A stretch of 64,000 bases of DNA, taken from Lingula anatina. Lineage: Eukaryota; Animalia; Brachiopoda. Positions 1 through 64,000 of this stretch are shown here, one piece after another. The translations under genes were made by a program, and so were the position numbers. Position 1 is the first letter of the stretch. Each line of letters starts with the position of its first letter. The notes below the pieces were generated by a model that worked only from the letters and a program-made list of their open reading frames with translations, made no database searches and had not been told where the DNA came from. The stretch is taken from positions 9,982,001-10,046,000 of the forward strand of contig CM120642.1 in NCBI GenBank assembly GCA_051362555.1. Direction: 5' to 3'.

Positions 1-1
1 G

Positions 2-1204
2 ATCCACAGCTTTCTGAAAATGCCAGTTTCCTTGATCGATGTCACTGTGAATAATTTCAATGTAAAACTGGCCAAGAACACTGTGCGCTGCTGGCTCTGA
101 AGGTTTTAGCTGAGTAGCAGTGGTAAGATTTCTAATCACTTGTTTGATGGTATTTTCTTCGTTTGGGATTTGTTTAAGCACCATGCCTTCACGCATCACA
201 GTCCCATAGCGAACAAGCAAACTGTAGTTATTGGGAAATTTGGAAAGGGCTTCCTTTACCAATTCCACAGCTTGCTGATATTTTTGCACCTTTCTGCTGT
301 AGTTAATCATTGTGTTATACACATATATGTTACTATTGCTACTGGTGGCCTTCAGTTTAGACTGAGCTTGTTGAAGGGAATAGTCTGGATCAAGCCAGGG
401 GACAGTGTCTTTTCGTTGTTGGATCCATTCTTTCCCGGCTGGTTTGGACATGGCAACACACAATGTGTGAATTATTCGTGCATAACTTTCAGCATCATTT
501 GGGGCAAGATACACAAGCTCATAAAGATGTTCTAAAATGGTATTAAGGGTTTGCTTAAGATCAGATTCACTTATGTGTTGATGCTGTTGGAGTCTTTCTT
601 CTATGTGCCGTAATTCCATAAGAATCATCTCGGATACTATTTCTTTGTGACCATCAGAATCCCGGTAAAGCTGAGAAAAACATATCCGTGCATTAAGAGA
701 GTACTGACTTCCTAAACGGGCATAACGAAATGCCTCTTCAAATTTTGCCTGTCGAACAGCTGATGGGTTTTCTTTCAGCATTTCCAGCTTAGATAAAATT
801 TCCTGTATTCTTTCTTCATTTTGTTCTTTCACGGCTAACTTACCAAGGCATGCCCATGCAGTTATATTGTTGGGATCAAGTTTGAGAATTGTTTGAAAAA
901 TTTCCTTGGCGGCCTTAGCATTTCCATGCACCTTATATTGTAAATATCCACTACAGTTCCCTAAGGCAAAGTCTGTCTTACTGTTTCCTATTTCATTCAG
1001 TGTATCCAGTTTTCTAATGGCGTGGGGTAGTCCAGCCTCTTCGGTGCTTGTGTCAAAAGGATTGGGGTAATGGCGTAGTTTTTCATCATATTTGGCGAGA
1101 TTGATGATTTTCTGGAAAGCTGTTAGCTCTTTCTCCTGAGCACCATCTTGTTTGTTGGGTAGAGGGAGCACATTTTTATGTTTGGAGAGTTTGTTCCGCC
1201 ACAT
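2..1204 (-). CDS. TPR-repeat protein, TTC22/IFIT-like; single long exon, 3' end runs off window
   Basis: Manual translation gives 401 stop-free codons from ATG 1204 to the window edge: MWRNKLSKHK...LGNCSGYLQYKVHGNAKAAKEIFQTILKLDPNNITAWACLGKL...YQQAVELVKEALSKFPNNYSLLVRYG...LKPSEPAAHSVLGQFY...GNWHFQKAVD. It has repeated TPR signatures (A..F/Y..AL..DP/FP.N). The segment 'LDPNNITAWACLG' recalls TTC22 from memory. Not in the ORF track because the stop is outside the window. Confidence 0.8.
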   Translation of the reverse strand, partial: MWRNKLSKHKNVLPLPNKQDGAQEKELTAFQKIINLAKYDEKLRHYPNPFDTSTEEAGLPHAIRKLDTLNEIGNSKTDFALGNCSGYLQYKVHGNAKAAKEIFQTILKLDPNNITAWACLGKLAVKEQNEERIQEILSKLEMLKENPSAVRQAKFEEAFRYARLGSQYSLNARICFSQLYRDSDGHKEIVSEMILMELRHIEERLQQHQHISESDLKQTLNTILEHLYELVYLAPNDAESYARIIHTLCVAMSKPAGKEWIQQRKDTVPWLDPDYSLQQAQSKLKATSSNSNIYVYNTMINYSRKVQKYQQAVELVKEALSKFPNNYSLLVRYGTVMREGMVLKQIPNEENTIKQVIRNLTTATQLKPSEPAAHSVLGQFYIEIIHSDIDQGNWHFQKAVD

Positions 1205-3310
1205 TCTTCTGACATATCCGACAGTGTCTTTAATTCATGGTTGATCAGGAGCGTCACAAGTCAGGTAAACGCCATGGTCCATCCTGTAGCAAATGTGTGG
1301 ACAACGTAGATTGCTCTTTTTCGTGAAAAAAAAGAACATAAATCTTATTGAATCGTCATAATTGGTTGTCCAAGACTTTGTCTTGACCTCCATATCAAAG
1401 AAAATAGTACAATCATTTAGCTCTGTTGCTATTTTTCTAACTGCACAATATTTATTGATGCAATTGATTACAAATTCTTCACAGGTCTTTTCATATGTTA
1501 TGTAAAGGTATTGGAGAAAAAAAAACTGTCTTGGCCTACTGGGCATGTACAGCCAAATGCACATTAGAACTGCCAGCAAATTGCTTTCTAAAGGCAACAT
1601 TTACTTGTAGAAAAAAAATTGTAAACTCCTGCAAATTTTTTGCAATTCCTGCTCATGTTTATTTCTTTAGAGCTGGACCCTGGGACCTTAGATATCAATA
1701 CATTGAACCTCAGGTTGCCAACACAGACAGACACCTTTGTTCATGTTTGTAGACTTTGGATAACCTTTCTCTCATACTGTATGGTAGTTATTTTCAATTT
1801 TGACCCTATCAATATCCCAATATTCTCTGTTTTGGCCTTGTCAATATTCCAATATCTGCTTTACAACATAGGGTTAATTTATCGTAAAATTAGCTTTGAG
1901 ATTAATTGTAGCGAGCACGACAGAATTGATTGATAAGAGATAAGCAGTGTCTTGTTAGAAGGATAAACTTCTATATAGCTGTCTGAATATTGTTAATGGC
2001 ATATATAGGATTAAAGGATAAACGTGTTGCAATAATAGAAACAGTTATTACTGATACATATTTGGATTTGATCAACACTATAGGGAATTGTTGCAGTATT
2101 GACTTCTGAACTTGCGTAAGGCAGAGAAGAAACTGTACTTACATATCATAAGAAATATTTGTTGATGAAAAATGCATCTTCAACACTAAAAGCGATACGA
2201 GTTGAATAAAAAATATATAGATATATGACAGATATTTACCTGTGTTATGTGCTCCGGATATTCCTATTTCATAATGTTGAATATAGTCGGTGATGTAATG
2301 AATATTTACTTATCCCACATTGGTGACACTTCTGATTTTAAGTTCCATCAGTTATGCTGCCTGGGGAATATTGAAATTACATACTCTCATCTCTTCAACA
2401 ATGATAACTCCATCTGCATGTGGTTTGGATTCTGTCATATATTTTGTCTTTCGAAATTTTGAAATGCTTTTCCCTTGTCTCTAGGGGCAGAGACTTATTA
2501 CACCTGTTCTTCACACCTCTCCTGCTGATGTTTCCATTAAAGTAATATAAGCAGTGGTGGTATTTTTAAAAATGCTTGAATTTCATTTCTATGTTGACAT
2601 TGTGGCATAACTGAATAAAAGAGAACAATAAATTGTTGGTCTTTTCTTTCTTCTTGGTTTGTTTTGAAAATAAGCGATTGGAAGTTTTGAAAACTTTAGA
2701 GGAGCCCTCAAATAATCTGTACAAAAGATTAAACAAATTTATTCCGTATCAGCGAATGTTTTGAAAATTGGGATATATAATAGGTCTGTATAAGTTTTTT
2801 TGCTTTTATTACACGTAACATTTGACTCATTCAGTATGGTCAATTATTCAATATATTACAAATAAGCCAGTTGCCAATGCAAGTGAAGTGTACAAGAAGT
2901 TGACATGCCAACCGTGACCTTTGTATTTATCTATGCCAAAATCTGCTTTATTAGGGAAAAGAGCAGTGAACCCAATCAGGCTTTTAATTATAACTTAATA
3001 GATTAGATGTTATATGATACATTTTTTGCTTTTCTGCAGCATATTTATAATTATGTTTTTTCTTGTTATTGAAATTTGTTTATTCACTTTGATTCATAAA
3101 AGATTTTTTTTGGGATATGTTGAAATTATGATTAAAGCACGCTATTGGTGATATTGTTAAGTTTTTCTCTCAAAACATTTTTACATTTTTTCTGTCCTTA
3201 TTATCTGACAAAAATGAGGAATCTAGCTTAAGATCATGTCATTTAACTTTTGCAATGCAGGTTTTGACTTTTGAAAACTTTTTCTGAATAAAAGTTCTTC
3301 TTTTGTTTAG

Positions 3311-6300
3311 GGTAAGATAGCTGGTGGCTTATCAATTCACAGCAAGGCCTCTCAGGAAAGTTTTCAAACCCTGGTTAACTACGTGGAGAAACCCCAGTAA
3401 GTGTTGATATTAAAAGTGAAACACACTGCCTGTGTGAAGGTATCCATCACATGTTCAAATAATAAAAAGGTTCCTCAAGTCATTAAGTCACTGTGGTTTG
3501 TTATATTCACATATTATTTGATGCACTTAGTGTTGATAATGAGTAATAAAACATAAACAAAGAAAGAATTGTAAATTTCAAGTGGATATCTTATTTTTTG
3601 GGGGAAATCAATTTTACAGTAGGTGTCAGAACAGAATATACCTGATTATAAAACACTGTAGGAAAAGATGTTAAGTTTAGGCTGAACACAATAGAAAGTG
3701 AAAAATTACATAAGTGATAATTAAAAAAAAGCAACTGCATAAGTTCAGTTTGATTTTTCTAACCTTATAAAAGTGACTTTTTTTAAATAAGCAAAAATAG
3801 ATAGAATATATTTCCTAATTATCTTCAGATGCAGACATGCAGCTATCGCCAAATACTTTGAAGATGACAGACCAGATTGCAATCAAGGCTGTGACTACTG
3901 CAAAAATCCGCGTCAGGTGGAAAAAATGGTGGACATGCTACAGAAAGGGGTTTACGCCAATGCCAACAAGGATCGCCGTAGCAGGACCATGATGGTGACG
4001 GAGTCTGCAGGCCCTGATCCTGATATGTATGGAGGGGGGAGAAAAGGAGCTCGGAGGTGTGCATGAGGCGTTTTGTTGTTTGTTATTTCAGTTTCAGGGC
4101 TCTGATGCAAATGATGGATAATTATGCCAGAAAGGAGGTTGATAAATCAATTATGTCCACATCCCAGCCTGATTATTTGTTTATACAGAAAATCAGAGTT
4201 TAAAAAGAAGCTTTGGGTTGTTATAGTAATTGATTGGAGAAGTGTTTTTGTACATAACAATTTTTAAAGGGGCAAGGTTGTTGACCAATTTTTTAAAAAA
4301 ATTTATCTTTCTTACTGTTGGATCCTTGATGTTATGTATTTGAAAATCTTTTTTTTCTCCTATTTGTTATCTAGTGAGTGGAGTGATCATAGTGATGAGG
4401 ATGGGGAGGATGTTTATAGAAGAGAGAAACGTGAGGAGAAAGAGAAAAAGCAGAGGCATCAGTTCATTTTGAATGAGTTTAAGAAAAGGAAAGGGGCTCA
4501 GGTGTGCAATATAATTTTTTTTGTCCACATAGCAATTTATTCCATGTGCATATTCAAGTGAAAGTATAATCACTTATTTGTTGTTGACTTCCTGTGTAAT
4601 TGATGGCAAATTTCAAACATTACAGAACACCTACTTTCAGCTTGTTGTCAAGATGTCGCTATAGGTAATAAAAAAGTCTTTCTTGCCTGAAGCTAACTTG
4701 ATTTGTACATTAAATTTCTTGTGAAATTTAATGAATCATAAATATTATTTTTATTGTCAGATGCCAACACTCACCAAAGCTCGAGCTGTTTTTGTTTCAA
4801 AAAGGATTTGAGATATTTAATTTGTAGGTTCATTTGTTTATATTTACTAATTTTAAAACATACAATTCCTTAATCTATAATGGGGAATTCATTTTAAATG
4901 CTTACTCCACTTAAGCAGTTTTACATGATCAGTAAGTTAGTTTTCAATTTGTTTTAGCTGAAGGATAATGGTAAAGAAGACTTTGAAGCTCCTGACGATG
5001 ACTGTCCCTTGAGGGATGCATTTAATCAGAGAATTCCTAAACTTACTGTGAAGGTGAGAAAATCAACAAGTGAGAAAGAAGAAGAAAGATTGAACATTAT
5101 TTCATGATCAATCTGTGGTTATAAAACTTGTTAGGTTAAATGTTAGATTATATATGTTGTGGAATTATTAAAACCTGTCCATTGTTTTGTCTTTTGTTGA
5201 GTTTGGGGATCTATTGCCTATATAGTAAGTTATTTTGGCATGATAAACATCAGTATTACAAAGAAGTAAAAAGCTAAATTCAACATAAAAAGCTTATTCA
5301 CATTTTTACTTAATGCTTGAGAAGAAAAACACGAGGATGGCATCAGTGATTTTTATGCATTTAAAACACTTTAAAGCATTATTTTGTAAATTACACTTAA
5401 AAAAATGCAATTTTTTTTTTTTTTTGCAGAACCGTGAGCACTGTTTTCAGATGCTGGAAGAGGCACTGAAAACCAACTTTGTGCAGTATTTTAGTGATAA
5501 CCCTGTCAAACTGCAGGCCATGGATTATGAACCTAGGTGCTGCGCCATTGATCAGGAGTATGAAGTGTTTAAAGCTAACAAACTAGCTAATGTATACAGG
5601 TAAATGTGGAGCTTTAGTATAGTGTTATTAATTTGATTAGATCTTTAACAGACTATAACGTTGAAGGCGACATTTAAATACAACAAATTAAATATTTAGA
5701 TATTGTCTGATTTGTAATGATTTTTTTATCATTTTTAGGATGGAAAAGTACAAAAATTACTTGTACATTAAGACTAATTTAGTAATTTTTATTAAAAGAA
5801 AAAATATATAGCAGGTGGCTGTAAAGTTAATGTTAATGGAACTTATGTGTACCTGTACATTAAGTGATGATTGTTAAAATGTGTTTTTTTCCTTCTGTGA
5901 ATGTATTTATGTTCCTATGTGTAGGGCCAATGTTATAAAGAAGATAAATGAAATCAAGAAGTGCACTCAACAGAATCAAATCCATGATTGCCTCGTGCCA
6001 AAATATGCTCCAGATTCTAATCCTGTGGAACCCTTTTGTGAAGATGATACTGAATGCATGGGAGCAGACTCTCTTATAACAGATTCAAATGCTGAAAAGG
6101 ATGATGCGGATCCTGATGTACAATGTAGTTTCATTTCAGCATCTTCTTTAGTAAAAAAGCCAGAAAATTTTGATAAATCAAAGATTTCAAACTCCTTAAT
6201 TCCCGCCTCTTTGTTGCAAAGCACAGCAGATGGTGTTAAACCAGCAACAGTGTCTCAGTTCTCTGGGTTTAAGCCTGCCTCATCAATATTAGATCAGTCA

Positions 6301-7005
6301 GCCAAAGCTGTGATGGGTTTTAGCAAGGCAAGCAGCCTGATCACATCCTTTTCTTCAGCCAGCAGTCATGACAAATCTGCAGCCACAGAGGCAGAAGAAC
6401 CATCACATAAAAGAAAAAAGCAGACCAAACTTCAGCAGATTGCTGCAAAAAATGGACTGAAACCCATCACTTCTTTCTTTGATAAACCATCCTCTGAGTC
6501 AAGTAATGCCCCACAAACATCTCTGGACATATCAGAATCTGATGAGGAGCCTCAATTAGAGATTGACCTTGACATTGGAAATCCTACACACGGGTCACCT
6601 TCACCTTCACATTTCAAGGCAGTAATTAGTGAGACAAAAGATGACAACAAATCTGTGTCCAGTAATTCTAAGGTGCCTCATATGAAACATTTCTTTGAAG
6701 TTAGTGACTATGATAACATGAAGACAAGGCTGCCACACAGTGTGAAAAACTACTTCACAGCTCCTGGAGAGGGGCAGAATTTGGAGAAAGGCAAGAAGAG
6801 GTCAAGGGAAGAGGTAAACTCCTTTATTCACTCTTTGAACTGGAACTGTGATATACATCTGCAGTTTTCTTATTGATAAAATGATCATACTGAAATTTTA
6901 GAAAAATGAAATGAAGTTTCTAGTACGTATTTTATAAATGTTGTGAAACTTCAGTTTGATTACAGATTGGTGAAGTGCCATATTGCTTGATGGAAAATTC
7001 AAATA

Positions 7006-7044
<39 letters not shown>

Positions 7045-8520
7045 TGTAGGAATCTACTGCTCATAAAAGTAAACAATTGAAGGAGGATACACAGCATACA
7101 TCTGGACATTATCACAAGAGCTCTAGTCACCAAAAAGACAGCAGTGTCAAACATACTCTAAATAAACAGAAACACCAACCTAGGGAGGAAAGTGCAATAG
7201 ATGTGAAAATGGAAAATGAGGCAGGGAATTTGCCTTTAACTGATGGTTTTTGCAATAAAGATCTAGCTTCTGCATCAAAAGGCTCTCTTGTGTATAACCC
7301 AAAATCAAGCCTCAAAGATGTTCCCAAGAACAGAGCTCATGTGCATTTTGATAGCATAGCTGATATAAAAAAATTGCCATCTTCAAAATCAAAATCACTC
7401 AAAGGACATGATAATGGATTGCAGAGCTCTAGGAAATCAACCGAGAAGTCAGCGAGTAGAAAATCAGCACCACACAATATGAGCAGTGAAGAAGGTTTGA
7501 AAAACACTGCTGCCTTAATAGTGAAATACTTGACTGGGTATTACAAGGAAGGGAAGTTCACCTCTAAGGTAGATATCCTTTAACTAAAAAGTGAATTGCC
7601 TAGTTACACTACATATACCAGATAATGGTTGGACTTGAGTAAGTCTATTTGCAGCATGTACATGTAAATGTAGTTATCTGGAACATGTTCAAATTGATAG
7701 TTCTAAGATTTACCTTTATTTATGTGTTCAAACTTTGTGTTGCATTTTAATTTGATTTCATTTGGTATTTTTAAAATCCAATAATGAAAAGACATCAGGA
7801 TAATTTGTAAATTATTTCACACTTTTTGACATTTGAATATTTTTTATGTTTTCTATCTAATTTTTGCAGGAATTATTTAAGCTCCTTGCAAAGAAGTTAT
7901 CTCACAAATTGTCAAACAGCCAAGGTGTTACTTCTAAAAATGGTAAGTTATGGTTCAGATTTTACATCCCAGTAATTATTTAGGGACAGTGTGATAAAAA
8001 ATGACAAAGTAAACTAAAACAAATTTCATGTTTCAGTAATAAATGTGAAGGCAATTTTAGTGTCTGTGCCTGTTCCACCTGCATGCTTCTATTGAACTCT
8101 CATTCCATTATTTTGAGTGAGTGGGAAGTTCATTTTGTGCTTTATTCTAAAATTTAACTGAGGTGTAAGATTATTTGTATCCAGCAGGATTGAATTACAC
8201 CATTTCTCAGTCCAGACTGTTAATTCAAGGATGTATTTTCAAGATGGCTGGTAAACAATTACTATTCAGTGGCTATAAGCTGATATCTGTAATGCATAGG
8301 CAGGCATTTGTCTGTATTTTATACCAGTAATTTTAAGTTGAGTATCTTGCCTAGTTGTATGTTTTAAACATGTTATCAGTTATAAATTATTTTATTCTTT
8401 CCAGTGAAATTATGTGCCAAAAGTATCGTGAAAGAGTTTTTTAAAACCTGTCAGAAAGTGGAGCACAGAAGTCAGCTGGAGGATGGGATCATAGAGAGGC
8501 TGGAATTTGGTGTGTACTAA
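3311..8520 (+). CDS. RECQL5: ATP-dependent DNA helicase RecQ5, 3' part (helicase core exons lie upstream of window)
   Basis: GT-AG, phase-consistent exons: 3311-3396, 3829-4056, 4375-4501, 4958-5053, 5430-5599, 5925-6813, 7050-7568, 7870-7942, 8405-8520 (TAA). Contains the RECQL5 Zn-binding motif CRHAAIAKYF..DRPDCNQGCDYCKNP, DPDMYGGGRKG, IRI/KIX-like PDDDCPLRDA..RIPKLTVKNREHCFQMLEEAL and SRI-like LIVKYLTGYYKEGKFTSKELFKLLAKKLSH. Confidence 0.93.
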
Positions 8521-10794
8521 CAATCGTGGTTCTGGATAGGTGGCAGCACAGGTACAGGGGATCTTAAGACTTCACTTATACCAGGAAGTGTATGAAGCCA
8601 CATGTATTTGCTTGATAACTATAACTGTACATCTTTGTTTAATTTCAAATTGTGCAATATGCAAAGCAATTTCAGAAAAAAATTATTTTGCATTTGGAAA
8701 ATACAGAACAGCTTGTGGCCAAATTGAAATTCTTATTTTATGCATGAGAGCTGGTCTATTGTCAGTTATATATTTTAATTTGGAGCAAAACAATAAGTAG
8801 ACATGGATGCTGTGGTTTTTTTTTAAAATTGTTTTATTTCCAGTTTTAAGCATGCTATTCAAAAACTAGAATACAAATAAGAATGTATCTCATATGACAG
8901 TCTTCTACACTTGTAAGTTGGATATTGTTGTTTCACCTTACTTGCCATTATATTTATGTGTACAATAACTGTATACATTACTGATAAAACCAGTTCAGTA
9001 AATATCATCAACATATTGCTTAACTACCACATATCATTGAGGGTGGACATTTTTTACATATTTTATAATTGCTCTAAAAATGAGCTTACACATTTACACT
9101 GCAGAGCAATGGTTTTACTTTTAGCACACAACAATGAACTGTGTGGAGGTTTTACCCTTGTTTTAGGTACAGAATGGCTCCATGTTTATGTGTCTTGTAA
9201 ATGAAGGCAAATGTCTTGTAAAGATACTAATAAAATAAACTAAGTAGAGCTAATAAAATGAAATAAGTATAGAAATGTATTATGTAAATGGTGCTATATA
9301 ATAAAATTGTTAAAAAAATATTTAAATGGTGTACTTTCAGTTATTACACCTAACCAGCTGTTTAGTAAGAAAGATAACTATTTTTCTTCTGAAATAAATA
9401 AGATATTAAGTATTAATTCAACTTATAGTATAACTTTGTCAAACAATATATTTAAACAGGCCCATAGCCAGCAGTTTCAAAAGGGGGTTCTTTTTCTGAA
9501 AAAGTGGACCTTTTACCATGAAACCTTTTTTTTCATTTGACCCCCCCCCCCCTGGCTACGGGACTGTTAAAAATACAGTATCCTATTAATATCTTTCCAA
9601 AATATAATTGCATCCTATGTTAGATATGTTAGCTATTCTGTCATCTCATTGAAACTGAATAGTATGAATATTTGAGCCAGTCATATTATAAATATGAATT
9701 TGTGAACCTGTCACTCAAAAATAAAACTAAAGGTAATACATCTTTGTGAACCTGTCACATTATATGAAAACTGACTTTTATACAACTCCCTGATCTGATT
9801 CCTTGACTCAAAAATTGAATGTTATATTATCTTAGTGACTTTGTCACTATGTAAAAAATATTGAATGTCATATACATCTGTGAGCCTGTTACTTGACATG
9901 AAAAATATTCTTATCATATCAAGATAAGAGAAAAAAACACTAAAAATCTTTTCCAGTATAAAATATGTGCAGCTGTAGAAGCTTGAGGAAGACTTACGTA
10001 AGTGGTAAAAATTACATTTCACTTCCATTTGTTTAAGTCTGTCTTTGCATGAAAATTGGTACTCCTAACAATCATGTACATGTATTGCATACTTCATCAT
10101 TTTGCAACTTGACATGAAAAAGTCCAGTTCTGAGCATGGTTAAGATGTACCAATTTATGCCTTTGAAATATGTGCCAAAAACAAACAAACAAACAAAAAA
10201 TAATAATAAATAAATAAATGAAAAACCTTTGTATTTACAAAAATGTGCACCTGTAAAAGAAGACATAATTGTATATATTTTATCTTGTTACTTGAAACCA
10301 AAACTAAATACTACACCGATCCTTGACACAAAAAATATCCGATTTATGCCATGGTATAATGTATATACATTTTTAAAAAATCAGGTGTCCAAAAGAAAGA
10401 ATACTGAAAAATCTTTGTACAAAAATGTGCAGCTGTAAAAAGCAACCTCATTATCTAAAATAATACACATAAGATTTAATACATGCAGTATTACTTATTC
10501 ATGGCATGGCATGGTTACCATGGCCTCAGCTGTTATTGAAAAGCAAAGCAGATTGGCTAAAATAATGGAAGCTGTTAGTGGGTAAATAACTATCGCAGCT
10601 TCAGTTGACATGCCAGATATCTAAGCTGCTTAATCTGAATGGAATTTAGAGATAATCCCCTCAGAGATGGGTCGATCCAGCTAGATTGATCTAGGTATGG
10701 GAATGGGGTCTCAGATCCCCCCCCCCCCCAAGTTGGTAGTTTGTCTTGAAAATTTAGCCTCTTTTTATGGACCCTTTACTTATCTCTTTTTCCA

Positions 10795-11904
10795 TCAATG
10801 GCCATGTTTCTGTTTATCCACCAGCATGGTGCAGATCTTATCCAAAGCATCAAATCTTTCTAAATATTTCAGTGTCTTCAACACTGAATCCACACTCTTA
10901 TTCAAGGTGGTCATCTTTTGCAAAATGGCCAGTGTCTTGCTGTAGGGTTTGCCCTCCCTCATGTTCTGTAGGTCTCTGTGGGTCAGTCCCACATCTGAGG
11001 CAAGGCCAAAGTGAAACCAGCTCTTACCGCAGGCTGGAATCGTGTTGTCTGGGTCCAGGTATTTTGCAAGCATCTCCTGGCAGTTGTAACACCAGTCTTC
11101 AGTCTTGATGTCTGAATGGAAAAATGGAGGAATAAGTTCATTACTCATACACTGGGAAACAGCTGTGCAATTAGTGCCCCTGGAAACATGGCTGCACATT
11201 TATTGTCAGTAGATTAATCTTTTATGTGCCTAGTTGACAGAAAATTTGTGGGGAGACATATTGAGAAAAGAAGTGTGTTGTAAGAAATGAAAGCACTTAT
11301 TTTAAATTCTAGCAGTTTACCTCTTGCTATCTCTAAAGCTTCCTTGTAAACATGCATATTGAATACCTGAAAATCATAACGAAGATGAATTTAAAAAAAA
11401 AAAGAAAAACAAAGGAAATCAGTCAGTGAAAAGACACAGTGAAATATGACAGTAATATTAATGTACATGTGCCTTTTAGTCCTGTCCAACTTCATGTGGT
11501 TACTGAAGTACATTGTAAAACCCCTTGTAATATCCAGACAATGTCTTTTGCACATTTGTGGGCACATGTTTAGATAACTGTTTCTGCATGCTAATTATCA
11601 TTTGGTATATTTGGGTTAAAATAAAATCATAAAATCCACTTAAATTGCCTTTTTAATTTTGGTCAGTATATAAATCTTTATAAAGTGGTCATCTGTCCTA
11701 TAATAAATAGCACACATGTATAAATGCAAGGCATTTGACTTAGTTTAACTATATAATAATAGGAGAATATCACCCCAAGTTACTCACTTGTTGGTAATAA
11801 CACATCGAGGCCACAGTCTGTGTATTGTCTGTTAGACTTTCTGCAGCTGAAACAAGATTTCAAAAAATGCTTATAACAAACATTACCATTATTTCATTTT
11901 TACC

Positions 11905-11951
<47 letters not shown>

Positions 11952-14900
11952 TTTCTATTACTTATTTTTTATAAACTTGTGTCATCACTTTCTTGTAAAA
12001 TATCCATTAAATACTTTTACTGGTTTATAAATTAGGTCAGTGTTCAAGAAAGTTATGTCACAATGCTTTTCCAAAGAGAGCTTTTTTTCCACAGGTAAAG
12101 TGGAATGAATTTATGTGCTGTGCTAGTTGTGTAGCTTCTCTATGTCACACCTACCACATTGGTAACACTTACATCGAGTTGGAATGTTGACACTGCAGGT
12201 AGCTTTCATGGTGTGACTTTCTTTCTGGTCATTGGGCCCAAGCAGCAGCATATCTGTTGTCAAGGAAGGACATTAAAAATAGTATTATTTGTATAACAGT
12301 TGCAACTATAATGCAAGTCATGCACCAGGCTATCAAAAAGCATGAATTTTGGTGAATACTTCCTGGTACGTACAACCTGTATTATTTGGAGAATGAGTAA
12401 TACTGTTTACTCTCAACCTGTTATTTGTTTAATCTATGACTATGAAGTTGGGACACTGGTGTATAGGTTATACTAGCACAATGTATGCATGATTTACCTC
12501 ATGTCCAATCCCAAAAACTGTTTACAGATTGACAACTCCTATATGATATTTATTGTCTCAAATATTGAAATAAACTTACCCAAATACAATATGTGTAGCA
12601 TGTATATGCAGATGATTTTAAGAACAGGTTTTGAGTGTATTATTTTCAACTCCAAAAAATCATAAATTGAATATATATACGTTTGCAGTTCATGATTGAT
12701 TATTTGAATTGTGATAAAAGAAGTACTTATCAATTAATTTGTAATACCTTTTTGATTAAAATCCCTTGATGGTGAGTCATCCTTCAAAGAACAAGACGCA
12801 CAGCTAAAGGCAGGGTGAACAACATCTTCCTGGCTTTCTGACTCCTCCCTCAAAGTTATCTTCATTGCATGCATGTCGCTGGTTGACGGTTCGTTTTCAA
12901 AATTGCCCATCCTTTTTTTATCCCCACAGATGCAAGAGGTGGCTTTCTTGTGACATCTAAGGCAAATGTGTTGTTGGTTGTCAATCTCGCCATTTGTTCT
13001 GGTGTCCAGGCAGCAGTTGCACTCACCTTCATATGGTTGGTGGTGTGGACTGTTGTTGTCTTTGTTGCTGTGGTTACTGGAGGGTAATTTCAGATTTTCC
13101 AGCTGTGGAGGGTCTTCCATGTGCTGCAAGGAGTGCTGTTTGGCTTGTAACCTTTGTGAGAACATTTGTATAGTGATTCATTTTGGTCAAAAATGCTCAT
13201 GTACATAATTATTTACTTATTATAAGTCTTTTCACTGTGCGAAACTTTCTCAGTGATGTATTTTGGTATTAGTTATGGAAATATGCATTAAATAATTAGG
13301 TGTGAAAATTTGGTTATCAAAACAAAACAGTAAAATTTTAATTACAAAGTGAGCTAGTACACTCATGCAATATTATATACTAGATTAAAATTTACATGTA
13401 ATTTACAAAAAGTGTATCTGTACTCTTCTAGCTGTCATACAGTATGTGTTTTAAAAATTGAGTTTCTTCACTGATATTTGTTCTTACTTCACATGTCCTA
13501 AACTTTGTGCCAGACCAGGGACAGGAATCCTTGGTAGTTCTTTATTTTTGACATCACCTCGTGCAAATACTGTAAAGTTATTACTGCATATTTCTTGGGA
13601 CTCAGATTTGCCTGGAAGTTATACATTACATTTTGAAACATTTGAAAATAATTTTTTTCATTTTCAAATTTTCTTTCATATTAAAGTAGGTGAAACCATT
13701 TTGATTACATTTAATTGCCCACACCTTTAAAAAATAGGAGGTTTATTACTCAGGTTTCATTTGGAAATGTATTCATTATTATTGCAATCTGAAAATAAAT
13801 TTTTATATCTTAAAATTAAGATTATCAAATCTTGTGACTTACTACAAGATGTGGCTTCTGTTCCAAAACTGGAAGATGAAACGGAACTTTCTGCATTTGT
13901 GAGTGAATATTTTGCCAACTTGTATCTCTTGCAGATAAAAATGGTTGCTATGATACCAGGAATAAGGCATATCAAAGCCAAAACTGATAAACCAGTTGCT
14001 ATTGTGATAGAAAGAGAGTCTGTTTTTGTAGGGATAGTATCTGAAAATATAAGAAATAAAAAAATTAACATTTATGGACACAGGCATGTAGTTTGTATAT
14101 AATTTAGTACAATGATATTATCAAAAGAAATGTAATAATTGTCCCAGTGTATACAGAATTTTGATAAGAATTGAACAATATTAATCATAACAGTTGTTGA
14201 TGAAAAGGCAGCATTCAGTTTAGTTTTCTCATTCTCTGTACCTTGCATCATGATGGGTTCTGTTCTTGTAAGGGGGTTTACTGTGGTGTAATCTGCAGCA
14301 CTGGTGTAGGTGGGAGTAGTTGTCTTTAGTTTCTTGAAGTAAAGGTGACAGTGGGGATGGTTATCCTGTGGAGTACATTTCTGACACACGGGTTCAGGTA
14401 TGTTGTCCCGGTCTGTGATTTCATAGTAGCTAAACACAGGAGAAAAAAAATTCTTTGTTTAGATTGCATATTAGTAAACTAACTTACTACTACTGTGAAT
14501 TATATGCGTGTTCATTATAACCAAGTATTCAAATGTGAAGAAGCTTAATTGTAAACATTCACCACAGTGTCTGTGGCAGTGATACCACACAAACTTTAGG
14601 TAAAATATACAGTATGCGTATATATATGCCTTCTAAAATGGTTATAAAATGATAACAAATTTTTTTTTAAAGTTGGATCCCAAAAATACTAAATCTTTCA
14701 ACAGAAGTAAGAGAAGCTGTGGATACTAGTAACAGTCTTCTAAATGAAATGTCTGCCTACCCATCTAAGCAGACTCCACACAGTGCATTCTGTGTAGACG
14801 TGCACTGCCTTGCCCAGTGCCTAAACCTCAGATCACAGTGTGCACAGGGCATGCACAGCGCCGCCTTGTGAACATCACTAAAAGTCGATCCATGTTCACA

Positions 14901-15966
14901 TGGTATGCATTCAAGTACACAGTACTCGCTCTGAAAAACAAAATTATCCAAGGTGAATTGCTAGTGTAATATTCATATATGATTATATAAAATTGTGGTA
15001 TTTCTTACTTAATAAAATATATAGCTGTATAGGCTGAGGGGTAAACATTTGTTAACACATTGAACACTAGTCATGAAGGTCATTAAAAGAAAATTATGAG
15101 GCCAGTTTCACAAATGCACTGTAATCAGGAGTTGGACCTAACTAATAATAAAACCTACAGTTTATTTTAAGAGTAGACAAATCTGGAAATTTAAAATAGT
15201 CAACTTAAAAATAATTGATAGCTGATATTTTGGACTAATTACTACATTATTAAGAGGACTGCCACAATATCATCTTTAAATTGACTGAAAGTTTTTGAGT
15301 TTTATATTTAATTATGATGAAATATCACCCAAAGCTCTTTTATCAAACCAGCCCCCTGAAGAGATACTTACGGAGTTTGGATTTACCCCATATCCAGGTG
15401 GGCAAGTGGTACATTTCTGACAGCATCCTTCAAATTCTTTGAATTTCCCGCCACTCCCGCATGGTTTGTCCAGTAAGCCCCGCTGTGCACATGTTGTGGC
15501 AGGGTAGGAGGAGACACTGACCAAGAGAGAACTCTGAGGAAAAAAATCATTTTCTAATCTTTTACCTAGATTTATACAATCTTGTTAATTGTATTTTTTA
15601 AAAAATTAAGGCCAGTTTATTATTGTACCATCTTTGATCATAAAGAAATGCCAAAAAAATAATTGTCACTTTCCTTCATTTCAGAATTCTCACTCTCTAA
15701 ATGGCAGTTTGATTGGGGGGGGGGGGGGGGGGGGGATTTTACAGGTTCCATTTGAAATAAAGGTGTTGAGAGGCAATATATAAGTGACTGTCATTAATCA
15801 AAATGACCTAAATGTCTTCTCTTAAGCAGATATGTTCACATGAGACTGAACAAACATTCACCTGTATTATCAAGACAGCCAGTAATGAAAAATAAAATTG
15901 AATATGTCTTGGTCCATATTTGACATCATTTTCTGTTCTCACAAGTCTGTTGAATGCTGACAGCAT
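10795..15966 (-). CDS. TNF receptor superfamily paralog 1 (EDAR-like, death domain), ~617 aa
   Basis: Phase-consistent exons: 15966-15862 (signal, ..FYFSLLAVLIIQ), 15533-15372 (CRD1 GCCQKCTTCPPGYG), 14930-14761 (CRD2), 14429-14242 (partial CRD3 + Thr stalk), 14040-13843 (TM ITIATGLSVLALICLIPGIIATIFIC), 13611-13488, 13151-12748, 12253-12173, 11846-11788, 11366-11321, 11111-10795 (death domain LAKYLDP..KSWFHFG..LERFDALDKI). Total 1854 nt. Confidence 0.88.
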
Positions 15967-16933
15967 ATTGTCTGAAAAAAAAAGAGTCTATATGTATATA
16001 AACATCTTACAGTGTACTTTTTCAATTTTTGTTTCATACTGGTAACTCTAGATGCTGCTTAATTATCAGAGGGTGAAAAGTGTATATATAGGTAGACTGC
16101 CCCATGCTATTTAAGCCTGGGTAGGGGCAACTTTAAAGCATTTATCAGTAAAAGTTGAAAATTCCAGCTGGAGAAAATAGTTAATTATTATTCTAATGTC
16201 TTCTTGATCAACCTTCTGTGGGTTATACTATATCTACCATGTTAAAATGAGTGTACATTAGACCTGGACTTACTAAGATGTTACTTATGCTGCCATAAAA
16301 AATTGTTTTGCATTAAATTTACTACCAGATAAATTAGAGAGAGAGAGAGAGAGACTGACTTACATGTACATGAAGCCTATGCACACCTCCCTTGCTCACA
16401 CACACCCATGTGTCCTGGCACCTCAGTGATACTAGTAGAAGGAAGTAATGTCTGTACCAGTTTTAAGGGCAGAAAATAACTTCCTTGTTACTACAAATGC
16501 ATTAGCTACAGGTAATAGTTTAAACTGGATGACGTGTATGTGGCCATGCTATTTATTGTGCATAGATGCTTGTAAGTGGAACAAAATATATTGATTATCT
16601 TTTCAGCAGTGGGAAAGATTGCTTTACATTTCCTCTAGTTTGAAAAACAAACATTAATTTTGTAATTCATAAATGGCTTGGGTTAGATGTTTATTAGAGT
16701 TTCTAAAATAAAATACTTGAATTAAATGGTAAAGACAAGATTATTTTTAAAACTTTTTGATTAGATAATATAAGTAGTCTTTTTATACAACTGAATGTGA
16801 CCATTTGCTATTCACTGGGCAGCTAGGTACATCTATCTTGCAGTGTGCCTAAAATTACTCATTGCATAGGCATCACTGTATTTCTTCAATCTTTTATAAT
16901 CTTTTATTCCACTAACTGCATGAGGTCCCATGC

Positions 16934-17190
16934 TGAGAACTGATAATCTTGTTTGAGGACAGGTCTTTCTAAACCCATACTAAAAATAGCTCACTTATTG
17001 TAAGAGCTAGAAATTGATAATCTTCTTTGAGGACAGGTCTTTCTAAAACCATACTAAAAATAGCTCACTTATTGTAAGAGCTAGAAATTGACAATCTTCT
17101 TTGAGGACAGGTCTTTCTAAAACCATACTAAAAATAGCTCACTTATTGTAAGAACTGAGAACTGATATTCTTATTTGAGGACACGCCTTC
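16934..17190. repeat. 74-bp minisatellite, ~3.4 copies
   Basis: gataatcttc/gtttgaggacaggtctttctaaa.ccatactaaaaatagctcacttattgtaag recurs at 16942, 17016, 17090 and 17164 (partial). Confidence 0.9.
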
Positions 17191-18254
17191 TTTTTTTTAA
17201 AAAACAGCCCGCTTACCACACATCACTATTTTTAAATCATAAGTATTTTTGTGTAGAAGCTACAGGTTTATATCTCACAATACAGTCAACAGCTCAAAAG
17301 TTTCTTTACCTAAAATACACGTACTTCGATCTATACACCTGAAATGGATGACTGAACAAGGATTTGAACTATGCTCATTGGCTAAGTTTTTATGAGTTTT
17401 TATTTATAAATGAGAGACAGATAACGAATGACAAAAAGAAAGATTTCATGATGTTTTCTTGCAAATGTAATAATAGTTTGTCTTACTTTGTTCTTCGTTA
17501 TCTGGGTATCCTGTTATTTATCTCAGTTCTTTATTTTTGTTCTTTATTTTCAGTCTTTGTTCTTTGCCATTCCCTATTTTAAGTCTTAATTTTCTTTCTT
17601 TATATTTTCGTTTCCCATTGGAAAATACTAGTAGTCTTGACTCACGAGTATCCTTTGTCTATTTTCCTCACTCTCTTTACCTTGTTTAGTCAACGTGTCA
17701 CTTATGTTTGCATAACTTTCTTTTTATCTTTTCACTAAGTTTTGTTTACTTTTATGTAATTTTATTTAACTGTACTAATTAGTTCATTATTCATATAGTT
17801 ATAAGTTATTAAGTTATTTTCAGTTTAGTTGGTAAATATGTAAATATATTCAATTGTGACTTATGACTCTATTTAATTCTTCATTAAGTCAACAGTTCAC
17901 TTAATATTTCCAGGTCTTCCAAATTAATATTGAACTGAACTCTGCAAAAGGAGTTGCACATTATTCTGTTTAATATAAAACCAGGCTTCAACTCCCACAA
18001 ATTGTTTTTAAGTTGCTATGAGCATTTATTTCCTTCATTTTTTGATGGATATAATGTGTCATTTAGCACCATTGATTAAGACTTTCCTGAAAGCAGGGGA
18101 CACTTCCTTGTCTGTTAGTCAAATATAATGCTGTGTTAGATTTATTAGTATCCATTACAATTTACATGTACCTATCCATTGAATTGCAAGTGCAGTTTGG
18201 ATGTTTGAAAAAGACCAATGCAAACAGTAATTAACCAATAAAACTCCCTTATAT

Positions 18255-18760
18255 TGTACCAGGCTCTTTTTACAGTGAAAAGCAATGATCTGACAATTTA
18301 TGTTGCTCATTAAAAACTATAATTTATTCACATGATATATACAAAACAGTTCCTTGTAACATTAATAATGGTGTTACAGTGTATAACTAGGCACAATTTG
18401 AATTTGTAAGTTATTCATTCATTCATAGATCTCAGCTGGTCAAGCAACTGCTGGTTGGTAGCCCTCACAGATTTCTCCACACTTGATGTTATCTCCCATT
18501 TTAGCTTTAGTAATACTGATACAATAATACTGATATATAATTTAAAAATTCAACATGATAAATTGATATATACAAATTCAATATCTTATTCAAACTTTCT
18601 GTTATTCATCTTCACTTCTATAACCACTAACAGAAAGCATTTTTAAAAAACAATTATCTTTCAATTTTCATTAGTGCCACAAGAATTTTGTCAGCATTGT
18701 AATACTTGTGATGAAAAAAAAAAATTCAAAGTTTGCCCAAGATAGCCATAATTCTCTCAT
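18255..18760 (-). pseudogene. Decayed duplicate of TNFR2 death-domain 3' half plus 3'UTR
   Basis: 18600-18760 aligns by eye to 18977-19118 (aagaattttgtcagcattgtaat; aagatagccata.ttctct) with indels. 18258-18310 and 18490-18600 match 18795-18975. Confidence 0.75.
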
Positions 18761-18977
18761 GCAAGCAGTTAAAATGTCCTTATTAGTATATTTGACCAGG
18801 CTCTTACAGTGAAAAGCAATGCACTGACAATTTATGTCACTCATTAAGAATTATCATGTATGACCTTCTGCTCAATGTCATCTCTCCATTTTGGCTTTGG
18901 TAATACTGATGACTTAAGGTATAATTTTAAAATTCAACATGATATATACAAATATAATATCTTATTCAAACTCTCTG

Positions 18978-21900
18978 TTATTCTTCATCTTCATTTATGA
19001 CCACTTTACAGAATGCATTCAAAGCATCGTATCTTTCCATTTTTGTTAGTGCCTCAAGAATTTTGTCAGCATTGTAATTAAGTGATGAAAGTATTTCTAA
19101 GATAGCCATAGTTCTCTGAGAGGGAGAATCTAAGTTAAGGAGTTGGATTTTTTCGAGACCAAATTTTTGTCCAAAGTGTATCCAACATCTTATTTTATGG
19201 CTGACTGGATGTTCCCTGTCCAGGTATTGTGCAAGTTCCTCTTTGCAAGAGAGATGAATCTCTTCAATTTTCTTATCTGAAATGTAAGTAATATAGAGGA
19301 TGAAAGTTTTTTAGGCTATGTGTAATCTTATGCTAAATACACTGCTTCTTTCATTCAAAATTACACTCTAAAACTGGAGTGGAGTGCGTGGTAACTGAAT
19401 GGTAACTGATAGTAGTTATTTCTAATCTAAAAGGGGTTAGTTATAATGGAATTAAGCTATGTCTGTCTTTATTTAAGTTAAGTATTGTTTAATATTCAGA
19501 ATTGTGTCATATGCTTTGATTTGACAAATTTGCATAAAATATTCACAAATTTACTAGAAAATTCAAATTTACACTTTGAATCATAAGTACATAACAAACC
19601 TTTCAGTTTTGCCTCAGCTCTTTCCAGGAGTTCCTTATCCACAGATTTTGCTCTATCAAGATGCTCAGTGTCCATCTGGGAAAAATAATATTGATAATTG
19701 ATGAAAAACATTGTTATTTAAAACATATTAAAGTAGACATAAAATTTATGCTATTGATCGAAATAATCCTTTCTGCCTCATCAATTTACTTTATTTTTCA
19801 AATTTTAGCTATCACATGGTTTTTTTAAATAGTTTTTAAAGTTTAATACAATGTTGCTATTCATTGCATACAACACTGACATTGAGGTACATTAAAATAC
19901 TTTTAAGACCCATTTCCGGTCATAATGGGTAGACCTAACTTAGCACAGAAGGCAGCTTGGTTATAACATTTACATGTACCTCACCTCCCCTGCCCAATGC
20001 CTCCAGCTCAGGCCTGAGCAAGTCACATCCATTTTGATTGACTCTTTATGTGGTTATGTATTTTAATTGCATTGGCACATCAGGTCCATTCTATTTTTTT
20101 AGAAAAGCACTTGATATTTAGTGCCTATTAATGCTTGCACAGCAATTGTGCATGAAATGTTGTATTTAACTTGTTAGCTTTTCAGTCATTAATTTCAAAG
20201 TAAGTGGCTTACTTTTTCATTGATGTCACTGGCAAATTGCTGTGTCATGGGGGATGCAGCTGGAATGATTTTGGGGCTCTCTGGCTTCATCCTGGCTGTT
20301 TGCATTTGGTCTGGACCGGCTGGTCTGTTATCATCGTGAACAGCAGCACACTGTGCATGTACATCTATGTTGCTACTGCATGTGTTATCTAAAATTTTCA
20401 CAAGAGTGTGATCAAAGTTGTGTTAAAAAAAAAACACTTACACATATAATAAATTATGATTTTTCAACAGCTTTGCAATCTTATTTTCTTGGGAATTTCT
20501 TGTGTTAGCATTTAATTAACTGCATATGTACAGGGTGTATGTAATGTAATAATATATAAACATCTACTTTTGGAAACTTCAGACATATAGATAATAGCCA
20601 TGATGCCTACAGACGGGGCATCTCCATAGTCCCAAGGTTCATTGGTCCAAAAAATGGTAACATTTTCATCGTTTTTTTTAATCAAAGGTTCATTGGTCCG
20701 AAGATTCTATATAGTGAACTTTCGAACCAATGAGCCTTTGGACTATCAAACCTTCGGACTATTGCTACAGCCCCCTACAGAGATGGAGGAATCAATTACA
20801 AATACCGGCAGTTACATTAAGCATGTACCTGTACCTTCAGAATCTGCTCCTTTTGTCTCTGAAGAACTTTGATTTGGACAGTCAGTGTGTTTGCTTTCAA
20901 AGTTGGTTCCATCATTATCTTCATCCTGAACTTTTTCTGCCTGAAGAAGCAGTGCGTGGTCTTGTGAGTTCTGTCTTTTAAGGCCATCTTTGAAGGGACC
21001 ACTGAGCTGTCTTTGAAGTGCTCGCAGAGAAAGTGAGGAATTTCTTCTACTTCTTCGATTGCATACACAGTGTTTTTGGTTGCGATGACACTCAGTGCAG
21101 AAGTCTTGATTGGCTGTCTGAACATTGGTTTCATCATCAGTCTTGTCTGGAAACACCTGTGTAGAATCATCAGTGTTCAGAGTGCTGGAGTCGCTACTTT
21201 CTGCTGACACGAGCTTTTGGCTGGCTTCACCTTTTTCATTTTTGGGTGTTCTGAAAATGATAAAAGTAATTCAGGGTTTACTTTTTCTATAGTCCAGTTC
21301 AGTGCGTATAAAAATGGGAATTACTGCATAATCTGAAATAATTTGGTTTGTGTTTTGGCATGGGGACTTAATTTGAGTTTTATAAAAATAAAAAAAAATG
21401 GCAATACTCGATTTATGTGTATCAGGGAATCTAGGCTCACTTCATATATAATTTTGATTTGAACATAGATCACTTGATATTCATTTGGGCAATTAATTTT
21501 ACTCATACTGTCCGTTTCACATTTAAGCTGGTTTTAAAGTTGATAAAGAGGTGAAAGCTCTATATGATATGGAATATTATTCTGACAAATTAAATTTTTG
21601 TGACAAATATAATTGATGAGCATTATGAAAATTTAACTATTTTTACCTAGAATTAGGGCTGTTAACTCGATTTTCAGAGTTAACGCCTTCATCCTCTCTT
21701 TCTTCTCCTCCTCCTGTCAAACTAGTATATTCTGAAATGGAAAATATAATTGTATATTTAAGGATATAATAAAAGGTAGACTGGCCCTAAAAAACTAAAA
21801 ACTGGTACTGTTGCTTGTTCTTTTATTATCAGTTAATGACCAAAATGATATGGCGTTTCTTCAACCTTAAAATATTTTGCAAGATATCAATTTGAAGCAG

Positions 21901-23925
21901 TGTGAAAGTGAATCTAACTGTGCAATAGGTGAGGCTGATACCTTGTGTCCTGTCATCAGTAACAACTGAGGATGGAGAATCTGAATGAACAGGTGAAGTT
22001 GCTGTACTGCTGATTGGTGTACCGCACTGTAGACGTAACTTTCCCTTCTTCCATAGTACTACCAGTACAATTACCAATACAAGCACAGAAGCTGTTACAG
22101 GTGCTATAATGAAAATCTTTGACTGTTTCTCTGATTTCTCCTCTGAGACCTCTTTGTTTTCTACCCCAATGTCACCATCTAAAAGAATTGAAATAAAAAA
22201 ATTAAAATAATTTCAGTAATGTGAGAATAATTTAATTAAGATAAAAAGTGTGGAAAAATTGGTCTGTGGTTGAGCTAATACTTTATAGAATGTCAGATGC
22301 GAAAAATCATGAAATGTCTGTGGCCAGAGTAGGTTAATTGTTAGGTATTAAACTGATAATTGCTATATGTTAAAATATTATAAGCAGTTGTGTGAAATAA
22401 ATTAATGGTTTTATCAATTATATATATATATATATATATATCATTTGACCAGTGATATGATAAAACTAGTTGGATTGTTTTCAAACAATTTCTACACTGA
22501 GGGAGAATACAAAACAGAGCATACATTTCTGTACTACGAGTAATATTAAATTTCCATGATTTTTATATAACCATTAACCACCAGCTTGTACAGTGAAAAA
22601 ATTTACCTTTAATTTGTTTCTGGGGAGACGTCTTTTTCAAAGAACTTGTCGTTTTTCTTGGTTCAGTAGCTGCTAGCGTCTCTGTTGTACCACTGCCATC
22701 TGTGGTAATAGTAGTCGAGGTTGTTGTGGTGAAATAGCTGTGACATTCAGGGCCATCATTTGAAGCAAGACAGCGTTGGCAGGTTTTACGCACTTTGTTA
22801 TCTATGTCCTTAACCTCATAGTATCCCGGTAAACATGTGCCACAAACTGTAGGGGATGTTACAGTGCACGCTTTTGCCTGGTGACGGTGTTGGTGATTAC
22901 ATTCTAAGCAAGGCGTACAAGGACTTACACCATGATCCTTCTTGTAGCTTACTCCTTGTACACAAGGTAAACATTCAATATCACAAACAGGCCCCTGGAA
23001 AGTATTTTGACATTTTAGATACGATATACTATAAAAGAAAGAGAGAGAGAGATGAGATATGAGTGAGAGCAGCCAGAGAGAAAGAGACAGAGATAGGGGA
23101 GTTAAAGAGGAGAAGAAGGATGAAAAGGAAGCTATATTATATTGTTAAAATAGATAATTATTGTATATGAATTTACAAATTTTAATTGGAAAAAGGCCAT
23201 GGCATATAAGCAATCATAAATTATACATATTCTCAATTTTACACTGAGCAAGTATTATTTATTTATTGAACACAATTGAATAATGTCAAAGATGCAGTAT
23301 TTGCAAATATGTACTTATTTAAAAAACACACCTCATAGTTTCTGTTGACTCCTTCTCCAGGCTTGCACTCATTACAGGTCTTACAGCACCCATCAGCTGT
23401 GAGTTCAGAGTGACTGTTGCAGGGAGGAGAGTAGTATCTGGTTCCTTGGGAAGCACATGACTGCAGGGAACTGCCATAGATACTCTGTATCTGTAACTGG
23501 AAGAGTAGATATGGAGAAAATTTTTACTGTTGATTTTCAATGTTTAAATTGTCTATATGATTATGGATTAAGCTGAAAGTTATAATTTTTTTAACAATTT
23601 TGAAAGAATGAGAAAAAAGTGATCATATTAGATAGCATATGATTATTTTTGTATAGATCTATAAGTAATTAATTTATATATATGATTTAAATTTATTACT
23701 CGTGACTTCAACCTTAAAAGCTTTGAAAATTTTGGCAAAAATGGCCTAGGAGCAGATATGAGGAAACTGCCTGTCTGACAGCTCATGACCATTTGAAATG
23801 CCAGAGGACCTGCAAGATTTATGATGTTGAAGGTCCTCTGGACTGACAAAGTTTATGAGAAAATACATTATATAATAATGAATCACATGCAAACATATAC
23901 TAACAAAAATAAAAGTTTGGACCAT
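18978..23925 (-). CDS. TNF receptor superfamily paralog 2 (EDAR-like, death domain), ~628 aa
   Basis: Exons: 23925-23887 (tentative signal MVQTFIFVSICLH, weak GTGATT donor), 23496-23332 (CRD1 DGCCKTCNECKPGEG), 22994-22607 (CRD2+CRD3+stalk), 22178-21942 (TM IFIIAPVTASVLVLVIVLVVLW), 21731-21647, 21250-20829, 20388-20213, 19675-19600, 19276-18978 (death domain ELAQYLDREHP..CWIHFGQKFGL..MERYDAL, not in ORF track). All phases compatible. Confidence 0.86.
20615..20774. mobile_element. MITE family 2 (~160 bp hairpin element) in TNFR2 intron
   Basis: ggggc...gcccc termini, internal inverted aaggttcattggtcc motifs, flanking direct repeat ctacaga; second copy at 59678-59834. Confidence 0.75.
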
Positions 23926-26900
23926 AACAGAATTGGGAGGAACTGTAGATTTCTTGTAGTGCAGGTCCTTTGTCCGTGACATGTGGAATTTAATTTTGTA
24001 TTGTTCAGTCAGAAACTAACCATCAGCACAAATGGTAACACTTTGAAGATCATGCTCTCTCTTTTTCTCTCCATATCTCTGTAAAAACTGAGCAGCATTG
24101 GGTTTGGAAAGTAGCAAACAGAAGCTGTAAGCAAAATAAAAACAATTTCATAAAACATTATTGTTTCAAATTTCTAACATATGAATAAACCTCAGAGTTA
24201 TATTTGCTATTTCCTAGAATTGTACGTCATGTTAAGGTACTGTTTGACGATAACTCAAGTAATATAATGAAGACAAACAGCTCTCTTTTGATGTGAACAA
24301 TGTTAACACAAAAAAAAAAAAACTGTATGTTACACACATGAAATCTCATGTAGATATGTAAAAAATTTAAGTATTGAAGTAATATGACACAAAATTTAGT
24401 AACACACACCTGTTCATCACATATGGGTACTTTTGCGGAAAAATATTGTAATTAATTGAAATAAAAGTAAACTACTAGTATGTAATTGGTAAATTTAGTA
24501 TCATTTGTCAAATATTTTAAAAAAATTAACTTCAGTAAACATATGTGTTTCTTAATATTATACTATGCACTTATAACAAATTAGTTCTGATATGCATTGT
24601 CCATATGAGGTGAATGAAAGCTGTAATGATGTTTATATATACTCCTCGTTCTTCATGCAGTATGGTTTTATATTTTTAGAAATGACTCAATAGGTGTTTA
24701 CACTGTTTAGGGAGAGTACGTAGGGAAGGTTAAAAAACACTTCCAAGAGAATCTTTGTCTGAAAAGAAAAAAAAAGGTGTTGTTTTTCCTTGAGTATTAT
24801 CCTTTTTAATGGAAAGTGGAAGTTTTTAAACTTGGATGATTTATTTCAAAACAATCTATTCATATCATTTTTAGTACTATATATACTCCCCTAATAGTAA
24901 AGTGCCTAATTTGACCTTGAAAGGAGTGGTTGCCTGTTTACTTAATTCTGACGTCAAATTGACGTATGCATCTCTTTATGCCTGTTACTTTTCTGAAGTC
25001 TGATATTCTTTGTTCATTTTTTTTCATACTAGCCCTACAGTTTTAAAAAACTAAGGTGACATAAATTTCATCTGATTTGAATTTGAAAAATATCTTTGAT
25101 TATTAGAGTGATAAACTGAGTTAAATTTAACTTTAATCCTGTAGAACTTGTACATGATGGTTTTGAGTATCTATAAATACATTTCCAAGAAGTGGGTGTT
25201 TTACTGATATTCACACAGGTCACAATGGCTGCCTATGTGTGAGTATATGGTGCTTACTTAAGTTTAAAATAGTGAATGATAAAATATGATGGATAATCAT
25301 GCAGGGAATGGCATATAAAAGAATGTTTAGTTAAATGTGTGACATGATATATGTTACAATCTGCATATTTATTATGGTATATTTTTCACAATAAATACAG
25401 TGTATATGGTTTACAAGGGGCACCGTGAGGAATATGAGTAGGTGCATCCCTAGGTTAACTAAAAACTGGTTGATTTGACACAAGTTAAAACTCTGCCATT
25501 ATATTGTTTGGGAGTGAGGAATCCCTCTACTTGTGAGTAGTGTGAGCTAGGTGAAATTTAGTGGTTTTTAAAATAGAGAAAATTGATGGTTTGTACAGAG
25601 AACATGTACATGCAGCTAATTAAAAGTGAAAATGATTATTTTATTTGAGTAATTTCTTGAAGTGCTAATAATCTATGTACACGTAACTGTTTATCACTGA
25701 TTTTATGTAAGATGCTGGGCTGACAAAAATAATGTTTGAATAGATATTCTGGAATTCAGTTGTTAGGACATTGGTAAAAAGTGGCACTATACTGCGTAGT
25801 GGGCAAAGTCCTGTTGACTTAGATCAACTTCATTGGTATTGACTCTCACAGTGCTGCCCTCTTTTGCAATATAACTAAACTATGAGAAAAATTGTAATTA
25901 ATGAAACCATTTGAAATGTATGGTCAAATGCAGTTTGTAAATTTTATTTTTAGTAAACCTAAAATGACCAAAAAATTAAAATTATCCAAATTTTAATTGC
26001 TTAAGTCTAAAACTATCAGACTCCTTAGTTTAATTATTTACTAGAGTAAGAATGTAATCAATTGTGTTATGATTTGGACATAGTAATTATAATTTATAAT
26101 TATAATTTGTTCAGGCTCCCATGGAGCTATCAGAACAGCTTATCTGAGACAATGGGCAAATGTTTACCTGAAGGAAGATGTTTCAAGTTCCTTTGTAATT
26201 TTGCCCATGGTTACAGGCATGTGCTCCACAATGTGCGAGAATAATCTTCTTTTTCAATTCTTGTTAGTAACTATCTCTACTCTCTGAGTCTCAATGACTA
26301 TCACCATGCTCAGTACACTTACAGTTCTCAAGGCATTCTGACTATTTTGTCATGGTGCTCGTTATTCAAACTGTTTTTCAGTCACAAGTTTTAATAAAAT
26401 TATGATTTAATATATAAGCAATGCAACAAAATATGCAGTGTTATCACTCAACTCTAAATTTTACCTATATTGGCGACATTATCTGGTTACACAAAATTTT
26501 TACTTGATGTTCTTCATACATTTAATCTTAGTCAGCTTTATCCTGAACAATCCTGTTTAAGCAAGATAAAGGATGACTGTTACATCACAAACCACATGAC
26601 ATTGTGTATCTGCCAAATCTGTTTTGTTCAAAGTTATTTATATAGTAATGCATCAAAAACAAAATTTCATGGATATTAATTAAAATATATTTAGGGTGGC
26701 TTGTACAATGTATATCTATATAATCTAACAATGATTTATCAACGTGTAAACCCTTGCTGGTATTCAGTTAAAAAAGTAAAAGAATGGTGGTTAAGTCATT
26801 CTGTTGGTGAAGCATTCTGTTACAACCCATGGGCATATAAGCTCTTTTTCTGAGGCAGCATGACTACCCCCTCCCCTTTTACAAAGAATTTTCGCTAGAA

Positions 26901-27063
26901 AGAAGCCTAAAAAAGAATCGTGCAGTATTTAAATTGGCTTTGATAATTTTTCTCTCTCTACAAAATTTAGAAAGCATGGAGCAGAAAAAAAAAACCTGCA
27001 AACTACCTTACCTTCTTTGTCAAAAGCTATATACTAATCAGTATGTGGAGAAACGCGGTACAA

Positions 27064-27074
27064 GGGAATTTCCC
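27064..27074. promoter_or_regulatory. NF-kB/Rel site near putative non-coding first exon of TNFR paralog 2
   Basis: GGGAATTTCCC matches the GGGRNWYYCC consensus. It lies about 55 nt upstream (minus sense) of a strong donor AAG|GTAAGG at ~27011. Confidence 0.45.
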
Positions 27075-27335
27075 TTTGATATTAGTCAGCATTAATTATA
27101 GTAATACTTATCTATTGTGTCTGATGGGTAGTTTGACACTCCTTAAAAACCGTGTTTTAGATGGAAAGAGTTACTAGGAGATAAAGGGCACTATAACTAA
27201 GGGTTTTTTATCATCCACATACTGAAAATAAGGTTTTTCCTACCTGTTTTTTTTTTTTTTTTTTTTTTTTTTTGAAGATTTATCTGTTATCCAAAAGAAT
27301 GTATGCAAGGTAGTAAATAAGGAGATTTTGACTAA

Positions 27336-27592
27336 GGGAACGTTCACATGACAAATCTATTTTCTAAAAATCTAAAAATCTATTTGCGGTATCTTGTGAT
27401 CATGGTTGGTGCCCTGAATACCCAGCTGTGTAATTACTGGCAGCGCCGAGAATTAATTACAGCTTTGGAAGAAACTGGCTCGCGCTGCCCGTAATTATGC
27501 CATGGGGTATTCAGGGCATAGACCGTGATCACAAGATACTGCAAATAGATTTTTAGATTTTTAGAAAATAGATTTGCCATGTGAATGGAGCC
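27336..27592. mobile_element. MITE family 1 (PIF/Harbinger Tourist-like), internally deleted copy
   Basis: Long inverted arms gggaacgttcacatg...catgtgaatggagcc; homologous to 32724-33276 and 42123-42346. Confidence 0.8.
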
Positions 27593-28129
27593 AAAGGCTT
27601 ACAGTATCCTAAAAACAAAAGCTCTTAGTGCTTGAGTTAATTATGCAGGCCAGGGTGTCCGGTTCATGGTTTGTGTCCACATTAGATGTCCTACACATAC
27701 ATGTAGGGACTATCAAGTTTTCTGGGTCCTAGCCCTGATTCATAGATGTATTGATGTCTGATGCATATTCAGCTTTTAACCACAGCAAAATGCAATATTA
27801 TGCATATGCCCTTTGTTTGCAGCCATTTACTTGCTTTTAAAGTGGTATAATTTTGAGTGAGAAAATTATCTTTTTAAGATAAATTTTGATTATCATTCAA
27901 AATTTATGTAACTATTATGTTATAGCAATTAATAGCTATGTTATTTATCAATTAAATTACTTAAAGCTGTGTAGTAGTAAAGGTCTGTAAGCCAATTAAA
28001 GTCTGAATTACATATACCAATACATGTACTTACTAGTACTTCACTCACCTCCTCCAAACATATGTTCTTCTTTTTTCAACATTTGGTTATAAAAATTATT
28101 AGATTTGGTTATATAAGCTATAAATAAAC

Positions 28130-30045
28130 TAGTAGGAATTTCCAGTGGGGAATACCCTGTTTGCATATTAAGGGACATCACCTGATTCAAGTATGTATCA
28201 CCTGATTTTGAGGACACTTGACCACAAGAACCTACTATCATGGCTTGAAATTAAAATGAATTCATGAAAATGTTGTTGATGTGGGCTTTGTTTTAAAAAA
28301 ATTGAAAGTTTTTTTTACTGTAGTTCTAGAATAATTGAACCGTCTTTAATACAGACCAACATCAAAATAGTCAACCAAGCAATTCAATCATAAATGGCAG
28401 TTATATAAACAGACCCCTCTCCTTGCCTTTATGAACTCTCCTACTGATTAATTTTTATAGTGTACAATTTTTGATATGTCTGTTCTTCTGTTTCAGTGTC
28501 TTTTTAAAAAGTTGGAGAGATTTTTCTGTGGTTGAAATAAATGTATTCCAGCCTGGTTGATTATACATAATAAGTTCATCAGTGTTTAGGGGACATGCAT
28601 TTTCAGTGTTGACCACTGTAGATGGTTTTACAAAAGAATATTGTATATGGGAAGTACCCCGGGCAATTAGTCATCCCCAGGGCTCTGGAATGGAAATCAT
28701 AAAGGAAATTGGGAAGTGATATGTACATTTACATTTTAAAAAGAATAAGTTATAGCCTGTATACCTGATATTATCCAGTACCATATGTTTTGTGTCACAT
28801 ACTACTAAAATAGATTTTTTAAGGGGGGGAGGGGGAGAGAGGGTGAGACAATTTGCCTGTTATAAGTAAGTTGTGTTAATCTTCACACAGTGTATCAACA
28901 AGTTCCTGTATTGTGCTTCATTCATGGTTTTGTGTGACATTCATACTTGGTTGGAATGAGTCATCATAAATGAAATACTTCTCATAACAGTTACTGTTGT
29001 AAATATTTATATCAGAGTAAAGTTGAAGTGGAATGTTTATGTGTGACTACTCACCGTATAAAGTTGTACTTGCAGTACAGATTTGTAAGGATTAATGCAA
29101 GATCATTTTCCCATAATTTTTATTTGGAAAGTGAGATAAATAATTTAAAATAAATAAAAACACAGTAGTTTTCTTAATTATGATGAAATTGAATTAAGAT
29201 GCATAATGCATGATTCCTGTTGTGATGGCTTAAATTTCAAATTAGTATACACTTAGTAGATCATGTTACTAATGTGCCACCTTTAAATTTAAAACAACAG
29301 TAAAATAACCTACTGAAACATTTAATGTTGAAAAAAGCCAGCTGTCAAACATTTACCTGAAACAGATTGAGTGCATGGCTGATTGATATCTTAATTAAGT
29401 CAACTGCTTCTGTTAACACACAGATTAAGTGGCAAATTGACACCTGAATCATATTTCATCAGAGAATTATAAGCCTATAGTGTACATGTACATAGATGTA
29501 TACATACTAGATAACTGAACAGGTTTGATCTATTAGTCTACATGGTAAGTTTAATTGTCATGACCCTTGTTTAAAAGAAATATTACCAAAGATGATTATC
29601 AAAAATCTAATTACAATAGGAAAACGTATGTTTGAAGAGTGATACCTCTCACACATATGTGTAAATTTTCTCTCTCTTCATCACAATTCATAATTGTCAC
29701 AAATAATTGGCTACAAAACAAAAATATCTCAGAAAATTTGCTGTCATAAAAGCTAAAAATTAAGATATTAACCCTAGTGACCAACATTTACCAGTTGTCA
29801 TATGAGCACTTTGAAAACTAAATTCTCATATTTATCAACTAGCATTTCTCACCTTCTTCACTCTAGTGCCTTTCATCAAATGCATCAAAATGTTTAACAA
29901 ATAATGGAAATTATTAAGGAGTGGTCTTAAAAGGGGGAATCCCCTGGCTGTATAGTCAAAAGTCTTTCAATATTCATACATGAGTCACCAACATTGGAGG
30001 TATTGTGAAATACTTGATGAAATATAATACAGGTCTTTGCGTGCA

Positions 30046-30081
<36 letters not shown>

Positions 30082-32015
30082 CTGTGTCTGTGTGTATGTA
30101 TATGTATTTGTCTATTTATTGGTTGTTGCATGTATCTCTTCATTGTCAAACATTTACCAATATGCAGAGGATTATTTTTTAACACTTTGAAAATTAATTT
30201 TTATTGAAGTTTTAGAAATAAAAAAAATTCATTTCAATTAAGGTCAGGCCAGGGATCTAGTTCTGTTAGTTGTTATATTTAATCATTTATTTTATTACTT
30301 CTCATTTATATATTTCTTTTTATTTATTTTTGAGGCAACACTAACATAAAGCTACATGAAGATTTTCATGCTAAATAAAGTCTGGATTATTAAATGTGCT
30401 TACCTCGTGCACACTCCTCCCCCAATTATGGATCTTTCTCTTTTTCATCATCTCACTTAAGATTTGTTTATCGACCTATTAATAAAAATAAAATTCCCAG
30501 TGGGGATTTCCCTATATCACCTGATTTTGACATTTGTGCCCTATTTGGTTTAAATATCACCTGATTTTGAGGGCATTTGTTTACCTTCCATACTAACATT
30601 GTTTGAAATCAAAATGCATTTGTTGGCATGCACTAGCTTTGTCTTAGAAAAACCTATTATAGGCCAACAGCAAAATAATCAATCAAGCAATTTAATTGTA
30701 ATTGCATTTTTATTTAACAAACTCTTTATCTCGCCTCTACGAACTCTCCTCATCTGATTCATTAATACAGTGTTCAAGTTTTGATAAGTGTCTTCTTCTG
30801 TTTCAATGACTTAGTACAAAGTGGGAGCAATTTTCTGTGGGCATTCCCCAGGCTGAATTAAATGTATTCCAAACTGGCTGAATAAGTTGATCAGAGTTTT
30901 GGGGACATGCTTTTTGAGTACAGACCATTAATAGTTTTACAAAAGAATATTGTATATCAGAAGTACTCCGGGCAATTAGTCATCTCCAGGGCTCTGAAAA
31001 GGAAATCATGAAAAGTTATTGGCTGTACACCTGATATTATCCAGTACCATATATTTTGTGTCACATACTACTAAAAATGGAATCTTTTTCGTTTCAATTT
31101 ATTATTATCATTATTATTTATTTTTTGACTAGGGGGGAAGGGGGAAGCAATTCGCCTGTTTTAAGTAGGTTTAAGTGTAAAACCTCACATGCTGTTTATC
31201 AGCAAGTTCATATATTTTTGGAGTTATAGTTTTGTGTGACATTCATACAGTACTGGGAATGAATCATAAATCAACAAGTTGCTTGGTACTTCTCATAACA
31301 GTTACTGTTCTAAATATTTATATTAGAGTAAAGTTGAAGTGGATTGTTTATGCATGAATACTCACAGTATAAAGTTGTTACATCATGCTGATAGTGGATA
31401 AGATCAGTGTACCTGTAACCAGGAAGTGCTTTAACTCTTGCACAATGCATGCTAATTATTTGAATAGAACAGGCAGAGGGGTAGGGGTGGGGTGTGGTGA
31501 AGCAAGAAGTTGTAAAGAGACTTTACTACTTCTTGGGTGGATTTATCATCTTCTGGGTCTTCCGGAAGACGGTCAGATTTTCAAGTTTACATTGATCGAT
31601 ATCTAATTTTTTCTGTTGGAAGACAGTCAAAAATGGTGGATGATTCAACAAAAATAATTTGGAAGACTATATGAAAACAACTCTGATTGGTGTTTTCTGA
31701 TTGCCATATTTATTTCTGCTGTAAAGATTAATTCAAGATCATTTTCCCACAATTATTAATGTAAATAAAAACACAATTATTCTCAATTATGACAAAATTG
31801 AATTAAGTAAGGAGCATAAAGCATATTCCTGTTGTGATGGCTTAAATTTCAAATTAGTATACACTAAGTAGATCATGTTAGTAATGCGCCACTTTTATAT
31901 CTGAAACAACAGTAAAATAACTTACTGAAACATTTATTATGGAAAAAAAGACAGCTGTCAAACATAAACCTGAAATAGGTTGAGTACATGGCTGATTGAC
32001 ATCTTAGTTAAGTCA
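28130..32015. repeat. Diverged direct duplication (~28130-29410 vs ~30490-32015)
   Basis: Shared blocks such as gggcaattagtcat..ccagggctctg, cctgatattatccagtaccatat and gatggcttaaatttcaaattagtatacact occur in the same order. Confidence 0.88.
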
Positions 32016-32344
32016 ACAACAATTAATGAGCAAATATGATTTTGAAAATGAAAAACTTACTACACTTCATGAAAACAATGTATGAGAAAATGACTGCTGT
32101 TTGAAATTATAACTTACAATGATATAAAATTAAAAACTTATGAATGTACAGCTTTACACTGTACGCAGTACAAATTGACTTGATAGCAAATGACACAAAT
32201 CATTGCACATGCAAATGTCTGCAAAGTCGTCTACCTTAAAAATGATTATAATTAAAGTTTTAAAAATTAATACTGTGAGCATGAATATAAATTAATAGAC
32301 CAAAAAAATTAGATAATAATTTCATTAAAATATAAATGCCATGT

Positions 32345-34100
32345 AAGCCAATAGTGCCAATATACAAAACAATGAAAGTGAACAAAATGGTAAGGTACAA
32401 CCGTGAAATGCAAAAGATTTGACTAAAATATCAAACATGAGCACTCTGAAAAGCTGATGAATGTGAATTAGTGGCACCATGTATTGAGGCAATTTTTATT
32501 ACTTACATATCACAAAATTTGATACTGGAAAAACTGGCCGAAGACACGAATATTAACAATGACATATGTTGTCTGGACAAGAATTAGCATTTCAGTGTTT
32601 TTGGTAATGAGCTTTTGAATACAACAAACACATAATACAGTTAGGAAAGGCACAAAAATGTCAAAATTAAAAAAATATATATATATGTGTACAGGCACTT
32701 TCTATAAAAAAATGCGAGTATTACGCTCCTTTCACATGGAAAATCTATTTTCAAAAAATCTCATAATCTATTTTTGGTATCTTGTGATCACGGTCTGTGC
32801 CCTGGATAGCCCATGCCGTAATTACTGGCAGCGCGAGTGAGTTACTTCCAAAGCTGTAATTAATTCTCGGCTGCGCTCGGAGGAGATCCTGATACCTAGA
32901 CGCATGAGCAGTAGGAAGTAAGAAAGTAAATGGCGGTCGCAGTTGCTTTGAAAAATGTTTCTGTCGATTTTGTGCAACAACAACATCCCCTTTGACCTTC
33001 CTCCAACTTGTTTTGCACTACCACTAGCCATATTACGGGTTTGTATGCTTGAGTCGTCACAACTAAACTGATGAACGTCACAGCTTAGAGATACTACTGC
33101 GCATGCGTCAAGGTATCAGAATCTCCTCCGAGTGCAGCCGAGAATTAATTACAGCTTTGGAAGTAACTTGCTTGCGCTGCCAGTAATTACGCCGTGGGGT
33201 ATCCAGGGCACAGACTGTGATCACAAGATACCGAAAATAGATTTTTAGAAAATAGATTTCCCATGTGAACGGAGCCTTACTTTCCACCCCCCACCCCCCA
33301 TTTTGAGCTTACTTAAATCATCTTTTGTCATCTTTGTATTCTTTTCCTTCTACTATATGTGCCCTGGCACTGTCTTCTTTAGTAAAGTGAGTGAAGTCCT
33401 TACATGAATAAGCAATAATGCAAGGCAATTAAGCCAATAGTCGTCCTTTTTAATTTCTACACAACATGAAAACAATAAATGAAAATGATTGCAGTGTGAA
33501 ATAATTATTTACACTGATATAAAGGTAAAGCAAAAAGCCAAGTAGTTTACAGCTTTCCACTGATTGACATGGTTTACAAATGACACAAACAAAACAGCAT
33601 ATGTACAAAACAATGATAATGAAGAAAATGGTAATGCACAATACAGTGGATTGGAATGAAATACGAAACCATTGCACTTTGCAGGCAATGTCTAAGCTGA
33701 TGAATGTGAAATAGTGGCACCATGTATTGAGGCAAATGGTATGACTTAGATATCACAAAATATGATGGGGAAATGGCTGAAAAGTGGGATATTTACAATG
33801 ACGTGTTATCTGTAAAAAAACTGACATTCCAGTGTTTTTGGTAATAAGCTTTTGATTCAATATACAATAAAAAAGTAATTTTGTATAATGGCACTTTCTT
33901 AAAAAAGTGAGTATTACTTTCCATCCCCCCATCTAACTCACAAAATTTGAAAAAAAAAGATAATTGTCTTGTATCATAATTGTGCTAACTTTAGAACTTA
34001 TGTGTTCTTTGTAGGTACTTACTTCTACTATGTGTGCCCTGGCACTCTCCTCTGTAGTAAACTGTGCACGACAGAGCTATGATGCAAGGCAATTAAGCAA
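32345..34100. repeat. Tandem duplication downstream of TNFR3 stop (3'UTR region); one copy carries MITE 1
   Basis: aagctgatgaatgtgaa.tagtggcaccatgtattgaggcaa at ~32451 and ~33694; tgtgccctggcact at ~33358 and ~34033. Confidence 0.85.
32724..33276. mobile_element. MITE family 1, longest copy, TTA target-site duplication
   Basis: About 190-bp inverted arms (cgctcctttcacatgg...ccatgtgaacggagcc) flanked by TTA/TTA. The empty site gagtaTTActttcc is present in the paralogous segment at ~33909-33922. Confidence 0.88.
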
Positions 34101-34267
34101 ATAACCTTCCTTTTTTGTAACTTAGATGGGATAAGTAACACTATTATTATTTTTTAATCAGTGCTTTAACATATAATTTTTTTATTATTTATTTATTTAT
34201 TATTATTATTATTATTATTTTGAAATTTTGACTTTTCCATCTCTTTAAAATAAGCTTGATGTTAACA

Positions 34268-35015
34268 TCAAAATTCATTTTCTGCACACAGCTGCTTGCA
34301 AAGTCTCTCTAAAGCACTGTACCTTTCCATTTTCTCTAAAGCATCAAGTATAATGTCTACCGTTTTGTTCTTAGTACCATGTATGTTCAGAATAGCTTTG
34401 GTTTTACATTCTTGTCCACTGCCATGCCCACTGTATTCCAGATAATCAAGCTTCCTTGGAGATATTCCTGTTTTGTGCCCAAAGTGTCTCCAGTTGTTGC
34501 ACATAGGTTTTGGAGGATCAAGTTCTGCTGCTAGAAGGTCTGTAATGTCTGGACTAAGATCTTCGATAGGCATATCTGAAAAAGTGTCGTTGATATCATT
34601 TAGCGTTATTCATTATAGAAGGGGGTAACCTTGTGTTAAGATATGTGAGCTATACTGGTATGTACTTTTAAGTGTTATATAGGTGGTCTAAGACAAACAA
34701 TTTATAATCTTGTTGGCAAGAGAAAAGTATTTCATTTATTATCAAAACTTTGAATAAATCAGATAATATTAATGTTGGATATATGTTTTCTTTTCAAATT
34801 CAAAATACTAGTCTACAATGCAAGACATTTTTTGGCAGCCATATGTTGTCTCCAATTTTCTCTCAGTTATCCTTTCAACTGCTTCATTTGTAGAGTGCCT
34901 TAACTAAATGATGTCAGTTGGGGGATAGGGGTGGATATAGTGAGCTCGTACCACCCCTACCCTAGATATGGAAATTTTCCTTTATAGCCCCTCCTAAAAC
35001 GCAATTTAACAAGCA

Positions 35016-35070
<55 letters not shown>

Positions 35071-38000
35071 AGATGGAACCAAGCAATATTCTTTCATCCC
35101 CATGTCCTATTCAAGGATGCCCTGTGAAGGGAGTCTTAAAATTTTCACCCTTGTGATTTTGTTTACAAAATTCTGGATCTGAAAGTGCATAAACTGATTC
35201 TTCTAACTTACCTTTGGTTATTTCCTTGGCTTTTTGTAAAAGATTTGGATCAATATGCACCTGTAATAAATTTTTTTAAAAAGTTATCTTATGTCAAGGA
35301 TTTATTAGAATGTTAGGCATCTGTGCTTTTACACATTGGTTTATTACGTACATTCTCTGTTCTGTTCAGAATGAAAACTTAATTTACAGAATATTCCTGA
35401 TTAAGCAAATGGTTTCATTATTGATTAAAGTGGCCATAAGATCAAATAAATGATTATACTTACTTGTTCTCTTCGTACTTTTGCTTTAGATCGTGGCTTT
35501 GTCTCTGTTAGAAATAAAAATACCACTATTTTATGGTTATCTAATAATTTAATAAAATATATATGTATTCATGTCCCATGTACCGGGTACATTTTGTTCC
35601 TTCATCTAAATATTTTGTGACCAACTTCACAGACTCTCAAAAAGTGGAACACTTTCTAATTTGATCAAGGAATTGTACATGCATAAACATCGTTGATTGA
35701 AGAAAGTATAGCTATACTTCAGTTCCCTGTAGTCTTACCCTCTGTCACAACCCTCCCTGTCTGTATCTGGTCATTCCCAGCTGGTAGGTTTTGATCTTTG
35801 GAATAACTGTGAGCATCCTCCCATTCCTCCTCACCAGAGCTTCCCTGGGAACTGTTATCCAAAGTTTTTGGATCTACAAAATATTTCGATCAGTTTTGAT
35901 AATAATTGTAAATGATTTGTTTTGCTTATTTTGATTCTACTTTCTGAAGATTTTATTGGTGGGAGTGTCTCACTGACTGTTAATCAGAAAGAATTGCTTA
36001 CTGTAGGAGAATGTCTTATGTTCAGTACACACTTTGATCAAGGTATATTATTTCTTTATGACTATATATACCAATGCTAATGTTTTTATTGTTGTAATAC
36101 TTGAATAATTATGATGGTAAAGTGGTGAGGTCAGCAGATGTATTTGAGATGAATTTTGTAGAAACCTTGGATTTAACATTATTTTATTTACTGTGTTGAC
36201 ATATAAGGATACTTCAATATGAAACATGAAATTTAAAAATTGATATTGACCTGCATCTGACAGGTAACCTGATGACGTGGGTGATACTTTAGCATGTCCA
36301 GGAATGCTGTTACTGCTTCCATTTGGTTTATCTTCGCCTTCAGCATATTTTCCACCTTTTGGATCTATTGTGGTCTTCATCTGCAGACTTTGACTAACCT
36401 GATGGAAGGTGCAGGTGGAAGTTTTCATATTCTCACATTCTTCACAACGGTGAGGACTGTGTGGTGAAGGTTTGTGTGATTCAGGTAGAGGAGAATTATT
36501 TCCAGAGTTTAAGCCAGTGCCAGAAACCTTCTCTGACATCTGCTGCAATTCGTTGACCTCCAGCTTGGTACTTCCACCTTGTTCTGGACTGTTTGGTACC
36601 TGAACATATCTGGAAAGGTACAATTTAAAAGATGACAAGGGATTAGCTAGCTGGTATACATGCCTTATATCTAACCAGCATATTTGTTTTCTTTGTATGT
36701 TGCAAGTGTGTTGCTCACTTATATAAATTTATAATGATAATATTGAGTAACTTTCAAAGTAATTTTGCAGTCATTGGAAGTTTCTACAAGTTTTCATTCT
36801 CATCTATTTTTTTATTATACTTATAATTAATACCTTGCTCCTGCAGATATCAACTTTTTTCTGGCTGGCATTCTCTCTTCATTTTCTGTGAACAGTGCCT
36901 GGTTCTCCAATAGTGAGTTATGAACATCTGAAAATACCCTGGTTATATGTAGATTGTTTCCTGTCAAATAAGTAAATGTGGTATGTTTAACGAGGTTTAC
37001 TTTTGAAAGGATGGTTGCTTTTTCTAAATGAATGAAAAAATATAAGGGTTTCATTCAGTGAAATTTTTTGAGCTATAGAAAACATTTATCTTTTATGTAG
37101 ATAGATGTTGTGTGAAACATACCTTTGTCATCAGATGAATCTGTTTCATAAGAAGTCTGTTGGTTTTCTGAATTTCTACAGAATTTGCATCCTGCAACTA
37201 CAGCTATGATTGCTACAATGACAGCAACTGCTACAGCAATAATTATACCATTGATGGTGCCAATGCCGAGGCCATTGTCAGGATTAACAGATGGGCTGGT
37301 GATGTTCTCATTGTTGGAGTCACCTGAAATAATCAACTATGGATGTAAACTGTTTTGAAAATATTTTTAAAATAAGAAAGCTTTTCCTCATATTAACATG
37401 TCCTAGACATTTAATTTATTATTAATTGATGTAGTTTTAAGATACATGATGTACAGGTAACTTGTTATATTTAGGTACTAGCTCAGAAATTAAGATAAAT
37501 AATAAAGAGAAAAATAAACAATATATACTTAATTCTGAAGCACAGCTTCTTTAAGTCACAATTATAACAAAAAAAGAAGTCTGTGGAAAAATGCCAAATA
37601 CAGAGTTACATGCCATTAAACCTACCTTTTGTGTTACTGATATGTGAAGCATACTTCTCTGGTTTCTGAGTATACGTAATAGTCACATTTCCGACATTTG
37701 GGCCTACTATTTTTGTGGTTGAAAACACCATTGGTGTTGTGGGTGTTGAAGACACCAGTGGTGTTGTGGATGTTGAAGACACCATTGGTGTTGTGGGTGT
37801 TGAAGACACCAGTGGTGTTGTAGGTGGTGTCATTGGTGGAGGTGAAGATGTCTTGTCAAAAAATTGTTTGCAGCTTAGGTGATCATCTGATGTCCAGCAT
37901 TTTGCGCAGTTTATGTCTGCTACATGAGTAATGATATCTTCTGTTTCATAGTAGCTGTAAAAAAAGTAATTATACAATATTCTTTAGCAACATGAACTTT

Positions 38001-39299
38001 ATAGCATGAAACTTTATTTATTTAGAAGAATGAAGAAAAACAATCAGCAATTAAGTAAATGACTTCAAACTGTAGACTGTATTAACAAATGAATGGTCAG
38101 TTTAATTGAGAATTAACTTACTTCATACTATTGTAAAAATGTGTACTTGAATTAAGACATCTGAACGTACCCATCCTTGCATTTTCCACACTGGCTATTG
38201 GCTGTTGCTGTGCATTCAGTGGCAGTGATGCGATTTGAGAGTTCACAGGTTTTGCATGGTAAACAATAGGCAACTCCAATTTTATTACTAAATGTTTCAC
38301 CTTTTTTACATGGCTCACAGACTATGTCACATGGATCAGGCTAGAGAGAATAAAAAAATAATTATGATTAACATTAAGCTCAATAAAAGTAAAGACTTGC
38401 AATCAAAAATTGAAATGGGAACTTAAAAATATTGGATGTTAATGTACATGTATTTCTTTTGCAAACTCATTGATATTTTAAAAGAATGAAAATGTTTCAC
38501 TAAAATCAGCTGGATGTACATGTATACTATTTCAGTAATGGGTACACAAGTCTTTGCTGCTAAGTTATGCTTATTATCTATTTATTAAGTCTTTGCCATA
38601 TTTTTTGAAATAAGAAAAATATTCAAAAATATTTTTCTTACAAAAAACTCGCGTTTCTTTCCGTAGCCTATTTCACAGGTATTACACTCTTTACAACAAC
38701 CATCATTGGTCTTCTTGTCATTACGGTTGCAACCCTGTGATCCTGGACTGTAGAACCTCTCTCCATTTTCTTTGCACATAGCATTGGATGGAATCTCATT
38801 GGAATACACTGTGCTTGGAAGCTTAAACATTTAAAAATTGATCGATTACATTTTCTTAAAAGATTAAAATTTTAGATTTAAAAAAATGTACTGATATCAG
38901 CCAGCACACTGAAAAACATTGCCCATGCTGTTAAAGATTGAGTGCATTGGAGACCTCTTACTGGATTGAATAGGCCACATTGAGTATTGGATCTTAAAAA
39001 TGTAATGTAGTAAGTCTTAACAAGCAATACGTATCACAATGATCACTACAGACTGCATGTACATGTATAATCTAGGTTATAAGTATCAGAAGTATTAATT
39101 AAGACTCAATTAATCCAGCTAGCCATTGTGGTTCTGTGCCATTTTAGTTCCCAGCTTCCAGGATAGAACTGATAGCATGTTAACACTATATGTGATGATA
39201 ATATTAGTACATATTTTGTTTGTTGAAAGAGACTTAAAGTTTTACCTGAGTAACAGAAAGCACTCCGAAGAGGATAAATAACTTGTGGACTCTTATCAT
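34268..39299 (-). CDS. TNF receptor superfamily paralog 3 (EDAR-like, death domain), ~639 aa
   Basis: Exons: 39299-39246 (signal MIRVHKLFILFGVLSVTQ), 38821-38642 (CRD1), 38340-38171 (CRD2), 37954-37626 (CRD3 + mucin stalk), 37323-37123 (TM GIIIAVAVAVIVAIIAVVAGC), 36927-36834, 36609-36251, 35873-35739, 35504-35464, 35260-35212, 34575-34268 (death domain LAAELDPPKPMCNNWRHFG..MERYSAL). Total 1920 nt in frame. Confidence 0.9.
37714..37821 (-). repeat. Coding 27-bp minisatellite (4 x TP[L/M]VSST[P/S]T-like) in TNFR3 stalk
   Basis: Translation TPLVSSTPT TPMVSSTST TPLVSSTPT TPMVFSTT. Confidence 0.85.
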
Positions 39300-40849
39300 G
39301 ATAATCACCAATCAGATTTTCTCTCCCAATCCTGCTGTAATGTGAAAAAAAGAATATTGGACAGAGGAGACACATATATATGCCTAAATAATATAACAGA
39401 TTAATCCTGGAGTTAGCAAAAATTTCCAGGCTTTAAGTTAAGACCAACTACAGTTATTATACGAGGCTGGCCCCCTCGTCTGTAGACAAGACACCAACTG
39501 GAAGTATCAATATACTGTTAAAGCATAGAATTACCCAAGGAGTGGCTGTGTTTTATGACGTCAGATGATTTCAAAGGGGGACAATGACTTAACGTGCTAA
39601 TAATAAATACTATTGTGAAATAACATCAGGGCACACATTTCTATGACCTTTGATATTTGTTTGTGAGAAATGATGTTATGAATGCATGTGTAATTACCTG
39701 TCTGGTGTGCTATTCAGGTTGAATCTTAGGATAGGATACTTATTTGATAGGTAACTCTCACCATAATGAATGAGCACCAAGGCAGGCGCTGACTGTTTGT
39801 TCACTACATGCCTTGGTTTATTCTACTTTAACCTTGTCTTCTAGTGCTCTAGTGCTTAATCTGTGTCTAGTAATGTGATTGTCATTTTAAAGGTCCATAC
39901 TAAGATCCAAAATCTTGGATCCTAGGACCAATGTAGGATTTTTTTATGACAAACTCACACTTGACAAATTTACCAAAGGTAATGTTTCTTTTAAAAACTA
40001 ATCTTTGATCTTTCTTTTTTGACACATTACCCTGTAAATCAGGTATTTTCAAATATGTTTTACCATAAAAATGATTCTGGAATTGTTAAGTTAGCTATTT
40101 CTAATTAGGATATAGGTAGCTATAAGCAGACTGGTTGATGCATTAGTTTGGATGTTGACACAGATATGTAGTGTAAACACATTGATTCAATTTTTCCAAA
40201 ATTTAGAATTCAATTTCCGAGAAACCATATAATTAATTGTCAGCATATTATGGGATAAAAATGACTAATGAATATATTCCTTAGAATCACAATGAAAAAA
40301 ATGTAATATATTATTGAATCTGGATTATGAATCCCATTTCTGTTTCAATAAACTGCGAAAAATGAATAAATAAATAAAAAAACTTTCAATTAAATCCACA
40401 TGCAGTCACACAGATAAACAAGGGCCTGTTTCTTGTTCAATCATAATGCATATAAGTATTCTGCACATGGCAGAAATGGTGACACAGCAGTTAATTCTTA
40501 TTGATAAGTTATTTATCATTGATCGCTCTGCAATGTATACCTCTTCAAGACCTGATTTTCTTGTCACTGGTGAACAATGAATGTGATAAATTTCATTATT
40601 TCGTAAGAAGTATATATAAATTAGCATGCATCAGTTGTTGACTTCGCATTACCTTTGAAATTTTCTATATCTTTAGTTTGCTCAAATAGTAACATACATA
40701 TCTACACAATCTCTTTCATCAGGTAAAATCATTCTTCTGTACGTCACTGTAAATGTTGCAGCAAGTCCCACCATGACTGACATGGCACGTGTATGAAAGG
40801 GATTGATATTAATAGAATTTTTGCTAGCATCAGTAATTTTCTTTGGGAT

Positions 40850-40965
40850 GGGCTTTAACCCTTAAACTTGGATGCCCTGCCCCCTATGGCTTAATTTAAC
40901 CCTTTAAACTTGGGATTCCCTGCCCCCTATGGCTTTACTCCTTTACATTTGGATTCCCTGTCCCC
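40850..40965. repeat. Short degenerate tandem repeat (~45 bp x3)
   Basis: aaacttggatgccctgcccc / aaacttgggattccctgcccc / catttggattccctgtcccc. Confidence 0.7.
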
Positions 40966-41699
40966 TTTTCACATGTTTCTTCAGATCAAGACTGGATTTA
41001 ACAAATACATTGCAGTACATGTGCTGACTTACCATAGGACATCCAACATAAATAATGTATTATTTTGTCATAATGACATACCTTAATTGATGAAATCATA
41101 CCTGGAGTCAGACCATATTAAAGTAGCCAATGATAGCTACTGTAGGGTTGTTTACCAAATTTCTGCACCCATTTTCTATTGGCCACAAGCTAAGTTACCC
41201 TATATTTAGAAGCAAAATTTGGGGGGTTATTCCCCTAAGTTTCGAACAGTTCTGATTCATGTAATACCTTGCTGCAGTCCACCAAAGAAAATAACTTCTT
41301 TGTTTAATACATTATACCCATAAATGTGTGCTAAATTTTTTTTGAAATGAGTATATAGTGTCTTCATTTAATGAACTGCACTGTAGTATTGATATATCCT
41401 TGGACATAGTAAACTAAAATGTATAAAATAAAGACTAATTTCATGTGCCCCAGGCCTAGACAGTTATCCAAAATGGTTTTGAATTCACTCAGTGCACTTT
41501 TTCACACGTCTCATTAACCACAGTAAAATATACATCAGAGCAATTATGAAAAACAAATCTTTGGTTATTCATTGTACCTGACAGGTTGTAGTTATGAAGT
41601 TCTTTTACTTTATATGCAAAACCTGTGTAGGATATGGCTATATTGTTTAGGGAAATCCTTACTGGAACATTCCCACAAAGCTGTCTGGCCACACAGGTA

Positions 41700-44600
41700 T
41701 TCTAACTACTTGCACTAATGTGAGAAGATGACAAACAGTGCTACTGATTTATTTTCGAAAACTCTATTGAAATATGCCTTATCATTTTATAAATGAACAC
41801 TTTTTTGCTGGAAAGTGGAGTCAAAGTCAGATTTCATGATTTTTGAAAGATCTAACATCAAAAATTGCCTATAAAACACTTCTTTGATTATGAACCAAAA
41901 CATTGTATGGGAACTTAAAAGCCAGCTTAGCAAGGTCATCTGTCAAATACATACATTGATCCTGGCAGAACTCAATTGTTACCTGTAAATTACCATCTGT
42001 ATCATATGTGATATTTCATTTTTAAAACTATAAGCGTGTGTTTGATAATTGCAAAATCTGTTTTTTGGTTATTATATGATGCTTATTATGATATCATGGC
42101 CAACTGACAACTGAACAAATAAGGGACCGTTCACATGGAAAGTCTATTTTCTAAAAATCTATTTTCTATTCGCGGTATCTTGTGATCACGGTCTGTGCCC
42201 TGAATATCCCGCGGCGTAATTACTGGCAGCGCGAGCCAGTTACTTTCAAAGCTGTAATTAATTCTCGGCTGTGCTCGGAGTGATCACAAGATACCGCGAA
42301 TAGAAAAAAGATTTTTAGAAAATAGACTTGTCATGTGAACGGAGCCTTAGTCATCTCACATGAACCTGCACTGATAAGGTTTCATGTACAGATGAAGGGG
42401 CAGATTTAAAATGTGCCTATAATCTGATAGAGTAAGAATGATGTTAAATTTTCATATATTTTCTTGATAATTCTTTTATGCACCAAATATCAATGAAAAA
42501 AAAACAAAAACATTGTAATATATTCCATGTCAATGTTACCTATGTGTATTTAATTTCTTCATTCCATTCAACCCCAGTGTGATATATCAAATATCAAAAC
42601 AAATTGGTCGCAGAATTTTTTTTAAAAGCTGCAGTTGAATTTCAAATTATGTCAGATCCGTTTAGATAAATATCAGTTATATGAATTTCAACTGTCATTT
42701 CGTCACTGAAGAATATAAAACCTAGCTACTGAATTTCAGATTTACCACTGGCAACATGTATCAGAGCTCCTCACCTTATTCACTGGAGTGTCAAGCAGCT
42801 AGTGAACCTGACAGGAAGTCTAGACAAGGCAAGGAGTGCCCATTTGTTATTGCGTGGGAGGACTGATTAATTTTGGAACATACAAAGTCAAATATGTAAA
42901 CACGCATGGTCAACTTTTAAATATACTTTTTGGCTTTGGGCCAAATGGCCCACAGACCCATTGGTGAATCAGAGGTACAACAACAGGTAAATACAAAAAA
43001 TAATAATAATAATAAATATATATGTAACAAAAAAGAAAACTTTGACTGGATTATTATAAATGAGTACTGTTTTATGTATTATTATTATTATTATTATTAT
43101 TGTAATCTTTGTGATGTTTTTTTATTCCATTAATTATTGTAATTATTACTTTTTGGCTTTGGGCCAAATGGCCCAAAGACCCACTGGCGAAACAGAGGTA
43201 CAACAACAGGTAAATACAAAAATAATAATAATAATAATAAAAATTATTATTATTATAATGATAATAAATATATATGTAGCAAAAAAGAAAACTTTGACTG
43301 TATTTTTATAGATGAGTACTGTTTTATGTATTATTATTATTATTATTATTGTAAGTCTTTGTGATGTTTTTTTTTATTCCATTAATTGGGTCATGTACAT
43401 GAAGTATTATATAGGTAAATTTCTCTGATTTTGCAATATACTGATGGCCTAGAGTGGTGCTGATTTTAGTCAAAACGTTTCACCTGCAAGGAAAACTTTT
43501 AAAATGTACCAAGAAAATGAAAAAGAAAATAGATTTATTCTAAAGCAAGTTGCCATGCATTGTTACATGAGTACCTAACATTTTTTTCATCTATAACATT
43601 TTCTATAGGGTTTTTAAGTAATTGACTCCAAAGTTAAAATCACCAGAGAGACAAAACAAACATGGATATCTATAATTTTTCCAATCTTAGAATGGATACA
43701 ATAGTGTCAAGTAAGCATGAAAAATCTATCAGACAGAAATGTCATAGGGACTAACCTTAACCGGTTTCAACTGGTATTTGTGAAACTACTGTAGACACTG
43801 ACTTCCAGTAGCTAGGTCACTGCATGAATACATGGCTAATAAATATATTTATTACTGTAAAGCGAAAATACACACCTCTCTCCTAGCTCGAGCTCCCATC
43901 ACCTGTATAGATTTGTTTAGATGGGCAGAATTGAGTGATGCAATACAATATACATATTACATATATGCAGTGTATTGTGTGGGGAAATCTGCATTGGAAC
44001 ATTTCTGCAATGCTGTCTGGCCACACACAGGTTAAAGGGATAATAACTCTTCCTTTTGGCTAAAAAATGAATTTTCCTGGAGTAAACAACAATTTTCCCA
44101 TACTTACCAATGGTTAATGAATCCATTTTTACATTCAAAGTTAGTCCCTGTTTTTTTTTCTAAAAATTTTTTTTTTTTGTTATAATCTCTTAAGAGATGC
44201 ATGTTATAATCTCTTAAGAGATTATAATAGAGTATAGCCATCAATGGAGGTCACGTGGTCTAAAGACAAGCTCAGATATCAGAATAATAGCTATAACTGC
44301 CGTATTTGTGGTGAAACAGAATATATTATTTTTCTGTGAGTTGTTTACGATGTTTTAATTGTGAAATATAGATCTCATACGAAGAGGTATTATCCCTTTA
44401 AGCTACTTACACTAATATGAGAAGATGATGGCAGGAAGCTGTGCTCCTAATTTCTTTTCAAAAACATAATTGAAATCTGCCTTATCATTTAGAAATAAAC
44501 CTTTTTTTGCTGGGAAGGGGAGTCAAAGTCAGATTTCATGATTTTTGAAAGATCTAACATCAAAAATTGCCTATAAAACACTTCTTTGATTATGAACCAA

Positions 44601-45800
44601 AACATTGTATGGGAACTTAAAAGCCAGCTTAGCAAAGTCAGCTGTCAAATACATACATTGATCCTAGCAGAAATCAATTGTTACCTGTAAATTACCATCT
44701 GCATATATATGTGATATTTCATTTTTAAAACTAACCATAAGCATGTGTTTGATAATTGTTAAATGTGTTTTTGGTTATTTTGTGAAACTTATTATGCTAT
44801 CATGGCCAATTGACAATAAATGAATAAGACACCTGTTATAAATGAGCTTGATAAGGATCATGGAAGATATACTAATGACAGGACAGATTTAAAATGACAC
44901 CTGAAACATTACATCTAACTTACTAAGAGGATATCATAGTTTTTCTGATACATTTAGTGTACTTGCATGATAGAATAGAAATGATGTTAAACTTTTATCA
45001 GTTTTTTAATAATCCTTATATGCAAGTTTCATGTTATCGTGAATATCACTTGTTGTAAAAACTCTCACCAAATGTTCATAAAAAAAAAAAACTCTGTAAT
45101 ATATTCCATGTGAAGACTGAGTGCTAACTGTGCCTACTTGATTTCCACAATGCATTTAACCACAACGTAATATATCTAATATCAAAACAAAGTGGTTGCA
45201 GAATTTTTTAAAAGCTGCAGTTCAATTTCAGATTATGTCAGATCAGTTAAGATAAATATCATTTACATCTATTTCCAATGTCATTTTGTCACTGAAGAAT
45301 ATAAAACCTAGCTACTGAATTTCAGATTAACCACTAGCTGGCAACACATTATATCAGAGCTCCTCACCTTATTCGCCTGAGTGTGGAATAGCCTAAGTGA
45401 ACCAGACAGGAAGTCTAGACAAGGCAAGGAGTGGCCATGTGTTATTGCGTGGGAGGACTGTTTTATTTTGGAATATGCATGGTCAACTTTTGAATATACT
45501 TTTTTGTCTTTGGGTCAAATGGCTCGCCAATACACTCGTAATATTTCACATACAGCTCGGCGACTCGTATTGTATCTATCACTTATTACTGAAAAGCGAA
45601 AATACGTACCTCTCTCCCCCCCATCACCTGTATAGATTTTTAAATGGGCAGAATTGAGTGATGCAATACAATATACATATTACATATGTGCAGTGTATTT
45701 GATAAGAGATGAAAAACAAAGTCCAAACTAGGCAAAGAGCGACCATGTGTTATTGCCTGGGACGACAGTTTTGTTTTGGAATGAACAAAAATAAGTGAAC
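41700..45800. repeat. Duplicated non-coding block (~41700-42950 vs ~44405-45530) with nested ~240-bp tandem duplication (42925-43390)
   Basis: Near-identical gagtcaaagtcagatttcatgatttttgaaagatctaacatc... at ~41818 and ~44520; tttggctttgggccaaatggccc at ~42929 and ~43152. Confidence 0.88.
42123..42346. mobile_element. MITE family 1, internally deleted copy
   Basis: gggaccgttcacatgg...catgtgaacggagcc flanked by TAA/TTA; absent from the paralogous segment near 44820. Confidence 0.82.
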
Positions 45801-46921
45801 ACATGCATTGTCAATAACTTTCAGAAATTGAAGGGATGGTTTGCCCCCCCCCCCTCCCCCCCCCCCCCCCGACACCACTGAAATCTGCCGCTGCACACAA
45901 ACACACACACACACATCATCATCATCATCATCATCTTATTTCTAATGTATAAATGTATTCTTAAGTCTTTTATGAGGGTTGTAGATTAACCAACATGGTG
46001 ACTTCTAAGCATGTAATTTGACCTGTACCTTAGGTCAATAAATGATATTTTTGTCAATCTTAAACAGCTGTCACTAACTCTCGTTTGAATAATTATTGAT
46101 AAATGCATCATACATAACTAAGTCATATACCTATAACTGCAAAACTGGGCAAACAGATAAAAGGATCAAATTTTTTTTTTTTTTTTTTTGCTGATCGAGT
46201 GATTTATTTATTTTTTATTGTGATAATAGATCTAGATATGTATTACATGTATGTATAACACAAGTAGTTTAGAGGGCCTGCAAAATGTACTGAAACATTT
46301 TAGTGCTCAATAAAATTATTATTATTATTATTATTAATTTGTTTGGTTTATTTTTTGGCATGTGGACATTATTTAAGTCTATAAGATACTGGTAGAAGTG
46401 ATTTATAAATGTTAGAGGGAGATATTATAAACAGTTCTAAAATACGGTTTAGTTTGACCTTTTCTTTTGAATAAAAAATAATAAAAGAGTTAATTATGGA
46501 TGCACATTGACCACAGTTCACATGTAATAAACATTGTCAGCAATAATTGTAATACATTTTTATCTCTTTTTTCATGATTTTTTTTTTTTTTTTGCATGTG
46601 TGTAAAACCTCATTACTAAAATAACGGCAATTTTATAGGCATCTCATGTAAATAATAACAGAAATAATTTGAAAAATAAGTACGGTTATGTATGACTGCT
46701 TTGGAAGACAGAAATGTAAATACTAATGGTAATTACAAGCCTATTAGGAGATGTGAATTTAACGAAGTAATTTCATGATAAGTGACAAAAACTAGATAAT
46801 TATCTGATAAATATTATTCTTATAGCACTGACATAACAAGGCCAGGAAATGGATCAAATAAAAATAATAACTTCACTTAGCACAGAATTAATGAAACATT
46901 TGATGGGCAAGTTTGCCTGAG

Positions 46922-46929
46922 TATAAAAG
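46922..46929 (+). promoter_or_regulatory. TATA box of peptide gene A
   Basis: TATAAAAG 57 nt upstream of the ATG; equivalent motif at 50927 in copy B. Confidence 0.65.
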
Positions 46930-46978
46930 CCCAGTAGTCATTGCCAAGTTTTAAGATAAATGTCATAACAAAGCCAAA

Positions 46979-47200
46979 ATGTTTTCAAAGAGGTGTGCTT
47001 TAGTAATGCTGTGTCTCGTGGTGGTTATGGCAGGGTTGGCATTGTCTAAAAATTACTTGATAGGAGACACAAGTAACATGCCTGAATTCTGCAAGAAACA
47101 TCCTGTAGGTACCAAGGTCTGTAATGGTATTGCTGATGAATTGGGCCACTGGACCTGCTGCACATGTGGACCAAATGGTGCATTTGGATGTACAGGATAA
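46979..47200 (+). CDS. Secreted six-cysteine peptide precursor, copy A (73 aa)
   Basis: TATAAAAG at 46922, good start context (gccaaaATG), signal peptide MFSKRCALVMLCLVVVMAGLALS, mature KNYLIGDTSNMPEFCKKHPVGTKVCNGIADELGHWTCCTCGPNGAFGCTG. ORF is conserved in the duplicate copy. Splice donor at 47218 and AATAAA signals lie downstream. Confidence 0.85.
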   Translation: MFSKRCALVMLCLVVVMAGLALSKNYLIGDTSNMPEFCKKHPVGTKVCNGIADELGHWTCCTCGPNGAFGCTG

Positions 47201-49524
47201 CTGAAACCAGTATGCTGGTATGTATCTTTTTCCTGTATTCTGAACAAGAACTATACATGTATCATTTTATAGTTGTATGTACTGCTTGATTACTATATTT
47301 AATTATTTGTTTCTTTCAGTTTCTTGTCAGCATTATTTATCATCACCTAACAATTTAAAGAAGTGCAGGGGTCACGAATGCCCTCCACACACTTGAAGGC
47401 CATGAGGACCATGGGGATGATAGATTTTATATCTAACATGTTTTTACTCTCAAAAAATAAAGTTTAATAAATAAAGAACTGGGTGACTTATTCTTGTCCA
47501 AATTGCATTTCACTTTGTATGAGGCGTTTTATCCAACCTTTTAAAATGCATGATGACACCTGCACTTTGGGTTTTGTTTTTTATGTTGTCCTTAAGTTTT
47601 TTGCCATTTTCAAATATGCCTGATAAATTAAGTAAATGAATTTCTTTTTCCTTTTTGCAGTGGTGCCTGTGGCTACTTTCTTTTGGCTTGAAGAAAATGA
47701 AAAAACATGTTGTAGAACAGTGTGCCGATTGAAGTACATACAGTGTGAATTTTTGCTTCAGTCTATTTGACTGTTGCAGATAGATTATTCATTCTTAAAA
47801 TGTGAATTATGCAATAAATAAGTGCTAATCACAAACTGTAGTGCATTGTTTGTGTTTTTTTAACTCATTTACTTCAGAATATAAGTAATTAAATATCCAT
47901 TAAAAATTTCTGCGTTTACATGTCTTATGCCAATAAATATTTCTAAGGACATCTTTTTACTTCAGTTGCTGTTAGAAAGGGCTATTAATAGCCTATCACT
48001 GAATGAGTCATTTTTAAAAGAGAGAAAGGAGGGATTGTCATTATTGTTATTTTAGGAGAGTATTTTGACACCATTACATTTATTAGTGTCCAAGTATTTC
48101 ATTTAACATGTGCAAATGTTATCCACTTCTAGTTTTATCCATTTTTGTCCTTTGGCTGCCAAATGAAAAAAAAAGCACTTGTTATAAATGATCTTAATTA
48201 TAATTTCAGAGGGAAAATCTTAACATCCAATTTTCAATGTACAGTATTAAAAAAAATTGTGGTAGTTCACCATTTTTGACTGATAAACTTAAAAATTCAT
48301 GTTTCTTTCTTAAACTCTTCATAAAACATTATCTCCGGGTCTATTACCAAACAATGTTTCATAATCCCAACCGTGTTGACACATTACACCTTTGCATTCG
48401 GTCGAGAGATCATACAAAAGAACACAGGAAGTTGTAGTTTTTTAAAGTTCTGTGTATTTACTTTGGCTGTTATGAAATATGTGGGTGGACAAGTTAATAA
48501 CTTTGAGATTTAGCTGAGCTGTGCCAGTAGATGAATCTTAAGTTGAGAAGCTATGGGTAATAGTGTTAAATAATATACTTACATTTAATTATCTCATAAC
48601 ACCACCTGTGAATTCTACTCAAATGTGCCACAAAATTTTCATGATTTGAACTTTTGATAATAATAATATTAATGTACATATCAACCACTTTATGAGTACT
48701 TAAAAGCAATAAATGGAAGTGTGTGTTTGCAGCCTCTCCAGTCTATTGGGACATATTTTATTTTTCTGTTAAAGAAATCTGAGGTACAATAGAATGATAA
48801 ATCAAGACTTATAAGTCAAGCTCTTAGCATCAATATGTATTTTCTAGTACAGTACCGGTAGTACTTAACTGTTACCATCTGATACACTATCACATTTTAA
48901 AGAGTGGTTAATACCCCATAAAATGCGTACCACGTGCAAGAGATATGGACTATAAAGCAATTCATTTGTGAAAAAAATCTGAAGTTAATGCAAAAACAAT
49001 TAAAATTTCCATAGGGGTCTATAGTAATTGACTCCAGAGTTTAAATCACCAGAGCAACAAACATGGATATCTATCATTTTCGAATCTTAAACTGGATGCA
49101 ATAGTGTCAGTTAAGCATGAAAAATCTATCAGACAAAAATGTCATAAGGACAAACCTTAACCGGTTTCAACTGGTATTTGTCAAACTATGGAGACACTTT
49201 CAGTAGCTAGGTCACTGCATGGATACAAGGCTAATAAATATTACTGCAAAGGGAAAATGCCTCTCTCCTCCCATCACCTGTATAGATTTGTTTAATGGGC
49301 AGAACTGAGTGATGCAATACAATAAACATATTACATATACATATTACAGTGTATCTTAGAAGAGATAAAAAGTGAAGTCTAGATATGGCAAAGTGGAGGA
49401 CCATCTAATTTTGGGAGAAATGGAGTCTGCAATAAGTAAACACGACTTTTTAATATACTTTTTTGGCTTTGGGCCAATGGCCCATGGGTTACATACAGGG
49501 GCAGATCCAGGATTATTTGAAGTG

Positions 49525-49555
<31 letters not shown>

Positions 49556-49657
49556 AGGATGCGAAAACCCCCCCCTGACACCCCCCCCCCTCTAAATCCC
49601 GCATTGACATAGATGTGCAACTACAGGTTAAAACTAAAATAATAATAATAATAATAA

Positions 49658-49694
<37 letters not shown>

Positions 49695-49714
49695 TAAATT
49701 TTAAAAAAATAAAA

Positions 49715-49768
<54 letters not shown>

Positions 49769-50481
49769 TATCATAAATGATAATAATAATTATGTAATTT
49801 TTTATTAATGTAAAAAATAAATTATATAACTGTAGGAAGGTAAATACTGCCTTAATCATATTGATATAACATAAAAGTTTCTCTAACAAATACTTGTTCA
49901 TTAGAAATAAACACTCTGTTTACTGATTACCCTTAACTAGAAGAGATAATCAACAAGACTTGTCTTAGACATTTCCATGCTTGGTTGTAATATTGATTGG
50001 TTAATGAATTTAAAACACACACACACACACACACACACACGCATCATCATCATCATCATTGGTTTATGGTTTATTCTTTGCCATGTGGACAATATTTGAG
50101 TCTGTAAGGTACTGGGTGATTTATAAGTTCTACAGGGAGATTTTATAAAAAGTTCTAGAATAAGGTTGAGTTTGACCTTTTCTTTTGAATAAAAAATAAT
50201 AAAAGAGTTAATTATGGATGCACATTGACCACAGTTCACATGTAATAAACATTGTCAGCAATAATTGTAATACATTTTTATCTCTTTTTTCCTGTTTTTT
50301 TTTTTTTTGCATGTGTGTAAAACCTCATTACTAAAATAATGGCAATTTTTTGGCACCTCATGTAAATAATAGCAAAAATTTTTTGAAAAATAAGTACATG
50401 GTTAAAAATAATGGCAATTTTTTGGCACCTCATGTAAATAATAGCAGAAATAATTTGAAAAATAAATACATGGTTATGTAT

Positions 50482-50695
50482 GGGCGCATTCCCATAGATT
50501 TTAGATCGATCTATCCCCGTGGGGAGTCTCACTAGATTACAGTCAGATAATCTGGCTTAAATGTCCGTCCCGCCTACTACAAGCTGTAAGGGGATAATTA
50601 ACTTTCGTGCCTGCTCGGCTGACATCTATTTAGTGTGAACCCCCAGGGAGTTAGGTCGATTTAGTTGGATAGATCTTATCTCTGGGAATGGGGTC
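50482..50695. mobile_element. MITE family 3 inserted upstream of peptide gene B
   Basis: Imperfect TIRs gggcgcattcccatagat / atctctgggaatggggtc with a 3-bp TAT duplication. Copy A has the empty site (ggttatgTATgactgc at ~46684). A related right end is at ~10655-10710. Confidence 0.78.
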
Positions 50696-50926
50696 TATGA
50701 CTGCTTTGGAAGTCAGAAATGTAAATACTGTTGGTAATTACAAGCCTATTAGGAGATGTGAATTTAACAAAGTAATTTCATGATAAGTGACAAAAACTAG
50801 ATAATTATCTGATAAATATTATTCTAATAGCACTGACATAACAAGGCCAGGAAATGGATCAAATAAAAATAATAACTTCACTTAGCACAGAATTAATGAA
50901 ACATTTGATGGGCAAGTTTGCCTGAG

Positions 50927-50934
50927 TATAAAAA
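50927..50934 (+). promoter_or_regulatory. TATA box of peptide gene B
   Basis: TATAAAAA 57 nt upstream of ATG 50984. Confidence 0.65.
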
Positions 50935-50983
50935 CCCAGTAGTCATTGCCAAGTTTTAAAATAAATGTCATAACAAAGCCAAA

Positions 50984-51205
50984 ATGTTTTCAAAGAGGTG
51001 TGCTTTAGTAATGCTGTGTCTCGTGGTGGTTATGGCAGGGTTGGCATTGTCTAAAAATTATTTGATAGGAGACACAAGTAACATGCCTGAATTCTGCAAG
51101 AAACATCCTGTAGGTACCAGGGTCTGTAATGGTATTGCTGATGAATTGGGCCACTGGACCTGCTGCACATGTGGACCAAATGGTGCATTTGGATGTACAG
51201 GATAA
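50984..51205 (+). CDS. Secreted six-cysteine peptide precursor, copy B (73 aa)
   Basis: Identical to copy A except one synonymous change (TAC/TAT) and one K>R change. TATAAAA at 50927, donor at 51223. Confidence 0.85.
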   Translation: MFSKRCALVMLCLVVVMAGLALSKNYLIGDTSNMPEFCKKHPVGTRVCNGIADELGHWTCCTCGPNGAFGCTG

Positions 51206-54200
51206 CTGAAACCAGTATGCTGGTATGTATCTTTTTCCTGTATTCTGAACAAGAACCATACATGTATCATTTTATAGTTGTATGTACTGCTTGATTACTA
51301 TATTTGATTATTTGTTTCTTTCAGTTTCTTGTCAGCATTATTTATCATCACCTCCTAACAATTTAAAGAAGTGCACTGGTCACGTATGCCCTCCACACAC
51401 TTCAAGGCCACGAGGGCCATGGGGATGATAGATTTTATATCTAACATATCTAACACCCTCAACAAATAAAGTTTTAATAGATAAAGAAACAATGTGACTG
51501 TTATTCCTGTCCAAATTGCATTCCACTTTGTATGAATCGTTTTAGTTAAAAACTTTTTTATCCAACCTCTTGAAATGCATGATGACACCTGCACTTTGGC
51601 TTTTGTTTTTTTTTATATGTTGTCTTTTAGTTTTTTTGCCATTCTCAAATGTTGAATTATCAAATATGCCAGATAAATTAAGTAATGAATTTCTTTTTCC
51701 TTTTTGCAGTGGCGTCTGTGGCTACTTTCTTTTGGCTTGAAGAAAATGAAGAAACATGCTGTAGAACAGTGTGCCACTTGAAGTACATAAAGTGTGAATT
51801 TTGGCTTCAGTCTATTTGACTGATGCAGATAGATTATTCATTCTTAAAATGTGAATTATGCAAAAATAAATGCTAATCACAAACTATTGTGCATTGTTTA
51901 TCTCATTTACTTCAGAATATTAGTAATTAAATATCCATTAAAAATTTAGAAGCGTTTACATGTCTTATGCCAATAAGTGTGTCTAAGGACATCTTTTCAC
52001 TTCAGTTGCTGTTATAAAGGGCTATAAATAGCCTATCACTGAATGAGAAAGGAGAGATTGTCATGATTGATATTTCATGAAAGCAGCTCAGGTATTTTGA
52101 CACCATTATATTTATTAGTGTCCAAGTATTTCATTTAACATGTGCAAATGTTATCCACTTCCATTTTTTTCCCTTTGGCTGCCAAATGAAAAACAAAAAA
52201 CATCTGTTATATATCATCTAAATTATAATTTCAGAGGATTAAAACTTATCATCCAATTTTTCAATGTATTAATTTTTTTGTGTTAGTTCACCATTTTTTG
52301 ACTGACAAACTTAAAAATCCATATTTCTTTCTTAAAGTCTTCACAAAATATGATTTCGGGGTCTTTTATCAAAGAATATTTCATAATCCCAACCGTGTTG
52401 ACACATTACACCTTTGCATCCGGTCTCATACAAAAGAACACAGGAAGTTGTGGTTTTTTAAAAGTTCTGTGTATTTACTTTGGCTATTATGAAATATCGT
52501 ACATGGGTTAACAACTTTGATATTTAGTTAAGCTGTGCCAGTAGATGAACATCTAGTTGAGAAGCTAAGGGTATTGTTAAATAATACATATTAAATTGGG
52601 TATTGTTAAATAATATATATTAATACACATTTAATTATGTCATAACACCACCTGTGAATTCTACTCAAATGTGCCTCAAAATTTTCATGATTTGGACTTC
52701 TGATAATAATAATATTTATTTTAATGTACAAATCAACCACTTTATGAGTGCTTAAAAGCAATAAATGGAAGTGTGCATTTGCAGGTTTTCCAGTCTGCAC
52801 ATTTCAGGACATATTTTCTGTTAAAGAAATCTGAGGTACAAAAAAATAATAAATCAAGACAAAAAAAAAAAAAAAAAAAAAAAAAAACCCTTAGCATCAA
52901 TATGTATTTCTAGTACAGTGCTAGTAGCATTTAACTATTACCATCTGATACACTATCAAATTTTAAAGAGTGGTTAATACCCCATAATTTGTACCAGTAT
53001 ATGGGTTTGATAAATCCTATAACTAAATTCATTCATGTGAATTTCATTATATATGCATCATGACATAGCTCAAATTCTTTCAACTTCCAGTAATATTTTA
53101 TAATTCATTTACTTATATAATGATAGAAATATATTTATTCTACATCTATAAACACATCAATCCTTCTACTTACATAATAATAGTGATATATAATACTTAG
53201 TCATTTAGACAATAATAATGATAATATATTGCTTTATTGAGCAAATGTAATATATTTATATTCTGTATTATACATTTTACAATTCATTTACATATATAAT
53301 AAAAATAATAATAACCAGTATCTTTATTCTTTATACACATTAATCCCTATACTTATATCATAAAAATGGATTAATACTTAGTGGAAATCTGAACGGTCAG
53401 TGGTACAGTGATGAAGTCCTAAGTACAGCTATTGTGCAATTTGTGCATCAGCACCCAACCCTTACTTGCTCCAGCACAACATTAGTTATTAATAAGCATA
53501 AATGAAATCACAAACACATATCTTGAGATCACATAGAGCAATGATTGGTCATAAAGTTTGAACTGGCCATGTAATGAAGTTGTTAATCATTCAAAGCCCA
53601 GTTATATCTACTGGAAATTTAAGGGCCTTAGTCTTCCCAGTATGGTATAAAATGTTTTGTCATTTTAAAAAATTTTGAAAATGTATATAACTAGTGCTTG
53701 ACTACTGGTGTGGTTGATGTACTTATTTGATCTGTATAAATCTCGGGTTCCATTTGTGTTATCCTTTTCCTTCTTTTAGGCTTTGAAGGTTAGAGTGATT
53801 AATATGTCACAAAAAGTCCTTTTCAAAGCTGCTGGTAAACTACTGAAGCTGATGCATGTGTTTTGTGACAAAGCTAAACAGCATGTATGAAAAAATTGTG
53901 AACAAATTTAAGAAATGTTTGAAACTAGGACACCATCATTTACAAATATAATTATCAAAACACACATGCATACTCTATTTTGGACGAGAAATGTAAGGAG
54001 ATTTTCATCTATGCTTATAAATTAAGCTAAATTAATATATTTGCTCTTTTAAAATATATGTATTTTACTGCAAATTAACATTTTCATAATGTGGTTATAA
54101 TTTCTTTGTAAACAAATAAATGATACTTTGTATGTCACAGAAATATATTTGACAACCTAGAGCTTCTCTTTATAACTGTAGGCCTTCTTGCCAATTAAAA

Positions 54201-54298
54201 AATTAGTTACTGTTTTAAATAAATATTATGATGGCATAATGCAGACTTTTCTTTATCTCACATAAGAAGTATTCTTTACTGAAACTGGCTGCAAAGCT

Positions 54299-54331
<33 letters not shown>

Positions 54332-54512
54332 TCTTACCTGGGAATTATATCAGAATATATATCCAATATAATTCCCTGATCTTACAAGAAAAAAAAAAAA
54401 AAAAACAATTTTGAGAAAGTTAACCATAGTGAACCATTGTATTATGAAGATTCCATTGATGTTGTCATCAATTTTTTTTCACTACATGCTAATTTAATTT
54501 AGCAGTATAAAA

Positions 54513-56524
54513 CTAAACTACTCTTTTCTGTTCAGTATTTTCCTTTTGTTCCAGATCTTCTTGTGCCTGTTGAGCCTGCACAAAGTTACTGTCATCTACA
54601 GCTGTGATGCCGAAGTGTAGATCATCATCATCAGGAGTTGTTGGGTCAGCAGCACTTTCATAAGTTACCCCCATACCTCTGCTCTTTGCCGGGAGATTAA
54701 TCTTTAATTGTAAATCTACTCTAGCTTGACATTTTTCTGCAAGATTTCTATTGTAACAACCCTTACTGCTGTTCCGCTTATAATGACGGAGTGAACTGAG
54801 AGGCCCAAGTAATGGCTGTGCCTCGTGTAAAGTTCCTCTTGGCTTCTTTATTTGTTTAAGGTGTGTAATACTATTGTTCTCTTCTCGATTCTGGTTATGT
54901 GAAGTTGTCTCACTTGTAAATTCCCCTCTGTTGTTAGAATAAGAAAGTGTGCCACCAACTGGTTCAGCTGACAGTTGAGATCTAGAAGTATTTTCACCAG
55001 CCCTGGCAATGGCTCCTTGATAGGAATGTGTTAGCCTGTCACCTTCTTCTGGGCCTGTATCACTGCCATAACTCTGAACAGATAAACTAGGTGTTTCTTG
55101 TGAACATTCGCTGGGCCGTGTTTTAGCCCTACAATTGAAATTTCCTGGTCCTCTATTTCTGTAAGATTGTGATATTAAATTTTACTGAATAATAAAGGTG
55201 ATGGTAAAATAAATATTTAAGTATTTATTGTTTTTTTAGGATAAACAATTATTCAAAGGGAAAAAGATTAACACAATTTCAACTGAATATAGGTCTCCTA
55301 ATATTTTTAAAGGCTTTTTATTGGCTCTTTCCTGGATGGAGGTCTGTCCTATTCTTTTTACTTTTTTATAAAGGGCAATGGAGATAATGATCAACAAAAA
55401 TTGTTTTGACGAAGTGTGAACACCTGTACCTGCTTTTTCAAAGGGAAGGTTCTTTTTTCTTTTTTTTTAAGTGAACCTTTTTATCTCATAAGTTTACCTA
55501 ACTTGAGACAACTTCACAGCTAAATCTAGATCAAATTTTGCTCCAGTTTTTTAGCCAATGGGGTGTTTAAAAACCCACCTAAACCCCCCTCCCTGCTCAC
55601 TTTTTTCAAAATGAAAAGAAAGTTGTGGATTTCTGTAACAGTCACGTCATACTTTATTCACTGCTGCATGCTTCAAAACATACATTCAGTATGGTTACAA
55701 TTAAAGTTTACAGAACTACCAGTCAGTGTTACAGCTACATGTATTTCATCTTCATTATTTTAACGATTTAATTTTAATATCATTTGATTACCTTGTGTTT
55801 TGCCCAACACTGTTAACTCTTTCATCATAAGACATCATGCTAGCAGCATTACTTTCTGCGCCTGAAAGAAAAAAAGTGGACTTTATATTTTCACTGAAGA
55901 ACTGATTTCTTAACAGTGATTTTAAAAATGTATTATAATGATACTGTTTACTTGCATTGGCTGGGTATTCCTGAAGACTCCTTTTATTTGATTATTTGCA
56001 TTTTTGCTGCTTTCCATAACTACGTGTAATTATCAAAATAAAGGGTAAATATTCAGAAAATAACTTATGCTTTTGAAATACAAAGAGTTTAATCTTAGGG
56101 AAATACCCGTTTCTCTCCCAGGCAATATGTCCCTTAAATGATCTACAAGGGTTTTTCCTGTGGCCCACCAGATAATGAACATAGCAATGTTCAGGCTTAA
56201 AACCAAGACAATGAAGCCACCAATCATGTGCAAAAAAAACACAGGCATAGGATCTGTGCAATGAAGAAGAAAAATCCACACTTTATTTAGCCATTGAGCA
56301 CAAAACAAAGGAACATCATATTTTTCTTAATTTCATGCACTCAATTAAGTAGTAACTGAACTTAACTAAACTGTGATAAGTTATATGAAGCCATTAAAAC
56401 TCTGATTTTTCAAATGGATTAAGGAAAACGTTGTACAACACCATCAAATTGAAAACAATGTATGGTCATAGGTGCCACATCAACTTTTTCCACGTCTTTC
56501 CTCTAAATCTGTTTTATTGAAATG

Positions 56525-56609
<85 letters not shown>

Positions 56610-59600
56610 AATTTTTACAAATGAATTGAAAATAAATCAAAACATCTTTATTAGATGTTCTTACCTATTCCCCTCTTTTTTTTACCTCCATTCGGAAGGG
56701 TGCTATTCATGGAGGAGTTGGATTTTCCTGTATAATTTGCCACCTCTGGGTTTGGTTCTTGAGTAACAGTGAGATCTATGATAGTACAAAGTTGTGAGAT
56801 TTATACACTAGTCTCAGAATTGTAAAATTTTTTCATATTATTATGCAGAGCAAGTCTCATAAATTGCAGATTGGACATTATTTTTGATATATTTAAAGAA
56901 AACTAGCACATTGCTTTCTTTTTTCTCAGATGCTAAAGTGTTCAAAATTAAGAACTGCCTCTGATTATCAAGTACATTTTAGTGAAACTGGCCCATGATC
57001 TGGAAGACAAATGAAAATCAAAAGACTTTACCAAACTGTCAACATGTGAGGTCTACTTAAAAAGCTTCATGGTTAAATTAAAATATGTTGCTAATAATAT
57101 AATATAATATAATATAATATAATATAATATAATATAATATAATACATGACTTTATATATAACTTTACTAGTGCTGATAAAATTGAAAGCATTACCAATTG
57201 TATATTTCAACGTGGCCACTGTTGTTACACTTTTGAATTCAACCGTTGAAGTTGCAGCATGCTCAGTGCTGTTCTGAATGCTCTGATCCATGCCTTTTGT
57301 ACTGCTATCAGGGTAGCTTGCTCTGATTGTACTGGGCAGTCCTTTTGTAGTGCTCCTGTCTAAGGGCACATTGAAATACAGATTACATACAAGTATGTTC
57401 ATATGGTCTTTTGTACATGGTACACAGTTCTCCTCCAGCTCTTGGCTGTATGTCGTTCTTCGATAATACCTGAAATATATGTGATGGGTAAATATGGCAC
57501 CTAGCTTCCAATTAGATTTCTAAAAGTATATAATAATTTAACCTAAAATACCTAGTATTAATATCATGGCTATAAATATTATAATCTGTATTCAAAGTTA
57601 AAAATTATTTTATACAAATAGTTATATGTGTAATTTATATATAAAATGTGGTTCTTTAATTGATCTACCTGACCCAGAATGCTAGTATAATATGCCAATG
57701 GGTTCAAGGTGATGACTGTGTATTTACCCAGGAATACAGCCCTCTCCACACTTCCTGTTCCTGCTCAGAGTACACTGCTCCTCTACAATGCGATTGTCAT
57801 AGCATCCTTGACATGGCTTACAGAAGAAGTCAAACTTGTCATTGTATGTTCTCCCAAGCTCACACTTTTGGCAGTCTTCTGTACATGGATTCTAGTTAGA
57901 AATGAAGACCAAAAGTAAGTCACTTTTTCTGTATTGCATTGTCTAAGGAGTATCACACAAGAAGCAAAAAGGGGAGAAAGAACTGTATTTTTAATCTACC
58001 TAATATATTTTCAAAACTTTGATCCCTGTTTTTTAACGTTTCTCTACAACGTTTTATGATTACCTTTACCCCCCTGGGCCTGCCATACCCCTTGCGGCAC
58101 TTGCAGGGCCGACAGCAGCCGTCTTTGTCTACTGTGTATAATTCCTCACATGGCTGAGGCTTCCTGTTTCCTCTGCTGCATCTACCCTGGCCCCGCCCCC
58201 TTTCTGTGTTAACAGTCTGAACAACTGCCTTAAAAGCAAAAGGGTGAGACAGGAATAAGCATGATTTTTTAATATGTTTTGCAATAACAAAAATAAGGGT
58301 TCTACATGTTATATGTTATCATTTCATTTTAATTTTGTTTTAATTTTGTTGAATTTGATTTAATTTTAATTTTGTTGAGTTATCAAAGTAGGCAAAAAAC
58401 ATGACTGGAGTTTTTTTTTTTCTGAAAACTATTTAATCCATAAAAAAAGTAAGATGCATTCTTTTTTCTTCATGTTCAACATTGCCTAACCATCAGTTGC
58501 GTTGCTATGGCCAATTACAATTCATCCACATTAGATTAGATTAAACTTAGCAAATCTTAGATGAGACTAATAGTAAATAGAGAAATAATGGCTTTCAAGA
58601 ACTTCTTGTTTATAAACAAGCATACTGAAATCTTTGTAAGATTACAGTAATGTTAACATAAAATTTTAATAATATGTTTGGAGTCTTATGCTTATCTCCA
58701 TTTTACATCTTCACATACAAAATGAAATTTGAAAATTTTGTGCTAGGGTGCTTGGCTATAGATTATTTTAACACAGTTTATGCAGCCCTGTTTTAATTAA
58801 ATTGAATATACACACACTGGGCAATAGAAGTACCACTCCTGAATCAAAGTAATCAAAGTTATAATGCCTGGTCTACTAATAATGTGACTAATGAGTATAA
58901 AACTGCTTCACCATGGAATTGTATTGTTGGTCTTTTTGTGAAATTTGATGTTAATAAAATGATACCAGGAGCATATCATATTCCACGGTCATTTATCTCC
59001 CCCAAAGCATTGGTTCAGTAGGGGTGACACTTCTATTGTCCAGTGTGTGTACTTTTATTTGATAACTTCAAACAAAAATCGTTGGTGTCAAGTTGCCCGG
59101 TTCTCTCCGATCACCGAAGTGATTCAACGTGGATAGGATCCGGGTAGAATAGTGAATAGCTATGTAATATTTACGTTTGTGCACCGCTAGACACCGTCTA
59201 GACACAGTGACCTACATTGACCAGAAGAGTGAACGAGTAAAAGCATACATGTACATATGCCTACAGTGATAAAAATGATAGCAGAAAATTACCACACACT
59301 ATTAATACAGAGTACTTCCGATTTGCAAACAAGATGTTTCCCGAGAACTGTTCGTAGGCCTTTTCTAAATTCTTAGCGATTTCAACATGTTCGTTAGTAA
59401 TGTATAAATGTATATGGTAATATCGATGTTACCGTAATGTTATTAAGATTTGTTGCTTATGTTCCTGTTTGGAATGCTGTACATGATATACATTTTACAA
59501 ATAATTTGACAAGGTTTACGACAGATCCACGAACCACCACCTAACACACCGAAAACTTTTTGACTTCCAACTTATCTTTTTAAGTTCGCCAATCGGGGTA

Positions 59601-59931
59601 GGTCGGCACTTTTCTCAAATTCACTCTTAACAATAATGCTTCACTGACTTAATAAAGAAAATAGCTATAATGAACTGGGGGCGTCTCGATAGTCCGAAGG
59701 TTCATTGGTCCGAAAAGTGGTAACATTTTCATCGATTTTTTAATCAAGGGTTCATTGGTCCGAAGGTTCTATAGTGAACATTCGGACCAATGAACCTTCG
59801 AACTATTGAACCTTCGGACTATCGCTACGGCCCCTAATGAACTAATATATCCAAGCTAACTGTGAAACAAGGTTACTTACAGAAAAAAAGAAAAGGAAAA
59901 TGAAGAAACTTGTCCATTTCGCTGATGCCAT
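54513..59931 (-). CDS. TNF receptor superfamily paralog 4 (EDA2R/TROY-like, no death domain found), ~542 aa
   Basis: Exons: 59931-59881 (signal MASAKWTSFFIFLFFFS), 58228-58064 (CRD1 DGCCRPCKCRKGYG), 57891-57728 (CRD2), 57469-57195 (GYYRRTTYSQELEENCVPCTK + stalk), 56775-56665, 56253-56107 (TM), 55861-55792, 55158-54513 (215-codon terminal exon ending EQKRVV-TAG). Phases compatible. Confidence 0.83.
59678..59834. mobile_element. MITE family 2 in TNFR4 first coding intron
   Basis: ggggcgtctcgatagtccgaagg...ccttcggactatcgctacggcccc, flanked by direct repeat taatgaact. Confidence 0.78.
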
Positions 59932-60019
59932 GACTGCACATTTTTATGTATCAACTGAAAGAAGAAACAAGGCAGCAAAGCTGTCAAATGTACAGACAAA
60001 GAACAGAAAATAAAGATGC

Positions 60020-60404
60020 AAATAAGTGAAAAATTAAATTTTCACTAAAAACTGTTTAATTGCCAGAAAAATTTACCAAACAGACTGCGTTGCCTATTGA
60101 AGCTGTATGTTAGACCCATGTTTCTTTCCTGTAAGTTTGAGAACAGTAAGTGACATGATTTCCCTTAAATGGTCATCATAGGAGCAGTGCCCAAAATAGG
60201 GGTTTCTTCAAATTTTGATGCAACATTACATAATGTTTAACAGCATAATGACAATCAAATGTTATTAATAAAATGTTAGTAACATGGACATTCAGAAAAT
60301 GTGACAAGCAAAAGTCTTCAAGATCATGGAACTTTAAAGTCACACCTTGAAAATGCCAATATGTGAAAAATTAAATTTTCACAAAAAACTGTTTAACTGC
60401 AAAG

Positions 60405-60440
<36 letters not shown>

Positions 60441-60725
60441 AAACAGACTGCATTGCCTACTGAAGCTGTATTTTAGTCCTATGTTTCTATCCTGTAAGTT
60501 TGAAAACAGTAAGTGACATGATTTTCCTTAAATGGTCATCATGGAAGCAGTGCCCAAAATGGGGGTTTCTTCAAATTTTGATGCAATATTACATAATGTT
60601 TAACAGCTTAATGACCATCAATTTTTAATTATAAAATATTTGTATCACAGATATTCAGAAAATGTGACTAGCAAAGGTCTTCAGGCCCATGGAACTTCAA
60701 AGTCACGCCATGATAATGCCAAAAT
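60020..60725. repeat. ~340-360-bp tandem duplication
   Basis: gtgaaaaattaaattttcac at ~60026 and ~60363; cttaaatggtcatcat at ~60164 and ~60527. Confidence 0.88.
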
Positions 60726-61099
60726 ATAAACAAGACAGCACTGTTCTGAAATGGGTTTATTTCCATTTTTAACACTTTTTTAACATAAAACAAAATAAAC
60801 ATTTTACTGCCATTTTTATATGTCCAACTAAGAAAATTGATGAGATGGGAAAAGTATCAATAGAACAGTGTTAAATGTCCAATTTCCTCCATTCTGAGAT
60901 TCTGAACATAGTGGATGATTGATTTATTTCCATTTTTGACACTTTATTACACAATACATGATAACAAGTTTACCATGTTTTTTACATAATCAACTAACAA
61001 TGTTGTAAAGATGCAGGAAATATCAAACAAACACTTTTAGGCATCTTATTAGTTAAATAATGAGACTGTTAACATGCCTAATAATTGAATCTGAGGAAA

Positions 61100-61732
61100 T
61101 GTGAAAAAACAGTATAACTTCTAAAATAATGGCCCGATTATGCTTATTTTCGAACTCAACCTGCGTTTTAGTAAGATTGACCACTCCTGTGAGTATAATT
61201 ACAATTGGCCAATCCGTTTTTCTTATATTGTGTTATCAGTGTTGCATTTATATTGAAAATAATGAAAAAACAGCATAAATTACCTAAAAGTGACCCGATC
61301 ATGCTGATTTTCGAACTTGACCTGTGTATTATGAATATTCATCAGTTCTGTAAGTTTCAAGTCAAAAGGTAAAATGGTTTTCCACTTATCGTGTTATCGG
61401 TGCTGCATATATGCTGAAAAAAGTGAAAAAACAGCATAAATTACCTAAAAGTGACCCGATCATGCTGATTTTCAAAATTGACCTGCGTATTATGAATATT
61501 CATCAGTTCTGTAAGTTTCAAGTCAAAAGGTAAAATGGTTTTCCACTTATCGTGTTATCGGTGCTGCATATATGCTGAAAAAAGTGAAAAAAACAGCATA
61601 AATTCCCTAAAAGTGACCCGATCATGCTGATTTTCGAAATTGACCTGCGTATTATGAATATTCATCAGTTCTGCAAGTTTCAAGTCAAAAGGTAAAATGG
61701 TTTTCCACTTATCGTGTTATCGGTAAAAGTGC

Positions 61733-61763
<31 letters not shown>

Positions 61764-61790
61764 CAGCGACGACGGCGACGACAGACGCAG
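61100..61790. mobile_element. Pearl/HINE-like (non-autonomous Helentron-type) element with internal ~161-bp tandem array and (GACGGC)n tract
   Basis: Unit starts at 61110 (degenerate), 61271, 61432 and 61594, followed directly by a GACGGC/GAC microsatellite at ~61733-61787. The layout resembles the oyster CvA 'pearl' family (from memory). Confidence 0.6.
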
Positions 61791-63895
61791 ATGATGGCTA
61801 TATGTACATAAAAACAATATTCTGTACACAGAAATAAATAGTTTAATGGAATATATTACTAATAAACGTGAGAAACAGGAATAATCATTTAACCTAAAAC
61901 AGAATCGATTTACTATAAGAAACCTGATGGAAGATTTCTTGCCGTGAGCATTAATTCTGACACCCCTGGTTTCCTTCAATACAATTATGCCTGTAATAAG
62001 AGCAACATATCTTGATTCTAAATTAATTTTTAATCCCTCCTCGCATACTAGCTAGGTCCTACATGCAGTTGTTCCATGCATCGGTCTGGAAAGGGCAAAA
62101 GGATAAAAACGCGCAGAGCGAAACGATAGGAGTACAAAACCACAGACTACAATTTTACTACAATACTAAGACTAAGATGGAAAATTGCCTGCTTTCGTCC
62201 TTTTTTGATGGTTATTCTGTTTTAAGGAGCTCGAGGCAGAAGAGAATGCCTAATTTGGAAGCTACAGGAGGGGCACTTGCAGATATAGGCCTACTGTCTG
62301 TTGGCTTATCTAAAGAGTTGAATTTACATCGAATTTAGTTTACTTTCTCGAAAGTTGGACAACAGATCCGCCATTGTCGACTGGTCTATTAACGCTGCAA
62401 TGGTTCATTATCATAGCTGATTTACAGTCTGTTATAATTTCTTATCTGGAGGGTTGAAGTTACAGTTTAGTTTCTTGACCTATGGACTACAAGCTTCTGT
62501 GGCAATACGGATTAATCAAATGAAATTTATATAATTTATATAATATAATTTATATTATAAACAATGACACACAGAGGAAATTTTACTAAGGTATTGCTTC
62601 ATTCACCTTTCACTTGTGGCCATCTGAAAAGATGGCATATGTAAAGGGATAACAAACTATTTAGATTTTGTTTTGCATGATCAGAGTGGACGGGTCACCA
62701 AATCATTAATTTTATTTTATGGGATATTGATCCTTTGTGTGGTTGTAATCTCAAACTTCTGTTTCTTCTATGAAAAAAAATTAAACCTTGTAAACCGTAG
62801 ATACCAATAACGAAAATCAATGAATAGTATATGAATATTAACAATAAAAAATGATGATAAAAAAACGTTATTTAGACCTATCACCAAATAGCGCGTTCAC
62901 TTTTCTCCCAATTGCATGGTAAACAAGTAACCATTGCAGACTCCGAGTGCATATTATAGGCAGCCTACTATTGATCTGCTAAGATTAGCATTTGAATTAA
63001 TACTTTGACCCGCTCTTACCTTTGTCTCGAAACAGCCAATAACTGGTTGACAAATCGCACAGCTAGCAAGTGGGGTGATTCAAACAAATTCCTTTGGCCC
63101 TTACCTTTACAATGTAAATGTGTCGTTTTGGGGGCTTGCATATTCCAGAAACCAAAAAAAGTTACTGAAACCCCAGTTTTAATTAGACGAGGAATTGATC
63201 TTTTAATATCCACAAAATCTTCAAAAAATCATCTCGATAATTGTAAATTGTAATGAAGAAAGTTTATTTGTTTTTAAAGTGCTACAGAAGTTCAATGCCA
63301 AAGGTGTCCAAAATGCTTCTATGAGTCATCGTTACGAGATTGACTATGGAAAATAGTCCCGAAAAGATTTTCTTTATCATGCAGTCCCAACCTTACAGCT
63401 TGAAGCAATATCACTTTTGGTGAAATCTCTCCCTAGCAATTTCACCGATCGGTAAACTTTTGCAGGCAAATATTTTCGCTTTCAATTATTGTGTAGCTAT
63501 GCTATTTCTTTTTGTGCACGAGCGAAAATCTACACACCAGCTAGCTAGGGCAGCTACGTTAGGTTATCTTGAATACCTGGCTGGATAACAATTAAACATA
63601 CCGGTATCTGTGAAAACATTTCCCGGAGGCACTATCCCATCAGCTGATTAACGCTACCGGCATCATAACAGTAGCGGCATAGCTGTAAGCTACAAGTATT
63701 TACATTAGCAACTGAGAAATTACTGCTCAAATTTATTAAAATTTTAGCATACCTTAGCGAGAAAGTACTGATATGGTTGCCAATACCGATGATGTTTTAA
63801 AACTTACCTTTTTTGCAGAAAAAGTCAGGATCGCTGCAAGTGATGCAATGTCTGGCCCAACAGGTGTTATGAACAGGGTTGAGGAATTTTGTGTT

Positions 63896-64000
63896 GGGGA
63901 ATTCCCTGCCTCTTTTTCGCATATGTAATGACGTCATTCAGGTGTTTTCATTTACCGTGCGACATACAGTAATGGCTCAATCATATCAACAGGGGAAATT
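63896..64000. promoter_or_regulatory. kB + CRE + partial kB cluster; candidate promoter of TNFR paralog 4
   Basis: GGGGAATTCCC at 63896-63906, TGACGTCA at 63929-63936, GGGGAAATT at 63992-64000 (cut by window edge). A minus-strand donor AAG|GTAAGT is at ~63807, and the signal exon at 59931 is preceded by an acceptor, so an upstream UTR exon is likely. Confidence 0.5.

What the first reader, a model, noticed from the sequence alone, without database searches (positions are those of the whole stretch)
46979..51205. Duplicated gene for an unassigned secreted six-Cys peptide embedded antisense inside a TNF-receptor cluster
Seen: two intact 73-aa precursors with a TATA box, a ~23-aa signal peptide and a 50-aa mature region spaced C-x9-C-x11-CC-x-C-x7-C-T-G-stop. 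Known: C-C-CC-C-C is the cysteine order of knottins/conotoxin framework VI/VII, and a terminal Gly is the substrate for PAM amidation. The CxC-x3-G-x3-CT end also echoes pacifastin/VWC hairpins, but the spacing fits none of these, nor the mollusc defensins, myticins or macins as I recall them. Inference: a new family of amidated host-defence, toxin-like or signalling peptides. Their position between TNFR3 and TNFR4 raises the possibility of co-regulation with the receptors, or of acting as ligand or modulator.
Basis: partly seen in the sequence, partly recalled or inferred. Interest (0 to 1): 0.85.

Follow-up and report, generated by a model that had tools for sequence, protein, structure and literature searches.

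The report
Orphan secreted six-cysteine mini-protein gene pair
Two side-by-side copies of a small animal gene, whose spliced transcripts appear in some samples and whose protein sequence is conserved, encode a predicted secreted six-cysteine mini-protein with no relative found; it likely acts in defence by binding an outside target, and its place among TNF-receptor genes is likely only positional.

Summary
The two 73-aa ORFs are real, each with a TATA box, a hydrophobic leader, C-x9-C-x11-CC-x-C-x7-C-T-G-stop and a 3'-UTR intron. RNA reads cover the coding exon in 2 of 4 runs laid, and one run shows the GT-AG splice (22 reads). That run's reads are about 7% diverged, with 9 of 15 listed coding changes synonymous and no cysteine changed, so the peptide is under purifying selection. 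No homologue or family was found in Pfam, PDB sequences, 5.8 billion proteins, 1.84 billion representatives or metagenome contigs. A single-sequence AlphaFold model is confident (pLDDT 84; strand-helix-three strands). Its best structural match, the collagen XV/XVIII trimerisation domain (Z about 5), is too weak to assign. The spacing fails the knottin, CRP-I, pacifastin and insulin patterns. The mature peptide is neutral (pI 6.9), so a membrane-lytic antimicrobial is unlikely. The genes appear to lie between two TNF-receptor genes on the opposite strand, overlapping no receptor exon found. A shared cysteine spacing with one receptor's first domain did not survive testing. Verdict: a genuine orphan secreted disulfide peptide, perhaps a new scaffold; function and TNFR link unproven; taxon not established.

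The parts
46922..46928 (+). TATA box, copy A
   Evidence: TATAAAA 57 nt before the ATG
46979..47047 (+). Predicted signal peptide (M1-S23), copy A
   Evidence: Hydropathy profile; cleavage site inferred from the -3/-1 rule
47048..47200 (+). Mature 50-aa six-Cys peptide plus stop, copy A
   Evidence: read depth up to about 50 in run X7 and about 7 in X4; model pLDDT 83.8
47218..47660 (+). 443-nt GT-AG intron in the 3' UTR, copy A coordinates
   Evidence: 22 junction reads from 18 start places in X7; GTATGT donor and CTTTTTGCAG acceptor
47661..47835 (+). Non-coding second exon with AATAAA at 47813 (3' end approximate)
   Evidence: Junction and depth; motif
50482..50696 (.). About 215-bp insertion with imperfect terminal inverted repeats (MITE-like) upstream of copy B only
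   Evidence: Alignment gap; ends compared
50927..50933 (+). TATA box, copy B
50984..51205 (+). 73-aa precursor ORF, copy B (R46 in place of K46)
   Evidence: reads carry copy-B letters at 5 of the 5 A/B-diagnostic places listed
51223..51710 (+). 3'-UTR intron, copy B (by homology)
51711..51885 (+). Non-coding second exon with AATAAA at 51865, copy B (3' end approximate)
46344..52987 (.). Tandem duplication, period about 4.0 kb (46344-48921 matches 50067-52987, 86-90% identical)
   Evidence: Self-BLAST
39246..39337 (-). Context: likely signal-peptide exon of TNFR3 (ATG 39299), the left neighbour
54513..55181 (-). Context: last coding exon and stop of TNFR4, the right neighbour; likely poly(A) signals at 53328, 53238, 53139

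Best explanation
This is a tandem pair of a genuine, spliced, purifying-selected gene whose product is predicted to be secreted as a 50-residue, three-disulfide mini-protein, likely amidated, that likely works in defence by binding one specific extracellular target rather than by lysing membranes. Shown: two intact ORFs, splicing, sample-restricted transcription of the gene family, amino-acid conservation and neutral charge. Predicted: signal cleavage after S23 and a compact strand-helix-three-strand fold. Inferred from established pathway knowledge: PAM removes Gly73 to leave an amidated C-terminus, and six cysteines form three disulfides (pairing unknown). Inferred, weakest: the target is a microbial or host extracellular protein or glycan at an epithelium or in haemolymph, and the TNFR neighbourhood is only positional. 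I put the gene call at about 0.95 and the defence-by-binding role at about 0.4.
For: Splice junction 47217-47661, GT..AG, 22 reads. Coverage in 2 of 4 runs (X7, X4) and none in X1 or X3. 9 synonymous to 6 conservative non-synonymous changes among the 15 coding differences listed; pN/pS 0.18-0.25, binomial P 0.001-0.008; 0 of 11 are synonymous in the antisense frame; no Cys or Gly73 change listed. Copies differ at 2 of 222 coding bases against 54 of 912 in promoter, intron and exon 2, Fisher P 0.0008. AlphaFold pLDDT 83.8, 4 of 5 models at 82-84, against 64.9 for one control, the antisense ORF. pI 6.9, charge -0.1. Tandem duplication is a common mode for invertebrate immune genes (PMC4346834, passages). 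Taxon-restricted C-C-CC-C-C peptide families exist in molluscs (PMC4558851).
Against: No call shows secretion, amidation, disulfide pairing, a target or immune induction; tissues and treatments of the runs are not given. Purifying selection fits a signalling ligand as well as a defence binder, and mussel CRP-I peptides are instead hypervariable. Only 40 of 333 difference rows were shown, and reads under 92% identity were dropped, so the selection count is partial. X7's reads match neither copy exactly, so they are a diverged allele or a third paralogue; copy A's own letters were not seen at any listed diagnostic place. X4 has about 1x background over many neighbouring bins. The model rests on one sequence. 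An NF-kB-like pattern search found 0 sites in 46-53.5 kb (pattern recalled).
Confidence: 0.45

Rival explanations
1. It is a secreted signalling peptide (hormone, cytokine-like factor or pheromone) acting on a receptor unrelated to the neighbouring TNFRs.
For: Purifying selection, terminal Gly for amidation, neutral charge, TATA promoter and sample-restricted expression. The same cysteine order occurs in insulin-like hormones (PMC4558851 section 20).
Against: No Pfam hormone family hit. The CC-x1-C-x7-C spacing is not the insulin A-chain CC-x3-C-x8-C (recalled), and this stretch is modelled as strands. Recent tandem duplication and about 7% allelic or paralogue divergence are less usual for hormones (inference).
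Confidence: 0.25
2. It is a ligand, decoy or modulator of the adjacent TNF receptors, co-regulated with them and possibly a trimer.
For: Position inside a four-gene TNFR cluster. Its best structural match is a trimerisation domain (Z 5.0-5.2, rmsd 1.7-1.8, 44 aligned), a fold also trimeric in a phage tailspike (PMC8822698, passages). The run with most peptide reads (X7) also has most TNFR3 reads, and X1 and X3 have neither. The first four cysteines are spaced 9/11/0, as in TNFR1's first domain.
Against: A profile of the four TNFR first domains scores the peptide 2.4 bits, against 26-42 for left-out TNFRs; 75-83% of shuffles score as high. No tblastn or DNA similarity to TNFR exons. Z near 5 is within the range the tool calls a common arrangement, with SH2 halves close behind. 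Four runs, two from one study, cannot show co-expression.
Confidence: 0.07
3. It is a direct antimicrobial or toxin-like peptide of knottin or defensin type.
For: C-C-CC-C-C order, most often found in neurotoxic peptides in Swiss-Prot; signal peptide; terminal Gly; tandem duplication.
Against: The spacing fails the ICK consensus and the CRP-I consensus, even the loose one. There is no pro-region. Net charge is about 0. There is no CxxxC in the helix. Selection is purifying.
Confidence: 0.13
4. It is a non-immune extracellular accessory protein, such as a mucus, adhesive or matrix protein or a non-canonical protease inhibitor.
For: Small, neutral, stable predicted fold; weak likeness to matrix modules (collagen XV/XVIII trimerisation domain; fibronectin FN1 modules at E 1.3-1.6, TMq about 0.41).
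Against: The pacifastin C2-N-x-C3 core and C5-C6 reactive loop are absent. Expression is modest in the runs seen (roughly 18 reads per kb per million in X7, my arithmetic and a lower bound).
Confidence: 0.1

Closest known systems
Mussel CRP-I peptides (MgCRP-I; PMC4558851, passages and section 20 read)
   Same: Taxon-restricted secreted peptides with the C-C-CC-C-C order, found as gene families of unknown function.
   Different: CRP-I has a ~15-aa pro-region with a dibasic site, spacing C(3-6)C(1-7)CC(3-4)C(3-5)C, a hypervariable mature region and two introns inside the ORF. Here: no pro-region, spacing 9/11/0/1/7, a single coding exon with a 3'-UTR intron, purifying selection.
Inhibitor cystine knot peptides, including conotoxin framework VI/VII
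   Same: Cysteine order; signal peptide; possible amidation.
   Different: Loops 1 and 2 (9, 11) exceed the consensus CX3-7CX3-8CX0-7CX1-4CX4-13C (PMC4942781, passages). The model has a 10-residue helix and four strands. No pro-peptide.
Pacifastin-like, VWC and FN1 hairpin modules (PMC13388995, abstract and sections 3, 6 read)
   Same: C-x-C-x3-G-x3-C-T hairpin at the C-terminus; Asn after the second Cys; weak Foldseek rows for FN1 modules.
   Different: No C-N-x-C core, an adjacent CC pair, and the chain ends two residues after the last Cys, so the C5-x-P1-P1'-x-C6 reactive loop is missing.
Collagen XV/XVIII (multiplexin) trimerisation domain and similar phage tailspike N-terminal domains
   Same: Best structural match of the model over its whole length (Z 5.0-5.2, rmsd 1.7-1.8, 44 aligned).
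   Different: 7-14% identity; Z below the tool's trust level; those domains are parts of large proteins and, from recall, lack this cysteine set; trimer formation untested.
First cysteine-rich domain of the neighbouring TNF receptors
   Same: Six cysteines in C-C-CC-C-C order; 9/11/0 spacing equal to TNFR1's.
   Different: Last two spacings differ (1/7 against 2/2 or 2/1); no sequence signal above shuffles; different exon structure and strand.

Membership tests
Knottin / ICK | Spacing CX3-7CX3-8CX0-7CX1-4CX4-13C | tested here: not met
   Consensus from PMC4942781; regular expression finds no match; loops are 9 and 11
Knottin / ICK | Disulfides C1-C4, C2-C5, C3-C6 forming a knot | not testable with these tools
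   The structure tool returns no coordinates or bond list
Knottin / ICK | Knottin fold by structure comparison | tested here: inconclusive
   Fold searches gave no confident assignment to any family
Mussel CRP-I | C(X3-6)C(X1-7)CC(X3-4)C(X3-5)C | tested here: not met
   the loose 1-10 spacing also fails
Mussel CRP-I | About 15-aa pro-region ending in KR/RR; ORF split by two introns | tested here: not met
   The only dibasic pair after the leader is KK, inside the first cysteine loop; the ORF is one exon
Pacifastin | C2-N-x-C3 core | tested here: not met
   PMC13388995 section 6; no C-N-x-C in the peptide
Pacifastin | Reactive loop C5-x-P1-P1'-x-C6 | tested here: not met
   Chain ends C-T-G-stop; no C-x4-C at the end
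Pacifastin | Gly in the C4-C5 loop after a C-x-C | tested here: met
   C-x-C-x3-G-x3-C present; a generic hairpin motif
CS-alpha-beta defensins, mytilins, myticins | CxxxC in the helix bonded to CxC in a strand (motif recalled) | tested here: not met
   No CxxxC; only one Cys falls in the modelled helix
CS-alpha-beta defensins, mytilins, myticins | Cationic mature peptide (PMC7168163, passages; near-neutral exceptions are noted there) | tested here: not met
   pI 6.87, charge -0.12 at pH 7
Insulin / bombyxin family | B-chain C-x11-C and A-chain CC-x3-C-x8-C (pattern recalled) | tested here: not met
   Spacing 9/11/0/1/7; no Pfam hit
TNFR cysteine-rich domain (soluble derivative) | Sequence similarity to TNFR_c6 or to the neighbours' first domains | tested here: not met
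   No Pfam hit; 2.4 bits against 26-42, no better than shuffles
Multiplexin trimerisation domain | Same fold | tested here: inconclusive
   Top row, Z 5.0-5.2, rmsd 1.7-1.8, 44 aligned, below the tool's trust level
Multiplexin trimerisation domain | Homotrimer formation | not tested
PAM-amidated peptides | C-terminal Gly on a secreted precursor | tested here: met
   T-G-stop in both copies; no change listed at Gly73 in X7
PAM-amidated peptides | des-Gly amidated product observed | not testable with these tools
   Needs peptidomics

The most novel reading that the evidence does not exclude
The peptide is the founding member of a new disulfide scaffold: a free, secreted, cysteine-stapled version of the multiplexin trimerisation fold that trimerises and engages the TNF receptors encoded on either side, as a TNF-unrelated ligand or antagonist kept in the receptor cluster.
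Probability: 0.05. Interest if true: 0.88.

Novelty: new variant of a known kind. Interest (0 to 1): 0.5.

Why it matters
Small secreted disulfide peptides are a main source of invertebrate immune effectors, signals and engineering scaffolds, and gene finders often miss them. This one has direct support as a gene (splicing, purifying selection) but no relative in the collections searched and a cysteine spacing outside the frameworks tested. At 50 residues it can be synthesised, so its structure would show quickly whether it is a new scaffold. The general class, lineage-restricted cysteine-rich secreted peptides, is well known, which limits the surprise unless a TNFR link or a distinct activity is shown.

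Tried and rejected
Family and homologue searches, all negative: Pfam 0 families for 3 queries; NCBIfam 0; PHROGs only E 0.07-0.16; PDB sequences 2 chance rows at E 1.2; 5.8-billion-protein search, no candidate among 40-128 aa proteins (longer and shorter not searched); 1.84-billion-representative search, 5 hits, all long bacterial Ig-like or MopE repeat proteins whose E-values come from summed weak repeats, rejected; metagenome contigs, 0 of 596 pattern matches confirmed; earlier scan findings, nothing. These libraries may simply lack this animal: two neighbouring proteins, a death-domain exon and a 411-aa TPR ORF, also found nothing at E 0.001. The blank is therefore weak evidence of novelty and gave no taxon. 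No whole genome is held, so further copies and synteny were not searched. The ESM Atlas and complex prediction were not available. Run search: no RNA holder listed among indexed runs. Fold searches: no Foldseek match at E 0.001 in PDB or viral models; no knottin, defensin, pacifastin, insulin or TNFR chain among the rows shown, which does not exclude them. Derivation from a TNFR first domain: raised by matching spacing, rejected by profile and shuffle tests. Antisense ORFs over the same DNA as the real gene: rejected, 0 of 11 changes synonymous. A third copy in the window: none by tblastn. Literature: four 8-residue motifs, 0 papers in the held full texts; topical searches listed no title describing such a peptide in a TNFR cluster; supplements were not searched and could hold such sequences. 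False duplication of two haplotypes in the assembly was considered and not tested (no DNA run was laid).
Full report
Observation. Both ORFs are present as described: 46979-47200 and 50984-51205 on the + strand, 73 aa each, differing by one silent base and K46R. Each has TATAAAA 57 nt upstream and a basic-hydrophobic leader. The mature part has cysteines spaced 9/11/0/1/7 and ends T-G-stop. A filter for short ORFs with a leader and six or more cysteines, chosen after seeing them, returns these 2 in the window and 0 in 100 dinucleotide shuffles. The copies are part of a tandem duplication with a period of about 4 kb and 86-90% identity. Copy B has an extra MITE-like insertion upstream.

Context. 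The window is AT-rich animal DNA (about 33% GC) with a TPR gene, a RecQ5-like gene (name from my reading of the exons; Pfam gives only a weak SRI hit) and four TNFR-like genes on the minus strand. Three have a death-domain exon; none was found for the fourth. TNFR3's likely signal exon starts at 39299, and TNFR4 stops at 54515 with likely poly(A) signals at 53139-53328. The peptide genes therefore appear to sit between the head of TNFR3 and the tail of TNFR4, overlapping no exon found. TNFR3's 5'-UTR exon was not mapped. The taxon was not established: no genome is held and two neighbouring proteins found no relatives.

Is it a gene? Nine RNA runs with the same species label were listed. Four were laid on 38130-48950, reading about 6% of X1, X3 and X4 and about 25% of X7. 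The coding bin has mean depth 20 in X7, 3.6 in X4 and 0 in X1 and X3; X4 also has about 1x background on many nearby bins. X7 shows a GT-AG junction from 47217 to 47661 in 22 reads from 18 start places, which fixes the + strand and reveals a 3'-UTR intron and a non-coding second exon. X7's reads carry 8-9 other differences each. Of the 15 coding differences listed (40 of 333 rows were shown; reads under 92% identity were dropped), 9 are silent and 6 are conservative (V14M, L22S, A52T, L55M, A68S, T72A), with no cysteine or terminal Gly change. pN/pS is 0.18-0.25, binomial P 0.001-0.008, and 0 of 11 are silent in the antisense frame. Between the copies, 2 of 222 coding bases differ against 54 of 912 in promoter, intron and exon 2 (P 0.0008); gene conversion could add to this. 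At the 5 A/B-diagnostic places listed, reads carry copy B's letter, but most X7 differences match neither copy. The family is thus expressed, while copy A itself is not shown to be, and X7's form is a diverged allele or a further paralogue.

Relatives. None was found: Pfam, NCBIfam and PHROGs, PDB sequences, 5.8 billion proteins of 40-128 aa, metagenome contigs, earlier scan notes. The 5 hits among 1.84 billion representatives are bacterial repeat proteins scored by summed weak matches. Because neighbouring genes also found nothing, these blanks partly reflect poor coverage of this animal.

Structure. AlphaFold2 on the single mature sequence gave pLDDT 83.8 and pTM 0.58, with 4 of 5 models at 82-84: strand 2-5, helix 8-17, strands 23-29, 35-40 and 46-48. 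One control, the antisense ORF, gave 64.9 and two helices. Foldseek found nothing at E 0.001 in PDB or viral models. VIA-align ranked the collagen XV/XVIII trimerisation domain first (Z 5.0, rmsd 1.8, 44 aligned, 7% identity; 1 of 48,161 chains at Z 5 or more; Z 5.2), with SH2 halves and phage tail domains close behind. The tool warns that Z under 8 may be a common arrangement. That fold is trimeric in collagen XVIII and in a phage tailspike (PMC8822698, passages). The trimer test was not available. Disulfide pairing could not be read; from the strand order I would guess C15-C40, C25-C37, C38-C48 (mature numbering), which is inference only.

Family tests. The spacing fails the ICK consensus (PMC4942781, passages) and the CRP-I consensus, and the gene lacks CRP-I's pro-region and coding introns (PMC4558851, passages and section 20). 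The pacifastin core and reactive loop are absent (PMC13388995, abstract and sections 3 and 6). There is no CxxxC for a CS-alpha-beta defensin (motif recalled), and the peptide is neutral, pI 6.9, whereas these are mostly cationic (PMC7168163, passages). The insulin pattern (recalled) does not fit. Failing these tests lowers membership, not the possibility of a similar role.

TNFR link. The first domains of the four neighbours also have six cysteines in C-C-CC-C-C order, and TNFR1's first three spacings equal the peptide's. A profile of those domains scores the peptide 2.4 bits against 26-42 for left-out receptors, no better than 3,000 full or 3,000 cysteine-fixed shuffles, and there is no DNA similarity. 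Peptide and TNFR3 coverage rank alike over the four runs, which is too few to count. Immune genes commonly sit in tandem clusters in oyster (PMC4346834, passages), so the location alone says little.

Mechanism. Shown: gene structure, splicing, sample-restricted transcription, amino-acid constraint, neutral charge. Predicted: secretion and a compact fold. Inferred: three disulfides and C-terminal amidation by PAM. A constrained, neutral, compact secreted peptide most likely works by binding a specific partner. I favour an extracellular defence role (0.45) over a signalling ligand (0.25), a lytic or toxin-like peptide (0.13), a matrix or inhibitor role (0.10) and a TNFR modulator (0.07).

Novelty. 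The four motif terms found 0 papers in the held full texts, and the topical listings (listings only, apart from the six papers named) showed no such peptide; supplements were not searched. It is a new variant of a known kind, the lineage-restricted secreted cysteine-rich peptide, with a possibly new scaffold. Interest 0.5.

Noticed in passing
window 53100-59931 (-): TNFR4 has signal, cysteine-rich and transmembrane exons and a long low-complexity tail, but no death-domain exon was found by tblastn with the three neighbours' domains; it may be a TRAF-type or decoy receptor.
   Followed up: partly
window 42714-42870 (+), near-copy at 45300-45465, fragments near 45720 and 49370: A TATA-like box followed by a segment covered by RNA reads (about 17 in X7, 8 in X1) with only a 36-codon ORF that is not kept in the second copy; a non-coding transcript, a repeat or an unmapped UTR exon.
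   Followed up: no
window 42120-42349 and 44029-44404: Two elements with terminal inverted repeats that draw hundreds of reads running on into unrelated sequence: abundant MITE-like repeats; relatives of the first at 27.3, 32.7 and 33.1 kb.
   Followed up: partly
window 50482-50696: MITE-like insertion about 230 bp upstream of copy B's TATA box, absent from copy A; it could make the copies differ in expression.
   Followed up: partly
window 22566-23144 (-): In TNFR2 two ectodomain exons that are separate in TNFR1, 3 and 4 are one open frame, suggesting intron loss.
   Followed up: no
window 18630-18701 (-): A degenerate partial duplicate of TNFR2's death-domain exon with a stop codon.
   Followed up: no
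window 2-1600 (-): A long open frame of at least 411 aa with TPR repeats and no relative at E 0.001 among 5,790 candidates.
   Followed up: partly
whole window: The palindrome TACATGTA occurs 17 times against 2.4 expected from base composition.
   Followed up: no
window 47260-47475 and the matching part of copy B: The 3'-UTR intron holds a second polypyrimidine-AG near 47320 and two AATAAA (47456, 47466), so an alternative last exon or intronic poly(A) site is possible; no such junction was among the 15 of 53 joints shown.
   Followed up: no
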